A program made the position numbers and the translations under genes. A stretch of 64,000 bases of DNA, from NCBI RefSeq assembly GCF_963921235.1, contig NC_086097.1, positions 100,008,001 through 100,072,000 of the forward strand, in the 5' to 3' direction. The stretch's first letter is position 1. Every line of letters begins with the position of its first letter. Under the pieces are notes generated by a model. The model was not told where the DNA came from. It searched no databases and saw only the letters and a program-made list of their open reading frames with translations. This stretch comes from Mobula hypostoma (taxonomy: Eukaryota). Shown here one piece after another: positions 1-64,000 of this stretch.

Positions 1-935
1 GGAGGGACTCAGCAGGCCAGGCATCTACAGAAAAAAGTATAGTTGACATTTTGGGCAGGACTGGAGTAAATAAGGTGAGGAGTAGATTTGAAAGATGGGG
101 GGAAGGGAAGGAGAAATACAGGGTGATAGGTGAAGCCCAGAGGGGGAGGGGTGAAGTAAAGAGCTGGAAGTTGATTGGCGAAAGAGATATGGGGCTGGAG
201 AAGGGGGAATCTGATAGGAGAGAATAGAAGGCCATGGAAGAAAGAAAAGGGGGGAGCAGCACTACGGGGAGTCGATGGGCAGGCAAGGAGATAAGGAAAA
301 GGGGATGGGGGATGGGGGATGGGGAATGGTGAATGGTCCATTACCGTAAGTTGGAGAAATCGATGTTCATGTCATCAGGTTGGAGGCTATCCCCCCTCTC
401 CCACTTCACCATTCCCCATCCCCTTTCCTTCTCACACCTTATCTCCTTGCCTGCCCATCACCTCCCTCTGGTGCTCCTACCCCCTTTTCTTTCTTCCATG
501 GCTTTCTGTCCTCTCCTATCAGATTGACAGGTGTCTAATTAGTCAGGGTATCAAGGGATATGGGGAAAAAGCCGGAAATTGGAACTAGATAGGTGAATAG
601 TTTAGCTCGATGGGCCGAATGGCCTACTTCTGCTCCTTTGTCTTGTGAATTGTGAATTCCCCCTTCTCCAGCTCTGTATCTCTCTCTCACCAATCAACCT
701 CCCAGCTCTTTACTTCATCCCTTCCCCTTCTGGTTTCACCTATCACCTTATGTTTCTCTCTTCCCTTCCTCACGTTTAAAATCTACTCAGCCTTTTTTCT
801 CCAGTCCTGCCGAAGGGTCTCTGCCTGAAATGTCAATGGTATATTTTTCCCCATAGATGCTGCCTGGCCTGCTGAGTTCCTCCAGCATTTTGTGTGTTGC
901 TTGGATTTCCAGCATCTGAAGATTCTCTCTTGTTT
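1..935. mobile_element. Inverted pair of Penelope-like element 3' regions (minus 1-385, plus ~390-935) with a CR1 3'-end piece at ~520-655
   Basis: Both halves match 61040-61510; degenerate hammerhead at ~801-840. Confidence 0.75.
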
Positions 936-2871
936 GAAGTTAGGCTGGAACTGTTTACAACACTTGTGAGATTACAGCTTCACTATCTGAAGTACCAGTT
1001 GCCGTATTACAAGGAGAGTGCTGGAGAGAGTGAAAATTGGATTTGAGGCTATTGGCAGAAACAGAATTTTGTTCTGATTTCAATGTGGGTATTGTGGGCA
1101 AGACCAGCATTTATAGCTCATCCTGGAGAAGGTGCTGTTGGGGAGGGAGTTTCAATCAGGTATCCCCTTACTCTACTAAATTCAATCATCTTCATCTCTG
1201 TTCACAAAAGTGCCATCCAAGGAATCAGCCTGCTGAACCTTCTCTAAACTATCTCCATGGCAAGAACATTCTTTCATAGAAAAGGAGACCTAAACTGCAC
1301 ATAGTACTCACAGTGAAATCACACCAAGGGCCTGAACAATATCCAAGATCCTTTCACTGACAGCCAACACACCGGCTGCATCTGTGTAGTTACTCACTTG
1401 GACACACAGGTCTTATTGCATCCCCTCCTTTTCCCCAAACATCACACAATGATCTGTTTCCTTGCCTTTGGCACTCAGCGATACCCCACTAATCATCACC
1501 TGGCAACTGGAAACACAACCCATTTATTCCTACCTTTTGTTACCCATCTGCCAATCAGCCCACTCTCCATGTTGGTACATCACTGCAAATCCACAAGCAT
1601 ACTAATTCTGCAAATGGGACCTGGTCAAAACCCTTCTGAGGATCCAAATACACCACATTATAACTTACATCCTCATTTTACATCTTTAAAATGTACTCCA
1701 GCATTATTCCCCCATGGTAACATCAGACTAGCCGGTCTATAGTTCACCCCTTTCTCTCCATTTCCTGCTTAGATAGGAGGTTACGTTCGTTGCCTCCCAA
1801 TTTGTGGGTGTTCACCTGACCCATCCATTCGACACTCCTGCAGTCTACAACTTCCTCCCACACTACCACTTTTGTTTCATATCAAGCAACCAAATTAAAC
1901 ACTCTGCAATATTCTTCAAATGCAACAAGTCTGGCATGATTTCATTGCAAACAGCATTGGAACGACCATCGGCTGTTACCTTCCCTTTTGATGTCATGGG
2001 TTTTATTTATCTGGTAAGTTCATCACATGTGACAGATGGCTGCTAAAGTCATGAACACCATATCAAATACAATCACATCAGAGTAACTGCTTGCATTCTC
2101 CTCAAATAACAGTCAAGCATAACCTTCACCTCCAACTACTTCAGCTGACTCTCACTAAGTGGTGAAGTAAACTGCTCCTCATTTTATTTTCCAGTGATAT
2201 GTCCACCACTGACATTAGGCTAACTGGTTTATCTTCTCCTTTCAATCTGTGGTATTGTTTGTAATCTTCCAGACCTCTAACGAGGGAGGGGCAGCAGAGT
2301 TTTGAATGACATTGTTGATTGAGACTAGAATAGAATGGAGAGCTGCCAGCGCTTCTGAAGCTGCCAAGTCTAAAAGTAACAAAAGCACGAAAGAGGACTT
2401 CAGCAGGAGTTGAGCTGAGGAAGGTTAGAATAAAACTATGCTAGAGGTAGGAATAGCTGAGGTTAGCAACAGCAAGAGTGAAGCATTAATATTCAACTCG
2501 AGTCAAATATCATAGCAGAGTTGCGATCACTCTGAGTTAAGGCAGGCGTGAGGAGTGAGTCGGTGGCAAAGGGATTGAGTCTGCTTGGGGGTCAAAAAGT
2601 GCACATTTCACCTTAGTTGGAGGAAATTTGTTTTCACCCAGTACTGGATGCTGGACAGTTTATAGACAACAGACTGGTATTGTGTACTTGTGTGCAACGA
2701 TACCATTCTCACTGGTTAAAAGCATTCAGTACCTTCTTCACCAAATACCATATGAAATAAACAAGGTAATACAATAAAGAGGAAACATGCAGTTGAAAAG
2801 AAAATAGCCTTGGGAAAAATTACAAGCCCATAACTTTTCCATGAAGTAAATGTATGACAATGATGCCTTAC

Positions 2872-2951
2872 CCATGCTTGAATTACTAAATATTGAAGTC
2901 GGAAGCAGGCTGATATTTGCTGGGGTATCTGCGTGGCCCATAAGACAAAGC
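2872..2951 (-). CDS. DCAF4: DCAF4 coding exon 8 (LCLMGHADTPANISLLPTSIFSNSSM); gene continues beyond this exon, probably left of the window
   Basis: U12 branch site TTTTCCTTAAG then gacag| acceptor; G|gtaagg donor; 80 nt; resembles LCLMGLAETPGCATLLPASLF. Confidence 0.92.
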
Positions 2952-4695
2952 CTGTCACAGCAGCTTAAGGAAAATTACTAGCATTATTATACAGAATTCA
3001 TGACAAACTTATGGAAAGATTGCTGCCAGGTTAGTATTAACAGCTATTTCAGTCCTGGTCAGTGCGTGGTGTGCCCTCTTCGCACTGTTACCCTCAGGAA
3101 GAATAGAAGCCTGAAGGCACACACTCAATTGGTTCAGGAACTTCCCTTCTGCCATTCAATTTCTGAATGGGCATTGAACCATTAAATAGTTACATAAGTA
3201 GTGCAAAAATAGAAATCAAAAGTAGTGTGGTAGTGTTCATGGGTTCAATGTCTATTCAGAAATTGGATGGCAGAGGGGAAGAAGCTGTTCCTGAATCACT
3301 GAGTGTGTGCCTTCAGGCTCCTGTACCTCCTACCTGAGGGTAACAATGAGAAGAGGGCATGACCTGGGTGGTGGGGGTCCTTAATGATAGATGCCCCCTT
3401 TTTGAGGCATTACTCCTTGAAGATGTCCTGGGTACTGGGAAGGCTAGAGCCCATGATGGAGCTGACTGAGTTTACAACTCTCTGCAGCTTACTTCGGCCT
3501 TCCCCCACCCATACCGGACACGATGCAACCAGTTAGAAGGCTCTCCATGGAAGTTCCCGCCTGCTTCAAAAGGACCCAAAACAAGCAGTGTGAGCTGTCT
3601 TCATGACTATCATTTAGTAGCACTCACATCAATGGTGATGAAGTGCTTTGAGAGTTGGTATGCTAGAATTAACTCCTGTCTTAGCAAGGACCTGGACCCA
3701 CGGCAATTTTCCTATTGCCATAATAGGTTTATGGTGGATGCGATTTCAGTGGCTCTTCATGGGGCCTTGGATCACCTGGACAATACAAATACCTAAGTCA
3801 GGGTGCTGTTTATTGACCACAGCTCAGGATTTAAACACAACCATTTCTGATCAATAAGCTGCAGAACTGGGGCCTCTCAACATCCTTCTGCAACTGGATC
3901 CCGATTTCCTAACTGGATAACATCTCTACCTCGCTGACAATCAACACTGGTGCACCTCTGGGATGTGTGCTTAGCCCACCGCTCTTCTCTCTCTCTACAC
4001 TCATGACTGTGAGGCTAGGCACAGATCAGATGCCATCTATAAATATGCTGACAATACAACCGTTGTTGGCAGAATTTCATATGGTGACGAGAGGGTGTAC
4101 GGGAGTGAGATATACCAACTGGTTGAGAGGTATTGCAGCAACAACCCTGCACTCAAAGTCAGTAAGACCAAGGAACTGATATTGGACTTCAGAAAAGGTA
4201 AGATGAAGGAACACACACCAGTCATAGAGGGATCAAATGTGGAAAGAGTGAGCAATTTCAAGTTCCTGGGTGTCACTATCTCTGAGGTTCTAACCTAGAC
4301 CCAACATAATGATGCAGCACAACAGTGGCTATATTTCATTTCGAGTTTGAGGAGGTTTGGTACGGAGGAACAACTGCAGCAACACAGAGTCCAGACTGTG
4401 TCTGGACTGTGGAACTCCTCACTGTCGAGCACCTTCACCGGAAACACTGTAGTGATTCAAGAAGGCAGTTGTCATCTTCTTTAGGAAAACTAGGGATGGG
4501 CAACATACACTGGCTTCATCAGTGATATCCAGAACCTGAAAAATAAATAAACAAACAAAAATCTGGAACTCACCCTCTCACTGGAGGATCCACCCCATGG
4601 CAAAACACAGAACTCAGATGGCATATCAGATCATTTGACGATACAATCATCATGTCAGGCTGCATTATTAAGCTTAGCATGTTTTAAAAGGATAC
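2952..4695 (-). other. U12-type (minor spliceosome) GT-AG intron of DCAF4
   Basis: 5'ss GTATCCTTTT at 4695-4686; branch box TTTTCCTTAAG at 2974-2964, 12 nt from the exon; no polypyrimidine tract. Confidence 0.92.
3050..4450. mobile_element. Rex1/Babar-type LINE fragments (minus 3' part ~3190-3550, plus RT part ~3560-4340) inside the U12 intron
   Basis: VALTSMVMKCFE, LKVSKTKELILDFRK, FKFLGV motifs. Confidence 0.8.
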
Positions 4696-4745
4696 AAGAC
4701 ATGTGAATCATGACCAGAGAGAGAAGCCCAACAAACTGAGGTACC
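4696..4745 (-). CDS. DCAF4: DCAF4 coding exon 7 (GTSVCWASLSGHDSHVL)
   Basis: ttttcag| acceptor; 50 nt; followed by U12 donor GTATCCTTTT; matches SVCWASL..DSH motif. Confidence 0.92.
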
Positions 4746-5579
4746 CTGAAAATTAACAACAGGGAAATTAAAAGATTTCAATAATTCTGTACTATAATTC
4801 TGTTATTGCATGGGAAATAGTGGAATATGATGACCAGTATCAAAATTCACTCAAAACTACATAACACTATTAAAAATTCAGTCACAGCAAATTTAAAAGT
4901 AACTTTGTCATTTATGTTGATTAGAATTTCTAATTAAATAGTATCTCAACATCATTTACACACACGCCACCTCCAGCATTTTCTATGGCTATACCATAGT
5001 ATATTACTGGCAATGTCAACTGATGACATTGGGTATTGGGACTGGGCAGCAGAGCTTTGGATAACCCTGATGGTAGAAGATGGGAGGCTAAATGCAGGAG
5101 AATTGAGAATATTCAATTCAGTTACATAGACTAGGGGTTTATTCCCTGGAATGCAGGAGATTGAAAGGTGACCCGATTAAGGCATATATCTTTTACCCAG
5201 GGTGGGATTGCTGAAAACGAGAGGGCATAGATTTATCATGAGGTGAGAGATTCTTCCGCCAAAGGGCAGCCTGTTCTTGGAATGAGCTTCCAGTAACTGT
5301 GGCTGAGGCAGACACATCAGCAATATTCAAAAGCCATCTAGCCTATACCTGGATAGGACAGGTTTAGAAGGCTACGTACCAAATATGGGCAGGTGGGACT
5401 AGCTCTCTCAGCAACACAGTCAGCATGGACAAGTTGGGCCAAGAGGTTTGATTCCATACCATGTGACTATTAAAGTTTAGACCATTCAACAACAAGAGTC
5501 TGTGCAGTAGGCAATCAGATCCAAGTGATGGTGTAGAGGAAGAACAGGCCATTTGGCGATTGATCCGGACTCTGTGCTG

Positions 5580-5800
5580 GCTGTGTGGATGTTGCTGACT
5601 CGCTCTGTGACACATGGGCTTGCCATAGGTGTTCAGGTTCCCTCCCACATCCCAGAGACTTTCAGGTTAATTGGCCATTGTAAATTGCCTCTATAATAGG
5701 TGAGCCAGGCATGAGAGAGAGAAAGAGGGAAATGGGACAGATGGGAATGCTCTGAAATTTGGCATACATCTAATGGGCAGAATGGCCTTCCATGTCATAA
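5580..5800 (+). mobile_element. Degenerate V-SINE-like SINE (related minus-strand copies at ~24340-24540, ~25700-26005, ~46250-46505, ~54680-54950)
   Basis: ggttccctcccacatccc...ggttaattggccattgtaaattgcc core. Confidence 0.6.
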
Positions 5801-7189
5801 GATGATGTGTAATACAATATATAGTATGGTTCACATAATGTAAATGAAACCCGTAACATTAAATGTGGACTGTTTGCACGGATACAACACTGGCTAGGAG
5901 ACACAGCAGAAAAGAATGGTAAGAGGTTGCTTACCAAACTACAGTGAATCGCAGCACATTCAGTTACACGTTAATGATCTTGGCTCGAGTATAGGAAATA
6001 ATTTCAAAATATGCAGTGACTCAAAACTTGGAAATGTGGTGAACAGCAAGTCGGGTAACAAGAGACTTCAGGAAAACTGACTGGCAGAAAACAGATGAAC
6101 GTTTGCACAGTGTGAAGTGATCCTTTTAGGAAGGAAAAATGAGGAGTGGTTATACAAGGCTAATTCTCCAGTGGATTCAAATACAGGCCTGGGGGTTTTA
6201 CAGGTCTGAGTCTTTAAAGCAGAGAAGGGTATTAAAAAGGCAAATGAGATATTTAGCACTATAACTAGAGACAGTATAAAATGTGAGGGCAGGGGGCAGT
6301 GTTTATACCAAAAGTTAATACCATCGCTAAAAAAAAAGTTGCCACATTACATGCAATTCCAAACACCACACTTGATGACTGCCTTAAGAGGCACAAAGGA
6401 AATTCACAAGATTACCAAGTTTGAGGAACTTCAGGCATGTAATAAAGCCAGAGGAGCTGGCCTGATCTCCATAGCACTGGAAGGCCACAGACAGACTTAG
6501 TAGGGGTTTAAAAGTCTTGCAGTTCTTTGACAAAGTAAGAGAATGGGCAAGAACATGCCAGATGGGATATCATGTGTGGAAATATGAGGCCACTCACTTT
6601 GGTAGGAAATATAGAAAGGGGTGGTATTTTCTAAATGGTGAGACGCTGTAGAGGGCTGGTGTTCAGGAGGGACCTGGGCGTCTTATATAAAAAATGTGTT
6701 AACATGGAAGTTCTGCAAGCTATTAGGAATGCTGATGGGCCCTCTTCAGATAAAATTTGAAATAAAAAGGTTGAAGTGAATGGAGGAATATGGGATTAAT
6801 GCAGGTAATGAGAGCTGAGGTAAAAAAATCAGCTGAAAACTTAGTGAATGAGCGAGGAAGCAGAAGGCAGGGTCCACTCCTGGGTGTATTGCTTATTGAA
6901 TAGAGATTTCTTCTGATAGGGGAAATAAAGATGAATTGTTCCTCATAACATCAACATCAGCAAGATTGGCACAAGAATGAGAGTGAGAATGCTTTCCTGT
7001 CAAAATAGCAAGTTTTATCATACACACTGTCTTTAAAAGGTGCTGGAAGCAAACCCGATAACATTCAAAAGGAAACTGAGCAGCTACATTAAGGGAGAAA
7101 ATCTGGAGGACTACTAGGAAGGACCAGATTGAGTCAAACAGTGTTTTATTTGAGGGATGAGTATGTTATCAATGGGACCGTGACTCTTA

Positions 7190-7872
7190 GGCTATGTCCA
7201 CACCAGACCAGACAGATCCATAACCAAAGCTTTTTCTCTTCATTTTGACCCGCCGTCCACAATGAAATGGTGTTTTCCTCCTCCAAAAACGGAGCTTTTC
7301 AGAAATGCTCTCCAGAATGAATAAATCTGAAAACGCCTAATGGCCGGTGTAGTGTGTACGGGGTTAACCGGCTCTTTTTAAAAATGCTGTCCTGACGTGC
7401 CGGAACAGATGGTGGCGGCAGCGTGGCATTTCATTGTTTTCTTAAACACAACCTCTAACACAACAACAACGGCGGACGGCTTCATGCGTGTGTTGTTTAC
7501 TTTGTCTACGTTAATAGCTTGTTTGGAGTTAAACATACCTATCTACCACGTATAGGCAGCATATCTATGTACAAAAAGGCACCGTTTGTGCTCACAGTTA
7601 CTGTGCAATGGATCTGCACAATGTCAACGTCATTATCAACTGTATAAAGACCGGCGGCTTTGGAGACGACCCGGCCAAACCAGTGCGTGGTGGGAACGGA
7701 AATAGAATGCCTCCTCTTCGGTTGTCCTGCACATGCTCAGTAGGAGGAGATGCGCCCAAATACCCGTTTTAATGTGGACGGAGGTATTTTCAAAAATGCC
7801 TAGTGTGAACGCCTATCGTTTTTACGTGAAGCCGGCGTTTTCAAAATTATCCGGTCTAGCGTGGATGTAGCC
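7190..7872. mobile_element. PIF/Harbinger-type MITE
   Basis: TIRs GGCTATGTCCACACCAGACC / GGTCTAGCGTGGATGTAGCC; TTA TSD at 7187-7189 and 7873-7875; no ORF. Confidence 0.85.
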
Positions 7873-8221
7873 TTAGATTCAATAACAACAAGAGTCTCAC
7901 CACTACTGAAATCACACTTGTGGGAAGTAATTAGTCAGAAATGGCATAAATCAGTGTATTAATATAGAAAATCCCTAGATATACTTCTCAGCTGCCACCA
8001 GCATAGAAATGGTCATAAACTCTCTCAGTACAGATTTATCTAGGGTGTGTAAACAGGGAAGCAAGGCAAAGTATGGACGTAGTGTTGGAGAATTTGGTGG
8101 TGTGAGGAGACTTATGTGGGACATTATGTGGGGCAGGTTGTGCAGTATGGACCACTTCTGTCTGCACATTCTGTATACAATTTACTGATCAGTGAGGATA
8201 TGGCCATTAGAATGTGACCAT

Positions 8222-11107
8222 TCGCAAGGAGCATTCGTAATAAGGTGGATGAACTGAAAGTGCAGATTGTTATTAATGATTATGATATAGTTGGGATCAC
8301 AGAGACATGGCTCCAGGGTGACCAGGGATGGGAGCTCAACGTTCAGGGATATTCAATATTCAGGAGGGATAGACATGAAGGAAGGGGAGGTGGGGTGGCG
8401 TTGCTGGTTAAAAAAGAGATTAACGCAATAGAAAGGAAGGACATAAGCCGGGAAGATGTGGAATCGATATGGGTAGAGCTGCGTAACACTAAGGGGCAGA
8501 AGACGCTGGTGGGAGTTGTGTACAGGCCACCTAACAGTAGTAGTGAGGTCGGAGATGGTATTAAACAGGAAATTAGAAATGTGTGCAATAAAGGAACAGC
8601 AGTTATAATGGGTGACTTCAATCTACATGTAGACTGGGTGAACCAAATTGGTAAAGGTGCTGAGGAAGAGGATTTCTTGGAATGTATGCGAGATGGTTTT
8701 TTGAACCAACATGTCGAGGAACCAACTAGAGAGCAGGCTATTCTGGACTGGGTTTTGAGCAATGAGGAAGGGTTAATTAGCGATCTTGTCGTGAGAGGCC
8801 CCTTGGGTAAGAGTGACCATAATATGGTGGAATTCTTCATTAATATGGAGAGTGACATAGTTAATTCTGAAACAAAGGTTCTGAACTTAAAGAGGGGTAA
8901 CTTTGAAGGTATGAGACGTGAATTAGCTAAGATAGACTGGCAAATGACACTTAAAGGATTGACGGTGGATATGCAATGGCAAGCATTTAAAGGTTGCATG
9001 GATGAACTACAACAATTGTTCATCCCAGTTTGGCAAAAGAATAAATCAAGGAAGGTAGTGCACCCGTGGCTGGCAAGAGAAATTAGGGATAGTATCAAGT
9101 CCAAAGAAGTAGCATACAAATTAGCCAGAGAAAGTGGCTCACCTGAGGACTGGGAGAAATTCAGAGTTCAGCAGAGGAGGACAAAGGGCTTAATTAGGCA
9201 GAGGAAAAAAGATTATGAGAGAAAACTGGCAGAGAACATAAAAACGGACTGTAAAAGCTTTTATAGATATGTAAAAAGGAAAAGACTGGTAAAGACAAAT
9301 GTAGGTCCCCTGCAGACAGAAACAGGTGAATTGATTATGGGGAGCAAGGACATGGCAGACCAATTGAATAATTACTTTGGTTCTGTCTTCACTAAGGAGG
9401 ACATAAATAATCTTCCAGAAATAGTAAGGGACAGAGGGTCCAGTGAGATGGAGGAACTGAATGAAATACATGTTAGTAGGGAAGTGGTGTTAGGTAAATT
9501 GAAGGGATTGAAGGCAGATAAATCCCCAGGGCCAGATGGTCTGCATCCTAGAGTGCTTAAGGAAGTAGCCCAAGAAATAGTGGATGCATTAGTGATAATT
9601 TTTCAAAACTCGTTAGATTCTGGACTAGTTCCTGAGGATTGGAGGGTGGCTAATGTAACCTCACTTTTTAAAAAAGGAGGGAGAGAGAAACCGGGGAATT
9701 ATAGACCGGTTAGCCTAACGTCGGTGGTGGGGAACTGCTGGAGTCAGTTATCAAGGATGTGATAACAGCACATTTGGAAAGCGGTGAAATGATCGGACAA
9801 AGTCAGCATGGGTTTGTGAAAGGAAAATCATGTCTGACGAATCTCATAGAATTTTTTGAGGATGTAACTAGTAGAGTGGATAGGGGAGAACCAGTGGATG
9901 TGGTATATTTGGATTTTCAAAAGGCTTTTGACAAGGTCCCACACAGGAGATTAGTGTGCAAACTTAAAGCACACGGTATTGGGGGTAAGGTATTGGTGTG
10001 GGTGGAGAATTGGTTAGCAGACAGGAAGCAAAGAGTGGGAATAAACGGGACCTTTTCAGAATGGCAGGCGGTAACTAGTGGGGTACCGCAAGGCTCAGTG
10101 CTGGGACCCCAGTTGTTTACAATATATATTAATGACTTGGATGAGGGAATTAAATGCAGCATCTCCAAGTTTGCGGATGACACGAAGCTGGGTGGCAGTG
10201 TTAGCAGTGAGGAGGATGCTAAGAGGATGCAGGGTGACTTGGATAGGTTGGGTGAGTGGGCAAACTCATGGCAGATGCAATTTAATGTGGATAAATGTGA
10301 AGTTATCCACTTTGGTGGCAAAAATAGGAAAACAGATTATTATCTGAATGGTGGCCGATTAGGAAAAGGGGAGGTGCAACGAGACCTGGGTGTCATTATA
10401 CACCAGTCATTGAAAGTGGGCATGCAGGTACAGTAGGCGGTGAAAAAGGCGAATGGTATGCTGGCATTTATAGCGAGAGGATTCGAGTACAGGAGCAGGG
10501 AGGTACTACTGCAGTTGTACAAGGCCTTGGTGAGACCACACCTGGAGTATTGTGTGCAGTTTTGGTCTCCTAATCTGAGGAAAGACATCTTTGCCATAGA
10601 GGGAGTACAAAGAAGGTTCACCAGATTGATTCCTGGGATGGCAGGTCTTTCATATGAAGAAAGACTGGATGAACTGGGCTTGTACTCGTTGGAAATTAGA
10701 AGATTGAGGGGGGATCTGTTTGAAACGTATAAGATCCTAAAGGGATTGGACAGGCTAGTTGCGGGAAGATTGTTCCCGATGTTGGGGAGGTCCAGAACGA
10801 GGGGTCACAGTTTGAGGATAGAGGGGAAGCCTTTTAGGACCGAGATTAGGAAAAACTTCTTCACACAGAGAGTGGTGAATCTGTGGAATTCTCTGCCACA
10901 GCAAACTGTTGAGGCCAGTTCATTGGCTATGTTTAAGAGGGAGTTAGATATGGCCCTTGTGGCTACAGGGGTCAGGGGGTATGGAGGGAAGGCTGGGGCG
11001 GGGTTCTGAGTTGGATGATCAGCCATGATCATAATAAATGGCGGTGCAGGCTCGAAGGGCCGAATGGCCTACTCCTGCACCTATTTTCTATGTTTCTATG
11101 TTTCTAT
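8222..11107 (+). mobile_element. Young CR1 LINE with near-complete ORF2 (APE endonuclease + RT), one frameshift (~9733) and one stop (10434-10436)
   Basis: GITETW, GVVYRPP, MGDFN, SDHN, YLDFQKAFDKVPH, GVPQGSVLGP, KFADDTK; (TTCTATGT)n tail. Confidence 0.97.
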
Positions 11108-11318
11108 ATCAGAATATGGACAACACGAAGATTTGCTATAAGAGGAGAAATGGAAATATACTTTATCATTGGACCTCACAGTCCCAGGGCTAGTCTGAAG
11201 CTTAACATCTTAATCAAGCTGGTGGTCAACTGTGAAAGACTCTGCAGAGGGAGAACAAAAAGTCCTACTAATTTCTTCCTCTTCCACTCCTGTGGCATAA
11301 ACAGGAAAGAATTGAGAA

Positions 11319-11420
11319 GTTAGTCCTGACAAAGGGTCTCGGCCTGAAACGTCGACTGCGCCTCTTCCTATAGATGCTGCTTGGCCTGCTGCGTTCACCA
11401 GCAACTTTGATGTATGTTGC
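11319..11420 (+). mobile_element. 102-nt hammerhead-containing Penelope-terminus insertion with 13-nt TSD
   Basis: AAAGAATTGAGAA at 11306-11318 and 11421-11433; core CTGACAA...GAAACGTCGAC. Confidence 0.8.
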
Positions 11421-11518
11421 AAAGAATTGAGAAAATACTTTACACCTGCTAACCAAGCTTCCAAAGTTATAAATTTGTTTTACAATTATTTTAACCTGAA
11501 TAAAAAATAGCAACAAAC

Positions 11519-11665
11519 CTTGCGAAGTGTGGTGTATAGATTATCACACATGGTCACAGAAATTAAGCCAGATCCCTTCCTACATCCCTCCAGATTCACA
11601 ATTCCATATTTGTAGCCAGTTTCATCATTTTTTACAACAAATAACCGCTCACAATTGGTGTCTGC
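11519..11665 (-). CDS. DCAF4: DCAF4 coding exon 6 (ADTNCERLFVVKNDETGYKYGIVNL...DNLYTTLRK)
   Basis: ttcatag| acceptor, AAG|gtttgt donor; 147 nt; matches the ADTNSDRLF...KYGIINL...ENLYFTNRK pattern. Confidence 0.92.
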
Positions 11666-11934
11666 CTATGAAGTATAGAAGACAATCATTAACTTTTGGA
11701 ATGACTTGGATTCATTGTCCAACAAATTAATATTTAACATGATTCTGACATTTCCAGACAGAATAATTATACAATAAATACTTAAATTCAGCAACAGACT
11801 ACTCAAAAGCAGAAAATAATGTAAATATTCAGAAGAATAGGCAGCATCTCTGAAGAGATAAACTGATCTTGTTTCAAACAACTTTCACCAGAACTGCCAT
11901 CACTTGGCACTGAGGGGAACAGACTGTGCTTACA

Positions 11935-12838
11935 TCGCAGATTGTTTCTACATGACAACTGTGAAAAGAGTGGTGAGGACTGGAGAGTCAGTGACAGCCT
12001 GGAGAGATGGCAACCGGAGCAGAACAGGCTGGCAACCCAATCTGTCTCCTCTGAGAGGAGGACCCCCACAAAAGCTACGATGAATCTAAGGGAAAGATAC
12101 CCCCAGGAGAGCCCAAGAGGGGGGGAGGATGAGCACCCCAGTCGGATGGACACAACAACATCAGACCGAGGCAATGAACAAACGACTATGAGGAAGCAGT
12201 ATGCATGTGGCAAAATCTGCAAGAACGATCGTGGCTTGAAGATCCACCAAGCGAGGATGAAGTGTTTGGCGGGAGCAGGAGCAGCACAACGCGCAGGTGT
12301 CCAACCTGGGGAGACGAAGGAGGGGCCAGGCCCGGAGTCACCCCATAGTGCCCGGAACCTCCATGTGTTGCAAACTAATCCCTCTAACATCAAGTCTAAC
12401 AGGAGGCAGATCAAATGGCCTGCAGCTATCATGCCTTCACTGTGGAAGCAGTTTGATGAAGATGTTAACCAAATTCTGGAGGCAATGGCGAAGGGAGGGG
12501 TTGACAGGAAGCTGCCCAATGGAGGTTGGGTGTAGGGGATTCGCAGCCGATTCCTTAGCTACAGCCTTCAAGCAATTTGGGCATCGAGGGAGAGAGGAAG
12601 AGGAGAGCCATCCGCAGTACCACCGATGCGGCAGAGAGGGCCTCAAGATGGCTGTGGCTCAAAAGAGGGGAGCCATGGAGTCATAAGTAGCTAGCCATCT
12701 GGACACAAGCTGGGGTCTGATCAGCCCCGGCTGGGTCACCTGGAGGAGGTTCTATGATGTTGAAAGACCCGAAACACCTGATGATTCCAGGAACATCACT
12801 CAAGATGTGTCCAGAAGCATCAATAGATGTATGTACAC
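11935..12838 (+). mobile_element. Internally deleted Hero-like (RLE-type non-LTR) retrotransposon
   Basis: N-terminal zinc finger CGKICKNDRGLKIHQARMKC and IKWP..W..FDEDV joined directly to C-terminal PMEVGCRGF; RT absent. Confidence 0.7.
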
Positions 12839-14528
12839 AGGACAGGGTTGCAATTGTTACGGTTTGGTTCAGGATTGGATATTGAAAGGTTAATTACTTT
12901 CCTGACACCTTACTTGCTTATTTTCATAGTATTCCTCATGAACTAAAAACGTGCTCACTAGAACATTCAAAAATCCTTTCTTCTGAAGTCTGTCTTGGTT
13001 CTTTTTGCTGTACTGTGCTGACTATTCAGCATTTCCTCTCTTCACATACAACGAACAGCACTTTTCTAAGTTAAACATCATTTGCCAGTCATAAGCCCAA
13101 TTTGCCAACAGTGCAAAGTTAGTGTGTAGTCGAGGATCATCCATGGTCACCCTACAGATTATACTCCATCAGTTACATCCAGATCCTCATCACAATGATT
13201 AACAGTTCAGTACTAAATCCTCCAACCCTCTGTCTCTTTCACCAATCAACTTCCCAGCTCTTTACTTCACCCCTTCCCCCTTTCCAGTTTCACCTATCAC
13301 CTTGTGTTTCTCTTGCCCCCCACCCCCAAACACTTTCTTACTCTGATTTCTCATCTTTTTTTACTCCAGTACTGATGAAGGGTCTCGGCCCAAAACATCG
13401 GCAGTACTTTCTTCCATTGATGCTGCCTGGCCTGCTGAGTTCCTCCAGCACTGTGTGCATCACTGGTCCTTTATCATCACTGTGTCCAAATCCTATTACC
13501 CTCGACCTACTCTTGCCAAATCCTATTACTCTTGTGAGAGGTCCTTAACTACACAAACTGCAGCATTCAAGACTGCAGTTCACCTTCAAAAGCAGATTGG
13601 GATGGGTAATAAATGTTAGCTCTCCCAATGACTTCCATATTCAATAAACAGAAGTTCTAAAAGTGACAGATAGGCTTGTACAGGCAGTCTCTAGTCTCCG
13701 TAATGTCTGATTACTGCAGAGAGGCAAAATGTAAAGGATTTTATTTTGAAATCTGTTTGTCCTTTGAATTAACTACGTAAGAGCTCTGTTCCTGAGAACT
13801 GTCTTTAGATCTACCTTTTGGTGAGTTAGTCAATTAACATGTACATTTATTGATTGTATTCCCCTCTGTAGTTACAGTGGTACAGAATCAGAAGTTCTTG
13901 CATCCAATTTTGATGTATTTGATGTATCAAGGGATGTTACATCGTTTAAGTATTTTAGAAGTGTTAATAAAAAAGATTTGCCATGCTAGTTTCCAAAACA
14001 AGCATCTTAATTGGTGTCCCACTGTGGCAGATACATTCTGTAACAAGCTCTATAAAAATTCTTTATAAATGTTTGGGAAATTTGCTGAAATTGGATTTCT
14101 GTAAGTCTTCTGTAACCCAGGGACCCTGTAGTTACATGAACGTGTAATTTTCTGCTTCTTTTTTTTTAAGAAAAGGAGCATTACTTCCTAACCTCTGCAC
14201 CACTCAAATGAATTAAACACATACCTGACTCTGTTAGAAATGTTTTCAGGAACTACACTTGATTCTTTCATCCCCTACAATGAATTAAAATGCCAAAGCA
14301 CGAAGAGATACGGTATGGGAAAACCCTGTATCAATAGGTGAAACATAAATACTTTTCAGGAAAAAGGCTAATCCAATCTCCAACTCTATTAGTACCATTT
14401 GAAACATTCGCGCAGGATGTCATTAGCTCCACTTAACAAGCAAAAGCACAAATAATTAGTACAGTGTTTTTTTTAAACACACTAATGAACTAGCATGCAA
14501 AAATAATAACTTCATTTCTCAAACTTAC

Positions 14529-14625
14529 TAAAATCATTCCAAAATTGCTTGTGCCGGAAGAATCTGAATTTTGAATCTTGAGTTTATTCCTTCTCATTCT
14601 ACTGGTCTTGAGTTCATGAACGTGC
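14529..14625 (-). CDS. DCAF4: DCAF4 coding exon 5 (R-HVHELKTSRMRRNKLKIQNSDSSGTSNFGMIL)
   Basis: ctacag| acceptor, |gtaagt donor; 97 nt; phase 2 to 0; resembles LAHELRLSCMERKKVQI...FNLIL. Confidence 0.9.
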
Positions 14626-15309
14626 CTGTAGATGGTGTTTTGTATTACATATATAGTGGGGAAAGGGAGAGAAGACGATGTGAGAAGAAATATGGATTAT
14701 TGTCCAACATCAATTATACAAAATTCTTGAGTGAACTTCCTCATATTAAGGATTCATCTCAAAAAAAATGCAATATATTTTATAGACTGCAGGAAGGATT
14801 TTGCCAGCACCAGGACAAAATATAGAGGATAATTGAAAAAAATAGCAGAATTGAGAGAACAGACTAGCAAAGAACAACAAGGAAACGCAAAGTTCCTTGT
14901 ACAACAATAAACAAAAAGAATGGTCAAAGGAGGTAGGGAACAGAAGGGCGAACAAGCAGTGGCAGAACATTTTATTACATCTCTAAATGAGTTTGGGATC
15001 TGTTTTGTTACATTTCCCAATCAAAATACTCTCAACTTTCCATTAACGCCTCCAATTCAAAAGTTATGAGCATCTTAAGATATGGTTAACTAAAAATGGT
15101 GAAATGCCTTTCTGAAACACAAGCACCTTTTTGGTTTATGAGAAAATTATATTTCTCTATTGAAAGGTCAAGTACAAATATTTTAGAAATACTGATTTTC
15201 CAATTAAGTTTTAAAATGCAGTGAAACAAAATATCAGCAAAATGCGAAGAATAAAGACAAACAGGTCAGTTCAGAGCTATCCACAACTTTATCCCACAAT
15301 GCCTTAATA

Positions 15310-15705
15310 TAACCATATAACAATTACAGCATGGAAACAGGCCATCTCGGCCCTTCTAGTCCGTGCCGAACTCTTACCCTATCCTAGTCCCACCAAACTG
15401 CACTCAGCCCATAACCCTCCATTCCTTGCCTGTCCATATATCCATCCAATTTAACTTTAAATGACAACATCGAACCTGCCTCAACCACTTCTGCTGGAAG
15501 CTCGTTCCACACAGCTACCACTCTCTGAGTAAAGAAGTTCCCCCTCATGTTATCCCTAAACTTTTGTCCTCTAACTCTCAACCCATGTCCTCTTGTTTGA
15601 ATCTTCCCCACTCTCAATGGAAAAAGTCTAACCACGTCAACTCTATCAATCCTCATCATAATTTTAAACACCTCTATCAAGTCCCCCCTCAATCTTCTAC
15701 GCTCC
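15310..15705 (-). mobile_element. CR1 3' fragment
   Basis: ERRRLRGDLIEVFKI...TRGH...FFTQRVV. Confidence 0.9.
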
Positions 15706-16307
15706 ATAATGCCTTCATTCTGACCATGATGTTTATTCTCTAGCCGTTGATTCCACCTGTCTCAAAAACAAAAAAATGTTGTAAATTTACAGGAGTGACC
15801 CTGAGCTTCTTATTTGAGCCACTTTAATTTGCAATCCCACTCCCATTGTTTTGTGTGGTCCCTCCTAATGTCAAAGTAAGGGAAAACGGGACTATTCCAT
15901 CGCCTTGCAGCAGGGGATACAGAAACCTGAAGTCCCATACCATCAAGTTCAAGATCAGCTACTCCTCTTCAACTATTTGGTTAATGAACCAACCTGCAGA
16001 AACCAAATCACTCCCTTATTACAGTAACACTACGGTCACTTTGCACTGCAATGGGATTTTTTTTGTTCCAATTCTGTACTTTCTTGTAAAAATTATCTTT
16101 AATTTACATTTATTTTTGTGAATGCTGATGTGCCTGTGACACTGCTACAAGTAAATTTTTCTTTACACTTGTGTACATGTCCCTGACTTTAACTGCATAC
16201 TAGAGGAACTGTATATTCAGTCTAGGTACTTTGCAACTTTCCAGAACGACCATTAAATACTCCAGGTAAACTGCTCTCTCATCATTACTCAATAACACAC
16301 TTATTTC

Positions 16308-17351
16308 CATAGTTCCCTCTAAGCTGTGAGCGTGTGCAGTGCACAAAAGAAATTAATGTGCGCACAAAAGGTTAGTTACCTAAAATAATTTAGTAATAAT
16401 TATACTTATTGAAAATAATCTTTTAGCTAACTGTTTCTGTTAACTAGTCAGTTTTTCATGTACCTCAATGCACGGCACTAATTTACATCACCTCACCTAT
16501 CCTGTTCTGTGGGATGATATTTGGAAACCTGACTTTTTGAAGCTTCATTTGGCAAGTAAATCGCATTTGGACGGTGTTCAAACACTCAGGCAACAGAACC
16601 CACCATTACTCGTTACAGGAGTGCTACACATGTTACAGTTGAGTGCAGATGAGCGACAGCGAAAACGATCAAACCCACAGGAGATCAAAGTTGAGGTACA
16701 AGAATGATCAGCTTCTGATTTCTCCGCAATTGCAGATAGTGACTTCACATTTGGCGATGAACAAGTTAATGCCTTATGTCTAAAGTATCATGATTTTCTA
16801 GCTGAAAATACTGTAATAATTAGACAGTTTAATGATTTCAAATTTTCCGTGCAAGAAAAAATTAAATCCAAACCGATTTCAAACTTTGCTCAAATGGTGG
16901 CATTTGTACTTCAAAATAAATAGTTTTGCAACCTTGCACAGTTGATGGACATTGGGGGAATCTTCCTTGTGTCTACTGCGGACTGTGAGCGAGGTTTTAG
17001 CCTAATGAATCAACTCAAAAACAAGCTGAGAAACCGTTTAGGTGAATGTCATTTGGATATGTTAATGAGAATCAAAATCTATCAATTGGATGGAAGTTCT
17101 ATTAGTCTAAATAGAGTTTACAAAGAATGGGTAAATGCCAAAGTCAGGAGAGAGAAAAAAAAAACTGAGTAACTTAAATATGTAAGTTATTTTGTTGTTA
17201 TTCTGTGCAGTTTTATGTCAAATATTTTGTAAACCTACATAAACTGTGCCATGTGTGCATTCAGTGGGCACACACTTTTGTCACAGGAAAAAAATTTGCA
17301 CAACATAATATTTTTGCACACACTGACTACTAAAAATTAGAGGGAACATTG
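16308..17351 (+). mobile_element. hAT DNA transposon, internal-deletion derivative
   Basis: 15-bp TIRs CATAGTTCCCTCTAA / TTAGAGGGAACATTG; 8-bp TSD CTTATTTC; C-terminal dimerisation motif STADCERGFSLMN...RNRL (16942-17172). Confidence 0.92.
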
Positions 17352-18075
17352 CTTATTTCCTCTTCTGACATTGCTTCTATAAGGTGCCTCCTTAGTGGTC
17401 AGTAGTTATATTTCTTGTTATCTGATCTGTCTTAATAATCCTTCATCTGGTCTTTTGTCATACACCTCACATACATACATGCTTTGAAACTGTAAAACAC
17501 CCAACTCTTCTACCAGTCCTGAAACAGGGTCCCTGACCCGAACAGTTAACTGATTTCTCTTTCCGCACAATCTCCTTGCCTGGCAGAGTACTGCCAACAT
17601 TTCTTCTCTTTGTTTCATATTCTAGCATCATTGATCTATATAATTTCCTGACACACTCCATTGCTTTCATCTGTTAAGACATAAAGCTGCAGAAATACTC
17701 CCTGAATCCCTGAAATAAAAGCACTCCATAAAACAGAAAGCTCTGGCCAAGGTTGTAGTCGTCTTCCTCAAAAGCTCAGTGTGGTTCTATGTCAAATTCC
17801 TGTGAAGCACCTTACACAAAATCAAACTGGTTTAATATTTAGTTACCCACTGTACAATTAAAACAATAATAAGAGATTCAGGACACGCAAGAGAGAACAG
17901 GTTACAGGAAAATTGGGCTGTTTGGATTGCTACAAGAGATAGCATAGTTTCAGTGGGTTGAATGGCCTCTTTCTCCTGTATGAAAATATAAAATGAATAA
18001 AATGAAATACAGAGAGGGTAAGAGGAAAGAGGGACAGAGTGAAGTAGGACTGCAATAAAATTATAACTTACTCAC

Positions 18076-18158
18076 CGATGATATGATTGCAAGTTCATTA
18101 ATCCACAATGTCTTTTGCAGAATAGCGAAATAAAGTCCATACCCATTCGGGTGACCCT
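18076..18158 (-). CDS. DCAF4: DCAF4 coding exon 4 (RVTRMGMDFISLFCKRHCGLMNLQSYH), H-box region
   Basis: aaatag| acceptor, |gtgagt donor; 83 nt; phase 0 to 2; aligns by eye to human [27 protein letters not shown]. Confidence 0.9.
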
Positions 18159-18425
18159 CTATTTGAAATAAATTAGCAGTCTCAAAAACCTCGGCTGTCA
18201 TACTCAAGATTTTAAATGCATACAAAAGGCAAGTTAGTAAATATATAGCATTGAGCCTAATTCAGGTATACGGGAAGCACAGACCTTCCCACTAAAATAC
18301 AACTACTGTAGTAACTTGGAGAATATGAAAAAACAATGAGGGTAAAGGCCAAACTTATACATCACAATTCCACGGTGCCAAATAATCCATTTGTAAAACT
18401 ACATTTTCATGCAGATAAGGATTAC

Positions 18426-18580
18426 CGTATTACTAGCATCTTCTGCCAACATCTTCAGTCGCTTTTCTTCCATTTCCTTTTGGTTAATTGCCTCCCAAGT
18501 AAGAGGGTTACAGTTGTTATGTCCAGGTAATAGCCTAAAATACCTGTTCTTTTCTCGGTCATAGTAAAATCCAGGCAGCT
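18426..18580 (-). CDS. DCAF4: DCAF4 coding exon 3 (ELPGFYYDREKNRYFRLLPGHNNCNPLT...ASNT)
   Basis: Diagnostic DCAF4 motif LPGFYxDxEKxRYFRLLPGHNNCNPLT; tatctag| acceptor, |gtaatc donor; 155 nt. Confidence 0.96.
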
Positions 18581-18666
18581 CTAGATACACAAAAGAAGGA
18601 CATTATGCTCATTACACAAAGACACACACCACTCCTCTAAAACCGTACAGCTTATGCAGAAGTTAT

Positions 18667-18917
18667 GTTGGCGCATGGCCAAGCGGCTAAGGCGTTCGTC
18701 TCGTGATTTGAAGGTCGCTAGTTCGAGCCTTGGCTGAGGCAGCATGCTGTGTCCTTGAGACGACACTGGTGCCAAGCTGTATGGGTCCTAATGCCCTTCC
18801 CTTAGATGACATCGGTGGCGTGGAGAGGGGAGACTTGCAGCATGGGCAACCGCTGGTCTTCCATACAACCTTGCCCAGGCCTGCGCCCTGGTCTCATGAG
18901 ACTAATGGATGCCTACA
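18667..18917 (+). mobile_element. tRNA-derived SINE with 14-nt TSD
   Basis: A box TGGCCAAGCGG, B box AGTTCGAGCC; TSD TATGCAGAAGTTAT at 18653-18666 and 18918-18931; same family as 46856-47180. Confidence 0.85.
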
Positions 18918-19409
18918 TATGCAGAAGTTATAACCACTGGCACCAACCAGCTGCTGTAATCAGAGCTTCAGCACTTCAGTTGACATGCCTGCCCAAGCCC
19001 ATGCTGACTTCCAATGGATGTATGGATTGTCTAAGATGCAGGCTCAGTGCTCAGTATCAATTCTGGCTGCACTGACACAAGTCAGCACACCTGGAGAACA
19101 GGGAGCGTGACTTGGTCCTGGGCAGCATACATGAAAAATCTATTTGATAAGCAAACAGATGTTAAATCCTTTGTTCTGAATGAAAGATTTCATGGAAGAT
19201 GACAAATAAAAAAAAGTTGCTAAAAGGTTATACATCAGGAATAGCTGTCCATTTCAATAATTGTAATTAAAAACAGTGATCACTTAGTGGTGTGGAAAGC
19301 TAGAATGGAGAAAGCAAAGAGAAAAAGAGAATCTTGAAAATGCAGAACCACTGCTGCTACAGTTATTCACCTGTGTGAAAGAAGCTTTCGAACTGAGATG
19401 GTATACCCA

Positions 19410-20282
19410 TTACAGGCCCTTTGGCCCACAATGTTGTGTCGACTATGTACAGTAACCTACTCTAGAAACTGCCTAGAATTACCCTATCACATAGCCCTCT
19501 ATTTTTCTGAGCTCCATGTACCTATCTAAGAGTCCCTTAAAAGACCCTATTGTATCCGCCTCCACCACCGCTGCTGGCAGTGCATTTCCACCCACCCATC
19601 ACTCTGTGTGAAAAACTTATCTCTGACATCCCCTCAGTACCTACTTCCAAGCACCTTAAAATTATGCCCCTTGTGTTAGCCATTTCAGCCCTGAGGAAAA
19701 AGCCTCTGACTATCCACACAATCAATGCCTATCATCTTATAGACCTCTATCAGGTCATCTCTCATCCTCCATCGCTCCAGGGAAAAAAAGCCGAGTTCAC
19801 TCAACCTATTCTCATAAGGCATGCTCCCCAATCCAGGCAACATCCATGTAAATCTCCTCTGCACCCTTTCTATGGTTTCCACATCCTTCCTGTAGTGAGG
19901 CGACCAGAAATGAGCACAGTACTCCAAGTGGGGTCTGACCAGAGTCCTATATAGCTGCAACATTACCTCTCGGCTCCTAAACTCAATCCCATGATTGGTA
20001 AATGCCAACACACTATACGCCTTCTGAATGACACTGTCAACCTGTGCAGCAGCTTTGAGTGTCCTATGGGCATGGGCACTCTGTTCCCCCACACTCCCAA
20101 GAGTCTTACCATTAATACTATATTCTGACTTCAAATTTGTCCTACCAAAATGAAACACCTCACACTTATCCGGATTGAACTCCATCTGCCACTTCTCAGT
20201 CCAGTTCTGCATCCTATCAATGTCCCTCTGTAACCTCTGACAGCCCTCCACACTATGCACACCTCCAACATTTTTGTCATCT
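19410..20282 (-). mobile_element. CR1 3' fragment
   Basis: WQMEFNPDKC, LVRPHLEYC, RRFT motifs. Confidence 0.9.
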
Positions 20283-21438
20283 TGAGAACGAAACAAACAA
20301 TATTGATTAATGAGGAATACAGCAGGACTACGACATTGCTGGGTGGCCCTCAACAGAGAAGATGACCATGCTGCTGGATCTGACATACTTGTGGTCAGAT
20401 GCAGCAAAAGTGACAGATTTTTCTTGTATGCATCACTGGACACCAGCACAGAACTCCAGCTGCTAGACCACGATACTGCTGTACCCACAACCTCCTACCA
20501 AACTCACAGACAAGAGAAGCGCTATTTCCAAAGCCAGCATGACCTTTTGCAATGACATCACTTCCAATTCCTTCTCAATCCTGCCGCAGGCAACCTAACA
20601 AAATCTAAAGACATCTCACGGGGAGAAACCCACAAATTTCTGACCTGGAGTTTGAAAGATCAAGCTGTGGCCCCTAAATGAACTCAGCTGTGGTAAACAT
20701 TTCTGGATGGTGTGTGGGAGAACATGATTAGTGAGTTGACTTAAATGGATAGGTCAAAGTAATCAGTTACACTTCATAAACTTGCTGAGTGAATGATTGC
20801 GTGCTGGAGGGAAAAGATCTATCAATATCCATAACCTGCTTGAGCACAATCTGCCCGAAACAAGAAACAGATTGGAAGACCACAGGCCTGTGGTCAAATG
20901 ATATTTGGAATTTCTGTGTTAATTACTACAATCTAGCAAGAATGCAAGTGCACGAGTAGAAATCGCACCAAAATTATTCCCTTCCTGATATATTTATGTT
21001 TTAATTTTGAAGGGAAGAGAAATGAGAATTTATTGGTTAGTACAACGGGCATTCTCCAAAATGATGTATTTTGTAAGTTTTACATGTTTTGTATTATTTT
21101 TAAATAAAAAGATTTTCTCATGGATTAATCTCTACTGGAGATGGTTATTTATATTTCCAAAATAGACTAATAGAGAGTAGTGATTGAAACAACAAGGACA
21201 GGGGTAAGATATTGAAGAATTTGGAGAGTCCCAAGAGCAAAAGAATTATATACTGGAATTCCAAAAGAAAAATGGGGTATGTGGAACTATGCAACATGTC
21301 AGGCAGCTCTGGGTGTCAAGATCTCTGAGGATCTAACCTAGTCCCAACATATCGATGCAATTATAAAGAAGGCAAGACAGTGGCTATACTTTATTAGGAA
21401 TTTGAAGAGATTTGGTATGTCAAGAAATACACTCAAAA

Positions 21439-22290
21439 GTTCTACTTTAACTTCATCAGTCCACAGGACTTGTTTCCAAAATGCATCAGGCTTGTTTAGA
21501 TGTTCCTTTGAACCTTTTGAATAGAACTTTTTGGCTGCAATGAGCAAAGGTATGTTTGGAGAAAAAAGGGTGCAGAATTTCATGAAAAGAACCCCTCTCC
21601 AACTGTTAAGTACAGGGGTGGATTGATCATGCTTTGGGCTTGTGTTGCAGCTAGTGGAATGGGGAACATTTACTGGTAGAGGGAAGAATTAATTCAATTA
21701 AATACCAGCAAATTCTGGAAGCAAACATCACACCATCTGTAAAAAAGCTGAAGATGAAAATAGGATGGCTTCTACAACAGGATAATGAACCTAAACACAC
21801 CTCAAAATCCACAATGGACTACCTCAAGAGGCGCAAGCTGAAGGTTTTTCCATGGCCCTCACAGTCCCCTAACCTAAACATCGAGAATCTGTGGATAGAC
21901 CTTAAAAGAGCAGTGCATGCAAGACAGCCCAAGAATCTTACAGAACTAGAAGCCTTTTGCAAGGAAAAATGGGCAAAAATCCCCCAAACAAGAATTGAAG
22001 GACTCTTAGCTGGCTCTCGAAAGCGTTTACAAGCTGTAATACTTGCCAAAGGGGGTGTTACTAAGTACTGCCATGCAGGGTGCCCAAACTTTTGTTTCGG
22101 ATCCTTTACCTTTTTTGTTATTTTAAAACTGTAAAAGATGGAAATAAAAAAGTTTTCTTGCTTAAAATATTAAAGAAATGTGTCATCTTTAACTTTATGC
22201 CTTTTGGAAATCAGTTCATCTTTTACTCGCTTAGCTAACCACAGTAACAGAAATTTTGACCAGGGGTGCCCAAACTTCTGCACGCCACTG
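21439..22290 (+). mobile_element. Tc1/mariner fragment (C-terminal transposase plus right TIR; first ~80 nt inverted)
   Basis: QQDNEPKHTS, WPSQSPNLNIENLW; ends CACTG|TA; minus-strand VLWTDE piece at 21439-21515. Confidence 0.88.
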
Positions 22291-22292
22291 TA

Positions 22293-22830
22293 TGTATACT
22301 GAATAGATTAAAAATCATGCAAAAAACAGAAATACCTTATATTTAAAAAAAGTGAGGTAGAGTCCAAGGGTTCAATGTCCATTTAGAAATTGGATGGCAG
22401 AGGGGAAGAAGCTGTTCCTGAATCGCTGAGTGTGTGCCTTTAGGCTTCTGTACCTCCTACCTGATGGTAACAGTGAGAAAAGGGCATGCCCTCGGTGCTG
22501 GAAGTCCTTAATAATGGATGCTGCCTTTCTGAGACACCGCTCCTTGAAGAGGTCCTGGGTAATTTGTATTACCCAAGATGGAGTTGACTAAATTTACAAC
22601 CTTCTGCAGCTTCTTTCGGTCCTGTGCAGTATCCCCTCCATACCAGACAGTGATGCAGCCTGTCAGAATGCTCTCCACAGTACATTTATAGAAGTTTTTG
22701 AGTGTATTTGTTGACATGCCAAATCTCTTCAAACTCCTAATAGAGTATAGCCACTGCCTTGTTGCCTTCTTTATAATTGCATCGATATGTTGGGACCAGG
22801 TTAGATCATCAGAGAACTTGACACCCAGAG
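22293..22830 (-). mobile_element. Rex1/Babar-type LINE 3' fragment
   Basis: LKNFYKCTVESILTGCITVWYG. Confidence 0.85.
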
Positions 22831-25800
22831 ATTTTGATACTGTAGCATCACTGAACTCACTTCAGTGAGCCCCTGAGACAGACATGGGACCTTGCTAGCT
22901 ATCAGACACATTCAGAACAGAGACTGCCTCATGCTCCTGAAGCCAGCCAGCCATATCAGAACACAGCCATCTAGGTAGTGTGAGAACACTGCAGCAATCA
23001 GCTCAAGCAATTTGCCTGTCATCCAAAAATCTGGCCCCGAGGAATAGTCTCAATGAAATCTGTATGAGGAATGTCAACAAAGGAGAATGCAGAGCATTAG
23101 TGAACAAGGCAGGCAGGGTGGATAAAATTCAGACCAAGCAAAATGTAAAATAGCCCACAAGCAAAATGCTGCAGATGTAAATCTGAAATAAAAACAAAAA
23201 TACAGGACAGTCTGGAGGTAACATTGCTAGGAAGCAAGCAAACACTGCACTTTCCAGCTACTCAGACGAATATGTTACTGCAGTTGTAAGTGACCTCAGT
23301 AGGAGTGTAGAAAGCCAAGTTAGCTGATGACAAAGATAGTTTGACCGGGAAAGCAGTGTATTCAGAATACATTGAATTAATCTGCAAAATTTTGATAAGT
23401 GATTTCAACAAAAGACAATGTAATCATCTAAGATAAAGGATGGAACAGAGTGCTTTCTAAATAGTGAGAAGCTAAAAGTAGTGGAGATCCAAACAGATTT
23501 GAAGAAGGGCAGATACATGCAAACAGACCATTAAAATGTCACAATTGCGAACAATGATGATTGGAAAGGTCAATGAAATTCTGATCTTTAAGGAGTTGAG
23601 AACAGGAATAATCAAATTAAACTGAACAAAAGACTGCATGAAGCTCTGTTTAGACCACATCTGGAGTACTGTAATCAGTTCTGGGCACCAGACCTTAGTA
23701 TGGATACGTCAGCATTGCAGAGACAACAGTACAGACTCACCAGATTGAAACCAGCATTTGATAAGTTAAAAGCAGAAATTACAGAAGACTAGATTATATT
23801 CCTTTGTATTTTGTAAGATATTTTTATTGCAGTTTACACCACCAGATGTACTGATTGTATAGACAGAGGGAAGATAGTCCTGTTAAATAGGCACAATTTA
23901 AAAAGAGAGCAGGTTGCTCAGACATGAAGTTAGGAGAACATTTCTTCATCTGGATAGCAGCTAGTGTGGGGGCAATTGTTAATTTGTAACCCAGTGCTTT
24001 TGATAACTATTACTGAGTGAGAATGATGGATGACTGCATGGAATACAGCCATGGTCTTGCTGAACAGTAGAATAAACTTGAGGAATTAAATGACCTACAC
24101 TGAAATGTCAAAGAGAAGTTAGTGCACACTTCGCTCTCAAAAAACAAATCACAGCCAGAAAGCAATCAATATCTTTAGAGGATAAGGTCAATTGAATAAC
24201 ATACATAAAGATTAGTTTTATGTCACATTTACATCAAAGCATACAGTGAAATGCGTTATTTGTGTCAATGGCCAAACAGTCCTAGGATGTGCTGGGGGCA
24301 GTTTGCAAGTGTCGCCATGCTTTTAGCATCAACATAGTGTGCCCTCAGCTTACTGACCCTCACTGACGCTTACTGACCCTCACTAGTCTGTAGGTCTTTG
24401 CAGTGGGAGGAAACTGGCATACCCAGAGGAAACCCACGTGGTCACACAGAGAATGTACACACTCCTTATAGACAGCGGCAGGAAATGAAGCCCATCTTCC
24501 CATCACTGGTGCTGTAAAGTGCTATGCTAACATGCTGCTGTTCAATATGTTAACAATGACATGAAGTTCTTTAAAGGAGTTTGCTAACAATGCAAGTTCA
24601 AATTTTGTGCAGTTTTAAGAAGCTGAGATAACCATACCGAAGGCCAACACATCGATTTTAATGTATATTCAGTTCCATCCATGAAAAGTCACTGTTTAAA
24701 CTGAATAGTCCAAAAATGGTAGCACAATGTGCCAGAGTGTATTTTGCAAATGGAGCTCAACAGTGATGTAAAGACACTTTACAGAAAGATTCCGGATCAG
24801 ATTTACCAGCTCCTTGTCTATACAGGGGTGCTAGTCACAATAAAAATCCTATTATGCTTATTCACTTAGGAATAAAATGGTTGGAAGAAAAACTTGAACG
24901 AAATCTTTACAGTTAACAACTGATTGCTTGGTGAATTGGAGTCAGAATCAGAATCACCAGATGGATTAGGGTCACGTGAACATGAAGGCATTGCTTTGAA
25001 GCTCTCTCTCTCAATTGTCTGAAGTCCATACATACATATTTTTCAATTGTAGGTAGAAGAAAAGGATTAGTTCTCATACATTATAGGGTCCAACAAACTT
25101 AGCTCTAACTAGGATGGAAGCCAGGACATTCTGATCTGAAATATTCCACATGACATCAACTTGAGCAAAGTATTCATGTAACATGAACCATGTTAAGTTA
25201 TCCACTAAGTTGCCAAATGCATGTCATAGAATAGCATGACAGGAATTCAGTGTTCAAAGTACATTTATTATCAAAACATGTATGCAGTATACAACGCTGA
25301 GATCCATCTTCTCTACAGATAACCACAAAACAAAGAAAACCATGGAACCCGTTCAAAGAGAAATGTCTGAATGGGAGACCAGCAGCTTTCATATTTAAAA
25401 GGGTTTAAAAGGATCTTACCATGGTGTGCTTTTGATGAGCAATAATTTACTACAATGGTGTGATCACAACTAGTGAGACTGTAGAACATAAATTCACAGT
25501 TGTTACTATCTAGCCAGGAATGAAAGCCATCGCCGTGAAGTAATAAACTTTCAAACTGAATCTTGAATTTATACAGCAACATATCCATTCCTTTTATCAA
25601 TTCATCTTTGGCTGTAGACCTTGTTGGCACCACCAGTATTTATTGCCTTCCCTATTTGCCCTTGAGAAAGTGGTGACAGGCGCAGACCTTAGGGTCACAG
25701 AGTGATGTCGCACAGAAATGGGTCCCTTAGCCCAACAGGACTACACTGACAATCAAACACCTATTTACAGTTAATCCCATTTCATTCTTCCCACTTTCTT

Positions 25801-26770
25801 CTCAATCATTCTAAATTTTACCACTCACCCACACACTAGCGGCAATTTACAGCTACCAAGTAACCTACCAAACTGCATGTTTTTAAGGAGCTGAGAGAAA
25901 ACCACAGCACCTCGATGCAGTCCTAGGGAGAACTTGCAAACTCCACACGGACAACACCCAAGGTCAGGACTGGAGCTGTGAGAGCAGCTCTACAAGCTGT
26001 GCCATCTGGTGAATGTGCTCCCACTGTACTGCCGATGTGGAGTTCTAGGATTTAAATTTAACGACAATGAAGGACTGTTGATAAATTTCCAAATTAGGAT
26101 GGTATTTGACTTGGAGAACCTGCAGGTGGGACAGCTGTTTGATTGTCAGTGTACTCCTGTTGGGCTGAGGGGCCTGTTTCTGCGCTGTGTCACCCTGTGA
26201 CTCGAAGGTCTGTGTCAGATGGTGCTGCCGTGTGGCTGCTCCCCTTGACATTCTTGGTAGCTGTGCTCATAGTTCGAAAGAATCTGTCAGAAATGATGTA
26301 ACAATCCTCAGACTGGTCTCAAATTAGCAGTTATGGTTTCCTATGTATCACACTAACATTCTTGTTGGCATCGTATCAATGGATAAGCCAAATGAAGATT
26401 CTCTATTTTACAGGAAAAACAGATGTCTGATTTCAACAAATCCTAACTCACCATGTCTAGAATAAAATCCTTAACTTGTACAATGTACTGTATTATAGAC
26501 TTTTCTTGTAATTCAAAGTTATGCAATATTAATTATCAGAAATTTCATTGTTTTGTCAGCTAATTCCCACAAATGGAAAGTCAGGCAGCATCTGTGTAAA
26601 GATAAATAGTTTCAGATCTGAGACTCATCAGAACTGGGATTATTTTCAATTTCCATTTGAGTTACTTAACATAAATACTCAGACAGTTCAAAATTTTAAT
26701 GCAGTTAAAACCAAGTCTTGGAAACTTCAGGAATGAATGGTACACTAAATGCTGTCAAAGTAATACTTGC

Positions 26771-26871
26771 CAGGTACATCAGGTGGCAGTGAAGTACTGC
26801 TAGTTGGTTCACCTGCTGACATACTGGAACTATTCTGCTCATTGGATTCACTCGAGTCACACTGCTGGTTC
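26771..26871 (-). CDS. DCAF4: DCAF4 coding exon 2 (R-NQQCDSSESNEQNSSSMSAGEPTSSTSLPPDVP)
   Basis: ctcag| acceptor; 101 nt; ends CCT G|gcaagt (GC donor, phase 1), giving VP-ELPG as in DCAF4. Confidence 0.8.
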
Positions 26872-27738
26872 CTGAGCATCATCATAAATTCAGGAGAAAA
26901 ATAATAATAAGTGCTGTGTATTAAAGTCTTCAAATTCTCAGAAACTGTAAATAAATAATAGTACTGAGCTACTACCAGTATAAAACACACACTGACACTC
27001 ACATGTGGGTTCTTAAATAAAATGCACTCCAACCAACAGAATATATTCATACTTTTTAAAATTGAAAAAAAATCAACTGGTCCTCACTATCAGCTAACAC
27101 AGTCGCTGATTTTCAGTTACTTGGATGTAGAAACATCACCTACAGCTAAGCCGCATTGTCTACAACTTTCATGGTGTCAACAGTTGAAATAAACTTCCTC
27201 TCCTCAGCAACATGAATCTATTTAACTAAACTATGGCTGCAAATTAGGCATTAAAAAGAAACAACTCCTGCAAAAGTCCACTTTAATCACAGAAACACTT
27301 TTGGTAATGTCAGTTTCAAACCCAAATATTTAATTTGAGAGGTAGTAGCAAAGACAAAGAGTATTCCCTCAGCATGGTTTCTCTTTAAAGGAAAGCTAGC
27401 TGTCTGAAAGTGATAGACGCAGGATCAACAGTACTTGTTAAATACAAAGTACTTAAAAGAGAAACATTACAGCCAATGAAGGAAAGAAAAGGGTGTAGGA
27501 CCAATATGACCTGATTACATTGAGCTCAACAGCCTTGCTCTAAGGCAAGTTATTCTAGTAATTGTTAGAAAGTGATTTAATCAGATAATTGAAATGTCAG
27601 CAGATTCATCAACACAAGAGCCATATCTTTGGCAGGCAGGGACAGATTACAGTGTTACAGCCTTAGTAAAGATACAAAATCTGAGACTAAATTTGATATG
27701 TTTTGCAACAGCACATAAAATTTTAAATTTCACTTGAC

Positions 27739-27830
27739 CTGCGACCATAATTTGCTCGGTATTGTTGATTATGTCGTCGTTGATGGCGGTGTGTAAATTG
27801 CCTCCTACGCTGCCATTTATTGCTTTCCAT
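27739..27830 (-). CDS. DCAF4: DCAF4 first coding exon (MESNKWQRRRQFTHRHQRRHNQQYRANYGR)
   Basis: Acceptor tctttacag|AA ATG; 92 coding nt; donor AG|gtcaag (phase 2) fits the next exon; R/H/Q-rich N-terminus resembles vertebrate DCAF4. Confidence 0.8.
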
Positions 27831-28894
27831 TTCTGTAAAGATAAGAAACATTATTTATAAACAGGTGAATCAGTACTGGGATTGTATAAACATTCATCAA
27901 TTGCCAGAACTAAATTCCTCCAGTTTCCTTCGACTTCTTCACTCAAAGGACATGCAAGTATGGAATGAGCTGCCAAGCGGAAACGGTAGATGCCGGTTCA
28001 ATTGTAACATTTAAGAACAGTTGGATGGGTACATGGATATCAGAGGTATGGAGGACTATGGTCTGGGTGCAGATAGCTGGGACTAGGCAGAAAACCTGGC
28101 CAGCATGGACTAGATGGACCTAAGAGCCTGTTTCTGTGCTCTAATGACTCTACAACTGTTTTGTGGGGCTGACATATACTATATATTAGCTGAGTCCTAG
28201 ACAGCCCCATTAATAGATATATTATTTCTATGAATACTCAGTCCCGCCTCATCAGAATTGTGTAAGTTTCATTTCTCATTGTTCCAAACTCTGAAGTGTA
28301 CCGTCTACTGATAGGACAAAGCTTCTTTTCCCAGTAACTAATTTGGTAATCTCTCTGTATCTTCAGCATATCCTTTCTTTATATAAAATCTGATCTTTAC
28401 ACAATATTCCAGTATCAACTGACTAGGGCCCTATACACTGCCAGCAAGACATCTTCCCTATGGTCCTGAAATCCTCCTACAATAAAGGCTGAGACACTAT
28501 TTTCCTTTGGAAGTTTTCATTGCTGGCACAGAAAGCAATTCAAATGACTTATGTACAAGGACACTCAGGTTCCTCCTTTCAGCACCTTCCATTCTCTCAC
28601 TACTTAAAAAACACCTGTAATTTGCCCCAAATACATCATACTTTGACAAATTAAATTCCTTCTATATGTCCATGTTAATCACTTAGCCTATCAATAATCT
28701 TAAATTCCTTCTAAGCAAGTTCATCAATTCACTCAGCCTATCTATAACCTCTTGAAGTATCCTCACAACCAACACTGAAAGGAAATAGCATTTCTTTTTA
28801 ATGATAATACATCAAGTTCCCAGTTTATAACAAGGTTCAGTTCCTGAGAACTCTCCACATTAAAACAAAACAAAAACTTCACACCATCTTAAAA

Positions 28895-29132
28895 ACTAGA
28901 GAAAATCTGCAGATGCTGGAAATCTGAGCAACACACACAAAACGCTGGAGCAACTCAGCAGGACAGGCAGCATCTATGGAAAGGAGTACAGATGATGTTT
29001 CAGGCCGAGACCCTTCATCAGGACTCATGAAGAAGGCTCTCAACCTGAAAAGTCGACTGCACCCTTTTCCAGAGATGCTGCCTGGCCTGCTGAATTCCTC
29101 CAGCATTTTGTGTATGTTGCTTGGATTTCCAG
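28895..29132. mobile_element. Foldback insertion of two inverted hammerhead-bearing Penelope termini
   Basis: Arms are reverse complements; CATCTTAAAA duplicated at 28885-28894 and 29133-29142. Confidence 0.75.
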
Positions 29133-29529
29133 CATCTTAAAAGTTTCTTCCCTAGGCAGTTAATCTGATCAACCACTCTGTTTAGAGTACCCCCCCCATC
29201 CACCTCTATAACTTCCATCACTACACTGTAAACAATTTAAACCACTTTTTATAATGCTTTTTACATCGTAAATACATGCTGGTATTTATGTATTTATACA
29301 TATTTTATTCCATATCTGTACTTCTAACTTTATTTTTTTAAACTTAATAACTTAATTTACATATTACTATTTAAGTATTTATAGTTCTATTACTATTTAT
29401 TATTTATGGTGCAACTGTAACGAAAACCAATTTCCCCCGGAATCAATAAAGTATGACTATGACTACTTTTATGTAATTCGTTAAAATTGTTGAATGTTTT
29501 TGTTGCATATCGCACCAACACACCAAAGT

Positions 29530-30300
29530 TCAAAGTCAAAGAAAATTCATTATCAAAGTACATATGTCACCATACACAACCCTGAGATTCATTTTCTCGT
29601 GGGCATACTCAATAAATCCACAATAGAATACTAACCATAATAGAACCAATGAAAGACCGTGCCAGCCTGGGTGTTCAACCAATGTGAAAAAGACAACAAA
29701 CTACAAATACAGAAAGAAAAAAGTTAATAATTAATAAGTATCAAGAACATGAAATGAAAAGTCCTTGTAAGTGAGTTATGGGAACATTTCGGTGATGGAG
29801 CAAGTGAAATTGAGTTAAGTTACAAAACACTGGAGGAACTCAGCAGGCCAGACAGCGTCTATGGAAAAGAGTACACAGCCGATGTTTTGGGCTGAGACCC
29901 TTCATTAGGACAGGTGAAGTCCTGATGGAAGGTCTCGACCCAAAACACCAACCGTTTACTCTTTACCATGGATGCTGCCTGACCTGCTGAGTTCCTCCAG
30001 CATTTTGTGTATGTTGCTTGGATTTCCAGCATCTGCAGATTTTCTCTTTGTTGAGTGAAATTATCACCTTTGGTTTAAGAGCCTGAAGTTTGAGGGGCAA
30101 CAACCGTTTCTGAACTTGGTAGTGTGGGTCCTGAGGCTCCTACACCTTCTTCCAGATAGCAGCAGTGAGAAGAGAGCATGACTTGGGTGTAGGGGAGGGG
30201 GGCAAACCCTGATGATGGATATTGCCCTCCTGTGACAATGCTCCGTGTAGATGTGCTCAATGGAGGAGAGGGCTTTACCAGTGATGGACTGGGCTTCATC
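29530..30300 (-). mobile_element. Rex1/Babar 3' fragment interrupted by a second foldback hammerhead insertion (29823-30050)
   Basis: HPSHALFSLLLSGRR.RSLRT.T; imperfect TSD TTGAGTTAAGTTA / TTGAGTGAAATTA. Confidence 0.75.
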
Positions 30301-33300
30301 CATTACAGCAAATTCCTAATTCATATAAATGTGGTGATTGCCCATCATGTCCAATGATGACAGGAAACCTGTGCAGGAGAGTAATTAAAGTGGAAAAGCC
30401 ACTGTACTGGGGCAGTTCCACTCTCTTTACCTCAGAAGTCCAGGTCCAGTGGTACCAACTGGGATCTTCCTTGGTTGCAGTGGATGACCAAGACACCTTC
30501 AGTACCTTGTCATGCCCTTCATTCTCCATGGAGCATTGCAGAACCACCTTCCTGGCCATTGGCTCTCACTGTAGATCTCATCCGCTCAGTCTGCCAGAGC
30601 TGACTTCGCATGCTAAGATAGGCGTGTCCTTATCTCACCAGGCCTGAGACTGCCAGCTACCCTCATGTGGTTTAGCCTGCTTGTTGAAGCAGTGTATCGG
30701 GGTGTGGCTGCTGTCACATACAAAGAGCTACTTGGAGCCAGAGGTGAGAGCTGAGTGTTCGGTGGGGATCAAAGGTGAGTGAGCTGCCCCAGAATGGACG
30801 TGACAAGCCCCTTTACCAGAGGTGCTATCACTCCCTGGATAGCCCAATGTAAATAATAATTCTATATAAATAACCCTACATATAAATGTATATGGCAAAT
30901 AAAGTTCCTCGAGAAGCCAAACTGTTTCAACTAAAGTTGAAATTGAATAAAAACACAAAACGTTCACAGGAACAGCAGTCACCAGGCACATGAAGAGCTG
31001 CCTCCAACTGGCCTCTCTGACCCTAAGAGTCAGCAGGTGAGTCTGCTCAGCGTTCCCAGCTCTACTTGGCTTGACTCGACCCTGCCCAGATGTTGGGGCT
31101 CAAGTCGGATGGTAAGGGAAGGCAAGCAGAAGTGCCCTGTTCCCACCTGTAAAAAGATCCCTACAGTCCTGCAACCACCAGTTAATCCACCCCACCAGTC
31201 TCCCAAATGGTTATTCATTTGCATGGGATATCCATTAGCATTTGTAATCTGGAGAGGACCTGTATATACTGCACAATCACAAAATCATGCCCCAATCTGC
31301 ATCAGGTACACAATTTATAGTTCTATATGAGGAGAGAAGTTCTACTCAGTATGTTGTCCAATGCTTAAGCCTCTAACGAATAGTGCTACCTGGCCATTGA
31401 CATATTGCTGTTAAGCAGAAATATTTAATACTGAAAAATTGGACAATCTTAATAGAGGATTTGTTTACAGATGTCAGCAGTCTTATGACAACTGTATAAG
31501 GCCTTGGTGAGACCAAACTTGGAGATGCCTGTGTAATATGGCTCTCCTTACTTGAGAAAATATATACTTATCACAGGGAGATTCCAGGAATGTCATGAGG
31601 AAAGAATGAGTAGACTACAACTGTATTCTTAGCCTTTGTAATGAATGATGACAAGAGATCTCATCAAAACTTAAACGTTCTTAAATGGCTTGACAGGACA
31701 GATGCAGCAGAAATTTCCCCAAAATGATTTTAGGACCAGGGCACATATTTTGAGAATAAGAAGGCAGCTATTAAGACTGGAATGTCTTCACCCAGAGGGT
31801 GGTGAACCTTCTGGCTCTAACCCAGACAACAGGGGAAGCTCAGTACTTTTACAGCAGAGATGCTTGGATTTTTGAGTATTCCAGGAATCAAGAGATCAGG
31901 GGACAGTGCTGTAAAGTGGCACTTGAGGGCGTGTGTTGTTATGTTTGTAGGACTTTGGCATTAGCAAATTGGTTGCTGTATTTCTCACATTCCAACACTC
32001 AACAAGTATTTAATTTGCTGGAATGTGGGATGTCCCAAAGGTCTGGAAGAACCTATTTAATGCTTCTCCTTTGATTCCTCTTTTTAACTGTTCCAGTCTT
32101 GGATATCTTCACCTGTCCTTGCAAATCATCACCTTGATTCTTCACAACTTTAGTATTTTCCTACTCTCCTGCCTTTACAATAGATGATATTCCTTTACAT
32201 AATCACAGATTCCCTCTTTGCATTCTTCTCCACATTGTCTGGAATAGCAATTCTAAAAGCATCATTCTAATCCTGCTATTCTGCAGATGCTGGAGATCGA
32301 GCAACACACACAAAAAGCTGTTCTGATCTATTCTGATAAACGGTCTCAGCTCAAAATAGCAACTGCTCATTTCTCTCCATTATACTGCCTGACTTGCTGA
32401 GTTCCTTCAGCAATTTGCTTATGTTGCCCTCATTGCATTGACTTTGTAGACACTGCCCATAATCATCAGAATATCCCCTCACTATGAACCAGACCAAAGC
32501 AATCTTTCCACCTCACAAAGATATCCAACCTTCATGAAAGAAGACTGCAATTTCCTCAGAGTTCCAATAGATTTGTCAGGGAAGATTTCCCCTTGGAAAC
32601 CATGCTGACTCCAAGTACCCTGAAACCTCATCCTTAATAATGGACCCTAACATCTTGCCAACCACCTCAGTCTGATTAATGGGCCTATAATTTCCTTTCT
32701 TTTGCCTCTCTCCATTCTTAAAGAGTAGAGTGACATTTGCAATTTTCCAGTTCTTTGGAAATATTCCAGAATCTAGTGATTCTTGAAAGATCATTACTAA
32801 TGCCTCCACAACCTCTCCAGCTACCTCCTTCAGAACCCTGGAGCGTAGATCATCAGGTCACCAATTCATATCTTGGTCTGCCACCTTAATTTCTGTTACT
32901 TTCTCTTGTTTTGAGGGCATCACCTTGCTACATTAGCTTCTCTTTAAACACCTCCTTTCTCACAGAGGCATCTTTACCACCACATCCTCTGCAGTGAGCA
33001 AGAACCCATGCTTTGGAATTTGGCCATCAGGCATCTGGCCCTCTCCAATCAACAAGAACTTTCATCAACTCCACCTAATACTCCAAATGTGGCCTAATCA
33101 GAATTCTATACAGAGGCAGCATGACTTCCCTATTTTTATACTCAATGTCTTAAAATGATGAAGTCAAGAATGCCAGGCACCTTCTTTTTCACCGATCTAT
33201 CCATGCTGCCACTTTCAGGGAGCTATAGATGCACACAACACAGTAAGATACTGAAGAAGTAGGCCGTTGGGCCCATCCAATCCGCTCCATAATTTAATCA

Positions 33301-33319
33301 TTCCTGATTTTTTTAAAAA

Positions 33320-34040
33320 ACGCAAACAACAGGAATTCTGCAGATGCTGGAAATTCAAGCCACACACATAAAAGTTGCTGGTGAACGCAGCAGGCCAGGC
33401 AGCATCTCTAGGAAGAGGTGCAGTCGACGTTTCAGGCCGAGACCCTTCGTCAGGACTGGAAAGGTGGCCTCATCTTGGCACAAGAAGCCATGGATTAACG
33501 TGCTGGAATGGGAATTAAAATCATTGGCCACCGGGAAATTCCGCTTTTGCCGGATGGAGCGGAGGTGCTCAACAAAGCAGTCCCCCAATCTACAACAGGT
33601 CTCACCAATATACAGGAGGCTGCATCAGGAGCACCAGACACAATAGAGGACCCCAGCAGTTTCACAGGTGAAGTGTTGCCTTACCTGCTTGAGGCCCTGA
33701 ATGGAGGTGACCGAGGAGGTGAATGGGCAGGTGCTGCACTTTGGCCACTTGCAGGAATATGTACCAGGAGGAAGATTAGGGGGGAGGGACAAATGGACAA
33801 GGGAATCATGGATGGAGCAATCTCTGCAAAAAGCAGGGAATGGGGGGAGGATGTAAAGATATGTTTGGAGGTAGTGGAACCTTTGGAATCAGCGGAAATC
33901 GTGGAGAATGATGTGATGGATGCAGAGGCTCATGGGTGGTAGGTGAGGACATGTGGAACACTATCCCAGTTAAGGTGGCGGGAAGACAGTGAGAGTGCAG
34001 ATGTTTGGGATAATGGTGGAGATTCATGTGAGGGCAGCGT
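33320..34040 (-). mobile_element. Penelope-like fragment: GIY-YIG region fused to a hammerhead terminus
   Basis: LGDCFVEHLRSI, PVANDFNS; terminus at 33320-33458. Confidence 0.8.
33421..33458 (-). ncRNA. Minimal type I hammerhead ribozyme (Penelope-type), intact core
   Basis: Minus strand reads CAGTC-CTGACGA-AGG GTCTCGG CCT-GAAA-CGTC-GACTG: 5-bp stem I, CUGANGA, stem II, GAAA, palindromic ACGU stem III, GUC cleavage triplet. Confidence 0.8.
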
Positions 34041-34894
34041 CAGTTCTGGTGCTGCCCTCACCCAACAGATGTTAAAAGGCTCTATCCAAGCTTTCATTCC
34101 TGGGATCATTCATATGAACCTTCTCTGAATCCTGTCCAAGGCCCATGCATCCTTCAGGGCTTCAGCAGTATATTGTTGTTTTTATATTCTTGTCCTCTTG
34201 AAATGAATGCTCTTTCTGCAAGATCTCTCTGTACATTAATACCTCCAAGTACTTAACTTACCAAAGTGTAATAGCTTGTACTTGCCAGAGAAAACTCCAT
34301 CTGCCATTTTTCTGTGCATATTTCTAACTCAGCAATATCCTGCAATGTCTTGAGAGTTTTCCCCACCATCCACAAGTTCCCCAATGTTCACGTCATGTGC
34401 AAACTTACGAAACAAGCCACCTACATTTTTGTCCACATCACAAACAACAGTAAATAGAAGAGCAAGTTCAAGGAGCCGAGTGGCCCTCCATCTGCTCCAC
34501 AGTAACCATTGTGGCAATTGTCAAGGGGCCTCCCTGCTGCCTGCACCAGGTAAATCCTCTTCAATGAGCTCCACCCTGTGGTTGGAAAGCACTAGTCATA
34601 ATGCAGGTCCTGTCCAGTGAAACAAGATTCTCAATCTTCCTTGACATTATACAGCAGCTTCATCTGTTGGAAAGGAGTTAATCTGCCGATCAAATACACA
34701 ACTGTTTGATGTTCATCAGCTCCATTCCAGACCCAAAGACCAACCCACCTTCAGTCTTTCACTTCCAATAAACAGACAATGCAATGTATTTGCACATTCA
34801 GATATCCAAATCATTGATAATTCCTTCAAGTGGATGAGAGATTGATCCCTACAATACACTTCTAGTCAGTCTATCTGGCAGCTGTGATCTCTGT

Positions 34895-37185
34895 CATAGA
34901 ATATAGTCATAGAAAAGTACAGCACAGAAACAGGTCCCTTGGCCCATTTAGTGCATGAAGTTGCTCAGTCTCATTGACCTACACCCAGACCATAGCCCTT
35001 CATATCCCTGCCATCCACGTATTTATCCAAACTTCTCTTAATTATTGAAATCAAGTTCGCATGCACCACTGACGCTGGCTACTCGTCCAACACTATTGAC
35101 CCACTGAGTGAATAAATTTTCCCTCATGTCCCCCTTAAACTTTTCACCTTTCAACCTTAACCCCTGATCTCCAGTTGTAGTCCCACCCAACCTCAGTGGT
35201 TAAAGTCTGCTTGCATTTACCCTATTTATACCCCTCATAATTTTGTATACCTATACCAAATCTCCCTTCCATCTTCTACAGTCCAAAGAATAAAAAGTAC
35301 TAACCTATTCAAATTTTCCTTATAAGTCAGGTCCTCCAGTCCCAGTAATATCTTTGTAAATGTTCTCTTTCCTCTTTCAACCTTATTTACATCTTTCCTG
35401 TAGGTAGGTGACCAAACCTGCACACAATACTTCAAATTAGGTCTCACCAACGTCTTATACAACTTCAATGTAACATCCCAATACATTGTCCTTCATAAAT
35501 CGAAGTACCAAAAGCTTTCTTTACAACCTTCAGGGTATCCTGCATGAGAACTCCCAAGTCCCGTTGCATCTCAGAACTTTGAATTCTCTCCCCATTTAAA
35601 TAATAGTCTGCCCATTTATTTCTTCTGTCAAAGTGCATAACCATACACTTTCCAACATTGTATTTCATTTGCCACTTTTTTGCCCATTCTTCCAATCTAT
35701 CCAAGACTCTCTGCAGACTCTCTGTTTCCTCAGCACTACCGGCCCCTCCACCTATCTTCGTATCGTCAGCAAACTTAGCCACAAAGCCATCTATTCCATA
35801 ACCCAAATTGTTGATGTACAACGTAAAAAGAAGCGGCCCCAACACAGACCCCTGTAGAATACCACTGGTAACCGGCAGCCAACCAGAATAGGACCCCTTT
35901 ATTCCCACTCCCTGTTTCCTGCCAATCAGCCAATGCTCTATCCACGTATGTAACTTTCCCGTAATTCCATGGGCTCTTATCTTGTTAAGTAGCCTCATGT
36001 GTGGCACCTTGTCAAAGGCCTTCTGAAAATCCAAATATACAACATCCACTGCATCTCCTTTGTCTAGCCTACTTGTAATTTCCTCAAAAAATTGTAATAG
36101 GTTTGTCAGGCAGGATTTTCCTTTAAGGAATCCATGCTGAGTTCTGCCTATCTTGTCATATGCCTCCAGGTACTCCGTAACCTCATCCTTGACAATCGAC
36201 TCCAACAACTTCCCAACCACCAATGTCAAGCTAACAGGTTTATAATTTCCTTTTTGCTTCCTTGCCCCCTTCTTAAATAGCGGAGTGACATTTGCAATCT
36301 TCCAGTCCTCCGGAACCATGCCAGAATCTATCGACTTTTGAAAGATCATCGCTAATGCCTCTGCCATCTCCACAGCTACTTCCTTCAGAACACAACGGTG
36401 CATTCCATCTGGTCTGGGAGATTTATCTACCTTTAGCCTATTCAGCTTCCTGAGTACTTTCTCTGTCGTAATTGTGACTGCGCACACTTCTCTTCCCTGC
36501 CACCCTTGAGTGTCCGGTATACTGCTGTCTTCATCAGTGAAGACTGATGCAAAATAATCGTTCAGTTCCTCCGCCATCTCCTTATCTCCCATTACAATTT
36601 CTCCAGCATCATTTTCTATCGGTCCTATATCTACTCTCACCTGTCTTTTACTCTTTATATACTTGAAAAAGCTTTTAGTATTCTCTTTGATATTATCTGC
36701 TAGCTTCCTTTCATTGTTCTTTTCCCTCTTAATCACCTTCTTAATTTCCTTTTGTAAGCTTTTAAAAACTTCCCAATCCTCTGTCTTCCCACTAATTTTT
36801 GCTCCCTTGTACGCCCTCTCCTTTGCTTTAACTTTGGCTTTGACCTCTCTTGTCAACCCTGAACTTGCCCATCCCTGAAGACAGACTCACTGATCTATAA
36901 TTTCCTGGGTTATCTCTACTCCCTTCTTTTGCAACATTTGCAACCCCCCAGTCCTCTGGCACTTCTCCCATCCCTATTGATGATGCAAAGATAAAGCCTC
37001 GGGTATATCTCATCCGGACCTGGCGACTTACCTAACTTAATGATTTTCAAAAGCTCCAACACATCCTTTTTCTTAATGTCTATATGCTCAAGCGTTTCAG
37101 TCCGCTGCAAATCATCCCCACAATTGCCAAGATCCTTTTCCCTGATGAATAGTGAAGCAAAGTATTCATTTAAGTAGCTCTGCTA
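34895..37185 (-). mobile_element. Composite CR1; the 35524-36856 block is near-identical to 39533-40860
   Basis: RT ORF 35465-36856; flanks belong to a different CR1 subfamily. Confidence 0.9.
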
Positions 37186-37699
37186 CCTAGATGAGGAAGA
37201 ATTTCTTTAGCCAGAGGATGGTGAATCTGTGGAATTCACTGATGGTTGTGGAGGACAAGTCATAGGGGTACATTTAAAGCAGAGGTGAAAGTATCTTGAT
37301 TAGTAAGGATGTCAAAGGTTAGAGAGAAAGTTCAGGAGAAAGGAGTTGAAAGGGAAAATAAATCAGTCATGATCAAATGTTGGAGCAGACTCGATGGACT
37401 GAATGGCCTAATTTTGCTCCCATGTCTTATGGTCTTAAAACCAGGGTGGAATCAAGTCACCTCAATCATGTTTACAGACTAGGAGGATTTTATGGAAACC
37501 TAGCCAATGGCTTTGTGGTTACTACTGCAGGTAATTCACATAGTCATACTTTATTGATCCCGGGGGAAATTGGTTGTCAAATTTCAGGGATCACAGCTAC
37601 CCTATGGATCATGAGCTTGTCGTAGGGGCCATCCTCTCAAACACTTGAAGGAGTCAGTCAGGAGCCAAAGGTCCGAAAATGTCAGAGTTATGCACGGAT

Positions 37700-38620
37700 A
37701 GCCTCATCATCCCAACGTGTCCAAGCTGACCGATTGAGACACAAGCGACTGCAGAAGCTGGAATGTGGAGCAATAAGCATTCAGGTTCTACAGGAGGAAC
37801 TCAGCAGGCCGAGCAGAATCAATATGAGGAGAGGAATTGTCGACGTTTCAGGTCGAATCCCTGCATCAGATCTCGAAACGTCGTCGACAATTCCTTTCCT
37901 CCCCTTCCCCATCCAGATACTGCTCGACCCACAGACTGCTGGGTCTTAACCAACTGCCGAGCGGAGCTGATCCAATTTGTATGCTGAATCATATTCCTCT
38001 CCACGAATCTCTCCCAATGCGTTCCGTGTTTCACTGCATTGCCTGTTCGTTGTAAAGCAAGGACCGAGGTGGCGGTGGTCTTTGGGACAGGGCTGAGGCA
38101 GAGGGCCCAAGGCACCGGACCCTGAACAACGCTTGCAGCTGACGGTGGAGATCATCATTATCTCACCTCGGTTGTATACGTACAAACACCCGACGACTCA
38201 CAGCAGTCGCTGATTCTTGTGAACTGAACGCAAGAACACCACTAACCATTTAAACTGCCGCCAAACCTTAAAACGACATTCACAGAACTACCGACCGACA
38301 GAAGCCTACCGGCAGTCAATCCAATACGCATGCTCAGAGAGGCATGCGCATGCCCGGAGCAAACATGACGGGCAGGTCCAGTGTCGGTTGGTAGGTATGC
38401 GCATGCTCCAATCTTACTTGCGGTGCCGGACCCGCTCTTGCCGGCTGGTACATGCTCAGACTTTAACTCCTCCGCATGCGCACTGCGGCTCCACCCGGCC
38501 GCTCACGGTCGGGACGCGGCGCCGTTCGGTCGGTTTGCCCTCTCTCGGAGCTGGCGTTCTGGTGGATAAGAACGTGTGCAGTGCTTGCAAAGTAGAGAAC
38601 GGTATCGGATTCGAAACTTG
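37700..38620. promoter_or_regulatory. CpG-rich promoter with clustered NRF1-type GCGCATGCGC motifs and CCAAT
   Basis: CpG-rich unique stretch; motifs at 38325-38336, 38341-38354 (perfect palindrome GGCATGCGCATGCC), 38398-38408 and 38472-38482; CCAAT at 38321. Confidence 0.8.
38167..38330 (-). other. DCAF4: Probable non-coding exon 1 of DCAF4 (boundaries approximate)
   Basis: Minus-strand donors GCT|GTGAGT (38202/38201) and GAG|GTGAGA (38167/38166) just downstream of the CpG-rich promoter; the first coding exon has an acceptor 2 nt before the ATG, so an upstream exon is required. Confidence 0.55.
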
Positions 38621-38639
38621 TGTTGGGTTTGAAATTACT

Positions 38640-41600
38640 AAATGCAATATGGGTTGAAGGGCGACTTCCCTGCTTCCTGGGAAAATAGGAGTTATCACTG
38701 TATTGAAACCTGGGTAAAGATCAATCAGACCCTTCCAATTGTAGAAGTGTTTCGCTAACATCACAGGTATGTGAGGTAATAGGACGAATGGTTACAGCAG
38801 GGCTTTCTTATTTTGTGGAAAATAGTGGAGAATTAGCTGTATACCAATCCATGAACAGGAACATGGCGTTAAGTTTGGAACCTGATATTCGTGAAGCCCG
38901 AGTTAATAAAAGGATCAGTCGTAGCAGTTTTCTTTGACGCAGAGAAAGCTGGACACGGATTGCTGCTTAAACTGGAAAGGATGGGAAGAAGTGATAGAAT
39001 GTCAAATTGGATTCAAGAATTTTTTATGGGATAGGAAGATACAAGTTAGTGTGGGACAACGTTCTCTAAGGAGAATGGGATAGAGAATGGGTCTCTACAG
39101 TGGAAAATATGTAGCCACTCCTTTTAATTTTATGATTAATGATATTTTGTTAAATGTAGGCACAGACATTTCCAAATTATTATATACTGATGATATAAAT
39201 TACATAGTTAGGAATATGCAGGCAGCTAGTAATGAAGTGGAGGAGGGTAGTTTAAACTTTCTGTTTCAAAGACTCAAGTTATTTGTGTTTTTTTTCTAAA
39301 ATGAGCATTACACCCACAATTGATCTCAAGTTATGTGGCAAATCTCTCAAACAAAAGTCAGTGGTAACATTTCCAGATATGTGGATGAACACAGGGCTAA
39401 CATGGAAGGTAATTGTGAATATAATTGGCAGAGCAGCAGTGGCTGGAGTTTATGCGAGAAGTGAGGAAGGTGCAAGACAGGTATATTCCAAAAAAGAAGA
39501 AATTTTCGAATGGAAAAAGGATGCAACCGTGGCTGACAAGAGAAGTCAAAGCCAAAGTTAAAGCAAAGGAGAGGGCATACAAGGAAACAAAAATTAGTGG
39601 GAAGACAGAGGATTGGGAAGTTTTTAACAGTTTACAAAAGGAAACTAAGAAGGTCATTAAGAGGGAAAAGATGAACTATGAAAGGAAGCTAGCAGATAAT
39701 ATCAAAGAGGATACTAAAAGCCTTTTCAAGTATATAAAGAGTAAAAGACAGGTGAGAGTAGATATAGGACCGATAGAAAATGATGCTGAAGAAATTGTAA
39801 TGGGAGATAAGGAGATGGCAGAGGAACTGAACAAGTATTTTGCATCAGTCTTCACTGAGGAAGACATCAGCAGGATACCGGACACTCAAGGGTGGCAGGG
39901 AAGAGAAGTGTGCGCAGTCACAATTACGACAGAGAAAGTACTCAGGAAGCTGAATAGTCTAAAGGTAGATAAATCTCCCAGACCAGATGGAATGCACCCG
40001 CGTGTTCTGAAGGAAGTAGCTGTGGAGATTGCGGAGGCATTAGCGATGATCTTTCAAAAGTCAATAGATTCTGGCGTGGTTCTGGAGGACTGGAAGATTG
40101 CAAATGTCACTCTGCTATTTAAGAAGGGGGCAAGGAAGCAAAAAGGAAATTATAGACTTGTTAGCTTGACATTGGTGGTTGGGAAGTTGTTGGAGTTGAT
40201 TGTCAAGGATGAGGTTACAGAGTACCTGGAGGCATACGACAAGATAGGCAGAACTCAGCATGGATTCCTTAAAGGAAAATCCTGCCTGACAAACCTATTA
40301 CAATTTTTTGAGGAAATTACCAGTAGGCTAGACAAGGGAGATGCAGTGGATGTTGTATATTTGGATTTTCAGAAGGCCTTTGACATGGTGCCACACATGA
40401 GGCTACCTAGCAAGATAAGAGCCCATGGAATTATGGGAAAGTTACATACGTGGATAGAGCATTGGCTGATTGGCAGGAAACAGAGAGTGGGAATAAAGGG
40501 ATCCTATTCTGGTTGGCTGCCGGTTACCAGTGGTGTTCCACAGGGATCAGTGTTGGGGCCGCTTCTTTTTACATTGTACATCAATGATTTGGATTATGGA
40601 ATAGATGGCTTTGTGGCTAAGTTTGCTGATGAAACGAAGATAGGTGGAGGGGCCGGTAGTGCTGAGGAAACAGAGTCTGCAGAGAGACTTGGATAGGTCG
40701 GAAGAATGGGCAGAGAAGTGGCAAATGAAATACAATGTTGGAAAGTGTATGGTTATGCACTTTGGCAGAAGAAATAAACAGGCAGACTATTATTTAAATG
40801 GGGAGAGAATTCAAAGTTCTGAGATGCAACAGAATTTGGGAGTCCTCGTACAGGACACCCTTGAGGTTAGCTTCCAGGTTGAGTCGGTGGTGAAGAAGGC
40901 GAATGCAAGGTTGGCATTCATTTCTAGAGGAATAGAGTATAGGAGCAGGTATGTGATGTTGAGGCCCTATAAGGCATTGGTGAGATCTCACTTGGAGTAC
41001 TGTGGGCAGTTTTGGTCTCCTTATTTAAGAAAGGATGTGCTGACATTGGAGAGGGTACAGAGAAGATTCACTAGAATGATTCTGGGAATGAGAGGGTTAA
41101 CATATGAGGAACGTTTGTCCAGTCTTGGACTGTATTCCTTGGAGTTTAGAAGAATGAGGGGAGACCTGATAGAAACATTTTGAATGTTGAAAGGCATGGA
41201 CAGAGTGGATGTAGCAAAGTTGTTTCCCATGATGGTGGAGTCTAGTACGAGAGGGCATGACTTAAGGATTGAAGAGCGGCCATTCAGAACAGAAATGTGA
41301 AGAAATTTTTTTAGCCAGAGGGTGGTGAATCTATGGAATTTGTTGCCATGGGCGGCAGTGGAGGCCAAGTCATTGGGTGTATTTAAGGCAGAGATTGATA
41401 GGTATCTGAGTAGCCAGGGCATCAAAGGTTATGGTGAGAAGGCGGGGGAGTGGGACTAAATGGGAGAATGGATCAGCTCATGATAAAATGGCGGAGCAGA
41501 CTCGATGGGCCGAATGGCCGACTTCTGCTCCTTTGTCTTATGGTCTTATGATTCTAGAGGAGTGTAAAAAAAGCCCTTAGTGTGCTCTGGTGCTTGGGTG

Positions 41601-43101
41601 CAATTGGGAATGCAAGTAGGAGGTCACTTAGACAAATGTATATTACTTTAATCAGATCTGTCTTTATTATGGATGTGTTGCTTATGGGTTAGCCTCGCCA
41701 ACAGCCTTAAAGCCGCTAGATAAAGTTCAATCATCGAGATTGTGTTGTGGTTCAATTAAATCATACCCAGTTTCAGCATTGCCTGTAGAAATGGGTGAAG
41801 TACCATACATCTACACAGGTTACAGTTAGAAATGGTTTATTGAGTTAATGTAAGAGGTCATAAAGTTGGTCATCCAGTATTGGCAACATTGGTAGAGTGA
41901 TGAGAGCTCTGCATTCATAAAGTCTTCAGTTTTGGGTGGTTGGGAATGGAATGGGTACAAAATTCTGGTTGTTTAATGTGGATTATGGTCCCAGTGTGCC
42001 CCTTTCTGTCAGCCCTCCATGTTTTTCCCATTGCCTGTGGTTGATTTCGGCCTTCAGTGAAAGATCAAAATGAGGAGTGGTTGTTTATCAATGGCCCAGG
42101 AAGTTCAGCAATACATGCAAGGCAGATATTATGGATTCTTACATATCTACACAGATGTTTTAAAAGATTCAATGACAGGTTGTTCAGGTGTTTCTGTTTC
42201 AGATGACTATTAAAAAATTGTCAGACCAAGTAACAGTATTCATGTCTGAGATGGTTGCTATCGTTTTAGCCTTGGAAAGGGTGGAAGAAGTACACGCTGA
42301 TTATGTACTTCTGTGCTCTGATTCATTCTAGGTCTTGACATCTATTAAAACTGGTATTTGAAGTTGTAGTCCAGACACTCTTCATGAGATTGGAGAATAT
42401 CTGTTGAGGCTGCAGGGTCTAGATCTGTGTATACATTTCATATGGGTTGCTGCCCATGTTGGGATTGAAGGAAACGAGGTGGCAGACATTCTTGCCAAGT
42501 AATCATTTAAAATAAAGATATAAATGTAGTGGTGCCTTTGCTTGAGGGGTGGTGGTGAAAAACATAATTAAAAGGTCTATTCAATCACTGTGACAACAAA
42601 GTTGGGATAAAGAAAAAAAGGTACAATATTTATATAAAATTCAGAGGATGGTGGGAACACAACTGGGAGAAGAGTATAAAAAGAAAGGAAGAAGTTGATC
42701 ATAGGTGTTTACATATTGGACATGCTAGGTTGAATAATTCCTTATTCAGAATTAATATGCATGATACGGGAATTTGTGGGGAGTGCACTTGTCAAGAAAC
42801 GGCGAAGCATAAATTGTTTAAATGCAGTTTGAGCTGCTAAGGAAACATGTAGTTGATAAATTGAGATCTTTGGGACAGAGATAGTTTAACGTGGAAAGTT
42901 AAGATATTACTGCCATTGTAATGTGTATAAAGTGTATTTGACTTTCTGAAAGCATTAGACTTCTTGATATTATTTAAGATTTTTTGGGGTCAGGGAATTT
43001 AGTAGGTATACTTCCTGTCTCTTTGCTGCACTCTCTAACTCAGTAGGTGGCAGTAATGCACCTTATGTTGGTCTGCCAACCACCATTAAACTTTAGAAGA
43101 A
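38640..43101 (+). mobile_element. Degenerate Nimb/I-clade LINE with RNase H, split by a CR1 insertion
   Basis: RT remnants (LKPG, AVFFDAEKA) at 38640-39420; RNase H IYTD, CSDS, WVAAHVGIEGNEVADILAK at ~42140-42500; C-terminal Cys/His knuckle ETAKH..FKC; GAA-type tail. Confidence 0.75.
39420..41552 (+). mobile_element. Young 5'-truncated CR1 LINE
   Basis: RT ORFs 39425-40696 and 40644-41183; (TCTTATGG)n tail. Confidence 0.95.
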
Positions 43102-43244
43102 GCAAAGTGGAGAAAAACAAACGTTGTTCTTCACAGAACTAACAACACAATGTCTGAGAATAGACCATGAAAAGTAGCTGTTTGAGAAGTGGCTGGGTGT
43201 TCAGTCAAAGAGTGTAGTGAAGAGGTGTAGTTTGGGGGAAGAAT

Positions 43245-44100
43245 TTAAGTTTGCCAATGACACCGCTGTTGTTGGAGGAATCAGGGGTGGTGATGGATCA
43301 GCATATAGGTGGGAGATTATGCATCTGGCTGAGTGGTGCCATAACAACAACCTCTCACTCAGTGTCAGCAGGACCAAGGAGATGATTATTGACTTCAGGA
43401 GGAGGGAACCAGAGGTCCATGAGCCAGTCCTCATCAGGGATTAGAGGTGAAGAGAGTCAGAAACTTTAAATTCCTTGGTGTTATTATTTCAGAGGATCTG
43501 TTCTTGGTTCAGAACATAAGTGCCATTATGAAGGAAACATGGTGGCACCTCTACTTTCTTTGAAGTTTGCAAAGATTCAGCGTGTCATCTGAAACTTTGA
43601 TAAACCTATATAGGCATGTGGTGGAGAGTATACTTACCAGTTGCATCATGCTCCTGTATGGAAAAGCCTAGAAAAGTAGTGGATACAGGTCAGTCCATCA
43701 CAGGTAACTCTCTCCTCACCATTGAGCACATCTACATGGAGCGCTGTTGCAGGAAAGCAGCATCCATCATTAGGGACACCTACCATCCAGACCATTCTCT
43801 GTTCTCACTGCTGCCATCAGGAAGGTGGTACAGGAGCCTCAGGACCTGCACTATCAGTTCAGGAACAGTTATTACCCCTCAACCATCAGGGTCTTGAACT
43901 GGTGGGGATAACTTCACTGAACTTCACTTGCCCCATCTCAGGGCTATTCCCACAACCTATGGACTCATCTTCAAGGACTCTTCATCTCGTGTTCTCAATA
44001 TTTATGTATTAATTAATTTATTTCATTATTATTTCCTTTTTTTCTCTTTCTTTTTGTATTTGCACAGTTTGGTTTCTTTGCACATCGGCTGTTTGTCCGT
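43245..44100 (+). mobile_element. Rex1/Babar LINE 3' fragment
   Basis: KFANDTAVVG, WCHNNNLSLSVSRTKEMIIDFRR. Confidence 0.85.
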
Positions 44101-44109
44101 CCTGACAAC

Positions 44110-44820
44110 GAGATCTAGGTGTCCTTGTTCATCAGTCACTGAAAGTAAGCATACAGGTACAGCAGGCTGTGAAGAGAGCTAATGGCATGTTGGCTTTCAT
44201 AACAAGGGAATTGAGTATAGGAGCAAAGAGGTCCTTCTGCAGTTGTACAGGGCCCTGGTGAGACCCCACCTGGAGTATTGCGTACAGTTTTGGTCTCCAA
44301 ATTTGAGGAAGGACATTCTTGCTATGGAGGGAGTGCAGCCAGGGTTCACTAGGTTAATTCCAGGGATGGTAGGAATGTCATATGTTGAAAGATTGGAACG
44401 ACTGGGCTTGTATACACTGGAATTTAGAAGGATGAGAGGGGATCTGATTGAAACATGTAAGATTATTAAGGGATTGGACATGCTAGAGGCAGCAAACATG
44501 TTCCCGATGTTGGGGGAGTCCAAAACCAGAGGCCACAGACAGTTTAAGCATAAGGGGTAGACCATTTAGAACGGAGTTAAGGAAAAACTTTTTCACACAG
44601 AGGGTTGTGGATCTGTGGAATGCTCTGCCTATTAAGGCAGTGGAGGCCAATTCTCTGGATTCTTTCAAGAAGGAGTTAGATAGAGCTCTTAAAGATAGCG
44701 GAGTGAAGGGATATGGGGAGAAAGCAGGAACAGGGTACTGATTGTGGATGATCAGCCATGATCACAGTGAATGGTGGTGCTGGCTCGAATGGCCTTCTCC
44801 TGCACCTATTGCCTATCGTC
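44110..44820 (+). mobile_element. CR1 3' fragment
   Basis: YRALVRPHLEYCVQFWSP, RMRGDLIE. Confidence 0.9.
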
Positions 44821-45219
44821 CTGTTAGGTATGGTCTTTCATTGATTCTGTTGTCTGTCTTGTATTACTGTGATTTGTCCACAAGAAAAAGAAATGAATCT
44901 CAGGGTTGTATATGGTGACATATATGTACTTTGATAATAAATTTACTTTGAACTTTTGAACTTTGAAACCAGAGTTGAGGTACAGGAGTGACTGCAGAGT
45001 TGAGGGCCTTGTCCCACCTGTCATTGGTGGGTCTCTGCAGCATCGAGAAGCCAGACTGAGATGCGAGCAGTCACCTGGGAGAGCCTGGGACGCCAAGGGG
45101 TTTGGGAGGAATATGATGCAGAAAAGTAAGTAACAAAGTCAGTTACACAGTTTGAAACTCTGGACTGTGATGAGATCGAGTTGAGTCTAGTTTACTTTCT
45201 ATGTACAAATACATTCTTG

Positions 45220-47430
45220 GGTATTGCTGTTCCATCACCATGCTGTGATACAACCTTTCAACCTCCACTGTGCATCTATAGAAGTCTGTCAAAGCTTCAG
45301 ATGAGATGCCAAATCTGCACAAACTTGTAAGGAAGTCGGGGCGCTGCTGTGCCGCCTTTGTAACGGCACTTGCCTGCTGGTCCCAGGACAGATCCTCGGA
45401 AATGATAGCGCCAAGGAATTTAAAGTTACTGACCCTCTCCACCTCTGATCCCTTAATGAGGATCGTGGATTTCTGGTTTCCTCTTCCTGTAGTCAATAAT
45501 CTGGCCTGGTTTTGCTGATATTGAGGGAGAGGTGGTTGTTGTGGTACCGTTCAGCCAGATTTTCGATCTCCCTCCTGTACACAGACTCATCACCATCTTT
45601 AATTCAGCCAGCAATGATGATGTCATCAGCAAACTTAAATATGACATTGGAGCTGTACTTAGCCTCATGATCATAAGTATCAACTGAGCAGAACAGAAGG
45701 CTAAGCACACATCATTGTGGTGATTGTGGAGGAGATTTTGTTGCTGATCCGAACTAGTGGGTCTGCAACAGAGGAAGATGAGGATCCAGTTGCACAAGGG
45801 GGTATCAAGGCCTCAGTCTGGGAGCTTGTTGATTAGTTTTGAGGGACAATGGTGTTGAATGCAGAGTTGTCGTCAATGACGAGCATCCTGATGTAGGCAG
45901 CCAATCCACTGCTCAGGCAGGGGTTATATGTTTCATCACCAACCTCTCAAAGCACTTCGTCGCAGTGGCTGTAAGTGCTACTGGGCAACAGTCAATGAGG
46001 CAGGTGACCACGTTCTTCTCAGGCACTGGTATAATTGAAGCCTGCCTGAAGCGGGTGGGTACCTCAGACTGCCGAAGTGAGAGGTTCAACATCTCAGTGA
46101 ACACTCCAGCCTGTTGGTTAGCCCAGGTCTTCAGTACTTGGCCCAGCACACCGTCTGGGCCTGATGCTTTCCATGGGTTCATGAAGTAACGTTGGTTTCA
46201 GAGACTGGAATTTTGTTATATTTATTTTATATTTTATTTAGTAATATAGCGCAGAGTCGGCCCTTTGAACAACCCCCAACAAACCCAATTAACCCTAACC
46301 TAATCATAGGACAATTTACAATGACCAGTTAACCTACTTGGTATGTTTCTGGACTGTGGGAGGAAACCAGAGGACCTGGAGAAAACCCAGGCAGTCCTTG
46401 GGGAGGGTGTAAAGAGATTTCTTAAAGACTGGCAGCGGAATTGAACTCCCAACCCTGGATCTCCCCGAGCTGTACTAACGTCACACTAACCACTAAGCTA
46501 CCATGAAATCACAGGGTCGTCGGGGGGCTGTCGGGGTTTGTGAAAGTACCTCCATGTTCTGTTGGTCAAAGTGAGCACAAAAAGCATTGAGCTCATCTGG
46601 GAGTGAAACCTCGTTGTTTGGTTTGGCTTTGTAGGAGGTGATAGCATTCAAACACTGCCACAACTGTTGAGCATCCTCTAGGATTCAAATTCGATTTAGA
46701 AATGCCACTTTGCTCCCAAGGCAATACCAGTATCTCTCGTAGTTTGTTGGTCGCTAGGCCTGAATGGCACCGATCTAGCGCTATCCAGGGCTTCTGGTTG
46801 GGGAAGACTCTGAGTGATTTTGTGGGGACACACTCATCCATGTGTATCCTTATGACAGACAAACAAGACAAAGGCATCTGTTACTCTTGCAAGACCATGG
46901 ATCTGCACCTGGAAAGTCTTCAATCTCCAGGGCGCAGGCCTGGGCAAGGTTGTATGGAAGACCAGCAGTTGCCCATGCTGCAAGTCTCCCCTCTCCACGA
47001 CACCGATATTGTCCAAGGGAAGGGCATTAAGACCCATACAGCTTGGCACCGGTGTCGTCACTGAGCAATGTGTGGCTAAGTGCCTTGCTCAAGGACGCAA
47101 CATGTTCCCTCGGCTGGGGCTCGAACTCACGACCTTCAGGTCGCTAGTCCAATGCCGTAACCACTTGGCCACGTACCCACGTATCCTTATGAAGTGTGTG
47201 ACAACTGTGGCATATTCATTCAGGACCTCTGATAAGTTCTTGAATGTGGCCTAGTCAGCTGACTGGAAGAAATCCTCCAGTTGCTCCTCTGCCTCCCACA
47301 ACCACCGCTTTGTTTTCCTTATCTCTGGTCCCTCACACCTCAACCTCTGCCTGTACGCAGGCAGGAGGGGTCAGCCAGATGATCAGATTTCCTGAAAGGA
47401 GGTGTAGGGGTGAAACGGTAGGTGTTCCTC
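45220..47430 (-). mobile_element. Rex1/Babar LINE remnant with nested SINEs
   Basis: KASGPDGV, VALTAT.TKCFERLV, VFPNQKPWI. Confidence 0.8.
46856..47180 (-). mobile_element. tRNA-derived SINE with 12-nt TSD
   Basis: A/B boxes on the minus strand; TSD GTATCCTTATGA at 46844-46855 and 47181-47192. Confidence 0.85.
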
Positions 47431-47932
47431 ATTGTCATGTAACAGTGGTGGAGTCAGGACCCCAGGGTTGCCGCCAGTGATAGACTGATGGCAGCTGGGC
47501 AGAGATTTCTTCACACTAGCCCGATTACAGTCCCCAGCAAGGATGTGAAGTGTCAGGCAAGGCTGTTCCTTGTTTGCTAATCATGGCATTCTATGCATTG
47601 AATGCTTGGCCAACATCTGCCTTTGGCAGTATGTAAGCTGCAGTTAGGAATACAGTGGAGAACTGTCTCAGTAAGTAGAAGGCTTGGTACTGAAATGATT
47701 AGGTGCTCTAGGTGGGGGAACAGGTCCAACTGAACTACCTACCTTCAACCCTTTCAGCTTCCCAATCACTTTCCCCTTATTAATGACAACTATGCTCACT
47801 TCTGCCCCTGACTCTCTCAAATTGCTGATGTCAGGAGAATACTTACTGAGTTCACTCGCTGTAGTTTTGTACTCCATTACTACCTCTCTGGTGTCATCTT
47901 TGAATCATTCTCACCTCTCCTTACTCTTTATA

Positions 47933-49510
47933 CATTGCCTATAAAAAGTATTCACTGCCCCCCCCCAAGAAATTTTCATGTTTCATTGTTTTACGACGTT
48001 GAATCACAGTGGATCTAGTTTGGCTTTTTGACACTGATCAACAGAAAAAGACTCTCCTGTCAAAGTGAAAACAGATCTCTACAAAGTGATGTAAATTAAT
48101 TACAAATATAAAACACAAAATAATTGATTGTGTAAGCATTCACTCCCTTTTAATGTGACACACCAAATCATCACTGGTGCAGCCAGTTGGTTTTAGAAGT
48201 CACATAATTAATTAAATGGAGGCAAGGTGTTTCAATTGATTGTAGTAAAATACACCCGTATCTGGAAGGTCCAACTGCTGGTGAGTCAGTATCCTGGCAA
48301 AAACTACACCATGAAGACAAAAGAACACTCCAAGCAACTCTGCAAAAAGGTTATTGAAAAGCATGTCCGGAGATGGATACAAGAAAATTTCCAAGTCATT
48401 GAATATCTCTTGGAGTATAGTTCAGTCAGTCATCAAGAAATGGAAAGAATATGGCACAGCTGTAAATCTGCCCAGAGCAGGCTGTTCTCAAAACTGAGTG
48501 ACCAGGCAAGAAGGGACCAGTGAGGGAGGCCACCAAGAGACCTATGAAAACTGCACGAGTTACAAGCTTCAGTGGCTGAGATGGGAGAGCACGTACAACA
48601 ACTGTTGCCCAGTTGCAGCTTTATTGGAAAGTGGCAAAGAGAAAGCCAGTGTTGGGGGAAAAAACTCACATGAAATCTCAGCTAGAATTTGCCAGAAAGC
48701 ATGTGGGAAACTCTGAAGTCAGCTGGAAGAAGGTTCTATGGTTCGATGAAACCAAAATTGAGCTTTTTGGCCATCGGACTAAACACCGCACATCATCAAA
48801 AACACACCATCCCCACCATGAAGCATGGTGGTGGCTGCATCATGCTGTGGGATGTTTCACTACAGCAGGCCCTGGAAGGCTTGTGAAGGTAGAAGGTAAA
48901 ATGAATTCAGCTAAATTCGGGAAATCCTGAAGGAAAACCTGATGCAGTCTGTAAGAGAACTGCAACTTGGGAAAAGATTTGTTTTCCAGCAAGGCAATGA
49001 CGCTAAGCATAAAGCCAAAGCTACACAGGAATGGCTTCAAAACAACAACATTAATGTTCTGGAGAGGCCAAGTCAGAGTCCAGACCTCAATCCAATTGAG
49101 AATTTGTGGCTGGACTTGAAAAGGGCTGTTCACTCATGATCCCCATGCAATCTGACAGAGTTTGAGCAGTTTTGTAAAGAAGAATGGGGGAGAAATTGCA
49201 GTGTCCAGGTGTGCAAAGCTGATAGAGACCTATCCACACAGACTCAAGGCTGTAGTTGCTGCCAAAGGAGCATCTACTAAATACTGACTTGAAGGGGGTG
49301 AGTAATTATGCAATCAATTATTTTGTGTTTAATAATTGTAATAAATTTAGACCAATTTGTAGAAATTTGTTTTCACGTTGACAAAAAAGAGTCTTTTTCT
49401 GTTGATCAGTGTCAAAAAAGCCAAATTAAATTCACTGTGATTCAATTTGTAAAACAATAAACATGAAAACTTATAGGGGGATGGGGTGGGGATACTTTTT
49501 ATAGGCACTG
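47933..49510 (+). mobile_element. Full-length but inactivated Tc1-like transposon with long TIRs
   Basis: TA flanks; ~200-bp imperfect TIRs; frameshifted transposase from 48311 ([39 protein letters not shown]). Confidence 0.95.
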
Positions 49511-49884
49511 TACTTCTGAACAAAATTTCTGAAATCCTCTGTGATATTTTTGGCTAGCTTGCCTTCCTATTTCATCTTTTCTCTCTTTATGGCTTTTTTA
49601 GTTGCCTTCTGTTGGTTTTTTAAAGTTCCCCACTTCTCTAGCCTCCCACTAATTTTTGCTATATGCCCTCTGTTTTGCTCTTATGGTGTCTTTGATTTGT
49701 CTTGACAGCCTCAGTTGCCTCATCTTCCCCTTCTTCATCTTTGGGATGTATATATCTTATGCCTTTCAATCAACTTTGGCCAGCTCCTCTCTCAAGCCTC
49801 AATAGTTCCTTTTACTCCATTGTAATACCGATACATCTTATTTTAGCTTCTCCCTCTTCAACTGCAGGGGGAACTCAATCATAT

Positions 49885-50502
49885 TGTAATGCCCTGGTTC
49901 ATATTTTTACTGTTATGCTGTATGTATTCCATTTAGCGGTTCTGTAAGAACAGTCTGTTCTGTTTTCGCTTGTTTGTTTTATTGTTGAAGATAAGGGATG
50001 ATGAGAAATGTATGCCATCCAATTAGGATGGTAGATCTGAGGGGAGGTTTTTCTGTGAGGAACACTAAGGGTGGGCTTGGGCTTTTGTTCGGCAGGAGAT
50101 GAAGAGAGAAGACGTTGGAGAGAACAGGTCATATGATTTGACCCTGAGCGGGACTGCAAATCGATTAAGCCAGAGGCAATGATCGATTGAGGATCGGTGA
50201 ATATGGCGAAACACTGAGCTCCAAATTATGCACATTTGACTGTTTAATTAAAATGAGCCCTTTTCTTTTTGTTTTTCTTTACTAACCCTTTAGTTAAGTT
50301 ATGATTCATAAATATAATTCCTTTAATCGTATGCAGTGTACTGTCTGTCATTTTATGGCACTAACTTGTAGCAGGATAACAAATGACACAGCACCCACAC
50401 AGACCGGGGTTTGGGGTGCGACGAGCCGTCTCAATCTCACGAGTTCGGCGGGACTGGAGAGTGTCTTCCCTAGACGCGCAGCCAAGGAAACCGGGGGTTT
50501 CA
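49885..50502. mobile_element. Solo LTR (Gypsy-like)
   Basis: TG...CA termini (TGTAATGCCC / GGGGGTTTCA); 4-bp TSD ATAT on both sides; interrupts a CR1 fragment. Confidence 0.8.
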
Positions 50503-50669
50503 ATATAATGATAACTGTTTCCTTAGGATTCCTTGATCTTAAGTTCCCTTATCAAGTCTGGTTCATTACATACCATGCAATCCAGAATTGCCTTTCCCCT
50601 TGGGGGGCCTGACCACAAGCTGCTCTTAAAAAGCCACCTGACAGGCATTCTAAAATTCCTTCTCTTGGG

Positions 50670-51320
50670 ATTAGATTACATTAGATTATGAGGACACTCG
50701 GTCCCGTTTATTGTCATTTAGAAATGCCTGCATTAAAAAATGATAAAATGTTCCTCCAGAATGATATCACAGAAACACAGGACAAACCAAGACTAAAACT
50801 GACAAAACCATATAATTATAACATATAGTTACAACAGTGCAAAGCAATACTGTAATTTGATAAAGAGCAGACCATGGGCATGGGGAAAAAAAAAGTCTCA
50901 AGTCCCGATAGCCCCATCATCTCACGCAGACGGTAGAAGGGAGAAACTCTCCCTGCCATGAACCTCCAAGCGCCGCAATCTTGCCGATGTATTGGAAGCA
51001 CCCGACTGCAGCGGACTCTGAGTCCGTCCGAAAACTTTGAGCCTCCGACACCAAGCACCAAGCACCATCTCTGCCGAGCGCTTTGACCCCGGGCCCGGCC
51101 GCCAGCAACAAGCAAAGCCGAGGACTCGGGGCCTTCCCCTCCAGAGATTCTGGATTGCACAGTAGCAGCAGCAGCGAAACAGGCATTTCAGAAGTTTCAC
51201 CAGATGTTCCTCCGTGCTCTCACGTCTGCCTCCATTGTGCACAGCACCCTACTTGACAGATAACAGATATCACCACCGGAGTGGCAGCTGCGAGCTGCGC
51301 GGCACCACCATCTTCTCCTG
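50670..51320 (-). mobile_element. Short non-autonomous non-LTR element (GC-rich 5' end, TAATC-repeat tail)
   Basis: Starts AAGATGGTGG on the minus strand; tail ttagattacattagatta; interrupts the CR1 remnant. Confidence 0.55.
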
Positions 51321-52109
51321 CTTTTCTACTTTTCAACACCAACCTGATTTTCCTAATCTACTTGCATAGTGAAGTAACCCATGATTATCATAACATTGCC
51401 CTTTTATCATGCCTTTTCTATCTCTCATTGTAATTTGTACCCCACATCCTGGCTACTGTTCGGAGGCCTGTATATAACTCCCATCAGGGTTCTTTTACTT
51501 GCAGTTTCTTAACTCTACCCACAGGAATTCTACAACTTCTGATCCTATGTCACTTCTTTCTAAGGATATTATTTCCATGTTTTACCCACAGAGCTACTCC
51601 ATCTCCTTTGCCTATCTGCCTATCCTTTCAATACAATGTGCATCCTTAGATGTTAATGTGTGTGTGCTTTCAAATGTAACACCTTCAGTTCTATATTTAT
51701 CACTCTTTTTGATTTTTGTTGAATCCTTATCCCTTTTTGAAATCTTTTGTCTTTTTATTTGTTCTGGAGATGTTCATGACCTCTTTTGCACTTTCCTTCC
51801 CTTTTACAGATGGTGCCAGAATTGAACTCTGAACTTTGGAACGCCCTTAGCTGTAATAACTTCACATTAACCGCTACACTACGGTAGCACCCACCTTCAT
51901 CTTGAGCAGCTGTGTTACACAAGGATATGCTCCATAGGGTGCACACTGAGACAATCACTAAATGCTGTTGGAAGATCAACTCAGTGAAAGACACCCTTTG
52001 CTTTCCCAAATTTTGTGACTCTTCCAGCGCAAGAAGATAGACAGAATGTGGAAGATTGGCAAGGTTGTGAACAACTTTCTGAAGGGTGTAACGGCCACAG
52101 GCTGCCATT

Positions 52110-53405
52110 GTACACTGCGAGAACTAGATCCTATGTATAAATTTTGTGACCCTTGTATAAGATCAGGTGTGCTGGCATTGAAGGGGTTGCAGAGGAGGAT
52201 CAAAAGAATGATTCTGGGAAAGAAAGGGTTAATGTATAAGGAGAGTTTGATGGTTCTAGGTCTGTACTCACTGACGTTTAGAAGAAAGAGGGGCAAGCTC
52301 ATTGAAACCTATCAAATATTGAAAGGCCCAGATAGAGTGGATGTGGAGAGGCTGTTTCCTATGGTGGGGGAGTCTAGGACCAGAGGGCACAGCCTCAGAA
52401 TAGAGGGATATACCTTTAGAACGGAGATGAGGAATTCTTTAGCCAGAGGTTGGGGAATCTGTGGAATTCGTTGCCACAGGCCACTGTGGAGGCCAGATCA
52501 TTGGGTGTACTTAAGTTGGAGGTTGATAGGTTTTGGTTAGTCAGGGTGTGAAAGTTTACAGGGAGAAGGTAGGAGATGGGGTTGAGAGGGAAATGGATCA
52601 GCCATGATGAAATGGTGGAGCAGATGATGGGCCGAATGGCCTAATCATGCTCCTATGTCTCGTGTTATAAATCATTTGGAATGTTATCTCAAAAAAAGTA
52701 TGTACATGAAAATGAATGACATGCCAGAATAATTCAAATAATTAATAATTTAGGATTCCATAACGGTTAACACGCAGGTTGAATTGGTAGTGAAGAAGGT
52801 AATGCAGCATTAGTGTTTATTCAAGGAGACTAGAATATTAAAGCAAGGATGTGACACTGAAGCTTTATAAGACATTGATCAGACCACATTTTGTTATTGT
52901 GCTCAGTTTCTAAGGAATGATGTGCTGGCATTGGAAAAGATCTAGAGGAGGTTCGCAGGAGTGATCCCAGAAATGAAAGGGTTGATGTAGTATGAGATTG
53001 TTCGCTGGCTCTGGGCCTGTCCTTGCTCAAAAGAATGAGTGGAGTTCTCTTTTTAACACCTACCCAATATTGCAGGAGCTAGACAGAGTGTGGACACAGA
53101 GACCATGTTTCTAATAGTGAAAAAGTCTAGGACCAGAGGGCACAGAAGGATGTCCTTTCAGAACAAAGATGAGGAGGAATTTCTTTTGCCAGAGAGTGGT
53201 GAATCTGTGGAAATCATTGTCACAGATGGGCGTGGAAGTCATTGGATGTATCAAAAGCAGAGGCTGATGGGTTCTTGATTAGCGAGGGCATCAAAGGTTA
53301 CAGGGAAAAGGAAGGAGAATGGGGCTGAGAAGGAAAGTAAATTATCCAGAATCAAATAGCAGAGCAGAACTGATGCATCAAATGCCCTAATTCTGTCTTG
53401 TGGTC
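52110..53405 (+). mobile_element. Two tandem degenerate CR1 3' fragments
   Basis: GLYSL.FRR.RG.LIETY.IL, SRTRGH. Confidence 0.8.
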
Positions 53406-56400
53406 ACAAATAATTGTACAATTCATACTGAGAATGATGTGTCCTACACATTTTGTAATATTTATGAATAAATTATTATCAATATATAGAAAAAATCTTG
53501 CTCTTGAATCAATACTGATGGTCAAGACCAAAGCACCATGTGTGATTTTTGAAGGTGACAGTTGTAACATTATAATTAAAAAAAATGTTGGAAATACTCA
53601 GCAGATCAGACAGTATCTATTGAAATACAAGCAGTTAATGTTTCAAGTTGGAGACCCTTTGTTGAACTGGGAAAGAGATAGAAAAATGTTATTTTAAGTT
53701 GCAGAGAATGTGGCAGGAGCGATTAATGGGACAAATGTTATATTTGACAGGGTAAGTCCAGGTCAAATGGATTAATGTGACAATTAAAGCATGATTATGC
53801 TTCTTTGTCAGTGATGTATGTTGCTAATAGCAGGGCAGCAAATTAGGCTGAACTAATGGAGAGAAAAACAGAGAAAATCACAGATGGATGACTTGAAGCA
53901 GAAATGGTTTGTTCTGATTCAGAGAAAGTGGGTGATTTGATATTGCGTCTGAAAGGCTGCAGCTTGACTAGATGGAAGCTGAGGTGCTCTTCCTCAGGCT
54001 TGCATTGAGCCTCATTGTAATGGTTTAAGGGGCCATAAACAAGTTGGAGTGAGAATAGGATGTAGAATTAAAGTGACAGATGTTCGGTACAATGCTCAGT
54101 GTAAGATGTAGGAGCATTCTGTAGTTGGAGGGGAAGGCAGGCATTTCTGTTGTTGTAGATGAAATTCCAAGATGTTATGTTTCTTCTGTTGAATCGTGGT
54201 CAAGGATACTGAGGAACTGGAGAACATTCTGGAGGGGAATGGTGAACAGTCAGAGGTTCTGGTCCATGTCAGTTCCATCGGCAAGAGATAAAAACCAAGG
54301 ATGAAGTCCTGCAGGTGAATTTTAAGGAGTTAGGAAAGAGGTTGAGAAGCAGGACATCTTAATCTTTGGCACATGACTCCAGGAGTATTCCAATGGAAAT
54401 GCAAACAAAGGTTAGCTTTATTTGTTGCATATATTGGTTTCTTTAGTCAGGGAGTGGTGAATATGTGGAATTCTTTGCCACAAGCATCTGTGGAGGCCAA
54501 ATCTTTGTGTATATTTAAGGCAGAAGATGATAGATTCTTGGCTGGTCAGGGCATGAAGGGATACTGGAAGAAGGATATTGGAACTAAGAGGAAAATTGGA
54601 TTAGCCATGAGGAAATGGCAGAACAGACTTGATGGGTCAAATGGCTGCATTCTGCTCTTAACTCTTTTGGTTTGCTGTCACGTACATTGAAATGTGTTGT
54701 TTGCATCAAATGAAATTAATGAGAATTGTGCTGGACGGCCCACACGTGTCGCCACGCTTCTGGCATTGACGTAACATGCCCACAACTCTCGAACCGTAAC
54801 AGTACATCTTTGGAATGTGGGAGGAAAATGGACACCTGGAGGGACACTATGCAGCCAGGAGCCAAATCTACAAATTCTCTGCAGACAGTGGCGGGAAAGG
54901 AATCTCGATCGCTGATCGCTGGTGCTGTAAGGCGTTACACTAACTACTACACTGAGCGTTTCCAGCGTTTTCTGTTTCAATTTCAGATCTCCAACATCAG
55001 CAATATTTTCCTTTGCTTCTACTGATTCACAGCAAATTCCACATCCTTGTGTTAAGACCAGCTGCAAAGTTGTTGTTAATATAGCATAGAGCACATATAA
55101 GCTGATCAGTTGGTGATTATGGTAGGAGATCTGTTTCCATGTGGTATCTCTCTGTGATTCTGAACAAAGCTGAGCCAAAGAAGGGAGAACACTGATCCTA
55201 TACAGTTAGATGGTACAGATAGAGAAAAGAAGGAAGGCAAAATTCTGTAAGAGTTGTAATCTGAGAGAAGGAAACTTTAATTCGCACAAGTGACTTAAAA
55301 TGCTCAGGAAATAGTCACTGGAAAGGACATCAGAGGAATAGGAGGTATTTAAGAAAAAAGTTCAAGATGTTCCCACAAACAAGGCCAGGACTGTAGCCTC
55401 TGAAACCTCTGGATGATGAAGATAAAATAAAGCTAAAAGGGCAAAGTGTATTCAGACATTGAGATTTTAAAGCAACAGAAACTCTGGGGGAGTTTAGGGG
55501 GTGAAGAAATTTATGTAAAAGAGGGTTTTGAGCCATCATTTTGGTGCCAATCTAAAAGGATCCATGAAGCGAAATCCTATCAAATACACATCCATTACGG
55601 CTGAAATGTAAACAGAACAAAAACACTAGATATGCTCCACAGGTCAGGCAGCATTTGCACAAGCTGTTATTGTTTCAGCTTTCAGATCCTTCATCAGAAC
55701 TGCTGAAGGTCTCAGTCGAGGTATGTTAACACAGATCTCTTTCTACTGATGTTACCAGACCCACTAAGCGATTCCGGCACGTTCTGGTTTTATTTCAGAA
55801 CAGCAAGTTTAAAAAAAAATCTTAATTTATTCTGTGACTGTGACAAGAATTTCTACCATACTATCCTTTCAGGTAATGAGTCCTATATCCCCATCATCTG
55901 AGTGGAAAAGAAATTCCTCATCTCTACTCTCGCCTTTTATTTTGCTTTAAATCTATGTCCTGTTTCTCTGAGCTGCTGTTGAGGGAAGTAGGTCTTTCCT
56001 ATTTACTCACTTAGACCTCTCACGATTTTATGCTCCTCAATTAAATCTTCCCTCACCTTTCATTTCCAAACAACATAGCTCTAATCTATTCAATCTTCTC
56101 TGAAACATAACCCTTTGATTCCTGAAACGGTTTTGGATCCAATTTCTACTCTTGAATCCCAAAGGTTTTTATTCTATGTTTGATTTATGCTAAAATCCAT
56201 GCAAATCACACACACAATGTGGGTTATTAAGCTTCCCTTTGACCTCCTCAAGACATCACTTTAGTTGACTGCCCCTGATTCTGAATAAACATTTGTATAT
56301 CCTTCAGAATGATACAATAATTCATTCACATATGAAGTAAAGCTAACTAGTCTGTAACCTCAGTTACAATAGAAAGTCATAGGTCTGAAGTGTTAATTCT

Positions 56401-56689
56401 AATTTTCTCTCTGTAGATGCTGCCTGATCTGGTGAATATTTCCAGCATTTTTCCTTTTATTTCAGATCCCAAGCATCTGCACAGTTTTTATTTTAGTTGA
56501 TGTTTAATTATGTGACTTATTTGTTCATTGATAAAATAAAAGTAGAACTCTATCAGACTTCCTGTTCTCTGCCACCAATCCAGTGGGCTTGGAGGATTGA
56601 AAAGTCCAGTCTACGTCATTCTCCCCGACTTCTTTCAAAAGCCTAAGATCTATTTCATTTGGGCCTGGAGTTTGTATTTTCAAAGATGA

Positions 56690-57312
56690 TAAACTTCCCA
56701 CTCCCATTCTGTCTTTCCCATCTCTCCGAGCTCTCCTTCCCTTTTCCCCCTCCTCCTCTCATCCATCACTTCTTGCCTTCCCTATCTCAAGCCATCCATC
56801 TCCCATCCCATCTCCCATTCCCTTCTGCCAACTTTACTCCCACTCTCTGTCTTCCATTCCTATGCCTTTTCTATTTCTAAATCTGCTTTCTTCTCTTCCC
56901 TTCCCCTAAATCACTGTTTCTGCATCTCATACTTTTCCTCCTCCCCTTGCTTTCCATACTCCACCTCTCCACAACTACTCCTTCTCCACAACTCCTTTTT
57001 CTTAATCCACCACCCTTTTTCCCAATCCCTCTTTCCTTCTTCAGCCTCCAGCCCCTCTTTCCCCTTACTGTCAATCTTCATTTTTCTTTTCCCATGTGTA
57101 TATCACCAATCTTCCTCTCACTGCCTTCATTTTATTCCTTTTCCTTACCTTCCTTTCTTTCTAACATTTCTTCTCTGCACTTCTCCGTCCAACCCTTCTC
57201 CACTTCCCCTGCCTCCTCTTTCTTCTCCCCTCTCTCTTTTCTCTCCTCTCTCTCCCATCTCCCTTTCTCTCTCCCTCCCCTCCCTCCACCCCATCCCCTC
57301 CTGCCGTCCCAA
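56690..57312. repeat. Pyrimidine-rich (CT) low-complexity tract
   Basis: About 600 nt, strongly C/T-rich on the plus strand. Confidence 0.85.
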
Positions 57313-57699
57313 TGAGGAACATAGGAAAAGTGAATGTGCACAGTCTTTTTTCTGAGTTTAGGAATCAAGAAATAGTGGTCATAGTTTTAAGGACAGTGGG
57401 ATAGATTTAATAAGAACCTGAGGGGCAACTTTTTCCATCTAGAGCATGGTCAGTATATGGAATTATCTGCTGGAAGAAGTGGTTGAGGCAAGTACATTGA
57501 TAAGACACTTGAACAGATACATGGGTGGGAAAGCAATAGAGGTATGGGCCTACTGCAGGCAAATGGGACAGTCTTAATTGGGAATCTTGGATGACTTGGA
57601 CCAGTTGGAATGAAGAGTCTGCATATTTCTGTTACTGTGAAGTTCATTACATTGGATTTATTGATTAGCATCAGTGATACTGTTGCCTAGATCTTAGGA

Positions 57700-58312
57700 G
57701 AACTTTTTTCTTGAAATAACTTTGGAATAATAGGAAGCTATCAAAGACTATTGGAGTGGAATACATAATGCCCTACAAGACATCTTTAAATGTGAAATAC
57801 CCTTGGAGAGTAAGTCCATATATTTTGGGTATATACCTCAAGAATGTTTGAAAAGAGATAAATATTTAATGAATGTACTGTTGGTGGCTGATAAAAAGAT
57901 CCTTACCAGGAAATGGCTATCTCAGGAGAGCCCAACTTTAAATGTATGGATGGAAATTACAACAGACATTTACAAAATGGAGAAGATAACAGCATCTGTT
58001 AATCATAAATTGGAACAATTTTATTCATACTGGAAAAATGGTTTAACTACATAACACCTCATAGGCCTGATTTTATTCTCACAAGTCAATGAATATGTTG
58101 TAAAATAAAGATCACTCCCTACTCTGTACATAGTTTTCTTCTTTCGATTGTTCTTTCTTTCCTCTTTTGTCTATAAGTGTATACCTCAGATAACTATTAT
58201 TTGGAGATTTGTGACAAATATGATTATATGATATATATGTACAGTATCTGAAATACATGTTATGGAAATGTTTGATGAAATTCAATAAAAAAAAAGTTAC
58301 AAAAAAAAGGAA
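57700..58312 (+). mobile_element. L1/Tx1-clade LINE 3' end with poly(A)
   Basis: LLVADKKILTRKWL..ESPTL..W...YKMEKIT; AATAAA plus A-rich tail. Confidence 0.75.
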
Positions 58313-58979
58313 TAATAGCATGCAATTTCTTGTGTTGGTCTAAGCAAACAGTGTGTACAAACTGCTCAAGGAACTGAGTTGATCAGGCAGCGTCTGTGAA
58401 AGAAAATGGACAGTTGACAGTTTGGATTGAAACTGCTGGGTTAGACTGTTTAATTATTATTTTCCTTGCAATCACTTATCTGCTTGTATTTTGTATAACT
58501 GCTTACATACATGTAACTGTTTAGTATGTTTCCTGGTGGTCATACTATGTATATGCAGTTATTCAGTGGGTCCCTAGTTGGGGGGGGGGAGGGGGAGGGG
58601 GAGGGGTTACAGTTCTTTGTAACATTCCAGAAAGTTACCTCGGTACTGCATGATTTGAATTGGGGCTATCTGATTGGTTAACTCTTATCTATGAATTTGA
58701 ATGGAACGTTTCTTATCTATGGGGTATAAAAAGAGCTGATACGCAGCACTTCCATCTTTTGCTTCTCCTCTCCCTTCTACTGCTAGGCTCAGCTCCTGTT
58801 ACTATCCATTCATAATTTTCTTTGTTCTATTGACACCTAATAACATCATTGTGAAGCAATGCAGGCCGGGTCTTCATGCACTGCCACTGGTTCCCTTGTC
58901 TCCCCTTCCCCCACCACCACTCTGCAATCCCGTGTCTCTCAGGTCCTACTGCCAGCTCCTCTCATCCATGCCAGGTTTT

Positions 58980-61510
58980 CACCATCACCAACATTCCCCT
59001 CTCGGGGGCAGTAAGGGTCTCACCTTTGTCCCCCGCACCCATACCTCAGTGAGTTGAATCCGTCATGATGCTGAGCTCTTCTTCCACCGCCTTAGTCCCA
59101 AGCCTACTTCTTTGGTAAGGATTCTCCACCCGCATCGATGGGCCCTTCTCCTGTCTTCAACCCTCCTCCTCTTCCTGGATATCCCCCCCCCCCCAATCTT
59201 CTGCCTGCTATGGACCTTTTCATTGCCAACTGCCGACAGGATATTAACTGTCTAGACTTCAACACTCCTCTCTCCTATTCCAACCTTACTCCTTCCGAAT
59301 GCTCAGCTCTCCACTCCCTCCGCACTAATCCTAACCTCACCATCAAACCCGCAGATAAGGGGGGCGGCTGTAGTAGTCTGGCATACTGACCTCTACCTTG
59401 CTGAGGCCCAGAGCCAACAGTCACACACCTTCTCTTACTTACTCCTCGTACAGGACCCCACTAAGGAGCACCAGGCCAACGTCTCCCACACCATCACCAA
59501 CGTTATTGACTCTGGGGATCTTCCGTCCATCGCCACCAACCTCATAGTTCCCGCACCCCGCACCTCCCGTTTCTACTGCCTATTCAAGGTCCACAAACCC
59601 ACTTGTCCAAGTAGACCCATTATTTCAGCTTGTTCCTGCCCCAATGAACACATATCAGCATACTTCAACTCTGTCTTATCCACCCCCCCCCCGCCCCAGT
59701 TCAGTCCCTTCCCACCTACATCCGTGACACTTCACATGCTCTGGATCTTTTCAATGACTTCAAGTTCCCTGGCCTCCATCATCTTATTTTCACTATGGAT
59801 GCCCAGTCCCTAAACACCTCCATCCCCCATCAGGAAGGTCTCAAAGCTCTCTGTTTCTTTCTGGACACCAGACCTAACAAGTTCCCCTCCACCTAGTGGA
59901 ACTTGTCCTCACTCTAATTTCTCTTTTGGCTCCTTCCATTTCCTTCAAACAAAAGGTGTAGCCATGGGCACTCACATGGGTCCCAGCTATGCCTGCCTGT
60001 TGTCAGCTACGTGGAACAGTCCATGTTCCAAGCCTCCATTGCTGACGGTCCCGCACTTTTCCTACACCACATTGACGACTATATTGGTGCTGCTTCCTGC
60101 ACCCATGCTGAACTCGTTGACTTCATCCACTTCGCCTCCAACTTCTACTCTACCCTCAAATTTACCCGTTCCATTTCTGGCACCTCCCTCCCCTTTCTCA
60201 ATGTCACTGTCTCTATTTCTGGAGACATCTTATCTACTGATGTCTACTATAACCCCACGGACTCGCACAGCTGCCTGGACTATACCTCTTCCCACCCTGT
60301 TACTTTGAAAAACCCCATCCCCTTCTCTCAATTCCTCTGTCTCCACCACATCTGCTCTCAGGATGAGGCTTTTCATTCTAGAACGAAGGAGATGTCCTCC
60401 TCCTTCAAAGAAAGGGGCTTCCCTTCCTCCACCATCAATGCTGCCCTCAATCACATCTCTTCCATTTCACGCACGTCTGCTCTTACTCCATCCTCCCGTC
60501 ACCCTACCAGGGATAGGGTTCCTCCTGTCCTCACCTACCACCCCACCAGCCTCTGTATCCAGCACATAATTCTCCAAAACCTCTGCCATCTCCAACAGAA
60601 TCCCACCACAAGCACACCTTTCCCTCTCCTCCCACCCTCACTTTATGCTTTCTGCAGGGATCACTCCCTACGCAACTCCCTTGTCCATTCTTCCCTCCCC
60701 CGATCTCCCTCCTGGCACTTATCCCTGCAAGTGGAACAAGTACTACAGTTGCCCCTACACCTCCTCCCTCACTACCATTCAGGGCCTTAAACAGCCCTTC
60801 CAGGTGAGGCGACACTTCACCTGTGAGTCTGTTGGGGTCATTTACTGTGTCCGGTGTTCCTGGTGTGGCCTTCTGTATATCAGTGAGACCCGACATAGAT
60901 TGGGAGACCACTTCGTCGAGCATCTACACTCTGTCCACCAGAACAAGCAGGATCTCCCTGTGGCCACGCATTTTAATTCCACTTCCATTTCCATTCCGAT
61001 ATGTCCATCCATGGCCTCCTCCACTGTCATGATTAGGCCACACTTAGGTTGGAGGAACAACACTTTGTATTCTGTTTGGGTAGCCTCCAACCTGATGGCA
61101 TGAACATTGATTTCTCAAACTTCCGGTAAAGCCCCCCCCCCACTCCTTCACCATTTCCCATCCCCTTTTCCCTCTGACCTTACCTACTTGCCGGCCCATT
61201 GCCCTCCTCTGGTGCTCCTCCCCCGCACCTTTTCTTTCTTCCATGGTCTTCTGTCTCTTTCACCAAATCAACTTCTAAGCTCTACTTCATCCCTCCCCCT
61301 CCAGGTTTCACCTGTCACCTGGTGTTTCTCTTTCCCCTCTCCTACCTTTCAAATCTACCCTCAGCTTTTTTTCTCCAGTCCTGATGAAGAGTCTTGGCCA
61401 AAATGTCGACTGTTCACTCTTTTCCATAGGTGCTGCCTGGCCTGCTGAGTTCCTCCAGCATTTTGTGGGTGTTGCTCAGATTACCAGCATCTGCAGATTT
61501 TCTCTCGTTT
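58980..61510 (+). mobile_element. Penelope-like element (RT + GIY-YIG endonuclease), frameshifted, with terminal hammerhead
   Basis: IKPADKGG, KVHKP..RPIIS, GVAMGTHMGPSYA, HIDD, VIYCVRC..CGLLYISET.HRL..HF.EHL; hammerhead at 61376-61412. Confidence 0.93.
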
Positions 61511-61639
61511 GTGATTGTGCAGGAACAAGTTTTGTGCCTCTCTCCTGACTTCTGAGAGAACCTTGGAGTGAAACATCAGAATGCAACAAAAGTCTGCGTC
61601 TCCACTGAAAAAGTAGAGCAAAGATGGCCAGTATAAAGA

Positions 61640-62062
61640 GGTGAGGAGAGTAAGGACTGGCAAGCAGTGAGTGAGTGGATCCAGGTGAGGACAAGGACTG
61701 GCAAGCAGTGAGTGAGTGGATCCAGGTGAAGACAAGGACTGGCAAGCAGTGAGTGAGTGGATCCAGGTGAAGACAAGGACTGGCAAACAGTGAGTGAGTG
61801 GATCCAGGTGAAGACAAGGACTGGCAAGCAGTGAGTGAGTGGATCCAGGTGAGGACAAGGGCTGGCAAACAGTGAGTGAGTGGATCCGGGTGAGGAGGGT
61901 GAGGACTGGCAAGCAGTGAGTGAGTGGATCCAGGTGAGGACAAGGACTGGCAAGCAGTGAGTGAGTGGATTCAGGTGAGGACAAGGACTGGCAAGCAGTG
62001 AGTGAGTGGATCCAGGTGAGGACAAGGACTGGCAAGCAGTGAGTGAGTGGATTCAGGTGAGG
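61640..62062. repeat. 41-bp minisatellite, about 10 copies
   Basis: Unit GGTGAGGACAAGGACTGGCAAGCAGTGAGTGAGTGGATCCA. Confidence 0.95.
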
Positions 62063-63014
62063 GGGGCTAAATGGCAGGTGGATAAGAGAAGAAGAACAGA
62101 AGCTGGGAGGTGCCACGTAGAGCTAACAAAAAGCTTCAGATTCAACAACTTCTCAGAGAAGTAGCACCTATATGCTTGGTGTTTGCAGTACTGCAATATC
62201 GAGGAGTGAGATGAGGACCAGGGATCTACAGGGGCATGGAGAAACCAAAGCTCCAGTTATTGTTCAGGATAGAGTATTATCTTCCCTAAATTGACTTGGG
62301 CTTACAAATTCAATGGCACAATGCTAAGGAAAATGCTGTTCTAAAGTTCAAAAACCAGGTTAGCACAGAGTGAGGAATTCTTGCAAAAATTTCTAGGTGT
62401 ATTGATGAGAATAATTAACACAATGAGCTTGTTTTTTAGACAAGAATTTTATTTGCTAATATTGTTTTCCCTGTGAATAAACCACATATTTTAACCAGAC
62501 TCAATTGAAAACTGACCCTTCACTCACAGAAGTAGCTGTTATCAATGCTAAAGTTTCAGAAACAAATGTTACTTCAAAGGCCAGTCACAGTCATCGTGGA
62601 ATGGTAGCTGCCCACCATCCTACATGCTCATGGCTAACTCAGCACAGGTGACTGTATTCTATCCTCTACCTTTGTGGAAGCTGTACGTGCCATGGTGCTG
62701 TGAGCCGTCAGTGCTCTTCACGTGACTCCAGTAGCTCCTACAGGACAGGTAAATAGAGTTTGGGATTCCGTTCCAGGGATTACAATAAAAAAAAAACACC
62801 TGTTAAGTGATATTGCAGTTATTACGTATTTGCCAGCAATATTATATCTCATCAAACAAGTCTCTTGGGCATGGGAGTAATCTCTGCATGCAAAGGCAGT
62901 GAGTAAGTTAAGTAACAATGAATGGGGCTGTTCAGGTGCAATATAATTAGACCTGATCCTGCTCAAAGTCAGTTTCTCCTGGTAGCATGGGTCATCTGTT
63001 TGAACACCCACCAG

Positions 63015-63160
63015 ATGTACGATCGTCTCCTGCAAGCGGACGTCCAGGTGCCCCGTCCATTCCAGCAGACAGGGGACCTGTTTCCAGCAGATACCCCTCT
63101 AGAAATCGTCATTGTCCCCTGTGGAAGGCATTGCTTGCATGAGCACTATACATCCCGCAG
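63015..63160 (+). CDS. Candidate exon of an unidentified plus-strand gene (MYDRLLQADVQVPRPFQQTG...HEHYTSR)
   Basis: Open frame in unique, CpG-containing DNA ending in strong donor CAG|GTGAGT (phase 2); no recognised homology. Confidence 0.3.
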
Positions 63161-63469
63161 GTGAGTTAATTCATCAGTCTCTCCAGGACTATCAACAAAG
63201 CAATGAACATGCTTCCTGCCATTCCTAATCAATAGTGAGCCACTGGAAAGGAATCATCACTCAGTAGTATCAGGAAGAGCGCTGGTGTACCCTTAAAGAT
63301 TGGTTAATGAGTTTACTGCTGCTTTGCAAAGTCTGTCAGCTTGAGTATTTCAGAGGAGATGCAGATTATGGATGCTGGAATTTGGAACAACACACATAGA
63401 AAAGTCACTGGAATATAGAGGGTCAGGCAGCAACTTCTAAAGGGACCCTATCACTAAACCTATCTTTAC

Positions 63470-64000
63470 CTACCCCCACTACCTCCTCTACATTAGTGAG
63501 ACCCTCCGCATCATCCACCACAAGCGGCACTTCCCAGTGGCCAAACATTTTAATTCCGATTCCCATTCACATTCTGACATGTCAATGCACGTCCTCTTCT
63601 TTTGCCAAGATGTGGTCACCCTTGGGGTGGAGAAGCAACGCCTTGTATTCCGTCTGGGTTCCCTCCAACTTGATGGTATGAATGCTGATTTCTCCTCCTG
63701 GTGAACAAAGTCTCTGTCCCTCCACCCCCACTCTGTTCCCCACTCTGACCTTTCACTTCTTCTCATCTGCCTGTTACTTCCCCCTGGGTCCACTCTCCCA
63801 TCAGATTCTTTCTTCTCCAGCCCTAGACCTGTCCACCCATGTGGCTTCACCTGTCACCTTCCAACTAGTCTCTTTCTTCCACCCCACACCTTTTAAGTCA
63901 GGCATCTTCTCCACCCCACCCTCCTTCCATCTCAGTCCTGAAGAAGGGTTTTGGCCTGTTTACTCTTTTCCCTGGATGCTGCCTGATTTGCTAAATTTCC
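63470..64000 (+). mobile_element. Penelope-like 3' fragment with degenerate hammerhead
   Basis: Matches 60880-61460. Confidence 0.8.

Follow-up and report, generated by a model that had tools for sequence, protein, structure and literature searches.

A 102-nt insertion of a Penelope-like element terminus in Mobula hypostoma: a young, PLE-derived unit that is likely a by-product of target-primed reverse transcription

How does a unit of only 102 nt, consisting of little more than a minimal hammerhead motif and a short stretch behind it, come to be inserted in the genome of the ray Mobula hypostoma? The unit lies in a 64-kb stretch of contig NC_086097.1, the whole of which was analyzed and is called the window here. 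A preliminary description of this DNA proposed that the unit moves on its own, in the manner of a retrozyme, with the enzymes of Penelope-like elements (PLEs). The unit and its flanking repeats are as follows.

11319..11420, plus strand: inserted unit, 102 nt; a tailless 3' end (solo pseudo-LTR stump) of what appears to be a young Neptune-type PLE subfamily
11306..11318, plus strand: target-site duplication (TSD), left copy, 13 nt, purine/A-rich; one copy is present in the empty site
11421..11433, plus strand: TSD, right copy, 13 nt, a perfect match to the left copy

The 13-mer flanking 11319-11420 occurs only twice in the whole 64-kb window, and when 60 random window positions were searched for repeats in the same way, none exceeded 9 nt (0 of 60 at 10 nt or more). 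The 102-nt insert with its perfect 13-nt direct repeat, as first described, is thus confirmed. TSD searches around the other insertions in the window (n = 13) gave no repeat clearly above the random range. The minimum free energy fold of 11300-11440 was no better than those of shuffled sequences (z +1.17).

Contigs of four public runs were compared with window positions 11095-11795: X1 (organism A, possibly the same sample as the assembly), X5 (organism B), X12 (organism C) and X13, which is RNA by guess only and whose contigs cannot show ends, strand or level. One contig each in X5 and X12 carries the empty site, with a joint from 11305 to 11421 that skips 115 nt; each carries one 13-mer, whose 13 letters fit either side of the joint. 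The flanks of these sites differ from the window at 5 of 575 positions in organism B and at 20 of 575 in organism C. In organism A (X1), both filled junctions are present and the empty joint is absent. An assembly artefact was rejected on the grounds that both junctions occur in organism A contigs (although X1 may be the source sample), and a deletion in the relatives was rejected on the grounds that exactly the same piece, the unit with one 13-mer, is missing in both B and C. The idea that both 13-mers preceded the unit fails on the same evidence, a single 13-mer in both organisms. Because two relatives have an empty site with one 13-mer, 11319-11420 is one young insertion. It was acquired by the ray lineage, as a hammerhead-bearing PLE fragment, after the split from a relative that differs by ~1% in the flanks. 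Sites of this kind can therefore serve as presence/absence markers, and there is probably an active source element. Of the summed depth at position 11360, the A allele has 98% in organisms B and C but 68% in organism A. The inserted copy has G there, which together with the lower share of the A allele in organism A indicates that the variant is enriched in the insertion-bearing lineage.

The terminus is abundant. In X1, 29,862 contigs fall on the 11095-11795 stretch, and summed depth, which is not a copy number, is 5-8 million within the unit versus about 10 in the flanks. Allowing for overlapping 31-mers, this suggests at least 10^4 copies of the terminus. Frequencies of CpG decay are lower in X13 than in X1, but this was given no weight, since non-core sites are affected as well and contigs drop rare variants. 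The unique right flank (11519-11665) is covered by one X13 contig, which may reflect host transcription or DNA.

A longer element with a related terminus lies in another part of the window.

59010..61510, plus strand: older, 5'-truncated, frameshifted PLE with reverse transcriptase (RT), Cys linker, GIY-YIG endonuclease (EN), 3' region, hammerhead and tail

Between its coding part and the hammerhead lie about 250 nt rich in pyrimidines. The insert is 76% identical to 61377-61475, in agreement with the likeness to a Penelope end at 61376-61510 that had been pointed out before. Judged from sequence, the element at 59010-61510 displays the architecture of the parent but, at 76%, is not the direct parent. 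RT and GIY-YIG were located by tblastn of full-length homologs over 59010-61114. Among five of these homologs, Pfam found GIY-YIG on all five and RVT_1 on three, with some matches below the curated cut-off, and it matched 0 of 5 of the window element's own broken frames. The CX2-5CxxC linker is present in the ray homolog P0002 and in 6 of 6 long homologs, and is degenerate in the window copy. Such a linker between RT and EN is described as the mark of the Neptune/Nematis type (PMC8557442). On the basis of the linker and the vertebrate host, the family appears to be Neptune-type; the nearest named relatives of the window element are predicted proteins of Hypanus and Mobula. A 41-nt minisatellite (61652-62062; 10 copies, 93% matches, no hammerhead motif) lies 140 nt after the end of this PLE.

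Copies of the inserted subfamily itself also extend upstream. Loose ends before 11318 were found in 121 contigs of X1 and 79 of X5, and by eye their consensus has 12 of 12 nt in common with the PLE body at 61345-61356, nearly in register. As copies run on into the PLE body, the unit is the end of a longer element, without a private 5' head, and the same subfamily evidently exists as longer copies. Translations of the unit matched none of 156 PLE-related proteins. Pattern scans for further copies gave 0 in viral and 0 in prokaryote genomes, and those of metagenomes gave 0 and then 2; the match L001 had no surrounding hammerhead or tail and was judged to be chance.

The hammerhead within the unit has the following parts.

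11321..11325, plus strand: helix I, 5' strand; the 5' ends of short copies cluster at its edge
11326..11332, plus strand: core CUGACAA, with G8 changed to A at 11331 (a CpG-type transition); predicted inactive
11334..11345, plus strand: helix II, 4 bp including two G-U, with a 4-nt loop and an extra unpaired A before it
11346..11353, plus strand: GAAA plus palindromic ACGU, without a helix III loop (dimer type); predicted cut at 11353/11354
11354..11358, plus strand: helix I, 3' strand

Read in order, these are a helix I of 5 bp, the core CUGACAA, the extra A, a helix II of 4 bp and GAAA-CGUC, followed by 67 nt. This anatomy bears out the earlier reading of a minimal hammerhead with one core change, G8 to A at 11331. 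Seven other aligned window copies have G at core position 8, versus A in the 11319-11420 unit; the change is also found in an organism A contig with 0 differences to the window. A descriptor scan of the window returned one intact motif (33453, minus strand) in addition to the G8A copy, and shuffles (30 runs each) gave means of 0.0 for the intact core and 0.07 with G8 relaxed. Pair probability of the helices is ~0.18 in the 11319-11420 copy versus 0.4-0.8 in a closely similar copy at 33457. An Rfam search of the insert gave no match to a hammerhead family, and among eight decayed window copies 0 helix pairs showed two-sided (compensatory) change. Replacement of G8 by A would abolish hammerhead cleavage, and the ribozyme in 11319-11420 is predicted to be a passenger that would not cut. 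A G8C change likewise abolishes cleavage of a PLE hammerhead (PMC11167929).

The motif closely resembles the minimal type I hammerheads of PLEs described by Cervera and De la Pena in 2014 (PMC4209133). It shares with them the short helix I, the extra nucleotide before helix II (an unpaired A there being typical), the palindromic 15.2-16.2 and the lack of helix III. In that account, most minimal hammerheads are single or in nearby opposite-strand pairs and are probably tied to truncated PLEs, as here. The ray unit differs in its helix II, which is 4 bp as against 7-8 bp in Schistosoma, and in the G8A change (PMC4209133).

The 3' end of the unit is one of two that recur among copies of the terminus.

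11401..11420, plus strand: small terminal hairpin; 11418-11420 coincide with the upstream 3'-end hot spot, the putative internal RT start site

In X1, loose ends behind 11418, 11419 and 11420 were found in 99, 105 and 328 contigs, respectively, with a median loose length of 255, and the loose sequence is a mix of tail and T-rich flanks. A second 3' end lies ~35 nt further: a tail is present on the copies at 803, 29025, 29918, 33457 and 61377, and a partial one at 29023. For an anole PLE studied in vitro, RT is shown to start at two internal sites, and a 30-40 nt tail is optional (PMC11167929). The two preferred 3' ends ~35 nt apart in the ray match these start sites and this tail. Ribozyme mutants of the anole element insert normally, and uncut RNA is its main template (PMC11167929).

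The 5' ends are clustered as well. Among 23 window copies, 16 begin within -10 to +20 of helix I, 5 extend more than 100 nt upstream, 2 start inside the unit and none has its start between about -10 and -100; in this count, some old, divergent copies may have been placed near helix I wrongly. When strong copies are counted once per event, 5 of 8 are near the helix-I edge (p 4e-4 against a uniform null, with the bin chosen post hoc and a profile that begins at helix I). Contig loose ends with long, low-agreement sequence occur at 11322-11324 in all three DNA or unlabelled runs; every contig copy that extends upstream is also clipped at 11318-11322, so that these counts mix junctions and body, and 24 of 461 loose-end positions were listed. 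Over the four runs, the predicted cut site 11354 was not among the 5' loose-end positions listed (24 of 461). Random 5' boundaries, which would have spoken against the preliminary description, were thus not what we found. The literature covered, which was mostly open-access, held no statement of 5' ends clustering at helix I, nor of the ray family.

One further solo unit, which begins at about -10 and has the 3' end in common with the insert, is read through by a gene model for the predicted Mobula protein P0157. P0157 and P0158 are Mobula gene models with a translated young terminus (a STARD3NL-like C-terminus and a CoA synthase N-terminus, respectively), and these copies may be annotation artefacts or exonisation.

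A profile search of the window gave 28 matches at E up to 5, versus 2-4 per shuffle. All ten of the degenerate relatives initially listed are matched by the profile; the values for 26600 (E 0.03) and for the plus-strand arm at 55699 (E 0.017) make these two borderline, since 1 of 5 shuffles gave E 0.0009. Three further loci had been absent from that list.

33320..33464, minus strand: closest relative (93% twin); the core is intact, a tail of ~35 nt is present, and the copy begins ~7 nt upstream of helix I
28893..29150, both strands: inverted pair of the terminus, head to head, with its centre at the helix-I edge
29822..30050, both strands: second head-to-head pair, with a tail on one arm only

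The twin, at 33457-33320 on the minus strand, has 7 differences in 99 nt from the insert. It adjoins (33320-34038, minus strand) an old PLE endonuclease remnant at 34038-33504, with ~400 nt of body missing and no TSD found, and the junction could have arisen by a fresh insertion into an old copy or by a template switch. Five head-to-head pairs of 150-260 nt were found in all (28893-29150, 29822-30050, 32278-32434, 37749-37900 and 55619-55789), each with its junction at or near the helix-I edge, and a one-armed tail was seen in two of them. The contig comparison gave opposite-strand joints at 11317-11328. At the start of the window (1-936), a PLE 3' region is internally inverted, with 1-392 on the minus strand and 391-510 and 681-936 on the plus strand; another repeat interrupts it at about 520-650.

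Taken together, the RT and GIY-YIG domains, linker, hammerhead, tail, TSD with empty site and inverted partner place the family among the EN+ PLEs. With the Neptune-type members of that group as described (PMC3846280, PMC8557442, PMC11167929), it has in common the pLTR terminus, the TSD, the optional 30-40 nt tail, 3' ends ~35 nt apart, head-to-head partners, AT-rich targets and a parent with RT, Cys linker and GIY-YIG. In the ray, extremely short copies dominate and 5' ends cluster at the helix-I edge, a pattern not found in the accounts of those members that were covered (PMC3846280, PMC8557442, PMC11167929). The insertion at 11319-11420 is one of a known kind of PLE fragment and ordinary in kind.

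We therefore favor, with a probability of about 0.62, the reading that the unit is a recent single insertion of a PLE 3' end, made as a dead-end by-product of an autonomous element's target-primed reverse transcription. The insertion, its TSD and the positions of its ends are observed; the enzyme steps proposed here follow the biochemistry of a PLE of another clade, the in vitro model from anole being a Poseidon-clade element and the ray element Neptune-type. The GIY-YIG/RT protein would nick an A-rich target, and RT would start inside uncleaved element RNA, at the upstream of the two start sites, if the ray enzyme behaves like that of the anole PLE. Synthesis of cDNA would then stop on leaving helix I and entering the pyrimidine tract; structure, a bound protein or a weak RNA:DNA hybrid are candidate causes. 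The cDNA would join the other target end over a 1-nt (A) microhomology, and repair would give the 13-nt duplication. If the second end were also copied, a head-to-head pair would result. G8 would have mutated later, at the CpG.

The main alternative, possible but doubtful, agrees that the unit is a by-product, with the difference that its 5' boundary would be where the template RNA has its 5' end, set by a transcription start or related to splicing, and the unit would be run-off strong-stop cDNA whose jump to the upstream pseudo-LTR did not take place. In 4 of 4 long copies, a 20-mer of 85-90% pyrimidine is followed by an AG exactly at the helix-I edge. An initiator-like YYANWYY match is found at 61375, and upstream of 11318 a TACTAAC-like motif is part of the body consensus in X1 and X5. 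For Penelope of Drosophila virilis, an intron ending at the 5' end of helix I (PMC4209133) and a start site just upstream of helix I (PMC2377424) are described. However, these RNA-end motifs are unspecific, because pyrimidines make up 79% of the whole 3' region and initiator matches number 8 in its roughly 390 nt. The 5' ends are also ragged, most copies keeping a few nucleotides upstream of the AG, the TACTAAC-like motif is TACTAGC in X13, and P0157 reads through the AG unspliced, albeit as a gene model only. When predicted proteins were searched for use of the AG as a splice acceptor, there were 2 matches among 7 candidates, neither starting at the AG.

Rather unlikely, in our estimate, is the wider view in which the stump corresponds, for a PLE, to the strong-stop DNA of retroviruses, with an internal start and a programmed boundary at the 5' edge of the hammerhead. 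Full-length copies would need a template jump at that boundary, and the fold would be a landmark rather than scissors. Tail-bearing stumps in host transcripts could then be re-copied as a promoter-less mobile unit defined by start and stop signals only.

The aborted product of reverse transcription that we favor would have no life of its own, and this is where it parts from the preliminary description, in which PLE enzymes acting in trans copy the terminus, as a non-autonomous retrozyme- or SINE-like element, from its own transcripts. We consider such an element quite unlikely. The discrete, clustered boundaries, the TSD, the empty site and the very high abundance (the 29,862 X1 contigs) fit it, non-autonomous PLE derivatives are reported (PMC8557442; bioRxiv 10.64898/2026.07.22.740005), and pLTRs are described as able to act in trans (PMC3846280). 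On the other hand, the ends do not lie at the cut site: the unit retains 35 nt upstream of GUC, whereas a processed monomer would begin at 11354. The hammerhead is of the dimer type, and single minimal motifs are reported not to have cleaved in vitro (PMC4209133). The sequence of the unit is also common to the long copies. For the anole element, the RNA must reach +172 while RT starts at +111-118 (PMC11167929); by extrapolation, a tailless copy would be without the binding region and, since the RNA needed extends ~55 nt past the RT start, would likely not be a template.

Searches for hallmarks of such an element gave little. Head-to-tail hammerhead arrays were not found within the window; the contig table has 12 joints with short inserted letters, for which orientation is not given. 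No Pol III B box was found in the unit at one mismatch, and only loose A-box matches were seen. A tRNA search of the unit found no tRNA head. Non-LTR retrozymes resemble the ray unit in being non-coding, in their type I hammerhead and in their kinship to PLE pLTRs, and dispersed monomers of them are known. They are, however, described as head-to-tail arrays that self-cleave to monomers and circles, whereas the ray unit is solo or head-to-head (PMC7229834; bioRxiv 10.64898/2026.07.22.740005). A retrozyme unit is bounded by self-cleavage sites, and here the cut site is 35 nt inside the insert; a retrozyme hammerhead has helix III and loop contacts, and the present one is a minimal dimer-type motif. 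What stands of the proposed mobile unit is its PLE origin and, as its TSD and family suggest, its insertion as a unit by a PLE enzyme; self-propagation does not. With long copies that continue into the body, ends that are not cut ends, no arrays in the window and no B box, the idea of autonomous, retrozyme-like movement is not upheld, and the unit is probably not one that moves on its own.

Very improbable is that the unit arose by 5' truncation of the ordinary, random sort, or that recombination between direct pLTRs of a longer insertion left it as a solo pLTR, with clustering a detection bias. PLE insertions are usually 5'-truncated (PMC8557442), solo pLTRs through recombination or deletion are proposed in rotifer (PMC3846280), and the post-hoc bin, the profile start at helix I and the clipping of long copies speak for this reading. 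Against it, no window copy starts at about -10 to -100 and only two start clearly inside the unit, and the head-to-head pairs are centred on the helix-I edge too. A recombination event does not by itself fix where the 5' edge falls, and the insertion is of very young age.

How PLE reverse transcription is completed and what role a weak ribozyme has are questions touched by the non-random 5' stop, and a young, abundant vertebrate family would make both testable. Other repeats in the window were seen in passing. A ~200-nt near-perfect hairpin at 3110-3317, with sub-threshold matches to miRNA families and a relative near 22345, is probably a MITE. By eye, 12180-12830 is a fragment resembling a non-LTR retrotransposon; it has a zinc-finger-like frame and seems to have lost a large internal part. 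Two LINE-like copies (35525-36858 and 39531-40868) are 91-96% complementary and lie inverted, about 2.7 kb apart.
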